Shown here: piece by piece, positions 1 through 64,000 of the stretch
How positions within the stretch are numbered: the first letter of the stretch is position 1
Layout: every line of letters begins with the position of its first letter
Origin: an uncultured Acidobacteriota bacterium
Lineage (GTDB): Bacteria; Acidobacteriota; Thermoanaerobaculia; Multivoradales; UBA5704
NCBI GenBank assembly: GCA_963700145.1
Contig: OY969474.1
Span: 2,752,001-2,816,000, forward strand
Direction: 5' to 3'
DNA length: 64,000 nt
Notes under the pieces: generated by a model
Databases searched by the model: none
The model's input: only the letters and a program-made list of their open reading frames with translations
Told to the model about the DNA's origin: nothing
Program-made: the position numbers and the translations under genes

Positions 1-1330
1 CAGAAAGGCGGGTGGTGTGGCAAGGGGGCCGTGCGGCGCGCATCAGCCACGGGCTACAAGCGCTGCTGCGGCCGATGGTCGAGGGCATCGAGGCCAGCCG
101 CCAGGGGCTGCTGGAGCTGTTTCACGCCGCGGGCGTCGAGGCCCTGGGGCGGCAGCTCGCGGACGAGGTCGAGGCCGTCGTCGGTCCGAAGCGTCGGCGC
201 AATCCGACCCGCGAGGCGTACCGCTGGGGCTCGACGGCGAGCGAGTTCGTGCTGGGTGGCCGCCAGGTGGCGCTGCCGCGACCGCGCGTCCGGCGACGCG
301 ACGGTGGCGAGATGAGCTTGCCTTCGGTGCGCGCCTTTCAGGACGAAGATCCCTTCACGGAGCGGGTGATCGAGCAGGCGCTGGTCGGCGTCTCGCAGCG
401 CCGCTACGGTCGGAGCTTGGAGCCGCTCGCAGAGTCGGTGCCGGAGCGCGCGACGAGCAAGAGTGCGGTCCAGCGCCGGCTGGTGGCGGGGACGCGTCGT
501 CTGCTGGGCGCGTGGCTGCGCCGAGACCTGTCGGACTTCCAGCCCCTGATCCTGATGATCGACGGGCTGGAGGTGGCCGGCCACACCCTGGTGGTGGCAC
601 TCGGCATCGCGCGCGACGGGACCAAGCGGGTGCTCGGCCTGCGTGAAGGCGCGACGGAGAACGCGGCGCTCTGTACCGGCCTGCTCCAGGAGCTGTTGGA
701 GCGAGGCCTCGCGATGCCGCCGCGCTTCTTGGCGGTGCTCGACGGCGGCAAGGGGCTGCGCAAGGCCGTGCGCGCCGTCTTCGGGGACGCAACCCACGTC
801 CAGCGCTGCCAGCTCCACAAGCGCCGCAACGTCCGCGACCACCTGCCCAAGCAGCTCCAAGCCCGGGTCGACCGCCTGATGGTCGAGGCCTACCAGAGCG
901 CTCGCTTCGACCTCGCCAAGCGTCGCCTCGAGCAGCTTGCCCGCTGGCTCGAGCACGCAGGCCACGCGGGCGCCGCGGGCAGCCTGCGCGAGGGCCTCGA
1001 CGAGACCCTCACCGCCTTGCGGCTGAAGCTGCCCGACGCTCTGCGCCGGTTGCTCGCCTCGACCAACGCGATCGAGAACACGATCGGCTCGATCCGTACG
1101 ACGACGCGCAACGTCAAGCGCTGGCGCGGCGGCGACATGGTGCTGCGCTGGGTCGCCCTGGCGCTGTGTGACGCGGAGGCTGGCTTCCGGCGTGTCAAGG
1201 GACATCGGCACCTCGGGGCTCTCGAGCTCGCGCTCGCGGCGATCGAGGAACCGACGAACACCAAGGCCGTGGCATGATCAACCGAGCCGCTTTCCCTCTT
1301 TCGGCTTTCAACAGGGAACGGGGCATCCCC
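1..1330 (+). mobile_element. IS256-family insertion sequence (left end outside window)
   Basis: Transposase followed by a terminal sequence ttcaacagggaacggggcatccc resembling IS256-type right ends; exact end approximate. Confidence 0.75.
12..1277 (+). CDS. IS256 (Mutator-type DDE) transposase
   Basis: Motifs LMIDG, LGLREGATEN, VLDGGKGL, QRCQLHKRRN, STNAIE, RNVKRWR typical of IS256 transposases. Confidence 0.93.
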   Translation: MVWQGGRAARISHGLQALLRPMVEGIEASRQGLLELFHAAGVEALGRQLADEVEAVVGPKRRRNPTREAYRWGSTASEFVLGGRQVALPRPRVRRRDGGEMSLPSVRAFQDEDPFTERVIEQALVGVSQRRYGRSLEPLAESVPERATSKSAVQRRLVAGTRRLLGAWLRRDLSDFQPLILMIDGLEVAGHTLVVALGIARDGTKRVLGLREGATENAALCTGLLQELLERGLAMPPRFLAVLDGGKGLRKAVRAVFGDATHVQRCQLHKRRNVRDHLPKQLQARVDRLMVEAYQSARFDLAKRRLEQLARWLEHAGHAGAAGSLREGLDETLTALRLKLPDALRRLLASTNAIENTIGSIRTTTRNVKRWRGGDMVLRWVALALCDAEAGFRRVKGHRHLGALELALAAIEEPTNTKAVA

Positions 1331-1415
1331 GGAAGCGCTTGGCTGGGCTTTTCTGGACATACGGGAGTTTCCCCCGCTATGACCCCGCCTCGGCGCTTCT
1401 TTATGAAGGGTGCGG

Positions 1416-2783
1416 CTAGTGCTCCGTCAGCGGCCGCTCGCCCGGCCGGTGCCAGTGCCGCAGCACGTACTCGCGGATCGCCTTGAAGGCGCCCTCCTGG
1501 TAGCGGCGCTTCCTCACCGCCTCGGTTGTCAGGTACCAGACCACCTGCAGCTCGGGATGGACCTGCCAGACTTCCAGGAGCTGGTACACCCGCTGCCCGA
1601 GCGCGATGGCTTCGATGAACCGTTCTTGTGCCACGAGGACTTCCATGAGATCAACCGAGATCAGGACGTGCTCGGAGCGCATGTTGTGCTTGAGGAACTC
1701 TCCGGCCGTGCGACGGAACGTACTCACCGCACCACGCACGTCTCCAAGCTCGCGGGCGATCCGGCCTTCCAGCCAGTGCAATCGAAGCTGCGTCCAGGCA
1801 TCCCCGAATTGCCGGTAGAGCGGACGGGTGAAGTTGAGGATAGCCACGGCATCATTGACCCGACCGGCTTCAACGAGAAACCAGGCAAGGTTGTGCAGGC
1901 CGCACAGTTCAAGTCGCGCGTCCGGAATCCCAGCGATGAGTACGAGCGCCTCTCGAATCCAGGTGATTCCTCGCTCCGGGTCGACGTACCCTAGGTAGAG
2001 ACCCTGCTGGAGGTGGAGGCGCGCGGAGGCTCCCTCGTCTTCAATCTCAAGGAGCAGCTCTTGGGCGCGCGTGAGCAGCTCGGCCGCCTCCTCGAAGTAC
2101 CCGAGGTCTGCCCGCAGCGATGCCCGAAAGGAGATCAGGTTGGCCTCTTCGATGGGGTCGCCGGAGCCTTCGTCCAGCGCCTCCTGTGCCGTAGCGAAGG
2201 CTTCGGCCGCACCCTCGAAGTCCGCCGCGAGCCGCTTGGCGTTCCCCAGGATGCCGAGGGCCTGGCACCTGAGGTCAGCGAGAAACGCGGCCGTGTACTC
2301 CTCCGGCTGCAAGTTAACGTGGACGGAGAGCGCAAGGGTAGCAAGCGCGACGGCCTCTTCCGGATCGCTCGACCATGCTTCGCGTGCTTCCTCGATCACC
2401 CGGTCAAAGAAGCCCCAAATGTGGAAGCGGCTATCGGCCTTTGCGATCGCAAGGCGCTCCTCGGGCTTCTGAGCGGCGACTTCGCTCCAGAGTCCGCGCG
2501 CCCTGACGTGCTGCTCGGCGATCTTCTCCTTCAGGGGATGTGGGTCGAAGGCACGGGCATACACGAGCTGGAAGGCTTGCTCGAAGTTCATCGGCGGCTT
2601 CGGGACCACGAACTGCCCGTTCCTGAAGGCGAGGCCGAAGCGTGCCGCAACCTCCTCTGCCACCGCCTGGCACTCGGGACAGCGCGAGAGCAGGTGGTTG
2701 ATGATGGGAGTGCTCTCCGCCGGGGTGAGCTCGAAAAAGAGGAACCGCTCCAGGATCTTCCGGGACAGGTGCTCGTCGGCCAT
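1416..2783 (-). CDS. TPR-repeat protein with N-terminal zinc-binding-like HLLxxCxxC motif
   Basis: Helical TPR-like repeats (ALGILGNAKRLAADFEGAAEAF, LHNLAWFLVEAGRVNDA); HLLSRCPEC resembles a ZAS anti-sigma zinc motif. Confidence 0.75.
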   Translation of the reverse strand: MADEHLSRKILERFLFFELTPAESTPIINHLLSRCPECQAVAEEVAARFGLAFRNGQFVVPKPPMNFEQAFQLVYARAFDPHPLKEKIAEQHVRARGLWSEVAAQKPEERLAIAKADSRFHIWGFFDRVIEEAREAWSSDPEEAVALATLALSVHVNLQPEEYTAAFLADLRCQALGILGNAKRLAADFEGAAEAFATAQEALDEGSGDPIEEANLISFRASLRADLGYFEEAAELLTRAQELLLEIEDEGASARLHLQQGLYLGYVDPERGITWIREALVLIAGIPDARLELCGLHNLAWFLVEAGRVNDAVAILNFTRPLYRQFGDAWTQLRLHWLEGRIARELGDVRGAVSTFRRTAGEFLKHNMRSEHVLISVDLMEVLVAQERFIEAIALGQRVYQLLEVWQVHPELQVVWYLTTEAVRKRRYQEGAFKAIREYVLRHWHRPGERPLTEH

Positions 2784-2915
2784 CGGCCCCTCCGGTGCGA
2801 GACTTCCCTAAAAGGCTAGGTAGCCGTAAGGCCCAAAAAAGTGACACGGGAGGCAAGGACCGCCGGCGAGCATCGCCCGCCGGCGGGATTTGCAGCAGCA
2901 CTACCTCGGAGTGGC

Positions 2916-3182
2916 CTACCCGTTCGGGTCCATCCCGCCCCGACTTGGCGGCGGAGGGGGCGGTGCGTCGGCAGCTACCGACGCCTTCGGCCCGCGGGGC
3001 GCTGCGGGGGCCAAGAGATCCTCGAGGAGCTCGAACACCCGGGTCCAGAGCCTGGAGAGGACGGCCCCCGCCGGTCTGCCGGCGAAGGCGTCCGATCTGC
3101 CTGCGGCGACGGCGGGTGCTGCCGCCGCAAGCATGACCGTGAGGGCCAGAAGCCCGACTACCGCTCGTCTGCGTCGCATCAC
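2916..3182 (-). CDS. Small secreted peptide precursor ending in GGMDPNG
   Basis: Basic N-terminus, hydrophobic signal peptide with AxA site, poly-Pro linker, terminal MDPNG; RBS-like gaaagga upstream. Confidence 0.7.
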   Translation of the reverse strand: MMRRRRAVVGLLALTVMLAAAAPAVAAGRSDAFAGRPAGAVLSRLWTRVFELLEDLLAPAAPRGPKASVAADAPPPPPPSRGGMDPNG

Positions 3183-3347
3183 TTTCCTTTCGAGCCGGAG
3201 GAGAAGACGCGCCGACCAGGGCGGCCGGCGGCCGTGTTTCCTCCGCGCCTAAAAGGCAAGTGCTAATGGGCTATGGGCGGTTGACTGGCGCGGGGGACGA
3301 CGGGAGCCCATTTCGAGAAAAAGTTGCGCAGATATAGTCAGCGGTAC

Positions 3348-3908
3348 ATGCCACGCCGTACCGTCTGGCCGGCGCCGCCCGAGGTGGGGATCGCGCGGGA
3401 GCAAGCGGCCGCTTTCGAGGAGCTGCTGCCCCGAGTGCGCCCGCGCCTCAAAGCGATCCTTGGCCGCTATCGCATTCCGGCGGAAGACGCGGATGACCTA
3501 GTCCAGGAGGCGCTCTTGTGCACCCTTCGGCGCTGGCAGGAGATCAAGGCCCCCGAGGGTTGGCTTCTTGGTGTGTTCGATCGAATGTGTCGCAGCTACT
3601 GGAGCAAGAGGAGGCGCAGTCGGGTCGAATGCGTCGAGAATCTCGAACTCGAACGCCTCGCCGGCGCAGTGCCCGCGCCGCAGATCGCCCGAGAGTCGGC
3701 GGTCGATGCTGCGCGGCTCCTTGCGAGTCTGCCGCCGCGAGCCGCGGCGGTCTTGTGGCTGCGATATGGCGAGGGCATGGTAAGTGGAGAGGTGGCCGCC
3801 GCACTCGGCTACCGATCGGGGAGTGTGCGGACGGTTTCCTCGCGTGCGATCGGCCGGCTCTTGTGCATGAGAAGTTCCAGCGCCGCACCTGAAGCGCCGC
3901 CTACGTGA
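3348..3908 (+). CDS. ECF-type RNA polymerase sigma-70 factor
   Basis: Region 2 (DADDLVQEALL..W, GWL) and region 4 HTH (LPPRAAAVLWLRYGEGM..EVAAALG..GSVR). Confidence 0.85.
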   Translation: MPRRTVWPAPPEVGIAREQAAAFEELLPRVRPRLKAILGRYRIPAEDADDLVQEALLCTLRRWQEIKAPEGWLLGVFDRMCRSYWSKRRRSRVECVENLELERLAGAVPAPQIARESAVDAARLLASLPPRAAAVLWLRYGEGMVSGEVAAALGYRSGSVRTVSSRAIGRLLCMRSSSAAPEAPPT

Positions 3909-3921
3909 CCGGCAGGAGTGA

Positions 3922-4131
3922 GTGGTAAGGTCTGAGGAAGTGGAAGACGGTACAGACGTAGTTGAGGAACGGCAGGAAGCGGAGCATTGCACGGGCTGCG
4001 GGCAGCCGACCGTTACGGCGATTTGGGATGGAGAGAGGAAGCTGCCGCTGTGCCCGGAGTGTCACCCGCTGCTTCTGGAGCGGCCTGAGGTTCACGACCT
4101 CCTACTCGCGCCTGTTGCTGTCCAAGTTTGA
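3922..4131 (+). CDS. Small zinc-ribbon protein
   Basis: CTGC and CPEC pairs. Confidence 0.5.
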   Translation: MVRSEEVEDGTDVVEERQEAEHCTGCGQPTVTAIWDGERKLPLCPECHPLLLERPEVHDLLLAPVAVQV

Positions 4132-4143
4132 GGCTGTTGGCCG

Positions 4144-4320
4144 GTGACACTTCGGCTCTACTCAGCGACTGTCATCCATCGTGACGTGGACGGCCGGGTC
4201 CACGAGCAGAGGTTCCCCATCCGCGCTGCGGACAATGAAAAAGCCTCCGCGCTGGCATTCGACTATGTTCTAGAGGTGCTGAAGCTCAAGGAATTTGAGC
4301 TGCGAGTCGTCGGTTCCTGA
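4144..4320 (+). CDS. Small hypothetical protein (58 aa, absent from ORF track)
   Basis: GTG start; reads MTLRLYSATVIHRDVDGRVHEQRFPIRAADNEKASALAFDYVLEVLKLKEFELRVVGS; fills the gap co-directionally. Confidence 0.5.
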   Translation: MTLRLYSATVIHRDVDGRVHEQRFPIRAADNEKASALAFDYVLEVLKLKEFELRVVGS

Positions 4321-4369
4321 CGCGACGGCTACTTGTTCTCCTCACCGCCAGCCGAGATGGCTAGTGCGA

Positions 4370-5365
4370 TTACCGCACCTTTGTACGACGCGCGATGAGA
4401 ACACTTTTGAGGGGGTCGCCCGACGGGTGCGGGTGGTTCTCCATCACCATTTTGGTTTCTGGCTTCGGGTTGTAGAGATCTCCCGCTCGTGCCAGACTTC
4501 TGAGGTGGGCTTCGTCTCTGGCGATGGCGTAAGTTTCGGTCTCCACGATGGTGGCGAGGTTGACGTATCGGACTTGGTCGCGGGTAAGCTCGATGGTGCG
4601 CATGTCGTCGCCGAGCTCATTGAAGAGTATGCAGGTCTGGGGCGAGAGCGGAAAGGTTCTTACGATCTCCGGGCGAGAGACTCCCCAGGCCCACTCCCTT
4701 TTCGCCGTCGGTATCTCGGGAGGGAACAGAAGCCCAAAGGGGTTATCGCACGTTACAAACGAGGTGTTTCTATCGGCTTTGGCTATAAGCCAACTGGCGC
4801 AGAAGAACCGCTCTCCAAAGTTGTCACCCTGCTTGAGCATCAGTCCCAACCGCGTGTTGTCGCCTACCTCAAGCGCAAACTCCCCGCTGTCTAGGTATTC
4901 GATGAACTCTTCGGGCGGCCCGTCAAAGTTCTTTGCCGCCTCGGGGTCTTCAAGATTCTTGCGCAGTATGACCTCCGCGAAGCCAGTGGTAATTTCGTTT
5001 AGGCTACGTTCAAACGCCGGGGTACGCGCCATGAGCAAGCCGAGGAAGCGGGCGAGGCGAAAGCGATCTTCACGACTGAAGTCAGCTCCGGACTCAAGGG
5101 CATCGAATGCGGGCTTTGCCGCAGCTTCAATCGCGGCGAGCAGACGCTCAACATCGGCGCGCCGCTCACCTGACTCATCGGTAAAGGAATAGTAGTGCCC
5201 TATGACAGCGGTATTTCGCGGTGTCGTTCCGCGAAGCTGTCCTTTGGAACGGTCGAAGACCCACAACCTTCCAGAGCCTGTGAACCGGTCCAAGTAGAAC
5301 TCGGGCAGGTAGTGGTGCCGCTTCGGTGTGGACATACCGCGAATTCCATCAACTTTCTTCTCCAT
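4370..5365 (-). CDS. DUF4238 domain protein
   Basis: N-terminal KRHHYLPEFYL, later FVTCDNP and FPLSPQ motifs characteristic of DUF4238. Confidence 0.85.
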   Translation of the reverse strand: MEKKVDGIRGMSTPKRHHYLPEFYLDRFTGSGRLWVFDRSKGQLRGTTPRNTAVIGHYYSFTDESGERRADVERLLAAIEAAAKPAFDALESGADFSREDRFRLARFLGLLMARTPAFERSLNEITTGFAEVILRKNLEDPEAAKNFDGPPEEFIEYLDSGEFALEVGDNTRLGLMLKQGDNFGERFFCASWLIAKADRNTSFVTCDNPFGLLFPPEIPTAKREWAWGVSRPEIVRTFPLSPQTCILFNELGDDMRTIELTRDQVRYVNLATIVETETYAIARDEAHLRSLARAGDLYNPKPETKMVMENHPHPSGDPLKSVLIARRTKVR

Positions 5366-5536
5366 ACCAGACTATCAGACAATGAAGACGATATGAGTTG
5401 GGGGGTAGCAGGGAGCGTGGAGGTCGGCTCTTCAGACGCTCCCGGCAGAAGCGGCAGGTCCAGGTTTGGAGTGGTGCTGGCTCAGCACCTATAATCTGGG
5501 GGCGAGGTTGACGGAACTAGGATCGGGAGATGGCCG

Positions 5537-7153
5537 GTGGTGGAGAGAGACTTAGGACCACTTGGAGAAGCAACACTAGCGGCGTGGGCAGCCGCCCGTG
5601 GGATTACCGCCCAAAGAGTGACAGTAGATCGTTATGGGTGGGATTGCCTGCTTGAGTTTCCCCCGGCATCGCTTAGTGGGCCCTTTACGCTGCCACGCGA
5701 CCGAGAGCCTGCGAGCCTTCGGTGTCTGGTACAAGTGAAAGCCACCGGCGTGGGAAGACTGAGATATCAGGTGAAGCTCACGAAGCTGCATCAATTGATT
5801 ACTCACATCTTTCCAGCTTTTTTCCTTGTGCTCGTTTTTGGCGACGATGAGCGAGCGCAATCTGCATACTTGATACATGTTGGTGAATCGCTAATTGAGA
5901 AGGGGCTTCGGCGGATTCGGAAGCTGGATTCACAGGGAAAGTATGACGCGCAGCGTACTTTCAGTGTTGGCTGCAGGAGCGAGGCCAAATTGGAGGCTGC
6001 GACCGGTGAAGCTCTGGAACGGGCTATTCGACGACACGTTGGCCCTAGCCTTGAGGAGTATGTGAAGTGGAAGCTCAATCTCAGGGAGAGCATTGGGTAT
6101 CAACCGGCTCAGAGCGAGTTGACTATGACCGAGTTAACTATGACCGTGAACCTAGATGAATTGCATGGAATGAGTCTGCCTGAATACTTGCAGGACCTTT
6201 CACTTGGGTTAAAGCCGGCTCTGAATATACGGCGTGCGCAATTAAAGGATATCCGCTTCGATATACCACGCGTGGTGCACGAGCTTCCAGCTGGTGAGTT
6301 TGCCGTCATCCAAGAGGATCCCGAGCCAGTGGAGCTAGTCCTAACGGTTGGTACAAAGGTTGTACGCGCGGCAATGGAGATGATTCTCCCGAAGGGCCTG
6401 GGAAAGGTAATCAAGCCGGAATCTCTCAAGGTGCGCTTCCGAAGCCGCTATTTTGATTTTGTGGTAGGCCAATCGCAGCTCAACGTACACTTTAGTCTTG
6501 ATCCTTCCGGGCCACCACAGGAGCTTGCGCCACTTCACGAGTGGGCGCGGGTGATTCTCCTTTTTGCTGAGGCGATTGAAACGGGAGATGCAGTCGATAT
6601 CGTCATTCATTCGCATGGGCAGATTTGGATCCAGAATGCACTTGCTATGCATGATGAGCTCTTGCCGCCAGAGGCCCAGAAGGTAGCGGAGGTCGTTCGG
6701 AATGCATGGCTGGTGGCTGAACGATTGGGGATACAGGATATCGTGCGTGCGCCAATTGCTGAGCTGCTGGACCAGGGAGAACGTTTTTCATTCTTCAATC
6801 AGCTTCTTGCTGCCACAACTCCGAGAATCAAGGTCGGTGATACCTTCGAGCCGGAGCCAAGCGAAGGTAGTCGTGTTTTCGTACCCTTTGGAATGGAGGT
6901 GCTCCTGGGTGACTACAAGGGCACCGTCGTTGTGACGGTGTGGGGCGAGGCGAGACGTACAGGACGTTATCGCGAAGGCTTGCCGGAATACGAGGTAGTG
7001 ACTGACGAGAAGCGAGTGGAGAAGGTGTTTGCAACACGGAGCGACGAGGTAGCACCGATGAGTCTTGCCGCGGCGGTGAACGCTGTTGTAGATTCTTACT
7101 CCGAGGGCCAGTGTTGGTTATTGCGACAGTACGTCATGCCGGAGACCGAGTGA
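5537..7153 (+). CDS. Protein with N-terminal DUF4365-like PD-(D/E)XK nuclease domain
   Basis: LGE..., DRYGWD, QVKAT motif; lower GC than host. Confidence 0.65.
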   Translation: MVERDLGPLGEATLAAWAAARGITAQRVTVDRYGWDCLLEFPPASLSGPFTLPRDREPASLRCLVQVKATGVGRLRYQVKLTKLHQLITHIFPAFFLVLVFGDDERAQSAYLIHVGESLIEKGLRRIRKLDSQGKYDAQRTFSVGCRSEAKLEAATGEALERAIRRHVGPSLEEYVKWKLNLRESIGYQPAQSELTMTELTMTVNLDELHGMSLPEYLQDLSLGLKPALNIRRAQLKDIRFDIPRVVHELPAGEFAVIQEDPEPVELVLTVGTKVVRAAMEMILPKGLGKVIKPESLKVRFRSRYFDFVVGQSQLNVHFSLDPSGPPQELAPLHEWARVILLFAEAIETGDAVDIVIHSHGQIWIQNALAMHDELLPPEAQKVAEVVRNAWLVAERLGIQDIVRAPIAELLDQGERFSFFNQLLAATTPRIKVGDTFEPEPSEGSRVFVPFGMEVLLGDYKGTVVVTVWGEARRTGRYREGLPEYEVVTDEKRVEKVFATRSDEVAPMSLAAAVNAVVDSYSEGQCWLLRQYVMPETE

Positions 7154-7193
7154 GCCACTCCCTGTGTGACCCTTGTAGATCCCTCGCCTGCCT

Positions 7194-7221
7194 AAAAACA
7201 AAAGGACCCCGGGTGGGGTCC
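7194..7221 (-). terminator. Rho-independent terminator after SymE gene
   Basis: Minus strand ggacccc-accc-ggggtcc followed by ttttgttttt. Confidence 0.75.
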
Positions 7222-7232
7222 ATGAGAAGGTG

Positions 7233-7817
7233 CTAGCTCTCCGCGACTGCCGAGGCGGGCGGAAGCGTTAGATCCAGTTGATCGGAGGCGGGAGGAAGCC
7301 CTGCTCTGTGCAGCCGCGCCGTCTCCATCCGAGCCCGCTCTCGCCAGAGTTCCCGCTCCAGTTCCTCCTTGGTCAGCTTCGCCACCGCGGCCAGCGCGTC
7401 GATTGCGGCCGCGAGGTAGTCGCCGACGACGCACTCAATCGCGCCGAGGATCTCCGCGGCCAGGTCGGGCGCCAGCTTCTCCTCGAGCAGCCCGTCGTGA
7501 AGCTTCGGCGCCGGCAGCCCTTCGTGGACCTCGTTGAGGGCGGCAACGATCGCCGCGAGCTTCTCCGCGAGCGCACCGAGAACCTGCTGTGCTTCGGGAA
7601 CGGAGTAGCGCGTTCTCGGAGCACGGCCGGTCAGGGTCAGCGAGAGGGTGCCGAGAAGAACGTCGACCGTCATCTTCGCCCCGTTTGCAAACCCCGCTCG
7701 TTCGAGCCAGCGGCCCCGCAGACGAATCATGGGAACGCTGTCCGGCTTCTCGGAGTGAGACCATCCGGGCTCCCGATGGTCGCTGTAGAGGCCAACCGTC
7801 AAAGTCTTTCGCTTCAT
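7233..7817 (-). CDS. symE: SymE-family type I toxin with C-terminal helical extension
   Basis: PMIRLRGRWLERAGFANGAKMTVDV..LSLT is the SymE (AbrB-fold) signature. Confidence 0.8.
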   Translation of the reverse strand: MKRKTLTVGLYSDHREPGWSHSEKPDSVPMIRLRGRWLERAGFANGAKMTVDVLLGTLSLTLTGRAPRTRYSVPEAQQVLGALAEKLAAIVAALNEVHEGLPAPKLHDGLLEEKLAPDLAAEILGAIECVVGDYLAAAIDALAAVAKLTKEELERELWRERARMETARLHRAGLPPASDQLDLTLPPASAVAES

Positions 7818-7939
7818 GCGTGTTTCTCCATGGAAGCCCGGGCCACCGGGCGAATGCCGGCGGCACTTGCCGCGGCGGCCCGGTGTTCCTTCTCTCCTGT
7901 CTGCGGGCGCTGCATCGTCGCGTCCTATCCCGGTCTCCG

Positions 7940-8070
7940 CACCTCCGCTCTAGTAATCCTCGGCAGAGTCATTCCGCCGGGAAAAGTGAAAGCTCTCGCA
8001 CCCGCAAGGTGCGAAGGCGATTGCTCAACTTGGGGGAAGGCGTTAAGGTGCTATCTGAAGATCAGCGTAG
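7940..8070. ncRNA. Putative structured RNA / toxin leader-antisense element, copy 1
   Basis: Near-identical to 12774-12911; GNRA-capped hairpin cgcacccGCAAggtgcg; upstream of symE. Confidence 0.55.
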
Positions 8071-8291
8071 GCGAGGAGATCAAGCAGTCATAGCCGTACA
8101 AATCTGCCGAGAAGGCAGGTTGGGCGGGCGGGCAGACTGCAACGGCCAATGGCCGAGTGGTCCTGAAGAAGCTGTGCGGGTCTTCTTCCGCATAGCTCGA
8201 TAGACACTTACCTATGCGCCATCTTCATTGACACCGACCAAACCAGGTTTCAGGATGCGCGTAGCCGTCTCTTGCCAGATGGGCTGAACTT

Positions 8292-10313
8292 GTGGAGGAC
8301 CTTATGCGCTCACACAGGACGATCTTCCTATTCACGTCTCTCGCGCTGACCTTGTCATCTTTAGCACATGCCGTCGAACCCGCCTCTGGCCATGCGGAAA
8401 TACGGATCAATCACAAAGATGCCATCGTTTATAAGCACCCCACCTATGTCTTCCGATCCTGGACCACTGATTACAAGGAGCTGCCGGCTCGCGTCCTGGC
8501 GACTCCACATCCGTTCACTGTTCGACCGGGAGAAAAGGTCACTATCTATATAGAAGATCGTAACCCGTTCCTCTATTCATACGTATGGACTAGCGCTGAG
8601 GGAATCGCCACTCAGAATGCGACGGCAGCGGCAGTCTTCACGAAGGGGCTGCTCACGCTTATACAGAACCTTGAGCCGGCTTCCGGTTCCAGCGACCTAA
8701 CCCCATACGATCCTTACGGTATTCGGACAGCACGGGGTGCGCAGTTCGTGCTGGCGTCGCTGCACCAAGACTTCGAATTAGACGATGACTTTCCGATCGA
8801 AAGCCCGGGCTCGAGCAAGGAGATTCTCGAGAGAGCTGCTGGAAGGATCAATGCGCTTCAAATAGGTGGAGACCGGACATTCGGCGAGCAGGTCATGGAT
8901 TTTCGCGTTGACGACATCATGGAGCGCGCTATCGAGGCCGTCCGGAGCAAGAATGTCCCCACTCCTGAGAATCCGAGGATCAGAGAAATCCTAAAAGAAG
9001 CGGGTATTCCGAATACCCGAAGCTTTCTCCAAGACTTCAAGGCGCTCGCAGCTAAATTGTATCTCTTCGGTGAACAGACAGAGAAGCTCATCAGTGAAGT
9101 CGAGAGTGGCAACGGTCGCGCCGCTAAGGAAGTGGTGAACGGATGGCAGCTGGAGCGCAATATACCTGACCTCGGCAAGCGCTACGACCTCATGCGAAGC
9201 GCAATGGATGCTCTCGTATCAGAAGTGAATGCAGAGAAGAACACAGAAGAGCTCTCCGAGGAGATCGCTACCAAGATCCGGAGAGCCGACTTCATCAAGC
9301 GTAAGTTGGCAAGACTTCCCGGGATTCTAAATGAGGCCGAGGCACAGCAGCTGCCGGCGCTATGTAGTGAGTGGTCCAAGTTGACCGGCGGGAGTCGCGC
9401 CGCATGCCTGGCTGACCCAACGAAGCTTGTAGGTAAGACGACAATTCAATCGGAGGAGCTTGAACACGAGGACACGGGAGATGTGGAACTGATCGATCTT
9501 CCGGAGCGGCTTGTCCTTACTGGAAGGCGATTCGAGAAGGGAGAAATCAGGGCTCTTGCCGATGAACTTGACCGAGCCCGGGCGGCCAATCGGGTAAGCA
9601 ATAGGATAAGTGCCGATCCCTTTTATATCAGCGCCCAATTTCTGCTGACGCAGGAGGATGAGACGCGCACCACGTTGTCAGAAATGGAGCAATTCGCCAC
9701 GACGATGGCTCTGGTCGACACAGCGATGCCCCTTGCCGAGATCACCTACGACGGCACGTTGATCAAAGGCGGCAAATTGACGATCACACGGGTTAAGGGC
9801 CTCCCGATCGGGTTGCAGAAGCTCTTCCGAAGAGGTGAACAGGTGGAGGCTGTCTACGATCTCGCGTTCAAGCCGTACAGCGCTGTTCAACTCGAAGCGG
9901 GCGTCGCAACGGTATATAGCTTCGTCAAGCAGCACGATTTTGAGCTCACGCCAGAGGGGAGCAACTTCAGGATCATCGATACTGAGAACGAGTACTCCGG
10001 AGTGGAGCTAGGAGCTATGTTGACCATAGTGCCCGCTCGATGGGCCGACTCCGATTTTTATGGACTGTTCCAAGTAGGAGTGAAGCCAAGCGAGAACCTC
10101 GGGTTCTTCGCTGGGGGCGGTATCAAGTTCTCGAATTGGTTCTCATTCGGCATAGGAGCCGCCTTCGAGCAGGTGGAAAGGCTCAAAGCAGGCGTCGACC
10201 CGGACGGAGACGGCTTGATCCCGAGTAGGGACGCGCTCAAGACAGAGAAGCATTTCGAGCCCGGATTCTATATACATCTAACGGCTAGTAAGGAAATCGG
10301 TAAGAAGAACTGA
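8292..10313 (+). CDS. Secreted/outer-membrane hypothetical protein
   Basis: Signal peptide (SLAHA), helical middle, C-terminal alternating beta-strand region. Confidence 0.75.
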   Translation: MEDLMRSHRTIFLFTSLALTLSSLAHAVEPASGHAEIRINHKDAIVYKHPTYVFRSWTTDYKELPARVLATPHPFTVRPGEKVTIYIEDRNPFLYSYVWTSAEGIATQNATAAAVFTKGLLTLIQNLEPASGSSDLTPYDPYGIRTARGAQFVLASLHQDFELDDDFPIESPGSSKEILERAAGRINALQIGGDRTFGEQVMDFRVDDIMERAIEAVRSKNVPTPENPRIREILKEAGIPNTRSFLQDFKALAAKLYLFGEQTEKLISEVESGNGRAAKEVVNGWQLERNIPDLGKRYDLMRSAMDALVSEVNAEKNTEELSEEIATKIRRADFIKRKLARLPGILNEAEAQQLPALCSEWSKLTGGSRAACLADPTKLVGKTTIQSEELEHEDTGDVELIDLPERLVLTGRRFEKGEIRALADELDRARAANRVSNRISADPFYISAQFLLTQEDETRTTLSEMEQFATTMALVDTAMPLAEITYDGTLIKGGKLTITRVKGLPIGLQKLFRRGEQVEAVYDLAFKPYSAVQLEAGVATVYSFVKQHDFELTPEGSNFRIIDTENEYSGVELGAMLTIVPARWADSDFYGLFQVGVKPSENLGFFAGGGIKFSNWFSFGIGAAFEQVERLKAGVDPDGDGLIPSRDALKTEKHFEPGFYIHLTASKEIGKKN

Positions 10314-10345
10314 GCGTGACCGGCAACGCTGTATTGAGGACGAAT

Positions 10346-10371
10346 CACACCCCGCTATCAAGCGGGGTGTG
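10346..10371. terminator. Bidirectional hairpin/terminator, copy 1
   Basis: cacaccccgct-atca-agcggggtgtg; same stem at 15265-15290. Confidence 0.7.
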
Positions 10372-10392
10372 TGAGAATTCTGCAACTGGTCA

Positions 10393-10545
10393 TCATAGAG
10401 ATCCTGGATGTAGAGTGAACTCAGGATTCTTCTCGAACCAGTCGAGGATCTCTCGCATAACGTGTCTCAACTCAGATTCTCTCGTGACCTGCGTCTCCGG
10501 CAGGTTTGTACCGCTTCGACCTCCGGCCCGTTGAAGGTCACTACA
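10393..10545 (-). pseudogene. Orphan C-terminal tail of a serine recombinase
   Basis: Translates to CSDLQRAGGRSGTNLPETQVTRESELRHVMREILDWFEKNPEFTLHPGSL*, matching the recombinase end RTGINLP...LRHVLQEIHDWLRKNP. Confidence 0.8.
10495..10520. repeat. 26-bp direct repeat, putative att site A
   Basis: ctccggcaggtttgtaccgcttcgac; 25/26 identical to 12565-12590. Confidence 0.8.
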
Positions 10546-10556
10546 TAGGGGAGGCC

Positions 10557-12401
10557 ATGTACGCACGAACGATCGTCGTCTTCTTCACAGTCCTGCTGAC
10601 CGCGTGTGCCACCACGACGCGGGGCCGGTCCGTCGTCCTGCGCGGGCAGGTGCTCGATCCGGCGAACGCGCCGGTCGCCGGCGCGATGGTCACGGCCGGA
10701 TCGCGTGCGGCGCGCACGGATGCTCTCGGCGAGTTCCGCCTGGTCGTGCCGCGCGCGGAGCGCATCGCCGCGACCATCATTGCGCCGCGGTTCATCGAGA
10801 CCACGCGGGTGTTCACGTCCGAGAACCTCGCCCGCGGCAAAAACGTCATCGTGATCTGGCCGCGTGCGGCCGCGGTTCCGCTCGACGCCAGCCTCGGCGG
10901 AACGCTGACGTTCCCTGGCGGCACCATCGCCATCCCTCCGGCCGCGCTGGTCGATGCGAACGGTCAGCCGGCGACCGGCAACGTGCGCGTCTCGTTATCG
11001 GCCATCGACGTCTCCGATCCGCGCCAGCTTCGCAGCGCACCCGGTGACTTCACCGCCCGCATGCGCGACGGCTCCACGCAGCGGCTGGAGACATTCGGGA
11101 TATTCGAGGTCTTCGCCGAGGACGCGGCCGGGCGGCGGCTGGACCTCGCCCGGGGCCGCGAGGCGCAGGTCCGGCTGCGCATCCCGCCGCCGCTGCAGCG
11201 CAACGCGCCGGACGTGGTCGGATCCTTCCGTTTCGATCCGGCCGACGGGCGGTGGGTGGAGGAAGGTCGGATGATCCTCGCGCCCGCTGGAGACGCGTTC
11301 GACTTCCCCATCCCGACCTTCGCCGTGAAGTGGAACGCCGATCAGGTCATGGCAACCACGTGCATCAAACTGCAGGTCCTCGACTCCGGCTGCGGCCAGG
11401 CAGCGGCGACGGTGAACGCGCACGTCGAGGCGGGCGGAGTCAATTACACCGGCTACTCCCATGACTACACCGATGGAAGCGGAGAGGCCTGTCTCTCGGT
11501 CAAGAAGAGCGCCGTCGCCGGCGTGACCGTCAACGGCGGCAACGCGCTCAACATCGCCACGCCCGCCACCATCGCCAGCGCGCCGGGCGACTGCAACAAC
11601 CCCGCGCTCTGCCCGCTGGTGGCGACGACGCACCTCGGCGGCGCCGGCTTCGTCGAGCCGCTGAATGCCGACGATCCGTCCCGCTGGACTAAAGCCGACT
11701 GGCAGAACGCCGATCAGCTCTTCGGCACCGCCTGGAAGCCGACCACCAACCACGTCTCTTTCGCGAACGGTGAGCTGACCCTCACCCTCACGGACTACGG
11801 CAACACTCCCGCGGACGTCTGCGCCACGGATCCCGTCGCGAACTGCCACGGCGAGAACTACACGTCCGGCGAGTACCGTACCAACTGCTTCTACGGCTAC
11901 GGCACCTACAAGGCCAAGATCCGCGCCGCGCGCGGGGACGGACTGGTGACGACTTTCTTCACCTACACCGACATCTTCGACGGCACGGCCGGGCCGAACA
12001 ACACCAACTGGCACGACGAGATCGACATCGAGATCCTCGGCAAAACCCCGGCCTCGAGCGGTTGCGCGGGGACGATCGTGCAGTTTAACTACTTCATCAA
12101 AGGCACTCAGGACCCGGAGCCGAAGTGCCTCCTCTTCGACGCGTCGCTGATGGAGCACGAGTACGAGTTCAGGTGGACGCAGACAGAGATCAAATGGTAC
12201 GTCGACGGTGTCCACCAGCACACCGAGTTTCGCCCGTCGCCTACGGCCGATTGGCCGAGCCAGCCCGGGCGGGTCATGGCCAGCGTCTGGGCGGGCGACA
12301 ATACTAACGGGGGTGCTGTCGCTTGGCTGGGCACGTTCAACTATAACGCCGCCGGGATCATCCGCGACGCCGTCTTCTCCGAGATCAGCTACACGCCGTG
12401 A
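10557..12401 (+). CDS. Lipoprotein with carboxypeptidase-regulatory-like domain and C-terminal GH16 glycoside hydrolase
   Basis: RBS ggagg, lipobox LLTAC, catalytic EIDIE motif, YTSGEY/YGYGTY, WYVDG. Confidence 0.88.
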   Translation: MYARTIVVFFTVLLTACATTTRGRSVVLRGQVLDPANAPVAGAMVTAGSRAARTDALGEFRLVVPRAERIAATIIAPRFIETTRVFTSENLARGKNVIVIWPRAAAVPLDASLGGTLTFPGGTIAIPPAALVDANGQPATGNVRVSLSAIDVSDPRQLRSAPGDFTARMRDGSTQRLETFGIFEVFAEDAAGRRLDLARGREAQVRLRIPPPLQRNAPDVVGSFRFDPADGRWVEEGRMILAPAGDAFDFPIPTFAVKWNADQVMATTCIKLQVLDSGCGQAAATVNAHVEAGGVNYTGYSHDYTDGSGEACLSVKKSAVAGVTVNGGNALNIATPATIASAPGDCNNPALCPLVATTHLGGAGFVEPLNADDPSRWTKADWQNADQLFGTAWKPTTNHVSFANGELTLTLTDYGNTPADVCATDPVANCHGENYTSGEYRTNCFYGYGTYKAKIRAARGDGLVTTFFTYTDIFDGTAGPNNTNWHDEIDIEILGKTPASSGCAGTIVQFNYFIKGTQDPEPKCLLFDASLMEHEYEFRWTQTEIKWYVDGVHQHTEFRPSPTADWPSQPGRVMASVWAGDNTNGGAVAWLGTFNYNAAGIIRDAVFSEISYTP

Positions 12402-12564
12402 CGCCCGCCCTGCGGCTACGCTTCATAGACGAACTCCCAGGGAAGCAAGTGGCGGCAATTCTCGGAGTGCATGCACCCAAGCGCCCGCAAGATCGTGCAG
12501 CGCGCGCGAGCCCGACTCGGAGCAGCTCGTCGAGAGATTGAGGATGGTGCAAAGCAAAGGCCGA

Positions 12565-12590
12565 CTCCGGCAGCTTTGTACCGCTTCGAC
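12565..12590. repeat. 26-bp direct repeat, putative att site B
   Basis: ctccggcagctttgtaccgcttcgac; minus strand reads RSGTKLPE like recombinase RTGINLP. Confidence 0.8.
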
Positions 12591-12773
12591 ACCTGATGGG
12601 GCCACGTGCAGGCACCGATGAGAGACGGTGGAGTAAACCGCTGGTGTGCTGGCTAGCAGGTTAGTGGTAGACTAAAGGTAAGCAGCGCCATTGTGCGATC
12701 ACGTCGACGATGGTGTTCCAGTCAAATCCGCGTGGGCGGGCACTACGCCTTTGCGTTCCGCCCCAGGTCTTCC

Positions 12774-12911
12774 CACCTCCGCTCTGGTAATCCTCGGCAG
12801 AGTCATTCCGCCGGGGAACTCACGAAGCTCCCGCACCCGCGAGGATGCGAGGGTGACTGCTCAAGTCGGGGGGAGTGAGACAGTGAAGGTGCTATCTGGA
12901 GATCAGCGTAG
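12774..12911. ncRNA. Putative structured RNA element, copy 2
   Basis: Homologous to 7940-8070; tetraloop GCGA replaces GCAA. Confidence 0.55.
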
Positions 12912-12997
12912 CGCGATCATCTCGCCTGCATAGGCGCAGGAACCTGCCGGAGAGGGACGACCTTCTAGGCCCCATGCAGCTGTGCACATTCTTTGAT

Positions 12998-13026
12998 TTG
13001 ACCGCACGCGCTTAGAGAGTTACCGT
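12998..13026 (+). promoter_or_regulatory. Sigma70-like promoter
   Basis: TTGACC-17 bp-TACCGT upstream of RBS gggagg and ATG 13055. Confidence 0.45.
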
Positions 13027-13054
13027 AGAGCAGCAACTCCGAAAGGGAGGGACT

Positions 13055-13382
13055 ATGACTGCTCCGCTATTGCGCACGGCACGTATCTGTTCGCTTGTTC
13101 TTCCACTGATGTATCCGTTGGCAGGCGCGCCGCTCCAGGCAGACGCCTATGCCTTGCAGGTCGATAGTGGCGGCACTCTCCTCACCAACCTCGAGTACTA
13201 CGCTCGCGAAGAAGCGGACTCGAATGATGTTAGCGTTCACGCGAAGCGCAACCTTAACGGGCAGTCCTACGTGGGGGTCGGGCAAGATCGGCAATAGCAT
13301 GTCCCTGACCGCGCTCTCAAGTGGTGTGCAGCTGAACGGCCTGCCGATTTGGACCGAAGATCACCTGCCACTCGCCCTATAG
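13055..13382 (+). pseudogene. Small secreted protein, probably frameshifted at a G run near 13273
   Basis: Strong RBS and signal peptide; removing one G joins ..GQSYVG to SGKIGNSMSLTALSSGVQLNGLPIW.. ending at the next gene's RBS. Confidence 0.4.
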
Positions 13383-13392
13383 GAGAAGAGCA

Positions 13393-13572
13393 ATGGCTGA
13401 TCAACGAGACGAGAAGAACGATGCGGATGTTAGAAACCTTGACGCAAGTAGTTCTGACGAAGAGACGCGCGAATGCCGAATGCCGTGTCCGGAAGAAGGT
13501 TGCTACCAAAGGTGTGGTAAGAACTGGGGTCATCCGCGTCCGCACACTTGCCCTACGCACGGGGATTTCTAG
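13393..13572 (+). CDS. 59-aa Cys/His-rich peptide with acidic N-terminal half
   Basis: RBS aggaga at 13381; MADQRDEKNDADVRNLDASSSDEETRECRMPCPEEGCYQRCGKNWGHPRPHTCPTHGDF. Confidence 0.6.
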   Translation: MADQRDEKNDADVRNLDASSSDEETRECRMPCPEEGCYQRCGKNWGHPRPHTCPTHGDF

Positions 13573-14056
13573 CGATGACGAAACCTTGAATAAGAGTAAC
13601 GTTAGAGCTGCGGCGCGATAGGTTTCGTGTAGACCTCGTAGAAAAAGGCGCGCAGCCTTGCTCGACGCGTACATCTGCTCCGGCCGGGTGTGGGGGGTTC
13701 TCGCGGCGACCGACTTTTTTTCCTCTGCCCTCGTCGCCGCGGCCTCTTCAACAGTCGCCGTTTTAGGAGGCCAGTATGCCTGAGAATCAACAGAGTGAGG
13801 CGCATCGTGTGACTACGGCTGCAATTCATACACAAGGTTCGGAGGCTGAAGTGACATTTTTGAAGCTTGCGGCGCTAAGCATCCCCTCTGTACGAAGGCC
13901 TTGGAGAATGTGAAATGCGAAAAGGACATAAAATTGGGGCCAAGATCACGTATGTAAGTGCAATGCGACCTGGTGATATCCGATGCGCCCGGTGCATTCA
14001 GCGCAAGGTCTATTGAACTTGGCGATGTCGAAGCGGTTGACCCGGCTTGAGGTGAG

Positions 14057-15133
14057 TTGCTGCGGCAGCGGTACCATCGGCTGATGAAATTCCACCAAGA
14101 CACGATCCGCGACCCAGAAATCGTGGACCTCGAGGGCGCCACCGTGCTGCTACCGGAGGGCTGGAAGCGGGAGGGCGGGTTCGTGTGGATGCCGCAGTTT
14201 TCGATCCAAGCCAACCTGCTCATCAGGGTCTCCGACCCGAACACGGGCGCGGCGATGCAGACGCTGCTCGCCCAACACTTCGTCTGGTCCTGGCAGCCAT
14301 CGGTCACCTCCATGCCGCCCGGCTCGAACTGGCTCGGCTCGGTGATGCTCCCCCCGCCGCGCGAGCCGGCCGAGTGCGTGCACATGGTGTTCATGCCCGG
14401 CCCCCTGCAACACTTGCGTGGCGCGCGGCTCGTGCGGGTCGAGGACCTGCAGCCATATGCCGCGGAGCTGGCGCTCGGCGCCCCCCAGATGAACCTGCAC
14501 GCGACGCGATTGCGTTACGCCTTCGACTGGAACGGGCAGGGATGGGAAGAGGACGTCTATCTCATCGTCGTGCTCTCCCCGCCGGAGGAGGGGTGGTTGG
14601 CGATCTGGCGGTGCGCGGCCTGGTCGGCGCGTGCGCCGATGGATGAGTTGGACGGGATGACTCCCCTGCTCGCGGCGATCGCGCTGTCGGTGCGCACCAC
14701 CTTCGATTGGGCGGCGCTGCTCGCTTACACGCAGCTCGAGTTCCAACTGAATATCAAGAGGCAACAGACCCGCCCGATCATCCGACAACAGCGGGGAGCG
14801 ATCTGGGCGCAGGAGCAGACGCCGTACACGATGTGGGTCCAGCGCCAGGAAGAGATCCGCAAAAAGCACCGCCCGGCGTGGGAGGCGCGGCAACCGGGCC
14901 TCGACCGTGAGCGCATCGTCCTGAGCCGACTCATCGGCGGACTCGAGACGTACATCAACCCGTTCGATTCGGGCCGTGTGCAATTGCCATCGAGCGATTC
15001 CGGTTACTGGATCAGCAAGGAAGGTCAGGTCGTCACCGCAAGCGATGCCGCCTTCGACCCAAGCGCGGGCAGCACGCCAGGGTGGAAGAAAATGATGTTA
15101 GATGTCGGAGCTGCAACGCACTCGCAGCATTAG
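14057..15133 (+). CDS. Hypothetical protein (start uncertain)
   Basis: Long ORF with protein-like composition (LLPEGWKREGG..W), convergent on the recombinase. Confidence 0.7.
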   Translation: MLRQRYHRLMKFHQDTIRDPEIVDLEGATVLLPEGWKREGGFVWMPQFSIQANLLIRVSDPNTGAAMQTLLAQHFVWSWQPSVTSMPPGSNWLGSVMLPPPREPAECVHMVFMPGPLQHLRGARLVRVEDLQPYAAELALGAPQMNLHATRLRYAFDWNGQGWEEDVYLIVVLSPPEEGWLAIWRCAAWSARAPMDELDGMTPLLAAIALSVRTTFDWAALLAYTQLEFQLNIKRQQTRPIIRQQRGAIWAQEQTPYTMWVQRQEEIRKKHRPAWEARQPGLDRERIVLSRLIGGLETYINPFDSGRVQLPSSDSGYWISKEGQVVTASDAAFDPSAGSTPGWKKMMLDVGAATHSQH

Positions 15134-15264
15134 TATGACTAGCCCTGCAGCACGCTTCTCAAGGTGCTTTATTCCTTGGAGTCTGGTGGCAGCTCGCATC
15201 TCCTGTTAGGTTCAGACAGAAGCGAAGGTTACATTCGGGGCTGTTGAGTGGGACCGAGTACAAG

Positions 15265-15290
15265 CACACCCCGCCGTCTGGCGGGGTGTG
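15265..15290. terminator. Hairpin/terminator after recombinase, copy 2
   Basis: cacaccccgcc-gtct-ggcggggtgtg; compensatory C-G versus T-A pair relative to copy 1. Confidence 0.7.
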
Positions 15291-15297
15291 AATCGAT

Positions 15298-16935
15298 CTA
15301 CTGCTGGCGATCTCGGATACTCCGAAGTACACTGGTAGGTACTGTGGGATTCTTCCGAAGCCAGTCATGGATCTCTTGGAGAACGTGTCTCAATCCAGAA
15401 ACAGGATGAGTATTTAGCATCGTACTTGTCGCCGCCGGCAGGTTTATGCCGGTTCGAGAACTGTCCCGACTACGTCCACCTAGTTGCGTTTGGTCGTGCT
15501 TAGACAGTAGGCCAAACGGGAATAGTAGCTCAACCACAACGTTCTTTCGATCCGCGCGCCGGTTCGAGGTGAGCATTTCCAGCAGCTCACGTTTTTCATC
15601 GTCCGTTCCCAGTTCGTGGCTCAGTGAGGCCGTGGAGGCAAGTTCGAGGATTTCGCGCAGGCGAGTTGCCTCTTCCTCAGCATCCACCTCCCTGGCAAGC
15701 TTCTCTTCCAGCTCTCGCTGATCGAGGAGGAGTCGCTTCTTGCGTCCCTCAAAGGCCTCCTTGTCGAGAGTTCCTTCAAGGTAAGCGTCCACTAAGCGGT
15801 CTTGGCGAGTCTGGAGAGCAGCGAGCTGGAGCTTCCACGTCTCCTTCGTCCGCTCCGTACTTTCCTCATGGTGACCGAGGAATGCATCTGCTTCCACCTC
15901 CAAGGCAGCGCGTTCGGTATCGGACAGCCGCAACATGGAATACGCGCTCGTAACCGCGGCCTCGAGCAGCTCCTCCCTCACGCCGGTCATCGGGCAGATC
16001 TTCGTGTGGCAGCGGTAGTAGACATGGCCCTTCTGCAGCTCGCCGATCAGCGCGTAGCCGCACTCGCCGCACCGGAACATTCGGCGGTAGCGGAGGAGAT
16101 TGCGCCCGGTAGTTTTCTGAGACTTCCCGGAGAGAAGTGCCTGCACACGCTTGAAGAGCTGCGTGCTGATGAGCGCTTGATGCACTCCCTTGTAGACCGC
16201 ACCCCCCTTGTGGACGATGAGCCCCATGTAAAAGGGATTGTTGAGCATCGCAGAGAGCCCGTTGCGCGTCACCGGGCCGCCTTGGCGGTTGCGCAATCCC
16301 ATTCGGGCGAGCTCCTCGCACAAGGTGTCGAGGCTGTGGGCGCCGGTGGCGTACAGCTCGAAGGCTCTCCGTACTGTCGAACCTGTTACGGGGCAAATGG
16401 TCTTGACCTTCCCGCGAGGCCCGTTGTTGACGTAGCCGAGGGGTGCTCCCCAGGGGAGCAGTCCCTGGCTCAGCCTCCCGGCAATGCCTTTCTTCACTTC
16501 CTCGCGGAGGTTGCGGATGTAGTCGGTGGCGAAGACTGCCTGCACGTCAGCCAAGAGCCGCTTGCCGCGGGTGCTCAGGTCTAGGTTGTCGCTGGCGAAC
16601 CGGACGCCGAAGCCTTCATCGGCAAGGTCGTTGATGTCCGCCCAGTCGTGATAGTTGCGGCTGGAGCGATCTACCTTGTGCACGATGAAACCTTCGGCCT
16701 CTCCTCTTCGCAGGCGCTTGGCCATGGAAGAGAAGACGGGCCGGCCGCGGACTGCCGCGGTCTCGATCTCGCGAAACCACTCGACGATGGTGAGCCCCTC
16801 ACGTTCTGCGTAGCGAGAAACGACGCTGCGCTGCTCGGCGAAGGAGGCACCCTCCCGTGAGTCTTTCTGGTCCGGGTCCTTTTCGTCATCCTGTTTTGGA
16901 TCCGAGACACGGATGTATGCGAAGAATCGCTTCAT
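15298..16935 (-). CDS. Large serine recombinase (integrase)
   Basis: YIRVS catalytic Ser, VHKVDRSSRN, recombinase domain (PLGY, NPFYMG), zinc ribbon CGECG/YYRCH..C, coiled coil. Confidence 0.95.
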   Translation of the reverse strand: MKRFFAYIRVSDPKQDDEKDPDQKDSREGASFAEQRSVVSRYAEREGLTIVEWFREIETAAVRGRPVFSSMAKRLRRGEAEGFIVHKVDRSSRNYHDWADINDLADEGFGVRFASDNLDLSTRGKRLLADVQAVFATDYIRNLREEVKKGIAGRLSQGLLPWGAPLGYVNNGPRGKVKTICPVTGSTVRRAFELYATGAHSLDTLCEELARMGLRNRQGGPVTRNGLSAMLNNPFYMGLIVHKGGAVYKGVHQALISTQLFKRVQALLSGKSQKTTGRNLLRYRRMFRCGECGYALIGELQKGHVYYRCHTKICPMTGVREELLEAAVTSAYSMLRLSDTERAALEVEADAFLGHHEESTERTKETWKLQLAALQTRQDRLVDAYLEGTLDKEAFEGRKKRLLLDQRELEEKLAREVDAEEEATRLREILELASTASLSHELGTDDEKRELLEMLTSNRRADRKNVVVELLFPFGLLSKHDQTQLGGRSRDSSRTGINLPAATSTMLNTHPVSGLRHVLQEIHDWLRKNPTVPTSVLRSIRDRQQ

Positions 16936-17201
16936 ACGTTCGTGTCGCGGATTTGGCTTGTAAATGATCGACCGTCATCCATGCTACGGGTGCCGTACTC
17001 TCGTGTCAAAGCCGCAAAGCGTTCTCGCTCCTCAGGATCAAAGGCAATGCGGCCGTGCAGACGCACGACGAAGTCTAAGTAGCGCCGCAAGGCGGCGCGT
17101 GCCTCTTCCTGCTCGTCGGGCGTGAGGCCAGGAAAGAGGTCGGTCATTGTGAGTGGCGATGCGTGCATCGCCACAGGGTAGGTTCGCCTTTGATACCGCA
17201 C
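16932..17201 (-). CDS. Small hypothetical protein coupled to recombinase
   Basis: ATGA overlap with recombinase start; LFPGLTPDEQEEARAALRRYL helix; start uncertain. Confidence 0.65.
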   Translation of the reverse strand: MRYQRRTYPVAMHASPLTMTDLFPGLTPDEQEEARAALRRYLDFVVRLHGRIAFDPEERERFAALTREYGTRSMDDGRSFTSQIRDTNV

Positions 17202-17283
17202 AAGACTTCGTTTTCTGCCGGATGCCGGGTTCGGCAGGATGCGGCGTCTTCCGCTCGATCACGGCATCGGTACCCTGTGCTCC

Positions 17284-17898
17284 ATGACGCCACAGTTTCA
17301 ACAAGCAGTGAACTTCCATCGTAATCTTCCTGAGGACTTGTGGTTTGCGCTGGAGGGCTGCGGGATACCGTCCGCGCTCATCCACGCCCGTCTCATCGGG
17401 TGGGACGGAGAGGCAATCACCATCCCGGTCTTCTCGCGCGATCGAAAGGTCGTCGCCTTCGAGTACGCGAGCTTCGATGAGCAGGGCCGGCTCGCCTTGC
17501 TGCCTCAGGAGGGAGATCGCCTCTACCTCTACGGCGAGCCCGTCCTTAACCTCAATCCGCAGGAAGTTGTCCTGACAGAGGGAGTGGTCGAGAGCCTGCT
17601 CCTCTCCGGCCAGGGCTTCAATGCGATCTCGGCGACTGGAGACGGTTTGTCATTCCGGCCCGAGTGGGCGCCGGCACTCCGCAAAGTCCGGGAGTGCTTC
17701 ATCTGCTTCAAGCGCCACGCCGAGAGTATCGGCTCGGCGCTCATTGTCCGCGATCTCGTTCCAGAGGCGCGGATCGTGACGCTCCCGCCCGAGGTCGGTC
17801 ACGGCGGCGGGCTCTACGAGTTCTTCCTCGAACTGCAAGGGACGAAGGCGGACTTCCGGGCGCTCCTCAAACGGGCGGCCGATTCAACCGATGCCTGA
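17284..17898 (+). CDS. TOPRIM/primase-like protein
   Basis: ITIPVF, LYLYG, VVLTEGVVESLLL..G..AIS TOPRIM motif; acidic DxD degenerate. Confidence 0.75.
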   Translation: MTPQFQQAVNFHRNLPEDLWFALEGCGIPSALIHARLIGWDGEAITIPVFSRDRKVVAFEYASFDEQGRLALLPQEGDRLYLYGEPVLNLNPQEVVLTEGVVESLLLSGQGFNAISATGDGLSFRPEWAPALRKVRECFICFKRHAESIGSALIVRDLVPEARIVTLPPEVGHGGGLYEFFLELQGTKADFRALLKRAADSTDA

Positions 17899-19249
17899 CA
17901 ACGCCCCCAAGAGAACCCGGATACGGCCGGCTGTCTCCGCCATCTTGTCCTCCGGCGAGCTCCTCGAGACGGTGTATGACCCCGCCACGCCGGCGACAGG
18001 GTTTGTGGTCTTTGACGGCGCAGCGTGGCGAGTGGAGAAGCGAGTTGAGTTGCCCTCGGGAGTGAGCCTTGTCCCGTACTCGCCGGAGAACAACCTGCTG
18101 ACCCATCGGGTCGTGCTTCTCCCTTCTGCGCCGGAGGACTACGGCTCCGAGGAAGAGCTTCTCCTTGAAGTGCGCAAGTTCATCCACCGCTACGTCGACC
18201 TGGGCGAGCTGTTTGAGGAAGTCGCCGCCGCATACGTTCTCTTCACCTGGATCTACGACGCCTTCAACGAGGTGCCGTACCTGCGCGTGCGCGGCGACTA
18301 CGGCTCCGGCAAGTCCCGCTTTCTCCTCACCGTCGGCTCTCTCTGCTACAAGCCGATCTTCGCTTCGGGCGCCTCGACGGTCTCTCCCATCTTTCGCATC
18401 CTTGATGCGGTCCAAGGCACTCTCGTCATCGACGAAGGCGACTTCCGCGCCTCAGACGAGAAGGCCGACATCGTCAAGATTCTCAATAACGGCAACGCCC
18501 GCGGGTTCCCGGTGCTGCGAAGCGAACAGACACCGTCCAAGGAGTTCAACCCCCGGGCCTTTCACGTCTTCGGCCCCAAACTCATAGCGACTCGCAGCCT
18601 CTTCGACGATCGGGCGCTTGAGAGCCGCTGCCTCTCCGAGGACATGGGGATGCGGCCGCTGCGGAAGGACATCCCGATCAACCTGCCGGAGAGCTTTGAG
18701 GAAGAGGCCCGAACACTCCGCAACAAGCTCCTTCTGTACCGCCTCCAAACCCGCGGAAAGAGCCGAGACCTCACCGCGGCCCTGCCCGCAGGTCTTGAGC
18801 CGCGCCTGAGCCAGATCCTCGTACCACTGCTCTCGACCGTCTCAAGTGAAGAGACGCGAGAACGGCTCCTCTCGCTTGCCCGCCGATCAGGCCAGGCGCT
18901 TTCAGCCGAGCGCGCCATGGCGATCGAGGCCGAGGTGCTCGCGGTCCTGCACGAGCTCCGCGCGGAGGGTCTGCCGCTGTCGGTTTCCGAGATCACCAAG
19001 CGCTTTGCCGATCGCCACGCTGCCGAGTATGAGTACGTCGTGACGCCCCGCTGGATCGGCTCGGTCCTAAGGCGAAAGCTCATGCTCACCCCGCAGAAGC
19101 GCGGCGGCACCTTCGTCATCCCGGCTTCCGAGCACCCCAAACTCGCACGGCTCTTCGAGAAGTACAGCGTGCCTTCGGAGCAGGACATTGGGGACGTTGG
19201 GGATGTCCCACAGGATGACGGCGGCGAGAGCCTAAGCACGGAAACATAA
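17891..19249 (+). CDS. P-loop ATPase/helicase-like replication protein
   Basis: Walker A GDYGSGKS, Walker B LVIDEGD, ALESRC arginine finger, C-terminal winged helix. Confidence 0.8.
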   Translation: MPDNAPKRTRIRPAVSAILSSGELLETVYDPATPATGFVVFDGAAWRVEKRVELPSGVSLVPYSPENNLLTHRVVLLPSAPEDYGSEEELLLEVRKFIHRYVDLGELFEEVAAAYVLFTWIYDAFNEVPYLRVRGDYGSGKSRFLLTVGSLCYKPIFASGASTVSPIFRILDAVQGTLVIDEGDFRASDEKADIVKILNNGNARGFPVLRSEQTPSKEFNPRAFHVFGPKLIATRSLFDDRALESRCLSEDMGMRPLRKDIPINLPESFEEEARTLRNKLLLYRLQTRGKSRDLTAALPAGLEPRLSQILVPLLSTVSSEETRERLLSLARRSGQALSAERAMAIEAEVLAVLHELRAEGLPLSVSEITKRFADRHAAEYEYVVTPRWIGSVLRRKLMLTPQKRGGTFVIPASEHPKLARLFEKYSVPSEQDIGDVGDVPQDDGGESLSTET

Positions 19250-19300
19250 GGCTTCCCGGCCCGCCTGCCCCGTAGAACGTCCCCAACGTCCCCAACGTCC
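19183..19300. repeat. Inverted arrays of 9-bp repeats, putative replication origin iterons
   Basis: (ggggacgtt)x3 imperfect at 19183-19209 and (aacgtcccc)x3 at 19276-19300. Confidence 0.7.
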
Positions 19301-19352
19301 TATCTCCTCCTCCCAAAACCTGCCGACTCCGGCAGCTTTTTACGCCTTGCAT

Positions 19353-19367
19353 TTGACTTCATGTCAA
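19353..19367. promoter_or_regulatory. Palindromic operator/-35 upstream of XRE gene
   Basis: TTGAC-ttcat-GTCAA. Confidence 0.5.
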
Positions 19368-19380
19368 GTAAGTTGTCACG

Positions 19381-19761
19381 GTGGATATGACATTCACACC
19401 ATTACAAAACTATCTCCGTACCCACCGTAGGCGAAATCACCTGTCGCAGGACGAGGTTGCCTTCCTCATGGGGGTCGCGACCGGCAGTCGGGTCACGCGG
19501 CATGAAGGAAGCGACCGGATTCCCACGCTCCAGGTCGCGCTTGGCTACGAGTTGCTCTTTGGCGTGCCCATGCGGGAGCTCTTCACCGGCGAAGTGCACA
19601 AGGTCGAATCCATTATCAGAGAACGCTTACCCGAGCTGATCCGGCGTACCAAGGAAGAGAGCCCGGAAAATGTGCAGAAGCTCTCCTTTCTCCACGGTCT
19701 CGCTGGGCGGCTTGCAAGCCAAAATGAAAAGCATTCACGCAGTGAGGACGTTAGCGCTTGA
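19381..19761 (+). CDS. XRE-family HTH regulator
   Basis: NYLRTHRRRNHLSQDEVAFLMG..VTRHEG..RIPTL. Confidence 0.88.
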   Translation: MDMTFTPLQNYLRTHRRRNHLSQDEVAFLMGVATGSRVTRHEGSDRIPTLQVALGYELLFGVPMRELFTGEVHKVESIIRERLPELIRRTKEESPENVQKLSFLHGLAGRLASQNEKHSRSEDVSA

Positions 19762-20218
19762 CTCCACGACTCCCGGCTTTGCGTTTGCGGCGCTTGAAGG
19801 AAGCGGGCACCTGGTTGACTGGGGGCTGGTGCACATGGCGGTGCAAGACGCCGGGGCATACCGAAGCCGGATCGAGAAGCTCCTGGACCGGGTGAACCCA
19901 CAGGTCCTCGTCGTCGAAGACATGAGTGACTCCCGACGCAGCGGCCGAGCACCCAGGCGCGCGGACATTGCAGAGAAGTGCGCAAGAACCCGCGGCATTG
20001 CGGTAAAGAGAGTCAGTCGCGCCGACGTCAAGCAGATGTTTGCCGCGTCAGGAACGACCAAATGGGAGATCGCAGCTGCGGTCTCACGCTTCTTTCCTGA
20101 GCTTTCGCCGAGCCTCCCGAAGAAGCGGCGAATCTGGGAGACCGAGGACCGGCGCATGGCAATCTTCAGCGCAGCATCGTTTGCCCTCACGTTCCTGCGA
20201 ACACGAGAAGTGGAGTAG
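19724..20218 (+). CDS. RuvC/RNase H-fold protein
   Basis: LALD..GFAFAALE, PQVLVVED, TKWEIA; last acidic residue appears lost. Confidence 0.65.
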   Translation: MKSIHAVRTLALDSTTPGFAFAALEGSGHLVDWGLVHMAVQDAGAYRSRIEKLLDRVNPQVLVVEDMSDSRRSGRAPRRADIAEKCARTRGIAVKRVSRADVKQMFAASGTTKWEIAAAVSRFFPELSPSLPKKRRIWETEDRRMAIFSAASFALTFLRTREVE

Positions 20219-20359
20219 AGGTAGGTAGCGTACGGTGGATTTGACTAGGTGTCCTTACGGAGAGGGCACACACGCTTTCCCGCGAAGAACGGGGGAGCTT
20301 TGGCGTGCGTCAGAAAAGGACGCCTTGGAAGGAGAGGGGCAGTCCATCACGATGGGCGG

Positions 20360-21559
20360 ATGCACTCCGAGGACCGCATCACGTACTTCGCCCGCACCAA
20401 CCACCGCAACACGCGGAGGCTCTTTGGCATTCGCAGGCGCGATCGGCTCATGCACCTCTACACCATCGGCCGAACCGGCACGGGAAAGTCCACGCTTCTG
20501 AAGACCCTCATCCTCCAGGATCTTGAGGCCGGCGAGGGCCTGGCGCTCTTTGATCCGCACGGGGACCTGGTGGAGGAGGTGGTGGAGCTCGTGCCCACCG
20601 CTCGGCGGAAGGACCTTCTCTACCTCAACGTCCCGGACAGCCGCTGCCGCTTCTCGTTCAATCCCTTCGCCGGCGTTCCTGCCGGCAAGCGAGCGCTCGC
20701 GGCCGCCGGCATGGTCGAGGTCTTTAAGAAGCTCTGGCCGGACGACTGGGGACCGCGGCTCGAACACCTGCTCCGAAACACCGTCTTCACGCTCCTCGAG
20801 ACGCCGGGAGCCAGCCTTGCCGATATCCCGCGTCTCCTTGCCGACCGGGAGTACCGCCGAGAGGTGGTCGCCGGCGTCACCAACCAAGAGGTCCGCGCCT
20901 TCTGGCGCGACGAGTACGAGCGCTACAGTCCTGGCATGCGGGGAGTGGTGGTGGCGCCCCTGCAGAACAAGGTCGGAGCGTTCCTGACCGACCCGCGGCT
21001 GCGGGAAATCCTCGGGGCCGAGGAGTCGAGCTTCGATCTACGCGAGATCATGGATGAGGGCAAGATACTGCTGGTCAATCTCGCCCGCGGGCGGATCGGC
21101 GAGGGGCCGGCGGCGCTCCTGGGATCGCTCCTCGTCTCCTGCCTGAGCCTTGCGGCCTTCGGCAGAGAAGAGCAGCCGCAGGAAGAGCGCCGCGACTTCT
21201 ACCTTTACCTCGACGAGTTCCACACCTTCGCCACTCTGACCCTGGCGACCATGCTCTCCGAGCTGCGGAAGTACCGGGTGGGACTTGTGCTAGCCCACCA
21301 GTACCTCTCCCAGCTTGAGACGGAGGTCCGGGATGCGGTCTTCGGGAACGTGGGGACGTTCGTCAGCTTCCGGGTGGGAGCGCTCGACGCGCCGACGATC
21401 GCCCGGGAGCTCGCGCCGACGTTTGAGTCTGAGGACCTGATCTCCCTGCCTAACTACCGCATCTACCTGCGGCTAATGATCCGAGGAGAGCCGAGCAAGC
21501 CATTCAGCGCCACGACCACCCACGAGAAGCTGTTGACGCCGGCGGCGGCGCCCGGTTAG
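20360..21559 (+). CDS. VirD4/TraD/HerA-like ATPase (T4SS DNA-binding domain protein)
   Basis: GRTGTGKS, DPHGDL, LYLDEFH, ELRKYRVGLVLAHQYLSQL. Confidence 0.92.
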   Translation: MHSEDRITYFARTNHRNTRRLFGIRRRDRLMHLYTIGRTGTGKSTLLKTLILQDLEAGEGLALFDPHGDLVEEVVELVPTARRKDLLYLNVPDSRCRFSFNPFAGVPAGKRALAAAGMVEVFKKLWPDDWGPRLEHLLRNTVFTLLETPGASLADIPRLLADREYRREVVAGVTNQEVRAFWRDEYERYSPGMRGVVVAPLQNKVGAFLTDPRLREILGAEESSFDLREIMDEGKILLVNLARGRIGEGPAALLGSLLVSCLSLAAFGREEQPQEERRDFYLYLDEFHTFATLTLATMLSELRKYRVGLVLAHQYLSQLETEVRDAVFGNVGTFVSFRVGALDAPTIARELAPTFESEDLISLPNYRIYLRLMIRGEPSKPFSATTTHEKLLTPAAAPG

Positions 21560-21827
21560 GCTTTCGCCAACTTAGGTAAGGTTGAGCTGGGCATAGAGGG
21601 AGGGGTCTTCCGGTTGAGAGTAGCTATGCAGCTCAAAGAAGGGAACCAGCCATCTGTGCCGCGCCGCGTCGGCACCGGCTCCAGAGGGCCGTACCTGCGA
21701 TGGTCAGTCGGTTCCCGTACACCTTGCTCCCGGGTCCCAGTTTCCCCCTCTCAGTCCACCCGCCGCCACCACCTGACACAAGTACTCAGCGCGTAACCTG
21801 ATGACTCGATACACCAATAATTCCACC

Positions 21828-21855
21828 TTGACGTCGCAAGAGCGAGGTATATCAT
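21828..21855 (+). promoter_or_regulatory. Sigma70-like promoter of cargo operon
   Basis: TTGACG-16 bp-TATCAT followed by ggaga and ATG 21863. Confidence 0.45.
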
Positions 21856-21862
21856 GGAGACA

Positions 21863-22729
21863 ATGGCAACAAACCCAGTCGAGCTCCATCCTGTACCGGC
21901 GAAATATGCAGTCATGCGCCAGAAATGCGAACAACATCTTCAACAAGCCAAGGAGTCGCCGCTCTATGATCGTCTAGTCCTCCCCTTGGCAAAAAGGTGG
22001 GGCTACTCCTCCTCATATGTGGAGGATGCGTTCAAGAAATACAATCTTGAGATCAATGACTATGGCAATGATATTTACTCCGGCCTACCTTCTCGGTTCG
22101 CGCTGCTCCTGAACTACCTCCTCGACGAAGGTTGGTTCGCGGAGCGTCTTGCCTACTACGAGAGGGTCGCCGCGCCATTCTCGACCATCATTGATGTCGG
22201 GTTCGGCATCCCCTTGCTGCACCTACAATGGCTGAAAACGTTCGCCGTTCCGGTTGATTTGAAGCATCTCCTGCTCCTTGACAAGTTTCCTATCGCTCAT
22301 GATTTCGCGCAGGGCTTCATTGATGTTGCCGAGGCCACATCTCCAACGCTCCGCGATGTGGTAACATGCGACTACTCCTCAGTCGACCTTGATAAGGCAG
22401 AGAGGCATCTCCATCTCGCACCTCACACGAATGGCCACTCTTTGGTTGTAGCTCTTGACTGTATCGAGCATGCCCGAGACCCCCACGCTGCCCTCTCAGG
22501 TCTTGCGGCCACCTATGCTGGGTGTGAATTCTTAATCGCCCTTCCTCTCGGTCCGATAATTCCTCAGCACACCGTTGAGTTCCTCTCTGAAGACGAGATC
22601 ACCGCCTTCGTCTCCAAGGCGTCCCTCACGGTAGAAAGCTCGTATCTTGTACGGACCTCATGGGCGCGCGATGTGATCGGCAATGAGGATTTCGAGGGAT
22701 CGGTGTTTGTCCGAGCGAAGGCGACTTAG
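21863..22729 (+). CDS. Class I SAM-dependent methyltransferase-like protein
   Basis: IIDVGFG motif I; VALDCIEHARDP motif. Confidence 0.65.
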   Translation: MATNPVELHPVPAKYAVMRQKCEQHLQQAKESPLYDRLVLPLAKRWGYSSSYVEDAFKKYNLEINDYGNDIYSGLPSRFALLLNYLLDEGWFAERLAYYERVAAPFSTIIDVGFGIPLLHLQWLKTFAVPVDLKHLLLLDKFPIAHDFAQGFIDVAEATSPTLRDVVTCDYSSVDLDKAERHLHLAPHTNGHSLVVALDCIEHARDPHAALSGLAATYAGCEFLIALPLGPIIPQHTVEFLSEDEITAFVSKASLTVESSYLVRTSWARDVIGNEDFEGSVFVRAKAT

Positions 22730-22750
22730 AACGATATCACGGAGCTCACC

Positions 22751-23446
22751 ATGACGACCAACCACTCTCGGTACCTGGATACTCTTACAGCACTCTTTGC
22801 GGCCTTCGCTATCATCTCTGGGGTTGTTGCCGGCAAGATTTTCATTATCGGCGGCGTGTCGCTGCCCGGTTCAGCCGTGATTTTTCCGATGACTTACATC
22901 TTCGGCGACATCCTGACCGAAGTCTATGGGTTTCAAAGGTCGAGACGGGTTATTTGGATCGGGCTGCTCTGCTCCATGCTTGCTAGCATCATTTTCGGAA
23001 TCGTTGCCTTGCTTCCTCCGGCGCCCGGCTTCGATGCAAATGCTGCGTTCGTAAGGGTACTTGGCCAGGTGCCGAGAATTGCCGTCGCCGGGTGGATAGC
23101 TTTCTTCCTCGGTGAGATGTCAAACTCGGTCATACTATCACTCATGAAAAAGGCTACGCGCGGCAGATTCCTATGGATGCGAACGATCGGTTCGACCATG
23201 GTTGGTGAATTGATTGACACTGGACTGTTTTTTACCCTCGCCTTTTGGGGCGTGCTGCCGACCAGTCTAATACTGAACACAATTTGGGGACTCTATCTCT
23301 GGAAAGTTGTGGTGGAGGTAGTCCTTACCCCGGCGACCTATTGGGTGATTAGACACTTGAAGATGGTAGATCAAAGCGATGTTTACGATTATGGCGAGAG
23401 GTACAACCCTTTTCGATTTGGGACAACACGGCGGCCATCCGAGTAA
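22751..23446 (+). CDS. yhhQ: Queuosine precursor (preQ0/preQ1) transporter, VUT family
   Basis: FPMTYIFGDILTEVYG..SRRVIWIG, RTIGSTMVGELIDT..F, YNPF end. Confidence 0.92.
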   Translation: MTTNHSRYLDTLTALFAAFAIISGVVAGKIFIIGGVSLPGSAVIFPMTYIFGDILTEVYGFQRSRRVIWIGLLCSMLASIIFGIVALLPPAPGFDANAAFVRVLGQVPRIAVAGWIAFFLGEMSNSVILSLMKKATRGRFLWMRTIGSTMVGELIDTGLFFTLAFWGVLPTSLILNTIWGLYLWKVVVEVVLTPATYWVIRHLKMVDQSDVYDYGERYNPFRFGTTRRPSE

Positions 23447-23507
23447 GTCCCCCTTCGCTGAGCGCTTCTCGGCGATTTTGAGAATGATTTAGGGAGGTTC
23501 GTTCCCC

Positions 23508-24407
23508 ATGAGTGGACGCACGAGTGGAAATTGGAGGCTACAGCCGCTACGGCTAGCCGAGCTTGTCTATTACAGCCTCTTCATACACGCCATTGCGATT
23601 CATTTCTTTGGTGACGGCCTACGAGTCGTTGGTAGCGGCATCCAGTTTGATAAACTGACTGCTGCGCCCGATCAAATCATAGCGCGATCCTTGTGGGCTC
23701 TCTGCTTTCTATGCATACTCGGATTTGCTGCCTTTCAATTCGTTCGCGTGTATGCTCGAATCGGAGTTGACGATGAGACCATAGCGGAGGCCTATCCGGC
23801 ACTCAAGAATGACGACTTCAATGACGGCGCTTATTATCGGAGGTTCGGTCGCCTTATCGACTGGCTGTTGCGCTGCTTGGCGTTGGTGGTTCTACTGGAC
23901 ATTGAGCACCGCTCCGTTGCGCGCCTGACGACGCCACAGCCGGATACTTTCCAGGAGTTTTGGAAGCTATGGGTATTGGACATTGGTAGCCTATATTTCG
24001 TCCTGGGTATGTATAGCCTCCTGATTGCACTACCTCGGTGGCGCAAATCCCAGAACAAGGCAGCGAGTTCGCAGGCGGGTGGCTGGTTTATTACAGATCT
24101 TCTAATGATTGCCACCTGGGCGCTTTTCGGGATTGGATTGTGGTTCGCGGCGCATGCAGTGCTCGTTCCACTCGTATGCGGTGTAGGATGCATGGTCCTT
24201 ATGTTTTTTGTCTGGAGGACGGAACGAGGTAGACCTCTCCTAGAGCCGTCACTGAGGTATCTGCAGCAATATTCGATCGGGAAGAGCATGTTGTCCGTGA
24301 GTTTGATCATCGTGGTTTTTGAGACTCTGGAGTACGCCGGTGGTGCTGGGCATGTCTTTGGAAGGGGTGTGGACCTCGTAAGAGCGGTGGGTAGCACTCT
24401 CTTCTAG
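23508..24407 (+). CDS. Multi-pass membrane protein
   Basis: About six or seven hydrophobic segments; RBS gggagg. Confidence 0.7.
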   Translation: MSGRTSGNWRLQPLRLAELVYYSLFIHAIAIHFFGDGLRVVGSGIQFDKLTAAPDQIIARSLWALCFLCILGFAAFQFVRVYARIGVDDETIAEAYPALKNDDFNDGAYYRRFGRLIDWLLRCLALVVLLDIEHRSVARLTTPQPDTFQEFWKLWVLDIGSLYFVLGMYSLLIALPRWRKSQNKAASSQAGGWFITDLLMIATWALFGIGLWFAAHAVLVPLVCGVGCMVLMFFVWRTERGRPLLEPSLRYLQQYSIGKSMLSVSLIIVVFETLEYAGGAGHVFGRGVDLVRAVGSTLF

Positions 24408-24501
24408 TTGGTGTTCGCGAATGCGCTGCCATGGCGGGCGGGCCTGTCGTTTGATTCATTGCGGTCACAGGTAGTGGAGTTTAGACTGGGGGAGAGTAAA
24501 A

Positions 24502-25194
24502 GTGGCAAATGCCGCTGATAGAGTAGTCATCTCGCACTGGCACACCCTCTTCGAGGAGTTCTCGACCTCGACACAGGAGTTCTACCGAGCCGTGGAAGCG
24601 GCGGTCCAGCAGCGTAACCTTCCTGAAGTGACGCTCTCGCGAGTACTCTTTAGAGAAGGCGGGATCGCCACGGCAGAACGCGAGTACCTCCGGGTGCAGC
24701 GCAAGCGCATCGCCTTCGACATCTGCTCGGCACCGTACGGACGCGGTCACTTTTTTTCCTGGTGGCTCGCTCGGATTCCGCCACAGTATGGCCTGTTTGC
24801 CGCAATGGGCGTCTTCTTCGTGGCGATGGGCCTCACTTGGATACTGCACCTCATTCTTTCCCCGCTGCTGCCGAGCGATAGTTTCGCTGCTATCGCGGTG
24901 AGAGTGATATTCCCACTCGTCCTGTACCTCCTGGTCCTCCTGGTCATGGGGTATTTCGTCGAGCAAGGAACGCTTGGGGACGAGGAGTGGGTGATGTCGC
25001 TGCCAATCGTGGGCCGGCTCTACGTCCTTGTCTTCAATCCCTTGACCTACTACCGCCAGGACACGGCGATGATGTTTCGCGATTCGATCCGGTCAGCGGT
25101 GAACGAGGTCATCGACGGACTTCTTTCTGGCCAGGGCTTGCGCGCTTTGACGGAGGACCAGAAGCTCCCGGGCATCCGTGACCTTGCCGGTTAA
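24502..25194 (+). CDS. Two-TM membrane protein of the element
   Basis: SHWHTLFE..FY, EGG..AEREYL, TYYRQDTAMMF; directly precedes large ATPase. Confidence 0.8.
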   Translation: MANAADRVVISHWHTLFEEFSTSTQEFYRAVEAAVQQRNLPEVTLSRVLFREGGIATAEREYLRVQRKRIAFDICSAPYGRGHFFSWWLARIPPQYGLFAAMGVFFVAMGLTWILHLILSPLLPSDSFAAIAVRVIFPLVLYLLVLLVMGYFVEQGTLGDEEWVMSLPIVGRLYVLVFNPLTYYRQDTAMMFRDSIRSAVNEVIDGLLSGQGLRALTEDQKLPGIRDLAG

Positions 25195-25199
25195 CCGGC

Positions 25200-28100
25200 A
25201 TGCTCATTGACTCGCGGACGGTCGAGCTCACCCGACGCTTCTACGAATGGGAGCTGCGGGGACGCGGCTGGGCGACCTACCCGTACCCGGTGGCGCTCGA
25301 GCCGCCGTTCCAGCCGTTCTTCTCCCACCACATCTCGACCGTCGTCGTCGACGACGGCAGGCGACACTCGCGGCTCTCCTCCCTCATCGAGAGACTTCAG
25401 GGCGTTCAGGAGGCGCCAAGAGATTTGCCTGCGGCGCTCCCGGAACCGCAGACCGCGGCCGACCTCCGGTTCGACGAGACCGCTCTCGCCGAGTTCGTGG
25501 TCGCCTTGCCTGAAGGCACCCGCGTCGCACGAGGTGCGCTTCTCGGCTTTCTGCGAGCGCTCGCAAGCGTAGGGCGGCGGATCGCGTTCGAGCTGCTCGG
25601 AGGGGACAAACGCGTCGAGGTCCGCCTCGCCATGGCGCGGGACGACGCCCCGCACGTGCTCGGCCAGCTCAGGGCCGCCTTTCCTGCGGCCGTCGTGGTC
25701 GGCGCCGGCGAGTCGCTGCGGGAGAAGTGGAACAAGGACGAAGGCGCCTTTGTCGCGATCGAATTTGGCCTCGCCTGCGAGTTCATGGTGCCGCTCTCGG
25801 GTCGCACCTCCGACGAACCTCTCCTGCCCCTCATTGCGGCCCTCGCCGATGTAGAGGCCGGTGAGCTTGGCCTCGTTCAGGTGCTCTTCGAAGAGACGCG
25901 CGAGCCCTGGGCGGCGAGCATCCTGCGCTCCGTGGTGACGCACACGGGTCAACCATTCTTCGCCGACGCGCCGGAAGTCACAGCCCTTGCCAAGGAGAAG
26001 ATCGCATCGCCGCTCTTCGCCGTCGCCCTTAGAATCGCGGGCGCAGCTCCACGCGGCGACCGGGCCTGGGACATTGTCCGTCGACTCGCCGGCGGCCTGG
26101 CGCAGTTCGGCAGTCCGCGGACGAACGAGTTCATGCCCTTGCCTCCCTCCAACCCGGAAGTCCTTGCCGAAAATCTCCTCAACCGGACGACCCACCGACC
26201 TGGAATGCTCCTCTCGGCCGAGGAGCTCCTGTCGCTGATTCAGCTCCCCGGCGCCGGCGTCCAAGTGCCGGAGCTCTGGCGAGGAGGGCAGAGATCGAAG
26301 CGGGCGCCGGCGGAAGTCAGCGGTCCCGGCTGCCTCTTGGGCCGCAATGAGCACGCCGGGGAGAGCGTGGAAGTGCGGCTTCCGGTCGACGCGAAGACCA
26401 AGCATGTCCACGTGGTGGGCGGCTCCGGCACCGGCAAGTCGACGCTTCTCGTCCGCATGATCCTTGAGGACATCGAGGCCGGGCATGGGATCGGGGTCCT
26501 TGACCCTCATGGCGACCTCGTCGACGAGGTGGCCGCGCGGGTACCCGACTCGCGCCTCGACGACGTCGTCCTCTTCGATCCCAGCAACGAGGAGACGGCG
26601 GTCGGCTGGAACATCCTTCGCGCGCAGTCGGAGAGCGAGAAGGACCTTCTCTCCTCCGACCTCGTGGGCGTCTTCCGCCGCCTCTCGACGTCCTGGGGAG
26701 ACCAGATGACGGCGGTCCTCGGCAACGCCATCTTGGTCTTCCTTGAGAGTGAGCGCGGGGGAACGCTCCCCGACCTCCGCCGCTTCTTGATCGACGAGAG
26801 CTTCCGGAGGGAGATGCTCGGCACGGTCACCGATCCCTACATCCGGTCCTTCTGGCAGACGGAGTTCCCGCTTCTCGTGGGCAAGCGGCCGCAGGCGCCC
26901 ATCCTCACGCGGCTCGACAGCTTCCTGCGCTCGAAGCTCGTGCGCCGCGTGGTGACGGCAGCGGAGCCCACGCTCGACTTCCGGAAGCTCACGGACAGCG
27001 GGATGATCTTCCTCGGCAAGCTCGCCGCCGGCGCGATCGGCGAGGAGAACGCGGCACTTCTGGGATCGCTCCTGGTCTCGAAGTTCCACCAGGTGACGCT
27101 CGGGCGCGAGGCGCAGGCGATCGAGGCGCGGCGGCCGTTCTTCCTCTACATCGACGAGTTCCACCACGTCGCGACCCCCTCGATGGCGTCGCTCTTCTCC
27201 GGCGCGAGGAAGTACCGGCTGGGTCTGACGGTCGCCCATCAGGACCTCTACCAGCTCCACCACTCGATCCCTGAAGTGGAGCGCGCGCTCCTCGGAAACG
27301 CCTACACGCGCATCTGCTTCCGGGTCGGTGAGGACGATGCCCGAGCGCTCGAACGCGGCTTCAGCTTCTTCACGGCCGAAGACCTCATGAGGCTGGGCCT
27401 CGGCGAGGCGATCTGCCGCGTGGGCGGTCGCGACCGGGACTTCAACCTCTCGGTCGAGCGCTTGCCGGCTCTCGACCCTGCCGAGGCGCTCGGGCGGCGA
27501 CAGGCCCTGCGCGACCACTCGGCCCGGCGCTTCGCGCGACGACCCGTCGAAGCCCCGACGATGGGAGACGCGCCAGCGCCTGAGGCGGTGACGGCTCCCC
27601 GGAGTCTCGACGCGCCCGAGGTCGCTCCCGCCCCAACGCCGATTCGGGGAGAGGCGGTTGCGGAGCAAGTGAGCCGAGTGGAGCGCGAGCCGCCCATAGA
27701 TAAGCTCACACTCGATTACCTGACCCTCGTCGCGTCCTCCCCGTTCCTCACCGTGCGGGAGCGCAACCGCGCGCTTGGCCTAAGCGCCTGGCGAGGGCAG
27801 CGCTTGAAGAGCGCGATCCTGCGGGACGCTCTCGCGCAAGAGGTGGTGGTGAACCCCGGCGGCCGCGGCGAACGCTTCAAGCTCCTCGACCTCACCGCGG
27901 AGGGCCGCACCCTCCTTGCGCGCTACGGAGTGTCTCTCTCCGGGGGTCACGGCCGCGGCGGGCTTGCGCATCAGTGGTGGGCGCAGAAGATCGCCGCATG
28001 GCTTGCCGAGCGCGGGATGGATGCCAGGATCGAGGACCCCTCCTCCGGCGCGCGGGTGGACCTCACCTTCCCGCTTGAGGGCGGGAGCGTTGCCGTCGAG

Positions 28101-28631
28101 ATCGAGATGAGCGAGACCCATGCCGCAGAGAACGTGAGGAAGGACCTCGCCGCCGGCTACGAGCGGATCGTCTGCCTCGTGGATGAGGCTGTGAACCTCG
28201 CGGGGCTCAGGACGAAGCTTGGCCCGCTTCCGCCCAGCGTCCTTCTCGGAGAGCTTCGGGCCTTCGAAGCGCTCCTCACCCCCCTCCTCCCCACCCATCC
28301 ACCCCTACGAGGGCCGAACCAAAACAAAGAACCAAGACGCCGGCGTCGTTACGCAGCCGGAGGAGCCGCGCCCCTTCCGCTTCACGCGACCACTCCTCAC
28401 AGCGGCGCCCCCGCCCTTTCCGATCCGGGCGCGCTCTCGACGCTTGCGGCGGCGGAGTACCTGGGACTCAGCCCCGCGACCCTGGAGACGCTGCGCTGCC
28501 GCGGCGGCGGTCCACCCTTCGTGAAGCTCGGCCGGCGCGTCGTCTACCGCCGGGAAGATCTGGAGGCGTGGCTCGCGGAGGGACGCCGCTCCTCGACAAG
28601 CGAAGACCCTAGCCGAAACCCGCGAAGGTGA
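25200..28631 (+). CDS. Large VirD4/HerA-like ATPase fused to wHTH, PD-(D/E)XK-like nuclease and C-terminal excisionase-like HTH
   Basis: GGSGTGKS, DPHGDL, LYIDEFH; RVDL..AVEIE; LSTLAAAEYLGLSPATLETLRCRGGGPPFVKLGRRVVYRREDLEAW. Confidence 0.88.
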   Translation: MLIDSRTVELTRRFYEWELRGRGWATYPYPVALEPPFQPFFSHHISTVVVDDGRRHSRLSSLIERLQGVQEAPRDLPAALPEPQTAADLRFDETALAEFVVALPEGTRVARGALLGFLRALASVGRRIAFELLGGDKRVEVRLAMARDDAPHVLGQLRAAFPAAVVVGAGESLREKWNKDEGAFVAIEFGLACEFMVPLSGRTSDEPLLPLIAALADVEAGELGLVQVLFEETREPWAASILRSVVTHTGQPFFADAPEVTALAKEKIASPLFAVALRIAGAAPRGDRAWDIVRRLAGGLAQFGSPRTNEFMPLPPSNPEVLAENLLNRTTHRPGMLLSAEELLSLIQLPGAGVQVPELWRGGQRSKRAPAEVSGPGCLLGRNEHAGESVEVRLPVDAKTKHVHVVGGSGTGKSTLLVRMILEDIEAGHGIGVLDPHGDLVDEVAARVPDSRLDDVVLFDPSNEETAVGWNILRAQSESEKDLLSSDLVGVFRRLSTSWGDQMTAVLGNAILVFLESERGGTLPDLRRFLIDESFRREMLGTVTDPYIRSFWQTEFPLLVGKRPQAPILTRLDSFLRSKLVRRVVTAAEPTLDFRKLTDSGMIFLGKLAAGAIGEENAALLGSLLVSKFHQVTLGREAQAIEARRPFFLYIDEFHHVATPSMASLFSGARKYRLGLTVAHQDLYQLHHSIPEVERALLGNAYTRICFRVGEDDARALERGFSFFTAEDLMRLGLGEAICRVGGRDRDFNLSVERLPALDPAEALGRRQALRDHSARRFARRPVEAPTMGDAPAPEAVTAPRSLDAPEVAPAPTPIRGEAVAEQVSRVEREPPIDKLTLDYLTLVASSPFLTVRERNRALGLSAWRGQRLKSAILRDALAQEVVVNPGGRGERFKLLDLTAEGRTLLARYGVSLSGGHGRGGLAHQWWAQKIAAWLAERGMDARIEDPSSGARVDLTFPLEGGSVAVEIEMSETHAAENVRKDLAAGYERIVCLVDEAVNLAGLRTKLGPLPPSVLLGELRAFEALLTPLLPTHPPLRGPNQNKEPRRRRRYAAGGAAPLPLHATTPHSGAPALSDPGALSTLAAAEYLGLSPATLETLRCRGGGPPFVKLGRRVVYRREDLEAWLAEGRRSSTSEDPSRNPRR

Positions 28632-28696
28632 TTGCTATGTGATTGCTGGCGGCAGGAAGTGCTATTGGGCGGATGATGCTAAGTACTTGATTATAC
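28628..28696. other. att-flank: tandem arm-type repeats and AT-rich box beside tRNA 3' end
   Basis: gtgattgct at 28628 and 28639; ctaagtacttgatt directly next to tRNA end. Confidence 0.55.
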
Positions 28697-28772
<76 letters not shown>

Positions 28773-28843
28773 ACGCGGAGAGGGGGCAGTGTAGTCGGCC
28801 GGGCTTGCACTGTCAAACACTTGGCTCGTAGATTGAGCGCCGC

Positions 28844-29338
28844 ATGGAGCGCGAGCTGCCGCCTTATACCGTCCCTGCCGGCACGGACATCGGGCACGTC
28901 CATCTCAAGGTGGCGGACATCGATCGGTCGCTCGAGTTCTACTGCGGGGTGCTGGGGTTCGAGCTGGTGATGCGCTACGGGCCGCAGGCGGCGTTCGTGG
29001 CGGCTGGGGGGTATCACCACCACATCGCCTTGAACACCTGGGAGAGCCGCGGCGGGTCGCCGCCGCCGCCGGGGCGGACGGGGCTGTACCACGTGGCGAT
29101 CCGCTACCCGACGCGGCCGGACCTGGCGGCGGCGGTGCGGCGGGTGCTGGCGGCCGGGGTCCGGCTCCAGGGGGCGGCGGACCACGGGGTCAGCGAGTCG
29201 GTCTACCTGGCCGACCCGGACCAGAACGGTCTCGAGCTCTACTGGGACCGGCCGCGCGAGGAGTGGCCGCGCCGGCCGGACGGCCTGCCCGCCATCTCCA
29301 CCGATCCGCTCGACCTCGAAGAGCTGCTGAGGAGCTGA
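28844..29338 (+). CDS. VOC family protein (catechol 2,3-dioxygenase-like)
   Basis: IGHVHLKV, GGYHHHIALNTW, GLYHVAI, DHGVSESVYLADPDQNGLELY. Confidence 0.92.
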   Translation: MERELPPYTVPAGTDIGHVHLKVADIDRSLEFYCGVLGFELVMRYGPQAAFVAAGGYHHHIALNTWESRGGSPPPPGRTGLYHVAIRYPTRPDLAAAVRRVLAAGVRLQGAADHGVSESVYLADPDQNGLELYWDRPREEWPRRPDGLPAISTDPLDLEELLRS

Positions 29339-29347
29339 GCGCGCGCC

Positions 29348-30202
29348 TCACTCGTCGCGCAGCGCCACCTTCACCCGCGCCCGCCCGAAGTACAGCTCGT
29401 CGCCGTGGCGGATGCAGACGCCGCGGCGGTCGTTGGCGCTGACTTCGATCGGGCGGCCGTCGCGGAAGATGCGCGTGCCGTAGGCGCTCCCCTCGTCGCG
29501 CAGCCAGTAGCACGCCTCGGCGGCGTCCCAGGTGATGCGGGCGTGCTCGCGCGAGACGGTCTGGTTGACCTCCCCCTCTTCGAGGAAGACGACGTCGTTG
29601 CGCCGCCGCACGCGGCCGTCGGCGTCGAGCACCTCGGCGAGGCGCCCGATCTGGACGCGCTCGGCGTTGGCCAGGTAGACCGGCTGCGACGCCGCGCCCT
29701 GCTGGACGGTGAGCACGAGGACCGGTCGCGCCGCTGGCGGCTCCGGCGCGCTCGGCGCCTCCGCGCCCACCGCCGCCCCCGCCCCCGCCGCCGCCCCCGC
29801 TCCCGCCGCCGCCGGCGCGGTCTTCTCCTCCCCGCGCTCGAAGGCTACGCGGTAGCGCGGCTCCCCCTCCGCCGCGCCCTCCCGCTCGCGCACCGCCACC
29901 TCGACCGTGAAGTCGTCCGGCACCCGCGCCCCCGCGGCCAACAGGCGCGCCCGCGCCTCGGCCGGCAGGTCCCAGGCCTCGCGCGCCAGCGCCTCCAGCA
30001 CCGCGCGCTCCTCCTCGTTCGCGGCGAAGAGGTCCACCCGCACGCGGCGGTAGGGGAAGAGGTTGCGGCCGCCGCCGGCGGGCACGACGCGGGCGGCGAT
30101 CTGGTCGAGGACCGCGCGGCGGACCTCCATCGGCTCGCTGCCGGCGATCCAGGGCTTGAGCCAGTGGCGGAGCTGCGCGATCAGGCTTTCGGGGTCGCCC
30201 AT
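29348..30202 (-). CDS. FHA domain protein
   Basis: IGR, VSREHARI, DEGSAYGT; start reassigned to ATG 30202 to avoid overlap. Confidence 0.88.
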   Translation of the reverse strand: MGDPESLIAQLRHWLKPWIAGSEPMEVRRAVLDQIAARVVPAGGGRNLFPYRRVRVDLFAANEEERAVLEALAREAWDLPAEARARLLAAGARVPDDFTVEVAVREREGAAEGEPRYRVAFERGEEKTAPAAAGAGAAAGAGAAVGAEAPSAPEPPAARPVLVLTVQQGAASQPVYLANAERVQIGRLAEVLDADGRVRRRNDVVFLEEGEVNQTVSREHARITWDAAEACYWLRDEGSAYGTRIFRDGRPIEVSANDRRGVCIRHGDELYFGRARVKVALRDE

Positions 30203-30212
30203 GGCCGCGATC

Positions 30213-33200
30213 CTATGGCGGGACCGCCGGCCGCGGCGCGGAGGTCGGCGCCGCCGCCTCGGCCGCAGTCCGCTTGAACAGACCCAGCTTCGCGGCGGCG
30301 CGCACGATCTCGCCGGCGGCCGGCGCGGCGAGCCGCCCGCCGTAGCCGCCGTGCTCGACGATGACCGCCACCGCCAGCGTGCGCACCGCCGGGCTGGCGA
30401 CACCGAACGGCGCGAAGCCGATGAACCAGGAGTGCGACTTCTTGCCCTGGACCTCGGCAGTGCCGGTCTTGCCCGCCATCGGCGGCTGGATGCCGCCGAG
30501 ATAGCTGGCGGCGGTGCCGGAGGTGACCACCGCGCGCATGGCGCGGGCCAGCAGCGCCGCCGACTCCGGCGGCAGGACCGCGACCGGATCGCCGCGCGGC
30601 GACACCGACTCGTCCGCCGTCCAGCGCGGCTCGGGCGCCGTGCCGCCGTTGGCCACCGCCGCCGCCACCCGCGCCATCTGCAGCGGCGTCGCCACGACCT
30701 GCCCCTGGCCGTACGCGGCCTGCGGCAGGGCGTCGGCGAGCTGCTCGGGCGTGTTGGGGCTGGCGACCGAGATCCCCAGCAGGCGCGCCGTCTCGAGCAG
30801 CGGCTCCGGCCCCACCTCGTAGGTGCCGAGCTGCGCGAAGTAGGCGTTGCACGACTGGCGAATCCCCTTCTCCAGGTTCACCCGGCCGTGCGGGCTGGTG
30901 ACGATGGGATCGTCGCGGATCGCCCGCCCCCAGCCGCGCACGCGGTTGCCCACCCGCCCGCCGCCCAGCGGCAGGCACTCGAAGACCACTCCCGCCACGG
31001 CGGGGTCCTTGCGCAGGCCGGCCATCGCGGTGACGATCTTGAAGGTCGAGCCCGGCGGGTAGATGCCGTAGCGGGCGCGGTCGAGAACGCCGCTCATCGG
31101 GTCGTCCGACGGCTCGACCGGCAGCCGCCGCGGCCAGGGGTAGGAGACCGCGGCCAGCAGCTCGCCGCTGCGGGCGTCGAGCACCACCGCCGCGGCGCCG
31201 TGCCCGGCCTGGGCGGCCTGGCGGGCGAGGATGTCGCCGGCCGCCGTTTGCAGGCGCGCGTCGATCGACAGCCGCAGCGTGCGGTCGCGGCGCAGCAGGC
31301 TCTGCACGTCCTCGGCCTGCGGCTTGTGCCGGTGGCGGAGGAGCGGCACCAGCTCGCGGTAGTCGCGGCGCACGACCGGCGTCGTCGAGCCGTCCGGCTG
31401 CTCGACCTCGACGACGGCGGCGAAGTCGTCCCACCCCTGGAGGCGCGCCGCGGCGTCGCGCTCGGCGAAGGTGGTGTTGCTCGCCGCCCAGTTGACGCGG
31501 TTCCGCAGGTCGCCCAGAAGATGGAAGGTGCGCCCGGCGAGCGGGTACTCGCGGTCGGCGGCGGTCGTGCCCGAAGCGAGGGGGCGGCCCTCGCGGTCGA
31601 CGATGGCGCCGCGCGGCAGCGTCTCGGCGACGCTCATCAGGCGCGGGTTGTAGACGAAGCGGCGGTTGCCGTCGGCCTGGAGGACGAGGGCGCCGCGCGT
31701 CAGGGTCTGGTCGCTGCGCACCAACTGCACCTGCGCGGCGCGCGCGGCGATGGCGACGGCCGGCAGGGCCAGCGCCACGGCCACCCAGCGCAGCGGCCGG
31801 CGGAAGGGCTCGGTGACACCCACTTCGCCGCGTTTGGCCGACACCGCGAGCAGGATCCCCGCCAGCAGGAAGTTGGCGAGCATGGCGCTCCGGCCGGCCG
31901 AGAGGAACGGCGTGACGACGCCGGTGAGCGGCACCACGCCGAGGACGCCGCCGGCGATGAGCACCACCTGGACGGCGAGGAGCAGCGTCGCCCCGAGCGC
32001 CAGGAAAAAGCCGTAGCCGCCGCCGGCGCGGCGCGCGGCGCGCAGGCCGCGCGCCACCAGCACGGCGTAGAGCGCGAAGACGGCGAGGAGGCCGAGGAAG
32101 CCCAGCTCCTCGCCGATCGCCGCCAGGACGAAGTCGGTGTGCGCCGCCGGCACGCGCCCGGGCTCCCCCAGGCCCGGACCGGTGCCGGCGATGCCGCCGC
32201 CGGCGAAGCTCCAGAGCGACTGCGCCAGGTGGTCGCCGCCGCGGAAGGGGTTGTCCCAGGGCGAGGTCCACATACCGATGCGGCCGGTGACGTTGCGCGG
32301 GTAGCCGATCCGGTAGCCGACCCAGAAGCCCACGACGAGGACGGCGACGCCGACGACCGCCAGCGTGGCGCGGCCGCGCGCCACGGCGTAGAGGATCAGG
32401 AAGAGGAGCGCCAGGATGAGCGCCGGCCCGAGGTCGCGCTGGAGGAAGAAGAAGAAGAGGACGATCGCGATGGCCAGGAGCGGCGGCAGCGCGTACTCGA
32501 GCTTCGGCGGCGCCAGCCGGCGCGGCAGCCAGGCGAGCCCAGCGCGCCGCTCGCGCAGCTCGCGCAGGAACTCCCAGCGCTCGACGAAGTAGCCGGCCAG
32601 GAAGAGGACGAAGAGGATCTTGATCAGCTCGACCGGCTGCACGCCGAAGAGGTTGACCTTGGCGTCGCTGCCCGCCGGGCCGCTGCCGAAGACGATGAGG
32701 ATGAGCGAGACCCCGACCGCGGCGAAGAGCGGCGTGTAGGTGAGGCGCGCCAGGCGGGAGCGCTCGAAGTCCACCAGGCTCGCGGCGAGGAGCAGCGCCA
32801 GGCCGGCGAGGATCCCCTGCGCCGAGGTGCGGAGGAGAGCCAGGTCGCGCAGCGGGTCGCGCACCGCGAGCATGACCATCAGGCCGAGGCCGGAGAGCAG
32901 GAGCAGGAGCGGCAGGAGGAGGTCGTCGCCTTCGAAGCGGCGGCGGCGCCAGACGATGTGGACGATGGCGAAGCCGGCGAGGGCGGCGGCGACCCAGCGC
33001 CAGGTGATCCCCTTGAACTCCCGCGCCGTGCGCACCACGAGGCGCTCTTCGAGGGCGCGCAGCTCGTCGCTGGTCAGGAGCGGGATGGTCTGGTCCCCGC
33101 GCCGCGCCTCCAGCCGCGCGTTGAGGCCGGTCAAGCGCGAGTCGTCCTCGATCTCCGCCGCCGGCACGCGCAGCCGCCCCAGCTCGCCGACGTTGTCGAC

Positions 33201-33530
33201 GCGCCCGCGCGAGATCCGCTCCCAGATCTTCTGCGCGATGAAGGCGCGCTCGGGGCGGTCCCCCATCTCGCCGAGGACGCGGACGAGGTCCTCCGGCCGG
33301 CGGACGGCGTTGAGGTTGACGACCTCGCCGGCGGCGAGGCGGGCGTCGTCGGCGGCGACCGACCGGGCGGCCGCGAGATAGGCGAGCACGAGGCCGAAGA
33401 GGACGACGGCCGCCGAGGCGAGGAGGAGCGCGGCCTCGCGGTTGCGCACGCCACGGCGCGCGCCCGGGGCCAGGCCGGCGTCCGCGTCGCGCGCCCGCCG
33501 CTCGGCGGCGGTCGAGCGGGTCACCGGCAC
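30213..33530 (-). CDS. Fused SEDS (FtsW/RodA) glycosyltransferase and class B PBP transpeptidase
   Basis: QPVELIK, QRDLG, PAAHTDF, PLTGVVTPFLS; PGSTFK, SCN, KTGT motifs. Confidence 0.93.
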   Translation of the reverse strand: MPVTRSTAAERRARDADAGLAPGARRGVRNREAALLLASAAVVLFGLVLAYLAAARSVAADDARLAAGEVVNLNAVRRPEDLVRVLGEMGDRPERAFIAQKIWERISRGRVDNVGELGRLRVPAAEIEDDSRLTGLNARLEARRGDQTIPLLTSDELRALEERLVVRTAREFKGITWRWVAAALAGFAIVHIVWRRRRFEGDDLLLPLLLLLSGLGLMVMLAVRDPLRDLALLRTSAQGILAGLALLLAASLVDFERSRLARLTYTPLFAAVGVSLILIVFGSGPAGSDAKVNLFGVQPVELIKILFVLFLAGYFVERWEFLRELRERRAGLAWLPRRLAPPKLEYALPPLLAIAIVLFFFFLQRDLGPALILALLFLILYAVARGRATLAVVGVAVLVVGFWVGYRIGYPRNVTGRIGMWTSPWDNPFRGGDHLAQSLWSFAGGGIAGTGPGLGEPGRVPAAHTDFVLAAIGEELGFLGLLAVFALYAVLVARGLRAARRAGGGYGFFLALGATLLLAVQVVLIAGGVLGVVPLTGVVTPFLSAGRSAMLANFLLAGILLAVSAKRGEVGVTEPFRRPLRWVAVALALPAVAIAARAAQVQLVRSDQTLTRGALVLQADGNRRFVYNPRLMSVAETLPRGAIVDREGRPLASGTTAADREYPLAGRTFHLLGDLRNRVNWAASNTTFAERDAAARLQGWDDFAAVVEVEQPDGSTTPVVRRDYRELVPLLRHRHKPQAEDVQSLLRRDRTLRLSIDARLQTAAGDILARQAAQAGHGAAAVVLDARSGELLAAVSYPWPRRLPVEPSDDPMSGVLDRARYGIYPPGSTFKIVTAMAGLRKDPAVAGVVFECLPLGGGRVGNRVRGWGRAIRDDPIVTSPHGRVNLEKGIRQSCNAYFAQLGTYEVGPEPLLETARLLGISVASPNTPEQLADALPQAAYGQGQVVATPLQMARVAAAVANGGTAPEPRWTADESVSPRGDPVAVLPPESAALLARAMRAVVTSGTAASYLGGIQPPMAGKTGTAEVQGKKSHSWFIGFAPFGVASPAVRTLAVAVIVEHGGYGGRLAAPAAGEIVRAAAKLGLFKRTAAEAAAPTSAPRPAVPP

Positions 33531-33564
33531 CGGCGCCCCCCCCGGCGGTCCGCTCCCGCCCGGC

Positions 33565-35511
33565 TCAGTAGCTGATCTCCAGCAAGCGGTCTTCGATCGC
33601 CTGGAGCTGCCGCTCGGCGCCGGCCAGGTTGCCGCGCACGTTGGCGTAGCCGCGGATCTGGTCGTAGAGGTCCACGGCCTGGAGGAGCTGCTCGCGCGCC
33701 TCCTCCAGCGCGTCCACCTCGCCCGGCTCGCCGCGCAGCGCCCCGGCGCGCGCCAGCAGCTCGGCGGCGCGCATGCGGTGGCCGTCGGCGAGCATCGCCC
33801 GCTCGCGCCGCCCCAGCCGGTAGCCGCGCTCGGCCAGCTCCTCGAGCGCGCCGCGCAGCTCGTCGAGGTCGAAGTCGAGGTAGGCGTAGACGCGGGCGAG
33901 GCCGAGCCAGGGGTCGGGCCAGTCGGGGTCGCGCCGCGCCGCGTCGCGGAAGCCGGAGACCGCCTCGCGCGTCTTGGTCAAGGCGTCGCGGCTCTTCCCC
34001 TGGTCGCGCAGCGCCTGCGCCTCGATGCGGTCGAGGTGGGCGCGCGCGTAGAGCATGCGGGCGCGGCTGCGGTTGTCGCTCCAGTCGAGCTCGACCGCGG
34101 CGCGCAGGTAGTCGTAGGCGCGCCGCCAGTCCCCTTCGCGCGTCGTCGGGTTGTCGCCGTGGTAGCTGGCGAGGATCGGCTCGGCGGCCACGACCAGGGC
34201 GTCGTGCAGCTCCTTGCGCGCGCCGCCGAGCGCCGGGCCGGCGAGGATCGACAGCCCGCCGATCTCGCGCACCCGGGTGGCCAGGGCCTGGAGGTCGGGC
34301 CGCGGGTTGTTCAGGAGCTCGCGGCGGATCTCCCGCGCCTCGCGCCAGACGTAGGCCTGGACGAAGCCGACGCCGGCCAGGGCGAGGAGGAGGATCGTGC
34401 GCAGCGTCCGCCGGCGGCGGCGCGGCGCGACGGGCGCGTCGCCGGCGGCCGGGGGCGGCGCGATGAGCAGCTCAGACTCAGACGTCGCAGCTGCTGCCAT
34501 CGCCGCGCCGGCGGCCGGCTCGGTGCGGCGGGTCGGCTCGGCAACCACCGCCGCCGCCGTCTCCTCCACGCGGTCGGTGCGCCGGGTCGCCCCCTCCACG
34601 ACCGGCTGCACCGTGCGGCGGGTCGCCTGCGGGTCGGGGACGGCGTCGGCGGCGAGCGGCCGTCCCTCGCGCAGCGCGTCGAGGTCGGCCTTCAAGTCGG
34701 ACGCCGTCTGGTAGCGCCCCGCCGGCGTGTACGCCAGCGCCTTGCCGAGGATCTGCTTGAGCCCGGGCGAGACCCCGGCCGGCAGCGGCCGCGGCGGGTC
34801 GCCGGCGCGGATGCGTCCCTCCAGCTCCTCGTCGCCGCCGGCGTAGGGCGGGTAGCCGGAGACCATCAGGTAGAGCACCACCGCCACCGCCCAGAGGTCG
34901 GACTGCGGATCGACCAGCCCCTTCTCCAGCCGCTCGGGCGGCGTGTAGGGAGGCGTGCCGAAGAGGTTGCGGGTGTAGCGGCGCTGCTGCGACAGGTGCT
35001 TGGCGATGCCGAAGTCGAGCACCCGCACCCGGTCGTCGCCCTGCAGGCGGATGTTCTCGGGCTTGATGTCGCCGTGGACGATGCCGTGCACCTCGCGGCC
35101 GTTGACCTCGGCGGTGTAGGCGTGGCACTGCTCGAGCATCTGGCAGAGCTGGTAGGCGATGTGGACGGCGCGCTCCTCCGACAGCGCCCCGTGCGCCAGG
35201 ACGCGCGCCAGGTCGCTCCCCTCGACGTACTCCATCGAGACGTAGAAGGCGCCCTCCAGCTCGCCGTACTCGTAGACCGCCGCCACCTGCGTCGCCACCT
35301 GCGCCAGCCGCGCCTGGATGCGGATGCCGGCCTGCTCGGCCTCCAGCATCTCGGCGTCGCTGGAGGGCCCGATCGGGATCACCTTGAGCGCCACGTTCGA
35401 GCCGCGCCGCGGGTCCCAGGCGAGGTAGACGTCGCCGTGGCCGCCGCGGCCGAGGAACTCCTTGATCTCGAACCGCCCGACCGTGCGCTGGAAGTTGAGG
35501 ACGCCGGCCAT
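33565..35511 (-). CDS. Hanks-type Ser/Thr protein kinase with TM and extracytoplasmic TPR region
   Basis: GRGGHG, VALK, HGDIKPEN, DFG, GTPPYTPPE. Confidence 0.95.
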   Translation of the reverse strand: MAGVLNFQRTVGRFEIKEFLGRGGHGDVYLAWDPRRGSNVALKVIPIGPSSDAEMLEAEQAGIRIQARLAQVATQVAAVYEYGELEGAFYVSMEYVEGSDLARVLAHGALSEERAVHIAYQLCQMLEQCHAYTAEVNGREVHGIVHGDIKPENIRLQGDDRVRVLDFGIAKHLSQQRRYTRNLFGTPPYTPPERLEKGLVDPQSDLWAVAVVLYLMVSGYPPYAGGDEELEGRIRAGDPPRPLPAGVSPGLKQILGKALAYTPAGRYQTASDLKADLDALREGRPLAADAVPDPQATRRTVQPVVEGATRRTDRVEETAAAVVAEPTRRTEPAAGAAMAAAATSESELLIAPPPAAGDAPVAPRRRRRTLRTILLLALAGVGFVQAYVWREAREIRRELLNNPRPDLQALATRVREIGGLSILAGPALGGARKELHDALVVAAEPILASYHGDNPTTREGDWRRAYDYLRAAVELDWSDNRSRARMLYARAHLDRIEAQALRDQGKSRDALTKTREAVSGFRDAARRDPDWPDPWLGLARVYAYLDFDLDELRGALEELAERGYRLGRRERAMLADGHRMRAAELLARAGALRGEPGEVDALEEAREQLLQAVDLYDQIRGYANVRGNLAGAERQLQAIEDRLLEISY

Positions 35512-35512
35512 C

Positions 35513-37195
35513 TCAGGGCTCCGGGGACGACGGCGGGGCCGGCGCGAGCGGCGCCGTCACCGCCGCGGCGCGGCGCGCGCCGCCGAAGGTGTTCCAGAGC
35601 CAGACCTCGTCGGCGTCCTCGGCGACGGCGAGGCGCACCTGCGGGGGACCGTTGCCTTCGATCCGGTTGCCCGAAAGGAGCGGCCGCCCCTCGCCGCGCA
35701 CCTCGACCCCCGGGCGCGGCGGCGGGCCGGCGCCGTTTCTGGCGATCAGGTTGTGGAGGAGCCGCGGCGCGGCGCCGCCGCGCACCAGGACGCCGGCGCC
35801 GGGGTTACCGTGCAGGTAGCTGTAGCGCACGGTCGAGCGGTCGCCGCCTTCGCTCTCGACCGCGGCGACGCCGGCGCCGGTGACCTCGACCTGCTCGACC
35901 GTGACGTCCGAGCCGGCGAGGCGGAGGCCGACCGCCAGCGGCGTCTCCGGCGCGCCGAGGATCTTGAAGCCGGCGAAGCGCGCGCCGCGCACGCCGAAGG
36001 CGGTCACCACCGGCGCCGGCCCCTCGCCCGCCGGCAGCAGCACGGCGCCGCGCGGCGCCAAGCTCACCAGGGCGACGCCGTCGCGCAGGCGGAGCGGCTC
36101 GCGGTAGAGGCCGGGGGCGACCTGCACCGTGTCGCCCGGCCGCGCGTCGGCGAGCGCGGCGCCGATCGTCTGGTAGTCGTCCTCGCCGGAGCCGACGCTC
36201 AGGATGTCCCCCGCGCCGCCACTGCCCCAGCCGAGGCCGCCGAAGCGCTGCGCGATCGCCCACGCCAGCCCCAGCCCCAGGGCGAGGCCGAGGAGCGTCC
36301 AGAGCAGCGCGCGGGCGCCGCGGCCGGAGAGCGCCCGCCGGACGCGGTCGAAGGCGCCGGGAGCGGCCTGCGCGCCGCCGCGCCGCGCGGTGTCCGCGCC
36401 GCGGCCCGCCGCCGCGCCCTTCCCCGCCGCACCGCTCTTGACGGCCTTGGCGAACCCCTCCCCCTCGACCAGCACGACCGACACGTTGTCGCGCCCCCCC
36501 GCCGCGTTCGCCGCCGCGACCAGCGCCTTGGTCGCCGCCGCCGGGTCGCCGGCGTGCTTCTCGACGATCGCCTGGATCTCGGCCCCCGGCACCAGGTCGG
36601 AGAGCCCGTCGCTGCAGAAGAGCAGCGCCGCGTCGCGCTCGAACGGCACCTCGAGGACCTCGATGAAATCGGCGTCGTCCGGCTGGTGCGGCGCCGAGCC
36701 GACGTCGCGGAAGATCTCGTTGCGCCGCGGGTGGCTCATCGCCTCGGCCTCGGAGAGCTCGCCCCGCTCCTCGCGCGCGCCGACCGGCGAGTGGTCGCTG
36801 GTGAGCTTCTCGAGGGCGCCGCGGCGGAGCCGGTAGAGGCGGCTGTCGCCGACGTGGCCGACCGTCGCCTGCCCGTCCTCGACCACCGCGACCGTGAGCA
36901 CGCACGACATGCCGCGCAGCCGCGGCTCGGCCTCGGCGCGCTCGAGGATCTGCCGGTTGGCGAGGGCGATCGCCTCGCGCACCCGGCGCGGCGGGTCGGT
37001 GGTGCGGCGGGACAGGCGGCCGCGCAGCACCTCCAGCGCCGTCTCGGCGGCGATCTCCCCGGCCGACTCGCCGCCGACGCCGTCGATCACCGCGAAGATG
37101 CCGCGCTCGGGGTCGCAGAGGACGCGGTCCTCGTTGTTGCCGCGCTCGCGCCCGGGATCGCTGAGCGCGGCGGCCGTCCAGTGGGTGGAGGCCAC
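35513..37195 (-). CDS. PP2C phosphatase with TM and right-handed beta-helix domain
   Basis: RGNNED, DGVGG, HVGDSR, CSDGL, GGRDN; TIGAALADARPGDTVQVAPGLYRE. Confidence 0.93.
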   Translation of the reverse strand: MASTHWTAAALSDPGRERGNNEDRVLCDPERGIFAVIDGVGGESAGEIAAETALEVLRGRLSRRTTDPPRRVREAIALANRQILERAEAEPRLRGMSCVLTVAVVEDGQATVGHVGDSRLYRLRRGALEKLTSDHSPVGAREERGELSEAEAMSHPRRNEIFRDVGSAPHQPDDADFIEVLEVPFERDAALLFCSDGLSDLVPGAEIQAIVEKHAGDPAAATKALVAAANAAGGRDNVSVVLVEGEGFAKAVKSGAAGKGAAAGRGADTARRGGAQAAPGAFDRVRRALSGRGARALLWTLLGLALGLGLAWAIAQRFGGLGWGSGGAGDILSVGSGEDDYQTIGAALADARPGDTVQVAPGLYREPLRLRDGVALVSLAPRGAVLLPAGEGPAPVVTAFGVRGARFAGFKILGAPETPLAVGLRLAGSDVTVEQVEVTGAGVAAVESEGGDRSTVRYSYLHGNPGAGVLVRGGAAPRLLHNLIARNGAGPPPRPGVEVRGEGRPLLSGNRIEGNGPPQVRLAVAEDADEVWLWNTFGGARRAAAVTAPLAPAPPSSPEP

Positions 37196-37200
37196 GCCGG

Positions 37201-37296
37201 CTACTCCCGGTCGGCGGCGGCCAGCCAGACGAAGACGCCGGTCAGCACCAGGAGCGCGGCCAGGAAGACCAGGCGGGCGGTGTAGAGGTCGGTCAC
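37201..37296 (-). CDS. 31-aa single-TM peptide
   Basis: GTGA overlap with upstream stop; MTDLYTARLVFLAALLVLTGVFVWLAAADRE; ends 5 nt before PP2C start. Confidence 0.65.
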   Translation of the reverse strand: MTDLYTARLVFLAALLVLTGVFVWLAAADRE

Positions 37297-38153
37297 CGCG
37301 GCGCGATCCGCTCGAAGTCGAGGAACAGCACCCCGGCGAGGCCGATGCGGGCGCGCTCCGGCAGGTCGACCCACTGGTCGCGGTCGCGCACCTCGCCGTC
37401 CACCATCTCGACGCTCGCCGGCACGGCGACGCCGTTGACCGTGGTGCCGAGCTTCGAGAGGTCCTTGAGCCGGAAGGCGCCGCTCTCGGGGAGGCGGCGG
37501 ATGCGGGCGTGCTCGCGCGAGACGTCGGGGATGGTCTCGAGGCGGAGGTCCACCCAGACGTCCGGCGCGTCGCGGCCGATGACGATCTCGTCCTTGGTCA
37601 CCAGGAAGGTCTGCGGGCCGCCCTCGTCCTTGTAGGTGATGCGCGCGTAGGCGTCCGCGGTCTCGACCACCTGCCGCTCGGTGCTCATCCGCCCGCCGAG
37701 CCGGCGGGTGGTGGAGATGCGGTGCGTCGGGTTGCCGGAGCCGTACCCCGGCGCCGGGCGCTGCGCGAACTCCGAGACGACCTCGATCTCGCCGGGAGCG
37801 AGGCGGCCGTTGGGGTCCTCCTGGAAGCGCACCGTCCAGCGCCCCTCGGCGCTCACCACACGGCTCGCCGGCGCGGGGCCGGTGCGGAGGCCGACCGTCG
37901 AGAGCAGGCGCGCCACCGGCGGCAGGGCCTCGCGGTTGAGGAGAACGAGCTCCTGGTCGAGCAGGCGCTTGGCCTCGGACTCCATCTCGCCGAACAGCGT
38001 GCGCAGGTGGTCGTAGTCGCCGGCGTGGAGGTACACCTGGTAGAGGCTCGGCGCCACGGTCTTGGTGACCAGCGGCTCGAGGCTCTGCCGCATGTTCTCC
38101 CCGATGGCGACGACCACGTCGCGGGCGGTGGCGCGGTCCTGGTCCTGCGTCAT
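37293..38153 (-). CDS. FhaA-like protein (DUF3662-like plus FHA)
   Basis: APSLYQVYLH..D; IVIGR, VSREHARI, DLSKLGTTVNG. Confidence 0.88.
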   Translation of the reverse strand: MTQDQDRATARDVVVAIGENMRQSLEPLVTKTVAPSLYQVYLHAGDYDHLRTLFGEMESEAKRLLDQELVLLNREALPPVARLLSTVGLRTGPAPASRVVSAEGRWTVRFQEDPNGRLAPGEIEVVSEFAQRPAPGYGSGNPTHRISTTRRLGGRMSTERQVVETADAYARITYKDEGGPQTFLVTKDEIVIGRDAPDVWVDLRLETIPDVSREHARIRRLPESGAFRLKDLSKLGTTVNGVAVPASVEMVDGEVRDRDQWVDLPERARIGLAGVLFLDFERIAPR

Positions 38154-38183
38154 CCCTTCCGCAGACCTCCAAAAAAGCCGCGG

Positions 38184-38420
38184 CTATCGTATGCGAACCC
38201 GCATGCGAGGACAGTGCCTGCTCAGGCAGGCGACCTTACGGGTAGCGGAGCCCATCAACGGGCTCCGCAACGGCGCGCCCGCGCCGGGCCAGGGCCGGAA
38301 CTCCAGCATCTGCGCGCCGCTGAACACGTTGTCCGCCGTCCCGTAGATCAGCACGAAGCCGACGAACACTCGCAGCAGCAACGGCGCGAGGTCGCGGTAG
38401 CGGTCGAGGGCAGAGAGCAT
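38184..38420 (-). pseudogene. Truncated DoxX-family membrane protein
   Basis: N-terminus DLAPLLLRVFVGFVLIYG is DoxX-like; degenerates after MLEFR. Confidence 0.55.
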
Positions 38421-38464
38421 GTGAGGAGGACGGATCAGTGAACCGAAAGTTTCTCCTGGAGCGG

Positions 38465-39060
38465 CCTGGAAAATCTCCCGACAGGCAGCGGAATGATTGG
38501 GAGAAGGCCGGAAAAGCTCTCCGCGCCGTCCCGAATGCGGACAGGGACGGCGGGAAGACTCCCGCTGCCCGGGGAAACAGGGCGGGACCTGCGGGAAATG
38601 CTCTGGAGGCGCGACGGAATTCTTCCTCTCTCCCGCGGAGCGCTCTGAGCTTCGCGGGGAGCGCGCCGGCGCTCTACGGGAGCTCGCCGGCTGTCGCACA
38701 GGGCGTTCTGACCGTGCGCAGGAGTTGGGAGCGGCCTGCGCGGAGTCGTCGGAGGGTCCGCCGGAGGCCGCGCCGGCTCGGCGGGCCGGCTCGTGCGGTC
38801 GGCCGGGGCCCGCGCCATCTCGCCTGGAATTGCGCCGCGGACCGCGAGAACGCTCCCGCGGCCGCCGGGAGCATTTCCTCGCCGCCGGGGAGCTTTCCCG
38901 GCCCGCCTGGGAACGCTCCCGGCCTCGCGGGAAGAATTACCGGGTCGTTCGGAAACGCTCCGGCCGAGCGCGGGAGCATTCCCCCACGCGCCGAGAGCTT
39001 TCCCGGCCGGGCCGGGAGACTTCTGCGAGCATCCCGCCGAATTTCCGGGGCCGTTCTCCA
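38465..39060. repeat. Degenerate 21-bp periodic repeat tract
   Basis: gRgaRcNNtcc units at 38846, 38867, 38888, 38909 and onward; same period at 38465-38700. Confidence 0.7.
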
Positions 39061-39110
39061 GCGTGGCAGCCGGGTTGCACCTCTTCGCCCGCGAGAAAAG
39101 GAGATACCCC

Positions 39111-39671
39111 ATGCTCGACTGGCGAGAGGACGTAGACGCGGCGCTGGAGGAGGCGAAGCGGACCGACCGGCCCGTCCTGCTCGACTTCACCGCCGCCCCG
39201 CTCTGAAGCGGATGCGCTCGGCTGGAAGCCGAGGTGTATCCCGACCCGCGGGTCGAAGCGCTGATCCGCGACAACCTGGTCCCCATCCGCATCGACGTCC
39301 GCAAGAAGCCGGAGCTGATGGAGCGCTTCAACGCGCAGTGGACGCCGACCATCCTGCTCCTCGGCCCCGACGGCCGGGAGCACCACCGCATCGAAGGGTT
39401 CCTGGAGACCGGCGACTTCCTCGCCCACCTCCTGCTCGGCCTCGGCCACGTGGCGCGGGCGCGGGGGAAGTGGGACGACGCGATCGGGCGCTACGAGGAG
39501 ATCCTGGCGCGCCATCCGGACTCCGACGCGGCCCCCGCGGCCCAGTACTGGCGCGGCGTCGCGCGCTACAAGAAGACCGGCGACCCCGCCGAGCTCGGCG
39601 CCACGACCCAGGCCTTCAAGGAGCGCTACGCCGACACGCCCTGGGCGACGCGGGCGTCGGTCTGGGGGTGA
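39111..39671 (+). CDS. Selenoprotein: thioredoxin-like (UxxC) plus TPR
   Basis: RBS aggaga; PVLLDFTAAPL-TGA-SGCARLEAEVYPD in frame; WTPT cis-Pro; TPR tail; SECIS hairpin. Confidence 0.88.
39210..39241 (+). promoter_or_regulatory. Bacterial SECIS element
   Basis: ggatgcg-ctcggct-GGA-agccgag-g-tgtatcc directly after UGA 39204-39206. Confidence 0.8.
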
Positions 39672-39695
39672 AGCTGCGGCTCGAGCCGTGCAGCT

Positions 39696-40742
39696 TCAGT
39701 CCTGGACACACCACACCGGGACAGCTGTCGAGCATTCCAGGAGGCTGCTCACCCAGGGCGTGATTGCAACGGCCGGGACTGTCCAATCGCTGCTTCCGAT
39801 CTGGGCGACTGGGCCATCGTGGTCGTCCGACGACGAGGTCCAGGCACCACAGTTCAGCAACGCGCTGTCGGAGGACCCTGTCCGCACCCAGCCGCCTGCG
39901 CTCGGGGGCCCAAGACCGGAGTCCCCGAGTGTGGACCCCAGCGCGGTGTTGTACCTGAGGTAGGTCACGTCGTGAATCTCCCACAGCGAGGCCATGTGAT
40001 ACCCGGGCGCGCAGGCGGTGAGTGTCTCGTCACCCTGAAACGCACTGCGCGTCAAGTAGAACTGTCGGGCTCCGACGCTCAGGAAGGCGCTCGTGCCGTC
40101 GGTGCACGAGATGGTGACCGAGGTCGAGCCGCCCTGGGCCACCGAGCAGGATGAGCCGGCGGGACCCTCCGGTCCCTCGGCGCCCTGAGGCCCGGGCGGA
40201 CCTGGTGCCCCCGGATCCCCGGGAGGGCCCTGTGCCGCCTCCGGCCCGGCAATGAAATAGCCCAGGGCGTCGATTCGTAGATGGGCTCCGCTCGCGGCCG
40301 TCTTGGCGTGGAAGTCCGACACGCAGGGTTCGGCGTCGCAAAGCTCGATCAGTACCGAGGAGTTGAGACTGGGGCCGCCCGCCCTGTAGTCCACGAGGAC
40401 GCTTCCCGGCTCGGGCTCGTCCGCCGGCCAGACCTTGAGCTGCCCGATGCCGGCCGCGTTGGCGACGCGCAGCGTCACGGCGAGAACCGCCGCCTCCTCC
40501 GAGATCCCGCAGCCGGCGGCGGAGCCGCCCTGCGCCGCCAGGCTCACCGCCCCACGGGCAAGCAAAGCCCGGGTCTCGTTGGCGCCCATCTTTCCCTCGG
40601 GAGATCCGGCAGTGCGCACCAGAACGCACGGGTCGACCGGCACGTAGATGAGGCCGTGAGGCGCAGCGGCCGACGCCGGCGCACGCGAGACCGATGCCGA
40701 GATCGCCAAGAGAACCGCCATGCACAGGGTTCGTCTGCTCAT
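39696..40742 (-). CDS. Secreted protein with collagen-like repeat
   Basis: Signal peptide, YVPVDPC..RT domain, (GPP/GDP/GAP)n, Cys-rich lectin-like C-terminus. Confidence 0.85.
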   Translation of the reverse strand: MSRRTLCMAVLLAISASVSRAPASAAAPHGLIYVPVDPCVLVRTAGSPEGKMGANETRALLARGAVSLAAQGGSAAGCGISEEAAVLAVTLRVANAAGIGQLKVWPADEPEPGSVLVDYRAGGPSLNSSVLIELCDAEPCVSDFHAKTAASGAHLRIDALGYFIAGPEAAQGPPGDPGAPGPPGPQGAEGPEGPAGSSCSVAQGGSTSVTISCTDGTSAFLSVGARQFYLTRSAFQGDETLTACAPGYHMASLWEIHDVTYLRYNTALGSTLGDSGLGPPSAGGWVRTGSSDSALLNCGAWTSSSDDHDGPVAQIGSSDWTVPAVAITPWVSSLLECSTAVPVWCVQD

Positions 40743-40766
40743 CGCCTGCCCTCCTTGCGCCGCAGC

Positions 40767-40845
40767 CTGCCGGCTCGGCGAGGCGATTCTCTCGCATCTG
40801 CTCGACCCGCAGACCCTGCGCTGGCAGCGCAGGCGGCTCGCCGCC
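40767..40845 (+). pseudogene. Remnant copy of part of the neighbouring TetR gene
   Basis: CRLGEAILSHLLDPQTLRWQR versus TetR CRLGEAFLSHLLDPQTLRWQR at 43020-43084. Confidence 0.75.
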
Positions 40846-40913
40846 GCCGCAGGTGACGACGCGGACGTCAGTGTGGGAGTTGAGCTCCCTGCCTGCCCTC
40901 GGGCTAAGGCCGC

Positions 40914-42632
40914 CTACCTGGCGCCTTTCGCGAGCGCCTTGAAGGCCCGGGTCAGCGCGTCGTTCGAGCCGTAGCCGATGCCGTCCCAGAAGGTGCAGAT
41001 GGCGTCGGTGGCCAGCTCGTTCTGCGCCGTGTGGATCGTCGCTCCGCCCTCGTTGACGAGGACGAGATAGTCGCTGCCGAAGGCCGGCCAGCTCACCGTC
41101 CCGGCAGGAGCCTGGCTCGTGGCGAAGCTCGTCCAGTAGCCTTCCATCGCCTGCGAGAGCTCCTGCTCGTTGGGGTTGAATTTGCAGCCGCATGCCGTGT
41201 CCGCGGTGTCGAAGACGTAGATCAGCTCGTCGCCGTGGCACACCTCCCCCTGACAGGCCCCGACGTGCGAGGGATTGAAGCACGTGACCTCTTCGAAGGC
41301 ATAGAGGTAGACCTTGTGGGCGTTGGGCGCCGTAGCCGCCAGGTGGCGGTTGGCGCAAGTGAACAGGTAGTCGGTGAAGATGCTCGTCAACTGCGCCCTG
41401 CAGTCCTCGCTGCCCAAGCTGCACTTGTACGGCGCCTGCTGCTTCACACTGGACTTCTGGCCGGGTAAGGGGAACATCTTCCCGAGGACGTAGTCGTACT
41501 TGACCCCGCCGAACGTCTTCTCATCGGCCAGGGCCAGGCTGACGAACAGGATGCCTTCGTCGCGGTTGGTCCCCAGGACCAGGGGCACGCCGAGCGTGCC
41601 GCTCATGGGCTCTTTCGTGAGCAGCGTGCCGTCGATCGCCGGGGTCCAGATCAACATGTCGCGCAAGCCCTTCCAGCCGCCGATCGGATCGAGGGTCTTG
41701 TCGATCTCGGCGCAGAGCAGGTCCGGCGCCGTGGCGTGACTCGCGTCCAAGCACTTCGAGCGCGTGTCGGTGCAGCCGGTGAGCCCGGTCACGACGCCGT
41801 AGTAGGTCTCCCCGATGGTCTCGGTCTGGTCCAGGGTCTTGTAGGGGATGCCCAGCGGGTTGCTCTCCATCAGGGCGGCCTTGAAGAGGCCCGCGCTCTT
41901 GCTGCTCGACAGCGCGTGCAGCCCCACCGACATGGCGCCGGCGCTCTCGCCGAAGATGGTGACGTTGGTCTTGTCGCCGCCGAAGGCGCCGATGTTGGTC
42001 TGCACCCAGTTGAGGGCCAGGAGCTGGTCGCGAAAGCCGAAGTTGTTGTTGTCGGTCGCGTCGGTGACCTGATCGAGGGCCAGGAAGCCCAGCGCGCCCA
42101 GACGGTAGTTGAGGGTGACGACCACTACGTTGCCGCTGGCGGCCAGGTGGGAGCCGTCGAAGACCGGCGCGGTCCCCGAGCCGATGACGAAGGCGCCGCC
42201 GTGGATGAAGACCATGACCGGCAGATTCGCCTGCGGATCGGGGGGGCTCCCGGGCACCCAGACGTTGAGGGTGAGGCAGTCTTCGGACTGGGTCGCCGGC
42301 AAGCTCGTCGAGACGCTCCCCGCCGTGCAGGTGAGGCCGGCCCAGGGCTGCGGGCACGTCTTGCCGTAGGCGACGGCGGAGAAGCTCCCCAACGGATCGG
42401 CCGCCACCGGGTTCTGCCAGCGCACCGGCGGCTTGGCGAAGGGGATGCCCAGGTATTCGGAGACCTTTGCCTGGCCCACCGTCTGGACGTTGCCGCAAAG
42501 GTCGCCCGCCGGCGCCGTGACGCCGGTGTTTGGGACGCAGGCGGGGGTTTGCGCCGGTGTGGCGGCGGCGGCGAGCAGTCCGAACGCGAACACGGCTAGC
42601 GCGACACCCGGTTGAATCGAGTGCATCTTCAT
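40914..42632 (-). CDS. Secreted type-B carboxylesterase
   Basis: YLGIPFAKPP, SEDCLTLNVW, HGGAF, GESAG, HGDEL. Confidence 0.95.
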   Translation of the reverse strand: MKMHSIQPGVALAVFAFGLLAAAATPAQTPACVPNTGVTAPAGDLCGNVQTVGQAKVSEYLGIPFAKPPVRWQNPVAADPLGSFSAVAYGKTCPQPWAGLTCTAGSVSTSLPATQSEDCLTLNVWVPGSPPDPQANLPVMVFIHGGAFVIGSGTAPVFDGSHLAASGNVVVVTLNYRLGALGFLALDQVTDATDNNNFGFRDQLLALNWVQTNIGAFGGDKTNVTIFGESAGAMSVGLHALSSSKSAGLFKAALMESNPLGIPYKTLDQTETIGETYYGVVTGLTGCTDTRSKCLDASHATAPDLLCAEIDKTLDPIGGWKGLRDMLIWTPAIDGTLLTKEPMSGTLGVPLVLGTNRDEGILFVSLALADEKTFGGVKYDYVLGKMFPLPGQKSSVKQQAPYKCSLGSEDCRAQLTSIFTDYLFTCANRHLAATAPNAHKVYLYAFEEVTCFNPSHVGACQGEVCHGDELIYVFDTADTACGCKFNPNEQELSQAMEGYWTSFATSQAPAGTVSWPAFGSDYLVLVNEGGATIHTAQNELATDAICTFWDGIGYGSNDALTRAFKALAKGAR

Positions 42633-42695
42633 GGTTTCCCTCCGCTGGTTGCAAAGGATCTTAGTCTCTAAGCCGCGCCACTTGGCGGAAGGTGC

Positions 42696-42728
42696 TTGAC
42701 GGGAGGTGTAATGTAGGCTACATTACAC
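42696..42728 (+). promoter_or_regulatory. Promoter with overlapping TetR operator
   Basis: TTGACG-17-TACATT; perfect palindrome gtgtaatgtag-g-ctacattacac at 42706-42728. Confidence 0.85.
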
Positions 42729-42738
42729 GCATCCGCCG

Positions 42739-43404
42739 ATGACGACCGCCCCCGTAACCCACCCGAGGACCGACCACCGCGGCGAAGCGCGCCGGAAGGC
42801 GATGCTGGAGGCCGCTTGCGAGTTGTTCCTGGAGCGCGGGTTCGGGGGCACCAGCATGGGGGACGTGGTGGCCCGCTCGGGCGGCTCCCTCGCCACGCTC
42901 TACGCCACCTTCGGCTCCAAGGAGAAGCTCTTCGAGGCCATCGTCGAGGAGGTCTCGGCGCAGCTGCTGGCGCCGCTCGACGCGCCGGAGTTCGAGTCGA
43001 AGCCGCTCGACGAGGCGCTCTGCCGGCTGGGCGAGGCCTTCCTCTCGCATCTCCTCGACCCCCAGACCTTGCGCTGGCAGCGCATGTGCGCCGCCGAAGG
43101 GCCCAAGTTCCCCGAGCTGCGCGCCGCCCTCCTCCACTCCGGCCAAGAGCGAGTGCGCGGGCGGCTCGCCGCCTACCTCGCGGCGCAGGCCGAGGCGGGG
43201 CGGCTGGCGCTCGACGACCCCCACGCCGCGGCCGTCCACTTCCTCGCCTTGGTCAAGAGCGAGGTGGGGTTCGCGGCCGTTTGCGGCGAGCCGATCGACC
43301 TGGCGCCCGAGGCGGTGCCGGGTAAGGTGCAGAGCGCCGTGGACGTCTTCCTCTACGGCTACGCCGCGCGCCGCTTCCGTTCCGGACGCACTCCCAGGAG
43401 ATGA
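42739..43404 (+). CDS. TetR/AcrR family regulator
   Basis: AACELFLERGFGGTSMGDVVARSGGSLATLYATFGSKEKLF. Confidence 0.95.
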   Translation: MTTAPVTHPRTDHRGEARRKAMLEAACELFLERGFGGTSMGDVVARSGGSLATLYATFGSKEKLFEAIVEEVSAQLLAPLDAPEFESKPLDEALCRLGEAFLSHLLDPQTLRWQRMCAAEGPKFPELRAALLHSGQERVRGRLAAYLAAQAEAGRLALDDPHAAAVHFLALVKSEVGFAAVCGEPIDLAPEAVPGKVQSAVDVFLYGYAARRFRSGRTPRR

Positions 43405-44612
43405 CGATGCCCCGATCCCGTTTCCCTGCGGCCTCCGCCGCCGCTTTCCTGTCGATCGCCGGGGCGCTCCTCGCCGCGGGCTGCGGCGACAAGTCCGCCG
43501 CTGGCGCCCCGCCGGGCGGCGCGCCGCCGCCGCCTGAGGTCACGGTGGTGACCGTGGCGCCGCGCACGGTGGCGGTCCCCTACGAGTTCAACGGCCGCGT
43601 CGAGGGCTCGCGCGAGGTCGAGGTGCACGCGCGCGTCTCCGGCATCCTGCTGCGGCGGAGCTACGAGGAGGGGCGGGCGGTGCGCCAGGGGCAGACGCTC
43701 TTCGTCATCGATCCGGCCCCCTACCGCGCCGAGGTGCAGGCGGTCGCCGCCGACCTCGCCGAGGAGAAGGCCCGCCTCTCTCGCGCCGAGCGCGAGGTGG
43801 CGCGGTTGAAGCCGCTGATCGAGGAGCGCGCGGTCTCCCGCCGCGAGTACGACAACGCGGTGTCCACCGCCGAGGAGGCGCGCGCCGCGGTGCAATCGGC
43901 GCAGGCCCGCCTCGCCCAGGCGCGGCTCGACCTCTCCTACACCACCGTCGCCGCGCCGATCTCCGGCGCCTCCAGCCGCGCCGAGCACTCGGAAGGCTCG
44001 CTCGTCGGCCCGGGGGCGGCGAGCCTCCTGACGCGCATCTCGCGGGTGCAGCCGATCTGGGTGAGCTTCAGCGCCTCCGACCAGGTGCTTTCGGGACTGC
44101 GCCGGGCGGTGGCCGCGAAGGAGGTGGTCAGCCCGGCCACCAATCAGCTCGAAGTCGAGCTCGTCCTCGCCGACGACTCGGTCCACCCCGAGCGCGGCCG
44201 GGTCAACTTCTCCGACTCGCTGATCGACAGCGCCACCGGCTCGGTCGAGCTGCGCGCCGAGCTGCCGAACGCGGCCGGCGACCTGATCCCCGGCCAGTTC
44301 GTGCGCGTGCGCCTGCTCGGCATCGAGCGGCCGAACGCGATCCTGGTGCCGCAGCGCGCGGTGCAGCAGGGGCAGGAAGGGAAGTTCGTCTACGTCGTCG
44401 GCGCCGACGGCAAGGCCGTGGTGCGCCCGGTCACCGTCGGCGACTGGCTGGGCAGGGACTGGATCGTCGAGTCGGGGCTCGCCGCCGGCGACCGGGTGAT
44501 CGTCGACGGCGCCCTCAAGGTGGCGCCCGGCGCGCCGGTCCAGGTGGTGGACGCCGCCGCGATGCCGGCAGGCGTACCCGGGGCCGCGAAGGCCGCCGGC
44601 GCAGGGCACTGA
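43401..44612 (+). CDS. RND periplasmic adaptor (AcrA/MexA-like)
   Basis: Lipobox LAAGC, ARVSGIL, LDLSYTTVAAPISG, LIPGQFVRV. Confidence 0.95.
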   Translation: MTMPRSRFPAASAAAFLSIAGALLAAGCGDKSAAGAPPGGAPPPPEVTVVTVAPRTVAVPYEFNGRVEGSREVEVHARVSGILLRRSYEEGRAVRQGQTLFVIDPAPYRAEVQAVAADLAEEKARLSRAEREVARLKPLIEERAVSRREYDNAVSTAEEARAAVQSAQARLAQARLDLSYTTVAAPISGASSRAEHSEGSLVGPGAASLLTRISRVQPIWVSFSASDQVLSGLRRAVAAKEVVSPATNQLEVELVLADDSVHPERGRVNFSDSLIDSATGSVELRAELPNAAGDLIPGQFVRVRLLGIERPNAILVPQRAVQQGQEGKFVYVVGADGKAVVRPVTVGDWLGRDWIVESGLAAGDRVIVDGALKVAPGAPVQVVDAAAMPAGVPGAAKAAGAGH

Positions 44613-44627
44613 GCGAGGAGCGCGCGC

Positions 44628-47600
44628 ATGTTCTCCCACTTCTTCATCCGCCGCCCGATCTTCGCCAGCGTCGTCTCGATCGTCATCGTGCTCGCCGGGC
44701 TGGCGGCGATCTTCAACCTCCCCGTGGCGCAGTACCCGGAGATCTCGCCGCCGGTCGTGTCGGTGACCGCCTTCTACCCCGGCGCCACCGCCGAGGCGCT
44801 GCAGAAGACGGTCGCGGCGCCGATCGAGGAGCAGATCAACGGCGTCGAGGGGATGCAGTACATCCAGTCGATCTCGACCTCCAGCGGCCTGGTCTCGACG
44901 GTCGTCACCTTCGCCGTCGGCACCGACATCGACTTGGCCGCCAACAACGTCTCGAACCGCGTGCGGCTCGCCGAGCCGGGCCTCCCCGAGGAGGTGCGGC
45001 GCAACGGCGTGACGGTGCAGAAGCAGAACTCGAACTTCATCCAGATCGTCACCCTGACCTCGCCCGACGGCCGCTGGGACGAGGTCTTCCTCTCCAACTA
45101 CACCTCGCTGAACCTGCTCGAGCCGCTCAAGCGCGTGCCCGGGGTCGGCGACGTCCAGATCTTCGGCGGCCGCGACTACTCGATGCGCCTCTGGCTGCGC
45201 CCCGACATCCTCGCCGAGTACGGCCTGACCACCGCCGACGTCGCCCGCGCCGTGCGCGAGCAGAACGCCCAGTTCGCGGTCGGCAAGGTCGGCCAGCAGC
45301 CGGCGAGCCCCGACCTCGAGCTCACCTACACGGTGACCGCCGAGGACCGCCTGGCCGAGCCCGAGCAGTTCGCGGACATCGTGCTGCGCTCCGACCCCAG
45401 TGGCAAGCAGCTCCGCCTGGGGGACGTGGCGCGCGTCGAGCTCGGCGCCCGCGACTACGACACCGAGACGCGCCTCGACGGCAAGAAGGCGATCTTCCTC
45501 GGCGTCTTCCTCCAGCCCGGCGCCAACGCCCTGGCCACCGCGCACGGTATCCAGCAGGAGATGGCAACGCTCGCCGCGCGCTTCCCGGCGGGGGTCGAGT
45601 ACGCGCTCCCCTTCGACACCACGCGCTTCGTCGAGGTGTCGATCGAGGAGGTGGTCAAGACGCTGCTGATCGCGATGGTCCTGGTCTTCGCCGTCGTCTA
45701 CCTGTTCCTCCAGAGCTTCCGCGCCACGCTGATCCCGATGGTGGCGGTGCCGGTGTCGCTGATCGGCACCTTCGCCGGCATGTTCGCTCTCGGCTTCTCG
45801 ATCAACACCCTGACCCTCTTCGGCCTGGTGCTGGCGATCGGCATCGTCGTCGACGACGCCATCGTCGTGCTCGAGAACACCGAGCGCATCATGGCGACCG
45901 AGGGCAAAAGCGCGCGCGAGGCGGCGTTCGAGTCGATGACCCAGGTCACCGGGCCGGTGGTGGCGATCGTCCTCGTCCTCTGCTCGGTCTTCGTCCCGGT
46001 CGCCTTCCTGGGCGGCCTGGCCGGCCAGCTCTACCGGCAGTTCGCGATCACCGTCGCGATGTCGGTGGCGATCTCGGGGCTCGTGGCGCTGACCCTGACG
46101 CCGGCGCTCTGCGCGCTCATCCTCCGTCACCGCCACGAGCCGCGCGGCCCCTTCGCCCTCTTCAACCGCTGGTTCGAGAAGGGCACCGGCGGCTTCGTCG
46201 GGGCGGTGCGCTTCCTGCTCCGGCGGCCGGTCGTCGGCCTGGGGCTCTTCCTCCTCGTGCTCCTCGCCGCCTTCGGGCTCTTCCGGCTGGTGCCGGGGAG
46301 CCTGGTGCCGCCGGAGGACCAGGGCTACTTCATCGCCGCGGCGCTCTTGCCCGACGGCGCGACGCTGCCGCGCACCCGCGCCGTCACCGACCGGATCGAG
46401 AAGGTCCTGCTCGCCGACCCGGCGGTCGAGGACGTGGGGTCGATCATCGGCATCGACTTCGTCGGCGGCGGCAGCAACAGCGCGGTGTCGACGATGTTCG
46501 TGATCCTGAAGAAGTGGGACGAGCGCACCGGCGAGGGCCTCGACCTCGACACCACCCTCGGCCGCTTCTACATGCAGACCGCGGGCATCCGCGAGGCGAT
46601 GGTCTTCGCCTTCAACCCGCCGGCGATCCAGGGGCTCGGCACGACCGGCGGCTTCGAGGTCTACGTGCAGAGCCGCGGCGAGTCCGATACCGCGCGCCTC
46701 GCGGCGGTGACGCAGGAGCTCCTCGGGAAGCTCAACCAGGACCCGCGCTTCGCCGGCGTGCGCACCCTCTTCCGCGCCAACACGCCGCAGATTAACGTCA
46801 AGCTCGACCGCGAGAAGGCCAAGGCGCTCGGGGTCTCGGTGGACGAGGTCTTCAGCACGCTCCAGGCGGCCTTCGGCAGCCTCTACGTCAACGACTTCAA
46901 CAAGAGCGGCCGCGTCTTCCGCGTGCAGCTCCAGGCGGAGGCCCCGTTCCGTTCGCGGCCCGAGGACCTGACCAAGCTCTACGTGCGCGCCGACAGCGGC
47001 GCCATGGTGCAGCTCGGCTCGCTCATCCGGCTCGAGTACGGCGCCGGCGCCGAGACCCTCGAGCGCTACAACCTCTACCCCTCGATCAAGCTGCTCGGCG
47101 CGCCGGCGCCGGGCAAGAGCTCGGCCGAGGCGATCGCCGCCGTCGAGGAGATCGCGGCGCGCGAGCTGCCGCCCGACTTCGGCATCGCCTGGACCGGCAG
47201 CGCCCTCGAGGAGAAGAAGGTCGGCGGCTCCTCGGCGCAGGTGCTGCTGCTCGGCATGGTCTTCGCCTTCCTGATCCTCGCCGCGCAGTACGAGAAGTGG
47301 TCGCTGCCGCTGGCGGTCCTGCTGTCGGTGCCGTTCGCCTTCCTGGGCGCTCTGCTCGCCGTCTGGGTGCGCGGCATGCCGAACGACGTCTACTTCCAGA
47401 TCGGTCTGGTGACGCTGGTCGGCCTGGCGGCCAAGAACGCGATCCTGATCGTCGAGTTCGCGGCCCAGGAGCGCGAGCGCGGCAAGACCATCCTGGAGGC
47501 GGCGCTCGAGGCGGCGCGCCTGCGCTTCCGGCCGATCGTCATGACCTCGCTCGCCTTCATCCTCGGCGTGCTGCCGCTCGCCTTCTCCTCGGGCGCCGGC

Positions 47601-47786
47601 GCCGCGGCGCGCCGCTCGATGGGCACCGGCGTCTTCGGCGGCATGCTCGCGGCGACCCTCCTCGGCGTCGCCTTCGTGCCGCTCTTCTTCCGCTGGGTCT
47701 CGGGCCGCGACCCGGAGCCCGAAGAGGCGGCGCTGTCCGAGCCCGAGGTCGAAGAGGAGCGGGAAGAAGAGAGGAGCGCCGCGTGA
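44628..47786 (+). CDS. RND efflux permease (HAE1, AcrB/MexB-like)
   Basis: FFIRRPIFA, GIVVDDAIVVLEN, AKNAILIVEFA, RFRPIVMTS. Confidence 0.97.
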   Translation: MFSHFFIRRPIFASVVSIVIVLAGLAAIFNLPVAQYPEISPPVVSVTAFYPGATAEALQKTVAAPIEEQINGVEGMQYIQSISTSSGLVSTVVTFAVGTDIDLAANNVSNRVRLAEPGLPEEVRRNGVTVQKQNSNFIQIVTLTSPDGRWDEVFLSNYTSLNLLEPLKRVPGVGDVQIFGGRDYSMRLWLRPDILAEYGLTTADVARAVREQNAQFAVGKVGQQPASPDLELTYTVTAEDRLAEPEQFADIVLRSDPSGKQLRLGDVARVELGARDYDTETRLDGKKAIFLGVFLQPGANALATAHGIQQEMATLAARFPAGVEYALPFDTTRFVEVSIEEVVKTLLIAMVLVFAVVYLFLQSFRATLIPMVAVPVSLIGTFAGMFALGFSINTLTLFGLVLAIGIVVDDAIVVLENTERIMATEGKSAREAAFESMTQVTGPVVAIVLVLCSVFVPVAFLGGLAGQLYRQFAITVAMSVAISGLVALTLTPALCALILRHRHEPRGPFALFNRWFEKGTGGFVGAVRFLLRRPVVGLGLFLLVLLAAFGLFRLVPGSLVPPEDQGYFIAAALLPDGATLPRTRAVTDRIEKVLLADPAVEDVGSIIGIDFVGGGSNSAVSTMFVILKKWDERTGEGLDLDTTLGRFYMQTAGIREAMVFAFNPPAIQGLGTTGGFEVYVQSRGESDTARLAAVTQELLGKLNQDPRFAGVRTLFRANTPQINVKLDREKAKALGVSVDEVFSTLQAAFGSLYVNDFNKSGRVFRVQLQAEAPFRSRPEDLTKLYVRADSGAMVQLGSLIRLEYGAGAETLERYNLYPSIKLLGAPAPGKSSAEAIAAVEEIAARELPPDFGIAWTGSALEEKKVGGSSAQVLLLGMVFAFLILAAQYEKWSLPLAVLLSVPFAFLGALLAVWVRGMPNDVYFQIGLVTLVGLAAKNAILIVEFAAQERERGKTILEAALEAARLRFRPIVMTSLAFILGVLPLAFSSGAGAAARRSMGTGVFGGMLAATLLGVAFVPLFFRWVSGRDPEPEEAALSEPEVEEEREEERSAA

Positions 47787-49195
47787 GCCGGCCTCGCCGT
47801 CTCGCGCTCGCCGCGTTCGTTGCGCTCCCTCTAGCCGCCTGTACGGCGCTGGGGCCCGACTACGCGCGGCCCGAGCTGCCGCTGCCGGAGGCCTACTCCG
47901 CGGCGGCGGCCGCGGCGGCGGCGCTGCCCGACCGCTGGTGGAGCCTCTTCGGCGACCCGGCGCTCGACCGCCTGGTGACCGAGGCGCTCGGCGCCAACCA
48001 GGACCTCGCCGAGGCCGCGGCGCGGGTCGAGGAGGCGCGCGCCCTGGCCGGGATCGCCCGCGCCGACCGCTACCCGGAGGTCACCGGCACCGTCGGCAGC
48101 TCGCGCACGCGGCTGTCGAAAGAGACGCTGAACCTGCCGCCCGAGGTGGTCATCCCGCTCGAGATCGACCGCTACCGCGCCGCCGCCAACATCTCCTACG
48201 AGCTGGACTTCTGGGGGCGGCTGCGCCGTCTCGCCGAGGCGGCGCGCGCCGAGCTCCTGGCGAGCGAGGAGGGGCGGCGCAACGTCGAGCTGGCGCTGGT
48301 CTCCGAGGTGACGGCCGCCTACTTCGACCTCCTCGCCTTCGACCACCAGCTCTCGATCGTACGCGAGACCCTCGGCTCGCGCGGCGAGTCGGTGCGTCTC
48401 CAGAGGCTGCGCTTCGAGCACGGCACGATCTCCGAGCTCGACCTGGCGCAGGCCGAGGCCGAGCTGGCCGCCACCGAAGCGACGGTGCCGGCGCTGGAGC
48501 GCGCGGTGCGGCAGACCGAGGACCGGCTGGCGGTGCTGCTGGGGCGGATCGGCGGCACCGTCGAGCGCGGCGGGGCGCTCTCGGGCGTGGCGCCGCCGGC
48601 GGTGCCGGTGGGGCTGCCGTCGGCGCTCCTGGCGCGGCGGCCGGACGTCCTCGCCGCCGAGCAGCGGCTGGCGGCGGCCAACGCGCGGATCGGCGCCGCC
48701 CGCGCCGCCTACTTCCCGTCGATCTCGCTCACCGGCTACGCCGGCACCGAGAGCGCCGAGCTGGCCAGCCTCTTCGCCTCCGGCACCGGCGTCTGGCAGG
48801 CGGCGCTGGGCCTCGTCGAGCCGATCTTCAACGCCGGCCGGACCCGCCGCCAGGTGGAGGCCGCGCGCGCCCGCGAGCGGCAGGCGCTCGCCGCCTACAC
48901 CAAGGCGGTGCAGAGCGCCTTCGCCGAGGTCGAGGACGCCCTGGTCGCCCGCCGCACCGGCGCCGAGGAGCGCGCCGTGCTGGCGCGGCAGGTCGAGGCC
49001 CTCACCCGCGCCCGCCGCCTCGCCGGGCTGCGCTACGAGGCCGGCGAGTCCTCCTATCTCGAAGTGCTCGACGCCGAGCGCAGCCTCTTCCGCGCCGAGC
49101 TCGAGCTCTCCCGCGCCCAGCGCAGCGAGCTGGACGCCGCGGTCGACCTGATGCGCGCCTTGGGCGGCGGCTGGGAGCCGACGCCGTCGCCTTGA
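47783..49195 (+). CDS. Outer membrane efflux lipoprotein (OprM/NodT-like)
   Basis: GTG overlapping permease stop; LAAC lipobox, WWSLFGDPAL, RRPDVLAAE, ALGGGW. Confidence 0.95.
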   Translation: MSRPRRLALAAFVALPLAACTALGPDYARPELPLPEAYSAAAAAAAALPDRWWSLFGDPALDRLVTEALGANQDLAEAAARVEEARALAGIARADRYPEVTGTVGSSRTRLSKETLNLPPEVVIPLEIDRYRAAANISYELDFWGRLRRLAEAARAELLASEEGRRNVELALVSEVTAAYFDLLAFDHQLSIVRETLGSRGESVRLQRLRFEHGTISELDLAQAEAELAATEATVPALERAVRQTEDRLAVLLGRIGGTVERGGALSGVAPPAVPVGLPSALLARRPDVLAAEQRLAAANARIGAARAAYFPSISLTGYAGTESAELASLFASGTGVWQAALGLVEPIFNAGRTRRQVEAARARERQALAAYTKAVQSAFAEVEDALVARRTGAEERAVLARQVEALTRARRLAGLRYEAGESSYLEVLDAERSLFRAELELSRAQRSELDAAVDLMRALGGGWEPTPSP

Positions 49196-49827
49196 GCCGC
49201 GCGAGCCGCGCGGGGCACGCCGAGCCGGCCCCGGGCTACCTTCAGCCCTACCACGACGCTCATCGACGCCGCGCCCAGGGCGCCGAGGCGCTCCTCTACC
49301 CCGACCGGCGCAGCCAGTTCGTGCGGCTGGAGGCGATCGTGCGGCACTGCCCGCTCGCCGGCTTGCACGTCCTCGACGCCGGCTGCGGCCGCGCCGAGCT
49401 GCTTGGGCTGCTGCTGGCGCGCGATCTCGCGCCCGCCCACTACGCCGGCCTCGAAGCGCTCCCCTGGCTCGCCCGCGCCGCCCGGCGGCAGCGCTACCCG
49501 CGCTGCACGATCGTCGAGGCCGACTTCGTGCGCCAGCCGGAACGGCTGCGCGCCGGCGCCGACGCCATCGTCTTCTCGGGGTCGCTGAACCTGCTGCCGT
49601 CGCGGCAGTTCTACCGCACGCTGCGCGCGGCGTGGGCCGCGACCAACCGCTGGCTCGCCTTCAACTACCTCTGCTCACCGGTCGAGGCCGGCGACCCGTG
49701 GCTCCACTGGCACCGCCGCCGGACGGTCCACGACTTCGTCCGCCGCACGGGCGCAGAGTTCCGGGTCTACGAGGGCTACGCCGACGGCGGCGACTGCACG
49801 GTCGTCATGCGTCGGCGTCGCGGCTAG
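49192..49827 (+). CDS. Class I SAM-dependent methyltransferase
   Basis: VLDAGCGRAEL, DAIVFSGSLN; TTG start overlapping previous stop. Confidence 0.85.
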   Translation: MSRASRAGHAEPAPGYLQPYHDAHRRRAQGAEALLYPDRRSQFVRLEAIVRHCPLAGLHVLDAGCGRAELLGLLLARDLAPAHYAGLEALPWLARAARRQRYPRCTIVEADFVRQPERLRAGADAIVFSGSLNLLPSRQFYRTLRAAWAATNRWLAFNYLCSPVEAGDPWLHWHRRRTVHDFVRRTGAEFRVYEGYADGGDCTVVMRRRRG

Positions 49828-49855
49828 GCGCGAAGGCCTTCGCGCCGGGCTCCAA

Positions 49856-50722
49856 TCAATCGTCGGACGGCGCGGGGCGCTCTCCCTCCTCTTCCTCCCA
49901 CTGCCGCAAGAGTGCCGCGGCACGCGCCCGCCGCCGCCGCGCCGCCCAGAGGGCCAGCGCGGCGATGGCGAGCCAGAGCGTCAGCGAGCTGGTGAGGAGC
50001 GGCAGCCAGCGGTTGAGCAGGTCGTGCCGCCGCCAGAAGGCCGCCTCCGCCGAGGCCAGCGGCTCGCCGGTGGCGCGCGCGAAGGCCTCTTCGAAGGGCA
50101 GGCCGCGCGCCGCCTCGGCGAGCACCGCGGCCGGCGCCCCCTGGCCGTGGCGCTGCAGCAGCGATCGCACGAAAGCGGCCGAGAAGGCGTAGGCGCGCGT
50201 GACCTCGGCGGGGCCGCCGGCGAAGCGGCGGTCGAGGCCGGCGAGCCCGCCGCGCTCGCGGTCCAGCCGTACCAGGCGCGAGCGGTCCGCGAGGCCCCAC
50301 GAGCCGCCCGCCACCGTCGCCAGCCCCTCGTGGAACCAGCGCGGCAGCGCCGCCCCTCCGGCGGCGCGGTCGATCAGGACGTGCGCCACCTCGTGGCCCA
50401 AGAGCTCCTCGAGCGAGCCGTCGGGGTAGGAGGGCGTGCGCGCCGGAAAGAGCACCACCGGCCCGCGGGCCCCGAGCGCGTACCCCGCCACCCAGGAGGG
50501 CGCCGAGCGCGCCACCGGCGACCCTTCGGCGGCCAGCAGCACGCGGATCGGCGGCCCCGGCTCGTCGAGCCCGACGAGACGCATGGCGCTCTCGATGCGC
50601 GCCGGCGGCAGGCGGGCGAGCTCGGCGGCCCGGCCCGCCAGTTCGGGAGGCGCCTCGAACTGCAAGCGCGGCGGGACGGCCGCGGCGGCAGCGGCGTAGC
50701 CAAACAGCGCTACGCATGTCAT
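49856..50722 (-). CDS. Peptidase MA-like metallopeptidase, membrane anchored
   Basis: HEVAH and PRWFHEGLA; start uncertain because of REP overlap. Confidence 0.85.
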   Translation of the reverse strand: MTCVALFGYAAAAAAVPPRLQFEAPPELAGRAAELARLPPARIESAMRLVGLDEPGPPIRVLLAAEGSPVARSAPSWVAGYALGARGPVVLFPARTPSYPDGSLEELLGHEVAHVLIDRAAGGAALPRWFHEGLATVAGGSWGLADRSRLVRLDRERGGLAGLDRRFAGGPAEVTRAYAFSAAFVRSLLQRHGQGAPAAVLAEAARGLPFEEAFARATGEPLASAEAAFWRRHDLLNRWLPLLTSSLTLWLAIAALALWAARRRRARAAALLRQWEEEEGERPAPSDD

Positions 50723-50755
50723 CCCGAGCGCAGCGAGGGATCTGGGCGGGGGAGG
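50717..50755. repeat. REP-like half element
   Basis: tgtcatcccgagcgcagcgagggatctggg resembles the common tgtcatcctgagcgcagcgaaggatc REP family. Confidence 0.6.
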
Positions 50756-50790
50756 CCTGCGCCGGAACAAGGGGCTGCCGGTCAACCCGG

Positions 50791-51591
50791 CTAGCCGGCG
50801 GGCGCGAAGAGGTCTAGCGGCACGCCGGTGCCGGAGCCGAAGTACTCGCGCGAGTTGGCGCCGGCGCAGGCGAAGCCGTTGATCAGGATGCGGCGCGGGG
50901 CGCCGCCGCGGTTCTCGGCGCTGCGGTGCACGACGTAGGGGCCGAAGAAGGCGGCGCTCCCGGCCTTGAGCAGCGCCGGCACGCCCTCGCGGTCCTGGTA
51001 GTCGCGGCGCACGTCGCCCGGGTCGAGGTGCCCGCGCCGGCCGCTGCCGGGGTAGAAGACCAGCGGCCCGTTGTCGAGCGTCGAGTCGTCGATCGCCACG
51101 ACCGCCTGCACGTAGCTGCCGCGGCCGTCGACGTCGCGCCACTCGGCCGTGCCGTAGCGGCGGTGCTCGCTGTCCTGGTGGGGCTCGAACTCGAGGCCGT
51201 CGTTCGGGTACTTGGCGTGGAGCTGGTTGAGCAGGTGGACGGCGCGGCCGGCGCCGAAGAGCTGGCCGACGACCGCGGTGAGCCGCGGGTCGCGCCCGCG
51301 GGCCAGGAGCTCGGGCTCGCAGCCCCCGGCCCACACGACCCGCAGCAGGCGCCGCGAGCCGTTTCCTCCGCTGAACACGAACTGGCTGCCGGCGTGCTCG
51401 ACCTTCTGTTCGCCGCCCTCGCCGCTTTCCTCCGCGCTCTCCTCGGCGAGCCCCCGCCCCACCGCCCGCACCCGCTCCGCCGCCTCCGCCATCGCCGCGA
51501 CCTCGTCGCGCGCGAACAGGCCTTCCAGGACGAGGTAGCCGTCGTCGTAAAACCGACCGATGTCGGCCCGGGAGAGCTGCGGGTACGTCAA
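50791..51591 (-). CDS. Phytanoyl-CoA dioxygenase family (Fe/2OG)
   Basis: FYDDGYLV, PHQD, NGPL..PGS, VVHRSAEN. Confidence 0.92.
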   Translation of the reverse strand: MTYPQLSRADIGRFYDDGYLVLEGLFARDEVAAMAEAAERVRAVGRGLAEESAEESGEGGEQKVEHAGSQFVFSGGNGSRRLLRVVWAGGCEPELLARGRDPRLTAVVGQLFGAGRAVHLLNQLHAKYPNDGLEFEPHQDSEHRRYGTAEWRDVDGRGSYVQAVVAIDDSTLDNGPLVFYPGSGRRGHLDPGDVRRDYQDREGVPALLKAGSAAFFGPYVVHRSAENRGGAPRRILINGFACAGANSREYFGSGTGVPLDLFAPAG

Positions 51592-51653
51592 GCTGCGGAA
51601 TTCCTGGCGGCGAAGGATAGCAGATTCCGTATGCGGTACTGTAAGGAACGCCG

Positions 51654-52211
51654 ATGGACGACGCCCCGGAGACGCCCGCGCCGGCCCCGTCGGGGGCCCC
51701 TCTCGGCCGCCAGGCGCGGCTGGCCGTCATGGCGCTCGCCGTCTGCGCGCTCGGCGCCCTGTTCTGGCCGCGGGGGAGCGGGGACACGGCGCCGGCCGGG
51801 CTCCTCCTCGACGCCTCCGGGCGGTCGGCGACCCTGGGGGCGCACATGGCGCCGGTGTCGCTCGTCCACTTCTGGGCCACCTGGTGCCCGCCCTGCCTGA
51901 CCGAGATCCCGGCGATCCAGCGGCTCGCGGCTGAGCTCAGCCGCGAGCCGAGCTTCGGGCTGGTGCTGGTGGCGGTGGCCGACGACCGCGGCAAGGTGCG
52001 CAGCCTCATGGGCGAGGCGAGCAACGTCGTCCTCCACGACACCAACTGGGAGGTGGCCCGCCGCTACGGCACCAAGCAGCTCCCGGAGACCTATCTCGTG
52101 GTGGAAGGCAAAGTCGTCGAGAAGTGGGTCGGCGCCACCGACTGGGACGCCCCCGCCCAGCGCGCCAAGGTCCGCGCCCACCTCGCTGGCGCGGCGAAGC
52201 CGGCGGCCTAG
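51654..52211 (+). CDS. TlpA-like thiol-disulfide reductase
   Basis: [20 protein letters not shown]. Confidence 0.92.
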
Positions 52212-52837
52212 GTTCCGCCCTCCCCGCCCCGCTCCGCTTCCTCTTCGTAGTCCGCAATCGACGCCTCGATGACGCGGTAGGCGTGGTCGCGGCCGTAGGT
52301 GCGGTCGACAGCGACCGCCGGCGTCGCGCCGGGGACGAGCTTGTAGGTCGAAAAGTAGTGGACCAGCCGGTCGAGGAACGGGCGCGGCACGTCGGCCAGG
52401 TCGGCCGTGGCCGCCCACACCGGGTCGTTCTCGAGCACCGCGACGATCTTGTCGTCGGCCTCGCCGCGCTCGACCATCTGCAGGCCGCCGATGACCCGCG
52501 CCGCGAGCAGCACCTCGGCGCGGGCGATCGGCCGCTCGGAGAGGACGCAGACGTCGAGCGGGTCGCCGTCGCCGCGCGCGGTGCCGGGGGAGAGCGCGCC
52601 GACCCGCGCGCCGCAGTAGGTGCGTGGCACGAAGCCGTAGAGGGTCGGCGGCAGCGACGAGGTCGCCTGCGGCCGGTCCACCTTGAGGTAGCCGGTCACC
52701 TTGTCCACCTCGTACTTGACGAGGTCGAAGGGCGTGATCTCGACGTAGGCGTAGACGACCCGCGGCGGGTCGGGCCCGGGCTCGAGGCCGTGCCAGGGGT
52801 GCGGCCGCAGGGAATGGAAGGGGCGCGGGAAGCTCAT
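52208..52837 (-). CDS. ppa: Inorganic pyrophosphatase
   Basis: [37 protein letters not shown]. Confidence 0.95.
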
Positions 52838-52885
52838 GGTCCGACGATCTTACGGCCCGCCGCCCCGCTAGAATGCCGGGCGGCC

Positions 52886-53386
52886 ATGGAAGAGCTGCCG
52901 CAGCTCGCGCTCAAGGTCGGCCTCTCGGCGCTCCTCGCAGGCGCGATCGGCGCCGAACGGGAGTGGGTGGGGAAGTGGGCGGGGCTGCGCACCCACATGC
53001 TGATCGCCGTGGGGTCGACCTTGCTGACCCACGTCTCGGTGCAGATCGGGCTGCTCTACGCCCATGGGAGCAACGCCTGGGACCCCGGGCGGATCGCGGC
53101 GCAGATCGTCTCGGGCATCGGCTTTCTCGGCGCCGGCACGATCATCCAGTCGCGCGGCGCCGTCCACGGCCTGACCACCGCCGCCGGCCTCTGGGTGGTC
53201 TCGGCGCTCGGCATCACCGTCGGCGCCGGCCTCTACGGCGAGGCGGTCCTCACCACCGTCGTCCTGCTGGTCATCCTGGTCGGCATGGTGCCGATCGAGA
53301 AGCACTTCTTGAACCCCGACCAGCGGCGGGTGAAGCGGCGCGCACCGCCACCGGCTGTGACGCCCGAGGAGGAAGAGCCGCTTTAG
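52886..53386 (+). CDS. MgtC/SapB family protein
   Basis: [39 protein letters not shown]. Confidence 0.93.
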
Positions 53387-53982
53387 AAGTGAACGGCGAT
53401 GCCGGCGTGGCCCATCGCGAAGACGTTGGCGTCCTCGAAGTCCACGTAGTGCCCCGAGAGCTCGACCAGGATCCCCACCCGCCGGTGGAGCGGGAACTCG
53501 CCGGTGACGCCGAGCACCAAACCGGGCGCCGTGTCGGTCTCCTCGACGAAGCGGAAGAAATCCCCTTCGACCGTGAACCGGGCCTGCTGCCCTTCCAGCC
53601 GGTAGCCCCCGAGCGCGAGATAGATCCCCGAGGTGTAATAGGTCTCGCGCCAGCGGTACTCGCCGCCGATCGTGGCGTAGGTCAGCTCCGCGTCGTCGTC
53701 GAGCGAGCCGAACCCCTCGTCGGTGTCGAGGCCGAGCTTGCCGAGCCGGAGGATCAGGTGCGTGCGCTCCTCCGTGACGAGGCCGAGATTGAGCTGCCCG
53801 CCGAAGTTGTCGAGAGCGTCGCCGCGGTCCACGTCGAGCGAGCCGCCGGCGCCGCCCAGCGCGCCGACGGTGAAGGTGTAGAGCTCCTGCACCTGCGCGT
53901 GGAGCGCGCCGGGGGCGAGGAGCAGGAGGAGGGCGGCGAGCGGCAGCAGCGTGCGGGTTCGGGTGCTCGATTGCAGAGTCAC
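53383..53982 (-). CDS. Outer membrane beta-barrel protein
   Basis: Signal peptide, alternating strands, terminal Phe. Confidence 0.8.
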
Positions 53983-54096
53983 AAGGCCCTCCTTGGCGGC
54001 GCTGGCGGAGTCTAGCAGCGGGGTGCCCGCGCTCTCCGCCCCGTTTTCCGTCTATCCCTGCGGGCTGCCGGGCACGCCTCCGGCCGGCCCACGGGG

Positions 54097-54861
54097 ATGA
54101 CCGCCTCTTCTTACGAACCCGCAGCGCCGAACGTCGCGCCGCTCCTCCATCTCCTGCTGCCGGCCTGCTGCGCCGGGTGCGGGGCGCCGTTGCCGCGGCG
54201 GGCGCCGCTCGGCCTCTGCGCGCCCTGCCGCGGGCGCCTCGTGCCCCTCCCCGCACCACGCTGCGCCGCCTGCGCCCGGCGGCTCGACGCCGCCGCCCTC
54301 CCCGCCGGCTTCCTCTGCGGCCGCTGCCGCGCCCGCCCGCCGGCCTACGACCGCCTCCTCGCGGCCTGGAGCTACGAGCCGCCGCTCGACGCCGTCGTGC
54401 GCGGCCTCAAGTTCGGGCGCCTCGATTACCTGGGCGACCACCTCGCCGCGGCTCTCGCCGCCGCGCTCGGCCCCGAGCTCGCCGCCGCGCTGCCGGCCGA
54501 CGCGCTCGTCACTCCCGTCCCCCTCCACTGGCGCCGCCGCCTCGCCCGCGGCTACAACCAGGCCGAGCGCATCGCCCGCCCCCTCGCCGCCCGCCTCGGC
54601 CTCCCCTACCGCCCCCTCCTCCGCCGCCGCCGCGCCACCCCGCCGCAGACCGCTCTCCCGCGCGCCGATCGCCTCGCCAACCTCCGCCGCGCCTTCGTCC
54701 CGCGCCGCACGGCGCGGGCGGCGCTGCGCGGCCGCGCGGTTGTGCTGGTCGACGACGTCGCCACCACCGGCGCCACCCTGAACGCCGCCGCCGCGGCCCT
54801 CAAACAGGCCGGGGCAGCAATCGTCCTTGCCGTCGTCGCGGCCCGGACACCGGAGGAGTGA
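54097..54861 (+). CDS. comF: ComF family protein
   Basis: Double zinc ribbon, PVPLH..RGYNQA, LVDDVATTGAT. Confidence 0.92.
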   Translation: MTASSYEPAAPNVAPLLHLLLPACCAGCGAPLPRRAPLGLCAPCRGRLVPLPAPRCAACARRLDAAALPAGFLCGRCRARPPAYDRLLAAWSYEPPLDAVVRGLKFGRLDYLGDHLAAALAAALGPELAAALPADALVTPVPLHWRRRLARGYNQAERIARPLAARLGLPYRPLLRRRRATPPQTALPRADRLANLRRAFVPRRTARAALRGRAVVLVDDVATTGATLNAAAAALKQAGAAIVLAVVAARTPEE

Positions 54862-54882
54862 TAGGGCTCTCTGTGGCCGGCC

Positions 54883-55773
54883 TCACTTCACGGTCGCGAG
54901 GAACTCGTCCAGGATCCGGTTGACCTCTTCGGGCTTGTCGAGCTGCGGCCAGTGGCTCGTGCCGGTCACGACCTGGCGCGGGATCTCGGGCGCGAGGTTG
55001 TGCAGCGCGCCCGGCGACTCGCCGTGTGAGGTGTCGACCAGCAGCTTGGGCCCCGGGTACGCCTTCAACGCGGGCGTCGGGTCGTAGTCGAAGATCGCCT
55101 GGATGATGGCGAGCGACGCCTCGCGCGGCACGCTCTTCCTCTCCTGCTCGATCCGCGCCGCGACCTCCGGCCGGGCGCCGGTCAGGAGGCTCTGCCAGTA
55201 GGTCCCCATCGTCTTGTCGTAATCGGCCTCGAGCGCGCCCATGACCTGCCCGGACTGCTCCGGCGACGACTTGCCCGGCGTGCCGACCAGCACGAGGCCG
55301 GCGACCCGCTCGGGATGCGCGTCCGCGTAGGCCAGCGCGGCCGCGCCGCCCATGCTGTGTCCGACAAGGACGAACCGCCCGAAACCCAAGGCGTCGACCA
55401 CGGCGGCGATGTCCGCGGCCAGCGAATCCACCGCGTAGTCGCCGGCGGCGGGCGCCTCCGATCGGCCGTGCCCGCGGAAGTCGAGCGCCACCGCGCGCCG
55501 CGTCGGCCGCAGGTGCGCGAGCTGGGCCGCCCAGTGCTCACTGCTGCCGGCGTACGAGTGGACGAACACCACCGGCAGCCCGCCGGTGCCGCCGTCGTCG
55601 ACGTGCAGCCGGCCCGCCGGGCCCTTGACCGGACCGGTCATCGGCGCGCTCTCCTCCTCCGATTCCTGCGGCGCCTGCGGAACGTCGCGCGCGCAGCCGA
55701 TCGCAAGGCAGACCGCACTCGCGAGGATCCATGTGGCCGCCGCCAGGCACGTGGTCCTTCTCGCGGTCGCCAT
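54883..55773 (-). CDS. Alpha/beta hydrolase lipoprotein
   Basis: AIGC lipobox, DFRGHG, GHSMGG, SHWPQLDKP. Confidence 0.9.
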   Translation of the reverse strand: MATARRTTCLAAATWILASAVCLAIGCARDVPQAPQESEEESAPMTGPVKGPAGRLHVDDGGTGGLPVVFVHSYAGSSEHWAAQLAHLRPTRRAVALDFRGHGRSEAPAAGDYAVDSLAADIAAVVDALGFGRFVLVGHSMGGAAALAYADAHPERVAGLVLVGTPGKSSPEQSGQVMGALEADYDKTMGTYWQSLLTGARPEVAARIEQERKSVPREASLAIIQAIFDYDPTPALKAYPGPKLLVDTSHGESPGALHNLAPEIPRQVVTGTSHWPQLDKPEEVNRILDEFLATVK

Positions 55774-55792
55774 GGTGATGCACCCTCCCCGG

Positions 55793-56059
55793 CTACGGCT
55801 TCCGGTCCTTTCGCGATCTCGGATCGTGCCCGGAGCTGTCCTTGTCGCGGATCGTGCCGTCCTTGCGGTGAAAGACCGCCTCGACCTTGTCGCGTTGCGC
55901 ATGCCGCCGCGCCGCCTTCTCCGCCTCGACCTGCGTGCGGTGGTGCGACAGGGGCGTCGCCGTGCCCTCCCGCTTCACGTCCCACCCGGCCCCGCCCTTC
56001 GCCGGCACCGAGTGAATGTTCCGCTTCCCGCTACCCCGGCTTCCGCTGCTCTTGGCCAT
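55793..56059 (-). CDS. DUF2188 domain protein
   Basis: HSVP..GWDVKREG..HRTQ.EA, HRKDGTIRDKDS.G.DP. Confidence 0.9.
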   Translation of the reverse strand: MAKSSGSRGSGKRNIHSVPAKGGAGWDVKREGTATPLSHHRTQVEAEKAARRHAQRDKVEAVFHRKDGTIRDKDSSGHDPRSRKDRKP

Positions 56060-56139
56060 GCTGTCTTCCTCCTTTGTATGCTCGAGGGCCGGCTGACGTT
56101 CATCCGCGCCGGCACTCCTTCATGGGCTTGCCGAAAATG

Positions 56140-56940
56140 TGCCAGCCTTAACCGCAGTGTTTGCAGGAGTGTAGGAGCGAACCGAAGTGCCGCTCGTCGC
56201 TGGTGGCGCGCTCGATCAGGAGCAGGCCATGGACGGACGGCTCGCCGCCGGACGCGCTCTCGCCGCCGACGCGCTTGTAGTGCACGGTGAGACCCTACAG
56301 CAGCGCAAACGCCGCTCGCTTGACGAAGTCGTCGCGCTGGTCGCTCCACTGCGCGACCTTGGCCCAAGCATACGGCGTGCGGTCAAAGAGGTTGAAGCAC
56401 AGGGTGTCGCAGATGCTCCACTTGTCGAAGTCGCGGCACCAGCGGTCTATCTGCGCGGGCGCGACGCGCGCCGGCTCGTCGACGAACGAAGTCAAACATC
56501 CGAGGCTGTTACCAGCCGGTGTCCCACGGGGCGGCGGCGAGCTCGTGGCTGCGCCCGAAGCGCTTCGCCACATCTGAGAGTTGGCCATCGACAAGCTGGG
56601 CGAGACCGGCCAGGAGCGGCCGCCCTCGGGGGCGGCGGCGGGAGCGACAGCGGGGGCCGCGGGGCCGGGCGCGCTGCCCTCGACCGACGGCTCCGGGATC
56701 AGCGGCTTGCCCGCGCGCACACCGAAGACCTTGCTCGCAGTGATGCCGAACCGCGCCAGGTTGTCGCGATCCTTCCGAGTGCTCATCCGCTCGAGCGGAC
56801 AGCGCCGCCTGGACCTGCTCCTGGAGCGGCCGCGCTCTCTTGAGTGGCCCTGGTAGGCATGTTTTTGGCGCGCTCCCTGGTGCGCTCTTCGGCGCGGGTT
56901 CCCACGCGGACTTCGTCTTCCTCGTCGTCTTGGCAAGCAT
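56140..56940 (-). pseudogene. Degraded DNA alkylation repair (AlkD-like) gene
   Basis: Fragments NLARFGI, HELAAAPWDTGW*, DFDKWSICDTLCF, VKRAAFALL*; stops, frameshifts and an internal insertion. Confidence 0.8.
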
Positions 56941-57087
56941 GCGGATGCTCCGTGGGCGCTACGCCGACGTCGCCAACACTAGGCCACTACACAGGTAAGG
57001 CGCACGCCCGTTGCCGATGAGCCTGATTGTGACAACATACGCTAAACAATAGAGACCCCTAACTAGGAGGCACTCGTCAGTACCTTC

Positions 57088-60000
57088 TTGCTTTTTCTTT
57101 GGCTCTCAGCGGACGCCGTTCTCGGACCGAAACCCCCTGTCGAGTCTTCTTGGGTGCTTGGGAGCGAGGGTCTCCACGCGAGCGAGATGTCCGGAGCCGA
57201 GCCTCGCTCGGTTCCCGATGAGGTAAGCGACCGCGATGACAAAGTCAGGTCACTCCTGGAGGCTGGGAAGTACCGGGACGCAATTGCTTTCGCCCGCGAA
57301 CTCGTCGCGCGGGAGAAAGCCTCCGCCGGCCCCTCTCTGGCTGGGCACCTTCACTGGCTCGGTTCCGCCCTCAACTCGTGCTCTCAGTACCGTGAAGCCC
57401 GACCGCTTCTCGAGCGAGCGGTGGAGATCAAACAGCAGATGCGGCCACGCGATGGCTTGGGCTTGGCCTCCAGCCTGATCGAGCTCGCGCGCGCCTTGGT
57501 CGGACTTGGAGATTTCCCTGCCGCAGCCATCCGCCTCGGCGCTGCCCTTTCCCTCTTGGAGAAGGAGGGAGGCAGCGAAACCAGGATTCTTGCCGATGCA
57601 CTGTCCGTCCGCGCTTCCCTCTTCCTTTCCCAGGCTCGGTACCGAGAGGCAAAGCCACTTCTTGAGCGTGCGCTCGCGATTCGTCGGCGGATCGGTCTGG
57701 AATCCGACGCGGGGCGTAGCCTCGCCCAACTCGCATCCCTTTTCGGCGAGCAGCGCGACCGAACAGGGGCACTGCCGCTGATCGAAGAATCGCTCGCCAT
57801 CCTCGAGCGGACCCTCGGGCCAGGGCATCCGGCGCTCGTCCCCCCGCTGACACTCCTCGCGTGGAGTCGAATCGAGAAGCGCGAGACCGCCCAGGCCCAG
57901 GCTCTCGTCAGCCGCCAGATCCAGATCGCCGAGGATGCCTGCGGCCCAAGCAACTCTCTTTCAGTTTCGGCGCTCCTCCAACGTGCATGGCTCCATCTGC
58001 TAGTCCACGATACCTCCGCGGCCCGCGCCGACGCCGACGAGGCCATTCGGATCCAGGAAGCCTCGATCGGCGCTGCCAGCCCGCGCCTGGCCGCATGGCT
58101 TCGCCTTCAGGGTGACGTTCTGGTGGAGGCGGGTGACATTAACGGGGCAGAGTTAGCGTTACGACGGTCGCTCGAGCTGGCTAGAGTTCCGGGAGGCGAG
58201 GTCCTCACCGCTGCGACCACAACCTCACTGGGCGCTCTGAGCTTGGCTCAGGGCAAACCGGAGGAGGCGAGAGAGCTGTTCGAGCGTTCGCTGGGCATCT
58301 ACGACGCCCAACTCGGGCCTGGCCACCCACTCTCCCTCGTTGACCTGCAGTTACTTATCGGCATCGCACTTTCTCGCGGAGAGGATGGCGGAAAAATTGC
58401 TCCGCTTCTCGAGCGCGCTATCCCCTTGGCGGAAAAGGTCTATGGCCCTGATCATCTCGGTGCCGCACAGATGACGCTGTTACTAGTACCCATCCTCGGC
58501 AGAAGGGGCGAGGTCTGGCTAGCGGAAATACAGGCAATAAAAGCGTTCCAAGTCCTTGAAAGGAAGTTGGGGCCGGCGAGCGCCGATTTGGCCCAACCGC
58601 TCATTGTGCTTGGCCAGGCCGAAACGGCGAAGGGCGACTTCGGAGCGGCCCGCTCCCACTTCGATCGTGCCGTCGCCCTTTTTCGCTCCCGGTTCGGAGA
58701 CTTGCACCCAGCGACCGCCGCCGCGCGCCTTCAGCTGGCGCAGCTGTTCGAGTCCCAGGGGGATCTCGCTGGCGCGGGAGTTCTCTACAAAGCCGCCGCG
58801 ACTGTGCTCGCAACGCACCTTGGGCCCGACCATCCTGCCGCGGTCCAGGCGACCGCTGGATCGGCTTCGGTCGCGCTACGCTCGGGCAAAGTTGAAGAGG
58901 CGGCACAGCTTTATGATCTCGCCATCGCATCGCTCGAGCGGGCACTCGGTGCCGAAGCCGCCAGCCTTGCGCCGCTCCTCGCCACTCGGGCGGCGATTTA
59001 CCAGCTGCAAGGCCAGCTCACACGGGCCGAGGCGACATTCGTTCGGGCCACCGAGAGCGTCGGTCGAGACTCGTCTGAGGTGCTCTTGCGCGCGCAAATC
59101 GATGCCGGCCGAGCGTCGGTGCTCGGCGAGATGGCAAGGCCATCAGAAGCGCGCAGGCTTTTTGAGCAGGCGGTCGATGTCCTCGACGCGGGCGGAGATA
59201 GCTTGGCCCTAGCCTCGGTTCTGCAACAGCAGGGATCATTCCTGTTGGCTCAAGCGTCTTATGGGGACGCCGCGGGAGCCTTCGAGCGCGCCTACCTCAT
59301 TATCCAGAAGCTTGGGGGCGCCGACCATGCCCTCGGTGGTCACAGCTTGGTGGGACGCGGGGTGGTGGAGGAAGCAAGAGGCGACTTTGCGGCCGCGCGG
59401 ACCTCCTATGACGCGGCGTTGTCCCTCTGGCAGACGCATTGGGGGGCCGAGCACCCGTACGTCGCCCAAGCCCTGATGCATCTGGGCCAGCTGGCGATGC
59501 ACTTAGGTGATTTCGAGGCGGCAGAGGAGACGTTTCGGCGATCTTTGGCAATCCAGAAGACGATCGCGGGCGCGCCGCGTCCTGCCGTCGGACAAGCCCT
59601 ACTTGCCCTCGGCAACGTGCGTTCCAAGCGCGGTGACTATCCTGCCGCCCGGGCCTTCATCGAGGAATCACTCACCATAGCCCAGGAGGCCTTTGGTCCG
59701 ACTGACCCCAGACTCGCCGCGCCCTTTAACAGCCTTGGTGTATTGCTCCGCGAACAGGGCCGGTTCAGAGAATCGGCTGCCGCTCTCGACCACGCCCGCC
59801 AACTGCTTGAGGACGCGAGGCAGACCGATTCGCTCCATTACGCAGCCGTGCTCGAGAATCTGGGCGGGTGTTTCCTCAGTATGGGGCGATTCCGCGAGGC
59901 GCGGCCCTTGCTGGAGCGGGCGTTGGCCAAACGGCGCGAGCGAATGGGCCCCGAGCATCCCGACATAGCACGAAGCCTCGGAGCTCTCGCCTCACTCCTC

Positions 60001-62691
60001 GCTTCGGAAGGTGACTACGACGGCAGCCGCCGTGCCTCCGAGACCGCGCTGGCGATCTTCGACAAAGCCCAAAAGATCTCTCCCGACGACGCGGCGAGGG
60101 TAAAGAGCGCTCTTGCCCCTGTGCTCACTCAGCAGGGCGAGTATGCGCGGGCTCGCCGGCTCGCGCAGGGGTCCTTGGAGACCCTTCGCAACCTGCTGGG
60201 ACCGGGTCATCCAGACGTCGGTGACGCTCTACGCAATCTCGGTGACATGCTTCAACAACAGGGAGAATGTCCGGCAGCCATCGACGCATATCGGTCGGGA
60301 TTAGCCGTGACTGAGCAGGCTCTGGGGGCCGATCATCCACAAGCCGGGCTCATCCTCCGCGGCCTGGGCGTGGCTCTCCGCTGCAAGGGGGATCTGGTCG
60401 CGGCGCGCGAAACCCTGGAGCGAGCGAGGAGAATTCTCGGAGCCTCTTTGGGCGAAGAAGCCCCGGTTGTGGGCGAAATCTTGTTCCACCTGGGGCTGCT
60501 TCGTACCAGTCAGGGAGACCTGGAGCCTGGCGAGGCGCTAATCAGCCGCGCGGCAGGAATCTTCGAATCCAGTTTTGGTCCAGATCATCCCGGCCTGATC
60601 GCCATCCTCTCCAACCTCGCCATTCAGCGATCTCTGCTCCAGCGGCGAGAGGAGTCAGCCGCACTCCTAGACAAGGCTATGAAGATCCAGTCTACTCGGG
60701 AGCGTGAGAGTAGTGCATCTTCCGTGGGTTTGCTGTGCCATATCGCGTCGGCACAGGCTGCCACCTCGCATGCGGATTCGGCCAAGGCCACCTACGAACG
60801 AGCCCTTGAAGGCCTAGGAGAGCTTGGTCGGGCTTCCGGGTTGGAAGCGATGGGACTGCTCATGGGCCACGGTGCAGCAAGCCTGGTGGCGGGAGATCTC
60901 AAAGCAGCCAGGACCTCCTACGTGTCAGCTCAGGGTATGGCCGCGAAGGCCTTGGGCGCCGACGACCCTAGATTGGGGCTGATCGTTGGCAATCTTGGGC
61001 TCGTGGATTGGCGAGAGGGAAAGCGGGCCTCGGCGCGCCGGAGGCTTCTCCGCGCGGCCGATATCCTCCGCCACGGCACGGAAACTCTGCTGCCGTCGTT
61101 GTCTTTTGCCGAGCAACGCGCCTTCCTGGGCACTCTCGTGGGGTATCCGGTTCCCTATCTTCTCTCCTTTCTTAGGGGAGGGACGGACCTGAAAGGCGCG
61201 GCTGCACGAGTACTTCCCTTGAAGGGGTTGCTTGTCGAGTCTCTGCGGAGAGAGGCGGTCCTCACTAAGACGGCAGCGCTCGAGCCGCACTTGGCGCCCC
61301 GCGTGGAGCGGCTGCGCGAACTGCGCATGGAGATCAGCGGGTTGCATACGGCCCAATCGGCGAACCAAGGTGAGTTCAGGCTACGGCTGCGCGAGCTAAG
61401 CAGGGAGAAGGAGCAGATTGAGCGGGACCTCGTAAGGATGGATTTGGGAACGGGTCTCGAAGACCCCATGAAAGGGATCGACGATCGTTTCGTCCAGCGC
61501 CTGCTGGCGCCGGACGAAGCGATCGTCGATGTATACCGGTACCAGGACCTTTCCGGCAACAAGCCAGTTGATCAGTACGGAGCTGTTGTGATCACGCCGC
61601 GGCGTGATCCGGTCCTTGTCAGCCTGGGTCGCGTCACAGAGGTTCACATGACCCTTCAGTACTGGTGGAACCTCGTGCTCTACGCGAGCGCAGGTGTCGA
61701 TACTACCGACGCCGCCTGGCAGGCTCTCGCGGACAGGCTTTGGGCGCCCATCGTATCCAAGCTGGCGCCGGCGACGCGACGGATTTGGATAAGCCCGGAT
61801 GACGAACTCTCCCGAATTCCCTGGCAGCTGTTTCCCCCGACTGGAAGCGGCCACCCTTCGCGCCTGGTAACCCAGATCGACTCGGTACGCGAGCTGGTGC
61901 GCCTGAGAAACCACGGCCAACCCGCCGCTAGTCCCGTCAGGCCGGTCGCTCTGATCGCAGGCGGTATCGATTTCGACGTTGGTGCTGGGGATTCGGACCG
62001 ACGTTTCGCGCCGCTTCCAGCCAGCGCGGCTGAGGCCGAGGCCATCCGTGACCTGGGACTGCGCGAGGGGTTCGATGTGAGGCTCCTCGCGGGAGCGGCG
62101 GCGAGCAAGAAAGAGATCCTCGACCGTCTGCCACAGGCCGACTACGTGCATGTTGCGACCCATGGATTCTTCGCAAGGAGTGCGCCAGCCGCGGACTCCG
62201 CCGATCTCTCCGCAGCATTTGGCGGGCTGCGGGAACCTTGGATGGAGTTGCTGGGCCAGGCACGCAACCCCCTCGCAGAGTCTGGGATCGCAGTGGCCGG
62301 GGCAAATCGGCGGCCGTCGGCAACCGGGGAGTCCACGGGCGTCCTTACAGCAGAGGAACTGGTCGGTCTCGACCTAGGCCGCGTCCGTGTCCTGACGCTC
62401 TCCGGGTGCGAGACGGGACGCGGCGAAGAGGCGACAGGGCAGGGCGTTCTTGGCCTGCGCGCGGCCCTCCTCGCCGCGGGCGCGAGAAGCTTGATCATGT
62501 CAGTCTGGAAGGTACCGGACGAGGCGACCCAGGAACTGATGCGGCGGTTCTATGCCAATCTTTGGGAGCGGAAGCTACCACGGCTCGCAGCTCTCCTCGC
62601 AGCCCAGAAGGACCTGCGGGAGGATCCTTCCGGAAAATTCACTGCTCCGTTGAACTGGGCGGGTTGGATCCTCGTCGGCGAGGGCTGGTAA
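57088..62691 (+). CDS. Large TPR-CHAT (caspase-like) protein
   Basis: Many kinesin-light-chain-type TPRs (LGPDHP); catalytic HVATHG and LSGCETG; WAGWILVG. Confidence 0.93.
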   Translation: MLFLWLSADAVLGPKPPVESSWVLGSEGLHASEMSGAEPRSVPDEVSDRDDKVRSLLEAGKYRDAIAFARELVAREKASAGPSLAGHLHWLGSALNSCSQYREARPLLERAVEIKQQMRPRDGLGLASSLIELARALVGLGDFPAAAIRLGAALSLLEKEGGSETRILADALSVRASLFLSQARYREAKPLLERALAIRRRIGLESDAGRSLAQLASLFGEQRDRTGALPLIEESLAILERTLGPGHPALVPPLTLLAWSRIEKRETAQAQALVSRQIQIAEDACGPSNSLSVSALLQRAWLHLLVHDTSAARADADEAIRIQEASIGAASPRLAAWLRLQGDVLVEAGDINGAELALRRSLELARVPGGEVLTAATTTSLGALSLAQGKPEEARELFERSLGIYDAQLGPGHPLSLVDLQLLIGIALSRGEDGGKIAPLLERAIPLAEKVYGPDHLGAAQMTLLLVPILGRRGEVWLAEIQAIKAFQVLERKLGPASADLAQPLIVLGQAETAKGDFGAARSHFDRAVALFRSRFGDLHPATAAARLQLAQLFESQGDLAGAGVLYKAAATVLATHLGPDHPAAVQATAGSASVALRSGKVEEAAQLYDLAIASLERALGAEAASLAPLLATRAAIYQLQGQLTRAEATFVRATESVGRDSSEVLLRAQIDAGRASVLGEMARPSEARRLFEQAVDVLDAGGDSLALASVLQQQGSFLLAQASYGDAAGAFERAYLIIQKLGGADHALGGHSLVGRGVVEEARGDFAAARTSYDAALSLWQTHWGAEHPYVAQALMHLGQLAMHLGDFEAAEETFRRSLAIQKTIAGAPRPAVGQALLALGNVRSKRGDYPAARAFIEESLTIAQEAFGPTDPRLAAPFNSLGVLLREQGRFRESAAALDHARQLLEDARQTDSLHYAAVLENLGGCFLSMGRFREARPLLERALAKRRERMGPEHPDIARSLGALASLLASEGDYDGSRRASETALAIFDKAQKISPDDAARVKSALAPVLTQQGEYARARRLAQGSLETLRNLLGPGHPDVGDALRNLGDMLQQQGECPAAIDAYRSGLAVTEQALGADHPQAGLILRGLGVALRCKGDLVAARETLERARRILGASLGEEAPVVGEILFHLGLLRTSQGDLEPGEALISRAAGIFESSFGPDHPGLIAILSNLAIQRSLLQRREESAALLDKAMKIQSTRERESSASSVGLLCHIASAQAATSHADSAKATYERALEGLGELGRASGLEAMGLLMGHGAASLVAGDLKAARTSYVSAQGMAAKALGADDPRLGLIVGNLGLVDWREGKRASARRRLLRAADILRHGTETLLPSLSFAEQRAFLGTLVGYPVPYLLSFLRGGTDLKGAAARVLPLKGLLVESLRREAVLTKTAALEPHLAPRVERLRELRMEISGLHTAQSANQGEFRLRLRELSREKEQIERDLVRMDLGTGLEDPMKGIDDRFVQRLLAPDEAIVDVYRYQDLSGNKPVDQYGAVVITPRRDPVLVSLGRVTEVHMTLQYWWNLVLYASAGVDTTDAAWQALADRLWAPIVSKLAPATRRIWISPDDELSRIPWQLFPPTGSGHPSRLVTQIDSVRELVRLRNHGQPAASPVRPVALIAGGIDFDVGAGDSDRRFAPLPASAAEAEAIRDLGLREGFDVRLLAGAAASKKEILDRLPQADYVHVATHGFFARSAPAADSADLSAAFGGLREPWMELLGQARNPLAESGIAVAGANRRPSATGESTGVLTAEELVGLDLGRVRVLTLSGCETGRGEEATGQGVLGLRAALLAAGARSLIMSVWKVPDEATQELMRRFYANLWERKLPRLAALLAAQKDLREDPSGKFTAPLNWAGWILVGEGW

Positions 62692-62701
62692 GAGTTCGAC
62701 C

Positions 62702-64000
62702 TCATTTAGCAAGGGCAGACCTAAACTCGATATCTTCGCCGTGACATACCTGCGCCTCCGGCTCCTGATCGACCTGGGAAACGGAGGTTACGCCGGGCGC
62801 CATCCTTTTTTTCTGGGCCCGTTTCGCCCTTACCGGGGACCGCGGAAAAAGCTCGGCATGCAGCGGCGAGGGCCTGTCCAGTTCCCGCTCACTGGTCCCG
62901 TTGCCCAATCCTTCGTCCCGAGCCCGGTCAAGACCGGTCAGCATGAAGGCTGCCCAGAAAAAGGGCAAGCGCCATTCCGGCCGTGCCAGGATCTCGAGCT
63001 GCGCGGCCCGCAGTGCCGTTGCGGCCGGCTCTCCCTGCCGCAGCCGGCGATGCAGTGCCACCATCAACGCCGCCGTGGCTCGGTCATCGATGCGCCAGAG
63101 TGTCGAGATCGCAGCCGGAGCGCCCGCAGCGAGCAATGCGCGGCTCAGGCTGACGATATCGTCCCCCTCGCTACGCTCTCCCAGGGCGGTGTCGCAGGCG
63201 GACAACACCACCACGCGCGTGGTGGAGAGATCAAGATTGAAAATCTCATGGACCTCAAGCCGACCATCCTGCCCACCACCCGGGGCGAGATCAACGCGGC
63301 TGAACAGCGGATGCACAGGATCATAGACACCATGAGCCGCCAGATGGAGGACGCCGGCCCGCCCCGCTTCTCTCCGGACCAGAGCCTCGCTGGCAGCAAT
63401 GCCGCGATAGACCGGTGCACCGTAGAGGGCCGCGACCGCCTCCGCCTCCTCGCCAGCCTCGGGCAAGCTCCCGTCGGGGTTGCCCAGCACCAGGGCTCCC
63501 CCCGCCGCCGGCTTTCCCTGCGCGACGAAGCGCAAGACGCTGGCGCTGGGCGCTAACGAAAGAGTGTGATCCTCGATCAGGAAACGGCCGGACGGCTTGC
63601 GGAGAGCGGCGAAAGGAAGGTAATGCAACGGCCCATGCGGGACGACAACGAGGTTCTCGTGGCGCAGGAACGGCTCGAGGGGACCCAAGAGAGCCGCATA
63701 CAGCTCCAGTACACCCAGGTCGTCTTCCCTGCGACCGGCTAGTTGGTCCCGCAGCGTCTTCACCTTGTTCTGAAGATCCCCGGCGGCGACCGGCAGCTCC
63801 ACGAGATCCATGGTTTCCCGGTCGATCACCCAAGCCAGCGTTCGGCGATCGAGAACGAAGAATTCGATCAGCGTAGTCTTGGCGGGCAGGAGTCGCTGGA
63901 CCTCCTCCCGGCCTGCGACTTGGACGCTGATCAGGGACGCATATTCCGGGCTCGCCCGCTTGAGCCGGTCTAGCACCCCCTCGTACGCCCGGCTCGCCTC
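62702..64000 (-). CDS. CHAT domain protein (5' part outside window)
   Basis: PHGPLHYLPF, LHLAAHG, LSACDT, FFWAAF. Confidence 0.92.
   Translation of the reverse strand, partial: EASRAYEGVLDRLKRASPEYASLISVQVAGREEVQRLLPAKTTLIEFFVLDRRTLAWVIDRETMDLVELPVAAGDLQNKVKTLRDQLAGRREDDLGVLELYAALLGPLEPFLRHENLVVVPHGPLHYLPFAALRKPSGRFLIEDHTLSLAPSASVLRFVAQGKPAAGGALVLGNPDGSLPEAGEEAEAVAALYGAPVYRGIAASEALVRREAGRAGVLHLAAHGVYDPVHPLFSRVDLAPGGGQDGRLEVHEIFNLDLSTTRVVVLSACDTALGERSEGDDIVSLSRALLAAGAPAAISTLWRIDDRATAALMVALHRRLRQGEPAATALRAAQLEILARPEWRLPFFWAAFMLTGLDRARDEGLGNGTSERELDRPSPLHAELFPRSPVRAKRAQKKRMAPGVTSVSQVDQEPEAQVCHGEDIEFRSALAK

Follow-up and report, generated by a model that had tools for sequence, protein, structure and literature searches.

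Behind the gene of a large serine recombinase (LSR) in the window—the whole stretch of 64,000 nucleotides analyzed here—lies an array of recombinase-less cargo modules that carry copies of the recombinase's own C-terminal coding end, and such arrays recur, with variable content, behind related recombinases in many phyla. We consider it probable, although well short of certain, that they grew by an accretion like that of SCC elements, with modules stacked at the LSR's own 3′ end and each bringing a replacement tail. The system is not an integron, and the array in the window's genome is probably frozen and no longer active.

The 23-bp site CCGGCAGGTTTRTRCCGSTTCGA occurs at 10497-10519, 12567-12589, and 15435-15457, all matches being on the plus strand (0.00 expected from 100 shuffles), and these three are its only occurrences in the 5,455,767 bp of the genome, where a reversed control has none. 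This bears out an earlier reading of the DNA from its letters alone (the sequence-only reading), which had reported three related sites in one orientation. Against the family consensus, with up to six mismatches allowed, the window has five matches, namely, sites A, B, and C, an inverted copy at 8088-8110 (five mismatches), and a degenerate copy, D (six mismatches), whereas 30 Markov control windows yielded no match with five mismatches or fewer. As claimed earlier, one site sits in the recombinase's own 3′ end: the half-site overlaps codons 493 to 499 of the LSR, and homology to orphan tails and to other lineages breaks there, placing the breakpoints at the repeat and not at random positions. 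Site D was considered as an element boundary and rejected because in 8 of 11 family loci synteny is unbroken there. Inverted arms that close a unit were found in the window (Table 1) and also at loci L016, L020, L021 (two), and L096. A clade-wide blastn-short survey for them was uninformative, since it returned downstream arms in 5 of 128 loci and upstream arms in 5 of 130 (blastn-short overlooks inverted arms that a position matrix detects), and a repeat search of L143, L110, and L145 yielded no repeats except palindromes, located at or within the orphans; we therefore claim this feature for the close family only.

Table 1. Features of the recombinase gene, its array, and the adjoining island backbone (window positions)
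Feature	Positions	Strand	Evidence or remarks
SymE-like gene, distal flank of array	7233..7817	-	Pfam SymE_toxin 3.1e-9
RNA-like element, copy 1	7929..8074		Upstream of SymE-like gene; conserved in G401, and behind inverted arm in L016
Inverted arm closing unit A	8088..8110	+	18/23 to consensus
Cargo gene, 673 aa	8292..10313	+	No family found
GC hairpin behind tail A	10343..10371		Folding -23.3 kcal/mol
Orphan tail A	10393..10496	-	ORF 10393-10566 (-); E 1.8e-10 against HMM of family C-termini
Site A	10497..10541	-	23-mer 10497-10519 plus left arm encoding LCSDLQRAGG
GH16 glycoside hydrolase gene, probable lipoprotein	10558..12401	+	Pfam Glyco_hydro_16 3e-32; ATG at 10558 and LTAC lipobox read from sequence
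Possible sigma-70 region-4 gene fragment (tentative)	12398..12541	+	Weak BLASTP match to ECF sigma gene 3324-3908, E 0.011
Site B with tail remnant of ~17 codons	12535..12589	-	23-mer 12567-12589; remnant RSGTKLPESAFALHHPQS, homology stops after it
RNA-like element, copy 2, partial	12763..12916		
Inverted arm closing unit C	12928..12950	+	15/23 to consensus, read from sequence; weaker than arm at 8088
Cargo gene, 358 aa, convergent on LSR	14057..15133	+	No Pfam or PADLOC match
GC hairpin behind tail C	15262..15290		Folding -24.3 kcal/mol
Tail C, present C-terminus of LSR	15298..15434	-	Tail HMM E 5.9e-21; 73-81% nt identity to G401 tail
Site C	15435..15480	-	23-mer arm 15435-15457 (codons R-T-G-I-N-L-P) plus L arm of ~23 nt, 15458-15480 (codons GGRSRDSS)
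LSR gene, 545 aa	15298..16935	-	Pfam Resolvase 1.8e-20, Recombinase 7.4e-15, Zn_ribbon_recom 3.2e-8
Conserved island backbone adjoining LSR	16932..21559		86-97% nt identity to G401; ORFs of 89, 219, 452 (P-loop), 126 (HTH), and 182 aa; TraG/TrwB-like gene, 436 aa
Site D, arm-like	19329..19351	-	Doubles as terminator hairpin of 452-aa gene (terminator-like); 18/18 nt common with site B; 23/23 in G401

The recombinase itself is well supported: each of its three domains (PF00239, PF07508, and PF13408) exceeds the Pfam cut-off, and residues R9, V10, and S11 are invariant in an alignment of 37 relatives, S11 being what we take to be the nucleophile. Its gene sits within an ICE-like, conjugative-type island of a soil bacterium. 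The spare in-frame tail that the sequence-only reading had placed at site A does exist, but its stop had been misplaced, the frame running nine residues longer and ending in ..KNPEFTLHPGSL*. The hairpins behind tails A and C are 83% alike, none of 200 shuffles folds as well, and the compensatory change of T-A to C-G between the two copies is present as described; a terminator scan reported neither hairpin because both lack a following T-run. The repeated module order is likewise upheld, since units A and C both run from site to tail, hairpin, convergent gene, and RNA-like element. The two copies of this last element are 81% alike; a search of Rfam gave no match at the gathering or E-value threshold, and covariation is weak (4 of 42 pairs, in three sequences only).

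The half-site could be fixed by comparison with a second genome, G401, which is conspecific with the window's genome (G000; core identity of ~95% at the nucleotide level). Its island aligns with the window at 15424-21516 (84%), in the SymE region (87%), at 1416-4313 (89%), and in the block of tail A and site A (76%; G401 positions 42222-42019). The backbone and the outermost tail are thus retained, whereas the inner modules between LSR and outermost tail, three in G401 and two in the window, are unrelated between the two islands, which is the variation in module number and content between homologous islands that had been anticipated. When all five modules were searched by tblastn with the LSR, only residues from position 476 onward matched, with no recombinase remnants. 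In G401 the island, 42.3 kb long, is inserted into a gene whose counterpart in the window's genome is uninterrupted, and comparison of the island's junctions with this empty site shows that they share the 2-bp TC and that the island ends are inverted arms, which match the 23-mer in register at 16/23 and 11/21 positions, resemble each other at 14/21, and are in register with the arm of site C. The 2-bp crossover between inverted half-sites that characterizes LSRs is therefore seen at these junctions, and because no further recombinase was found among the island's ORFs of at least 100 aa, we infer that this LSR carried out the integration. Given the in-register match and the TC overlap, the 23-mer is, as judged by sequence comparison, a real half-site of the recombinase. 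The island integrated via its end arms, its LSR gene is intact, and the array was carried within it to a different chromosomal place. Tail and LSR body also differ in history: relative to G401, identity is 86-97% for the backbone, 50-72% for the body, and 73-81% for the tail, and among other relatives it is 59% (body) and 60% (tail) for P0027 compared to 75-83% (body) and 24-48% (tail) for P0003 to P0026.

The arrangement is not confined to this pair of islands. A census of 106 clade loci with at least 3 kb of downstream sequence revealed orphan tails (E<1e-4) in 24 loci from many phyla (17 with one, 6 with two, and 1 with three), as the sequence-only reading had expected of homologous loci; the other 82 loci have none. 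All 32 orphans lie downstream of the LSR on the same strand and none upstream, the only other extra tail copies being in-gene or adjacent duplicates (L050 and L051). Orphans are spaced at a median of 2,016 nt (range, 0.1 to 3 kb), and the 24 arrays, with their 32 modules, are free of any LSR body between the LSR and its orphans. In the 14 arrays inspected, every orphan starts at the LSR's conserved motif and keeps the stop position. Locus L021 can be derived from an L020-like locus by the insertion of a single unit, and it has a 106-nt duplication beginning at the L arm. A tail-less LSR, i.e., an empty landing pad, was not seen among 60 C-termini inspected, and a database search with LSR residues 476 to 545 for short orphan-tail proteins gave 10 candidates, none at E≤0.001. 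Low-depth Logan contigs of four soil runs showed neither joints at the sites nor excised circles, so the circles and A/B/C junctions proposed as a check were absent from them, which at this depth weighs neither for nor against the reading; one run (X1) agrees with the assembly, with one contig spanning site B, and another (X2) holds a relative of ~92% identity that covers only ~15506 rightwards.

The cargo of other loci often consists of defense genes, and it shifts position: module 2 of L101 resembles module 0 of L111 (59% amino acid identity, with LSRs 55% alike), and module 1 of L174 resembles module 3 of G401 (54%). In the window, the sigma-70 fragment was set aside, its BLASTP match being weak. 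The SymE domain (PF08845) scores 37.2 bits (cut-off, 29); the gene is distal in G401 too, and tblastx matches lie behind the LSR in L019, L023, and L096. For the antisense RNA antitoxin of a SymE type I toxin-antitoxin pair, the conserved RNA-like element upstream of the gene would be a tentative candidate. It is thus a conserved distal neighbor, and nothing in these data spoke for the array-stabilizing toxin that had been proposed.

Under the SCC-like accretion that we favor, the LSR would bind the predicted half-site N6-CGGTAC-N4-CTGCC, one copy of which its own gene encodes as R-S/T-G-T/I-N-L-P. From its arm, a module runs through a replacement tail of ~45 codons and a GC hairpin to 0 to 3 kb of cargo, with an inverted arm last in the close family; entering at the LSR-proximal site, it would supply a new tail and displace the older one outward as an orphan. 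The landing pad would be the recombinase's own gene, with the process otherwise as in SCC composite islands or CIME accretion. Read this way, the window's oldest unit would be A, which the sister island shares and whose left arm comes from another LSR subfamily; site B would mark a broken unit holding the GH16 gene, and unit C would pair the 358-aa gene with the tail now in use. Part of this array reads as decay, because of that foreign left arm and the truncated tail of site B. The role of the LSR as mover of the modules, their entry point, and the crossover position are what we infer from these patterns, and the crossover most likely lies at the dinucleotide 5′ of the 23-mer. This dinucleotide is TC at site C, TG at B, and GG at A, and TC, TC, AG, AC, and GG in G401; a crossover at this position would leave the sites, as different as they now are, unable to recombine with one another. 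Moreover, every site has the same format, L arm followed by arm, so stacking would need recombination of like with like, which canonical serine integrases do not carry out without a directionality factor. From an inverted arm to the arm that follows, the spacers measure 24, ~20, and ~11 nt, not 2, and no single model that we tried accounts for all three. Other geometries were tried and rejected: an inversion switch, in which both arms would be inverted full sites, fits the central dinucleotides in only two of six cases; a crossover at the start of the L arm does not fit all sites; and a crossover at AG in the hairpin CTGCCGG-AG-nCGGCAG is a misfit at some sites and conflicts with the register seen in the arms at the island ends.

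Three other explanations have to be weighed against accretion. The modules could be relics, former flanks of islands: complete elements or islands, each with an LSR, would have recombined with one another through the in-gene site, by cointegrate formation or tandem integration, and the surplus LSR bodies would later have disappeared. The sequence-only reading had named decayed related elements as its alternative, and this partly holds, because the left arm of site A encodes residues of another LSR subfamily (that of P0045, P0052, and P0055). Also consistent with relics are the LSR body, a divergent allele within a conserved backbone with its break at the site; second LSR genes on the same strand, a short way downstream, in L027, L034, L050, L051, and L158, and also in G301; and the second, partial RNA-like element after unit C, which resembles a duplicated whole 3′ flank. 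Yet we consider this origin unlikely: the modules, in the 24 arrays as in the window and G401, hold no remnant of an LSR body, all orphans begin at the site, which random deletion would not produce, and the spacings are too small for an LSR-bearing element. Much less probable is that the in-gene site is the island's attP, where integration splits the gene and successive islands at one landing pad leave their tails behind. According to the available parts of the reports on phage Mx8 (PMC6070905) and on SSV-type "suicidal" integrases (PMC7253208), a recombination site within the recombinase ORF that alters the integrase's 3′ end is known; those enzymes are tyrosine recombinases, and the event is integration of the element itself, without an array of cargo modules. 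Here, too, the site overlaps the recombinase ORF, and recombination would therefore alter the enzyme's C-terminus, but the G401 island joins the chromosome by its ends with its LSR gene intact, the array moves inside the island, and orphans, predicted upstream at the far end, are found only downstream of an intact LSR.

We give the least credence to the absence of any site-specific event, with homologous or illegitimate recombination having copied the 3′ end and hairpin, or with the repeats retained solely as a terminator or regulatory hairpin. The arm does overlap the CTGCCGG-AG-nCGGCAG hairpin, site D is a plausible terminator, and the G401 LSR contains a 54-nt tandem duplication of the site (similarly in P0019), which is unlike a simple site-specific outcome. 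However, the 23-mer is identical in LSR genes whose proteins are only 56-78% alike, the arms that it matches stand at a junction whose overlap is 2 bp, and unrelated cargo lies between copies whose orphans are strictly polar.

Compared to known systems, the arrays share with SCC the large serine recombinases, the uniformly oriented stacking of modules at a set position within a gene's 3′ end, the direct repeats of that end bounding tandem units, and the many recombinase-less units with anti-phage defense genes. SCC elements use CcrAB or CcrC and target rlmH (orfX), whereas the modules described here would land in the gene of the recombinase itself, inside a conjugative-type island; what is copied is ~45 codons and a hairpin instead of ~15-20 bp, the bacteria concerned belong to Acidobacteriota and other phyla, and mobilization is presumed. 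Recombinase-less SCC-like cassettes are part of composite SCC/SCCmec islands in staphylococci, according to the available portion of one report (PMC11470126). Accounts of CIMEs and ICE accretion (PMC5704250 and PMC7563491) and of Dehalococcoides ssrA-specific islands (PMC3146451) describe, in the parts available, recombinase-less integrated elements between att repeats and tandem arrays at one target, but with host genes (fda, ssrA) as targets and, for CIMEs, mostly tyrosine recombinases. As in integrons, a recombinase gene adjoins a one-way array of recombinase-less units, presumably with recombinase-proximal entry. The integron-like label of the sequence-only reading nevertheless fails in its strict sense: the sole recombinase at the array is a serine enzyme and not an IntI-type tyrosine recombinase, the repeats are coding tails and not attC, no common promoter serves one-way cassettes, cargo ORFs with their own signals lie on both strands (91 minus and 72 plus relative to the LSR), the median unit is 2 kb, and the site lies within coding sequence.

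Our literature search found no paper describing recombinase-less modules with spare recombinase tails stacked behind an LSR. The sister island with other modules, the recurrence across the clade, the half-site identity, and the inverted-arm unit ends are new here; the window contributes the sister-island pair and the empty target site that fix the half-site. A bolder reading, which we hold only tentatively and think more doubtful than accretion itself, is a widespread serine-recombinase gene-capture platform, an independent functional analogue of integrons in which the LSR's 3′ end serves as landing pad, mobile modules, often anti-phage defense systems, complete the LSR frame with tails of their own, and cargo uptake is coupled to the LSR's C-terminus, perhaps to its activity or directionality. 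If the recombinase moves the modules, bacteria would have a second, independent route to ordered accessory-gene stores beside a recombinase, many of the stored genes looking defense related, and each insertion would rewrite the end of the enzyme responsible. The natural sets of LSRs and sites, maybe recombining like with like, would then be of interest for genome engineering, and cargo hot spots in uncultured phyla could be located simply by searching sequences for orphan tails. The hosts of the LSR clade include Acidobacteriota, Verrucomicrobiota, Alphaproteobacteria, Hydrogenedentota, Bacteroidota, and others. As for the island of the window's genome, its left end was looked for and not found, and its right end shows a weak arm near a tRNA-Ala gene (15/23, read from the sequence). 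Its left end region holds a Mutator transposase as well as a P4-type tyrosine integrase.

The array behind the large serine recombinase (LSR) gene of the window is real. A degenerate pattern search of the window for the 23-mer arm gave three matches (sites A, B and C), all in one orientation as the sequence-only reading had it, compared with none in 100 shuffles of the window, and these three are the only copies in the 5.46-Mb genome. Site C occupies the final codons of the LSR, and the open frame left of site A, which reads ..RSGTNLPETQVTRESELRHVMREILDWFEKNPEFTLHPGSL*, matches an HMM of family C-termini at E 1.8e-10; the spare in-frame tail proposed for this place is thus present, although its end had been misread, the frame being 9 residues longer. 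A GC hairpin follows both tails (A and C), with one compensatory pair between them, just as first read; a terminator scan showed no T-run behind these hairpins. At site B, tail-like codons number only about 17. The match quality of the inverted arm-like copy left of site A was reached in 0 of 30 Markov control windows. Site D, a further arm-like copy, is identical at 23 of 23 positions in G401, a conspecific genome carrying a sister island (contig C52, position 30432), and was ruled out as an element end, synteny continuing across it.

Features of the recombinase array and its surroundings (window coordinates unless a locus is named)
Feature	Position	Strand	Remarks
P4-type tyrosine integrase and UPF0175/DUF3368 gene pair	L179:5928-7217 (window -2072 to -783)		
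Mutator-family transposase	3-1277		window start
RNA-like element, copy 1	7929-8074		
Inverted arm-like copy	8088-8110	+	5 mismatches
Site A	10497-10519	+	
Unit A	10519 to inverted arm 8088-8110		then RNA-like copy 1 and SymE-like gene
Site B	12567-12589	+	
RNA-like element, copy 2	12763-12916		
Unit C	15457 to inverted arm 12928-12950		then RNA-like copy 2
Site C	15435-15457	+	
LSR, 545 aa	15298-16935	minus	Resolvase, Recombinase and zinc-ribbon domains
Site D, arm-like copy	19329-19351		18/18 nt common with B; also terminator hairpin of a 452-aa gene
TraG/TrwB-like coupling-protein gene	20249-21559		
TraG/TrwB-like coupling-protein gene	25200-28631		fused C-terminal HTH_17 domain
tRNA-Ala gene	28697-28772		
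RNA-like element, third copy	L176:3150-3330		

Read in the LSR sense, a unit of the close family opens with the L arm (about 22 nt, codons GGRSRDSS), which leads into the 23-mer arm and then the tail with its stop. A GC hairpin comes next (7 of 7 folded, z -2.9 to -5.7), followed by 0 to 3 kb of cargo and an inverted arm, beyond which stands either the RNA-like element with the SymE-like gene or the L arm of the following unit. Cargo-free units occur in three loci (L016, L020 and L096), and L021 corresponds to an L020-like locus with one unit added; the 106 nt by which the two alignments overlap take in the L arm, the 23-mer arm and 60 nt at the start of the tail. The interval between units C and A of the window contains site B and its broken tail, a GH16 gene for a probable lipoprotein and a possible sigma-factor fragment (weak match). 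The RNA-like element, about 150 nt long and conserved in three copies, sits immediately behind the inverted arm and upstream of the SymE-like gene; it matched no Rfam family and may be a 5' UTR or a small RNA.

Our search for LSR relatives scored 8000 candidates, with 2844 at E<=0.001. Among the best 60 of these, the C-terminus is common down to about 50% identity (..G[AG]RSRDSxRSGTNLP..LGPRHxIxEIYDWLxxHP), and the site A 23-mer recurs identically in two LSR genes, those of L017 and L097, whose proteins are 78% and 56% like the window's. We then collected 160 loci from metagenomes and species genomes, encoding relatives 41-79% identical, and queried the 156 with a complete LSR 3' end with their own last 60 residues. 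Detached tail copies (orphans) recur behind homologues, at E<1e-4, in 24 of the 106 loci having at least 3 kb downstream, with one orphan in 17 loci, two in 6 and three in 1; at the same threshold, the other 82 have none. All 32 orphans lie downstream of the LSR on the same strand, at a median spacing of 2016 nt (range, 107 to 6305), and in 14 of 14 arrays inspected the orphan starts at the conserved motif seen in the LSR and its end is also kept. Further extra tail copies, found only in L050 and L051, are in-gene or adjacent duplicates. Hosts, according to the records, include Verrucomicrobiota, Blastocatellia, Terriglobia, Hydrogenedentota, Saprospiraceae and Rhizobiales, among others. One cultured host is Mesorhizobium alhagi CCNWXJ12-2 (L145), with a single orphan 1.1 kb downstream of its LSR. 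In two relatives, P0019 and P0027 (the G401 LSR), the site motif occurs twice in tandem within the LSR frame, with a tandem unit of 54 nt in the latter (L097:11446-11522) and of a different length in the former. A locus of another genome (L183, G301:C44) holds two LSR genes 5 kb apart on one strand (2308-3873 and 8854-10308), about 40% identical to the query and with a tail-like piece displaced behind the second; it looks like tandem recombinase-bearing units.

The core genome of G401 is about 95% identical to the window's genome at the nucleotide level, and its island on C52 matches window positions 15424-21516 at 84%, 7215-7997, which includes the SymE-like gene, at 87% and 1416-4313 at 89%; the block made up of tail A and site A, with some 20 nt of left arm, is found there at 76%. 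Between the LSR and this outer tail, the G401 sites (34309 and 34363, both in-gene, 36340, 39048 and 42039) enclose three modules, none of them related to the two of the window, so that module number and content vary as the sequence-only reading would have them do. In 100-nt windows, backbone identity between the islands is 86-97%; across the LSR ORF, and confined to it, identity falls to 50-72%, and between the site and the end of the tail it is again 73-81%. The window carries a divergent LSR allele (15485-16935) with breaks at the start codon and the in-gene site. Compared with the window LSR, the G401 enzyme is 59% alike in the body and 60% in the tail, and relatives P0003 to P0026 are 75-83% alike in the body and 24-48% in the tail; by these comparisons, body and tail have had separate histories.

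The G401 island (42.3 kb, C52 15198-57509; L177, L097 and L176) interrupts an MBL-fold gene, and its flanks match the window's genome near 5.33 Mb at 95% and 93-94%, where that genome is continuous between 5327113 and 5327114 within the gene (L182). Its ends are inverted arms, TC/CGCGAACGGTCCCTTTCTGCC and CCGGCAGAAAGGTACCGCAACAA/TC, with TC common to both junctions. The two end arms are alike at 14 of 21 positions and, ungapped and in the same register, match the in-gene 23-mer at 11/21 and 16/23, all having the core N6-CGGTAC-N4-CTGCC. Since Pfam found no other recombinase among ORFs of at least 100 aa in this island, we infer that the LSR integrates it by way of the end arms and that the in-gene 23-mer, a true half-site, belongs to the same enzyme and abuts a central dinucleotide. 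In the window LSR this dinucleotide is TC, as it is in the two in-gene copies of G401. The 89-aa ORF adjacent to the LSR (16932-17201) is a candidate directionality factor. Near its end (56068-56947), the G401 island also holds a 71%-identical paralogue of the MBL-fold gene region, including an attB-like stretch. The window's island adjoins a tRNA-Ala gene alongside other elements, and no left end could be defined for it; the tyrosine integrase and Mutator transposase at the left mark the 31.8-kb insert beside this gene as composite. The two TraG/TrwB-like genes of the window are in part 69% alike (21076-21315 and 27017-27256).

The most likely reading, which we consider moderately probable, is that the array arose by accretion of recombinase-less modules at the LSR's own 3' end, moved by the LSR, each with a replacement tail: a module would enter beside the LSR and supply its own tail to the enzyme. 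The two islands share the outer unit but each has its own inner ones, a pattern that fits entry next to the LSR. The alternative named in the sequence-only reading, decayed tandem integrations of related elements, holds for part of the window's array: the left arm of site A encodes LCSDLQRAGG, a motif that characterises a different LSR subfamily, so this part is what remains of a second recombinase gene. No LSR body was found in the modules of the window or G401, tblastn matching residues 476 onward only, and 7 of the 156 loci contain a second LSR body, just one of them orphan-bearing (L134, where it lies upstream on the opposite strand). The accretion reading has several weak points. The 54-nt tandem site within the G401 LSR fits no model. 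The dinucleotide preceding the arm varies from site to site, being TC, TG or GG in the window and AG, AC or GG at the G401 orphans; the spacer from an inverted arm to the next arm is 24, about 20 or about 11 nt, and, the sites having a single format, stacking would require like-with-like recombination. Neither excised circles nor deletion joints were seen in low-depth soil-run contigs.

The closest system in its working is that of the SCC composite islands, in which cassettes lacking a recombinase, arranged in tandem and rich in defence genes, are moved by Ccr recombinases (PMC11470126); tandem recombinase-less units are found there and here, and the LSR would be what moves them here. CIME accretion and the Dehalococcoides ssrA islands also bear a resemblance. 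In phage Mx8, a site within the recombinase gene alters its 3' end (PMC6070905), and SSV-type integrases likewise have an in-gene site and an altered 3' end (PMC7253208), but both enzymes belong to the tyrosine class, unlike the window's serine recombinase, and what happens there is integration of the element itself. The comparison with integrons did not hold: enzyme class, sites and gene orientation all differ. Of 163 ORFs across the arrays, 91 run against the LSR direction and 72 with it. The literature searched (supplements aside) yielded no account of arrays formed at the end of an LSR's own gene, nor did passages of PMC10083194.

Related cargo occupies differing array positions in differing phyla. 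Module 2 of L101 and module 0 of L111 are alike at 59% and also share a conserved stretch downstream of the gene, and the LSRs of these loci are 55% alike; module 1 of L174 and module 3 of G401 are 54% alike. A PADLOC scan of 140 ORFs, in sets extending 3.5 kb past the last orphan, gave at least one match at E<=1e-5 in 17 of 24 arrays, these being family matches with predicted function; they include PifA, PD-T4-6, DRT with SIR2, GajB, HamB with caspase, PDC families and a type II methylase. The 4 ORFs of the window's own modules had no PADLOC match. In L143 (11500-16700), each of three successive modules pairs a small LexA-like DNA-binding protein with a protein of 300-415 aa, the pairs being paralogous and one of the larger proteins matching PADLOC PDC-S54, and a perfect palindrome, TTGCCGAATTCGGCAA, immediately precedes every orphan tail.
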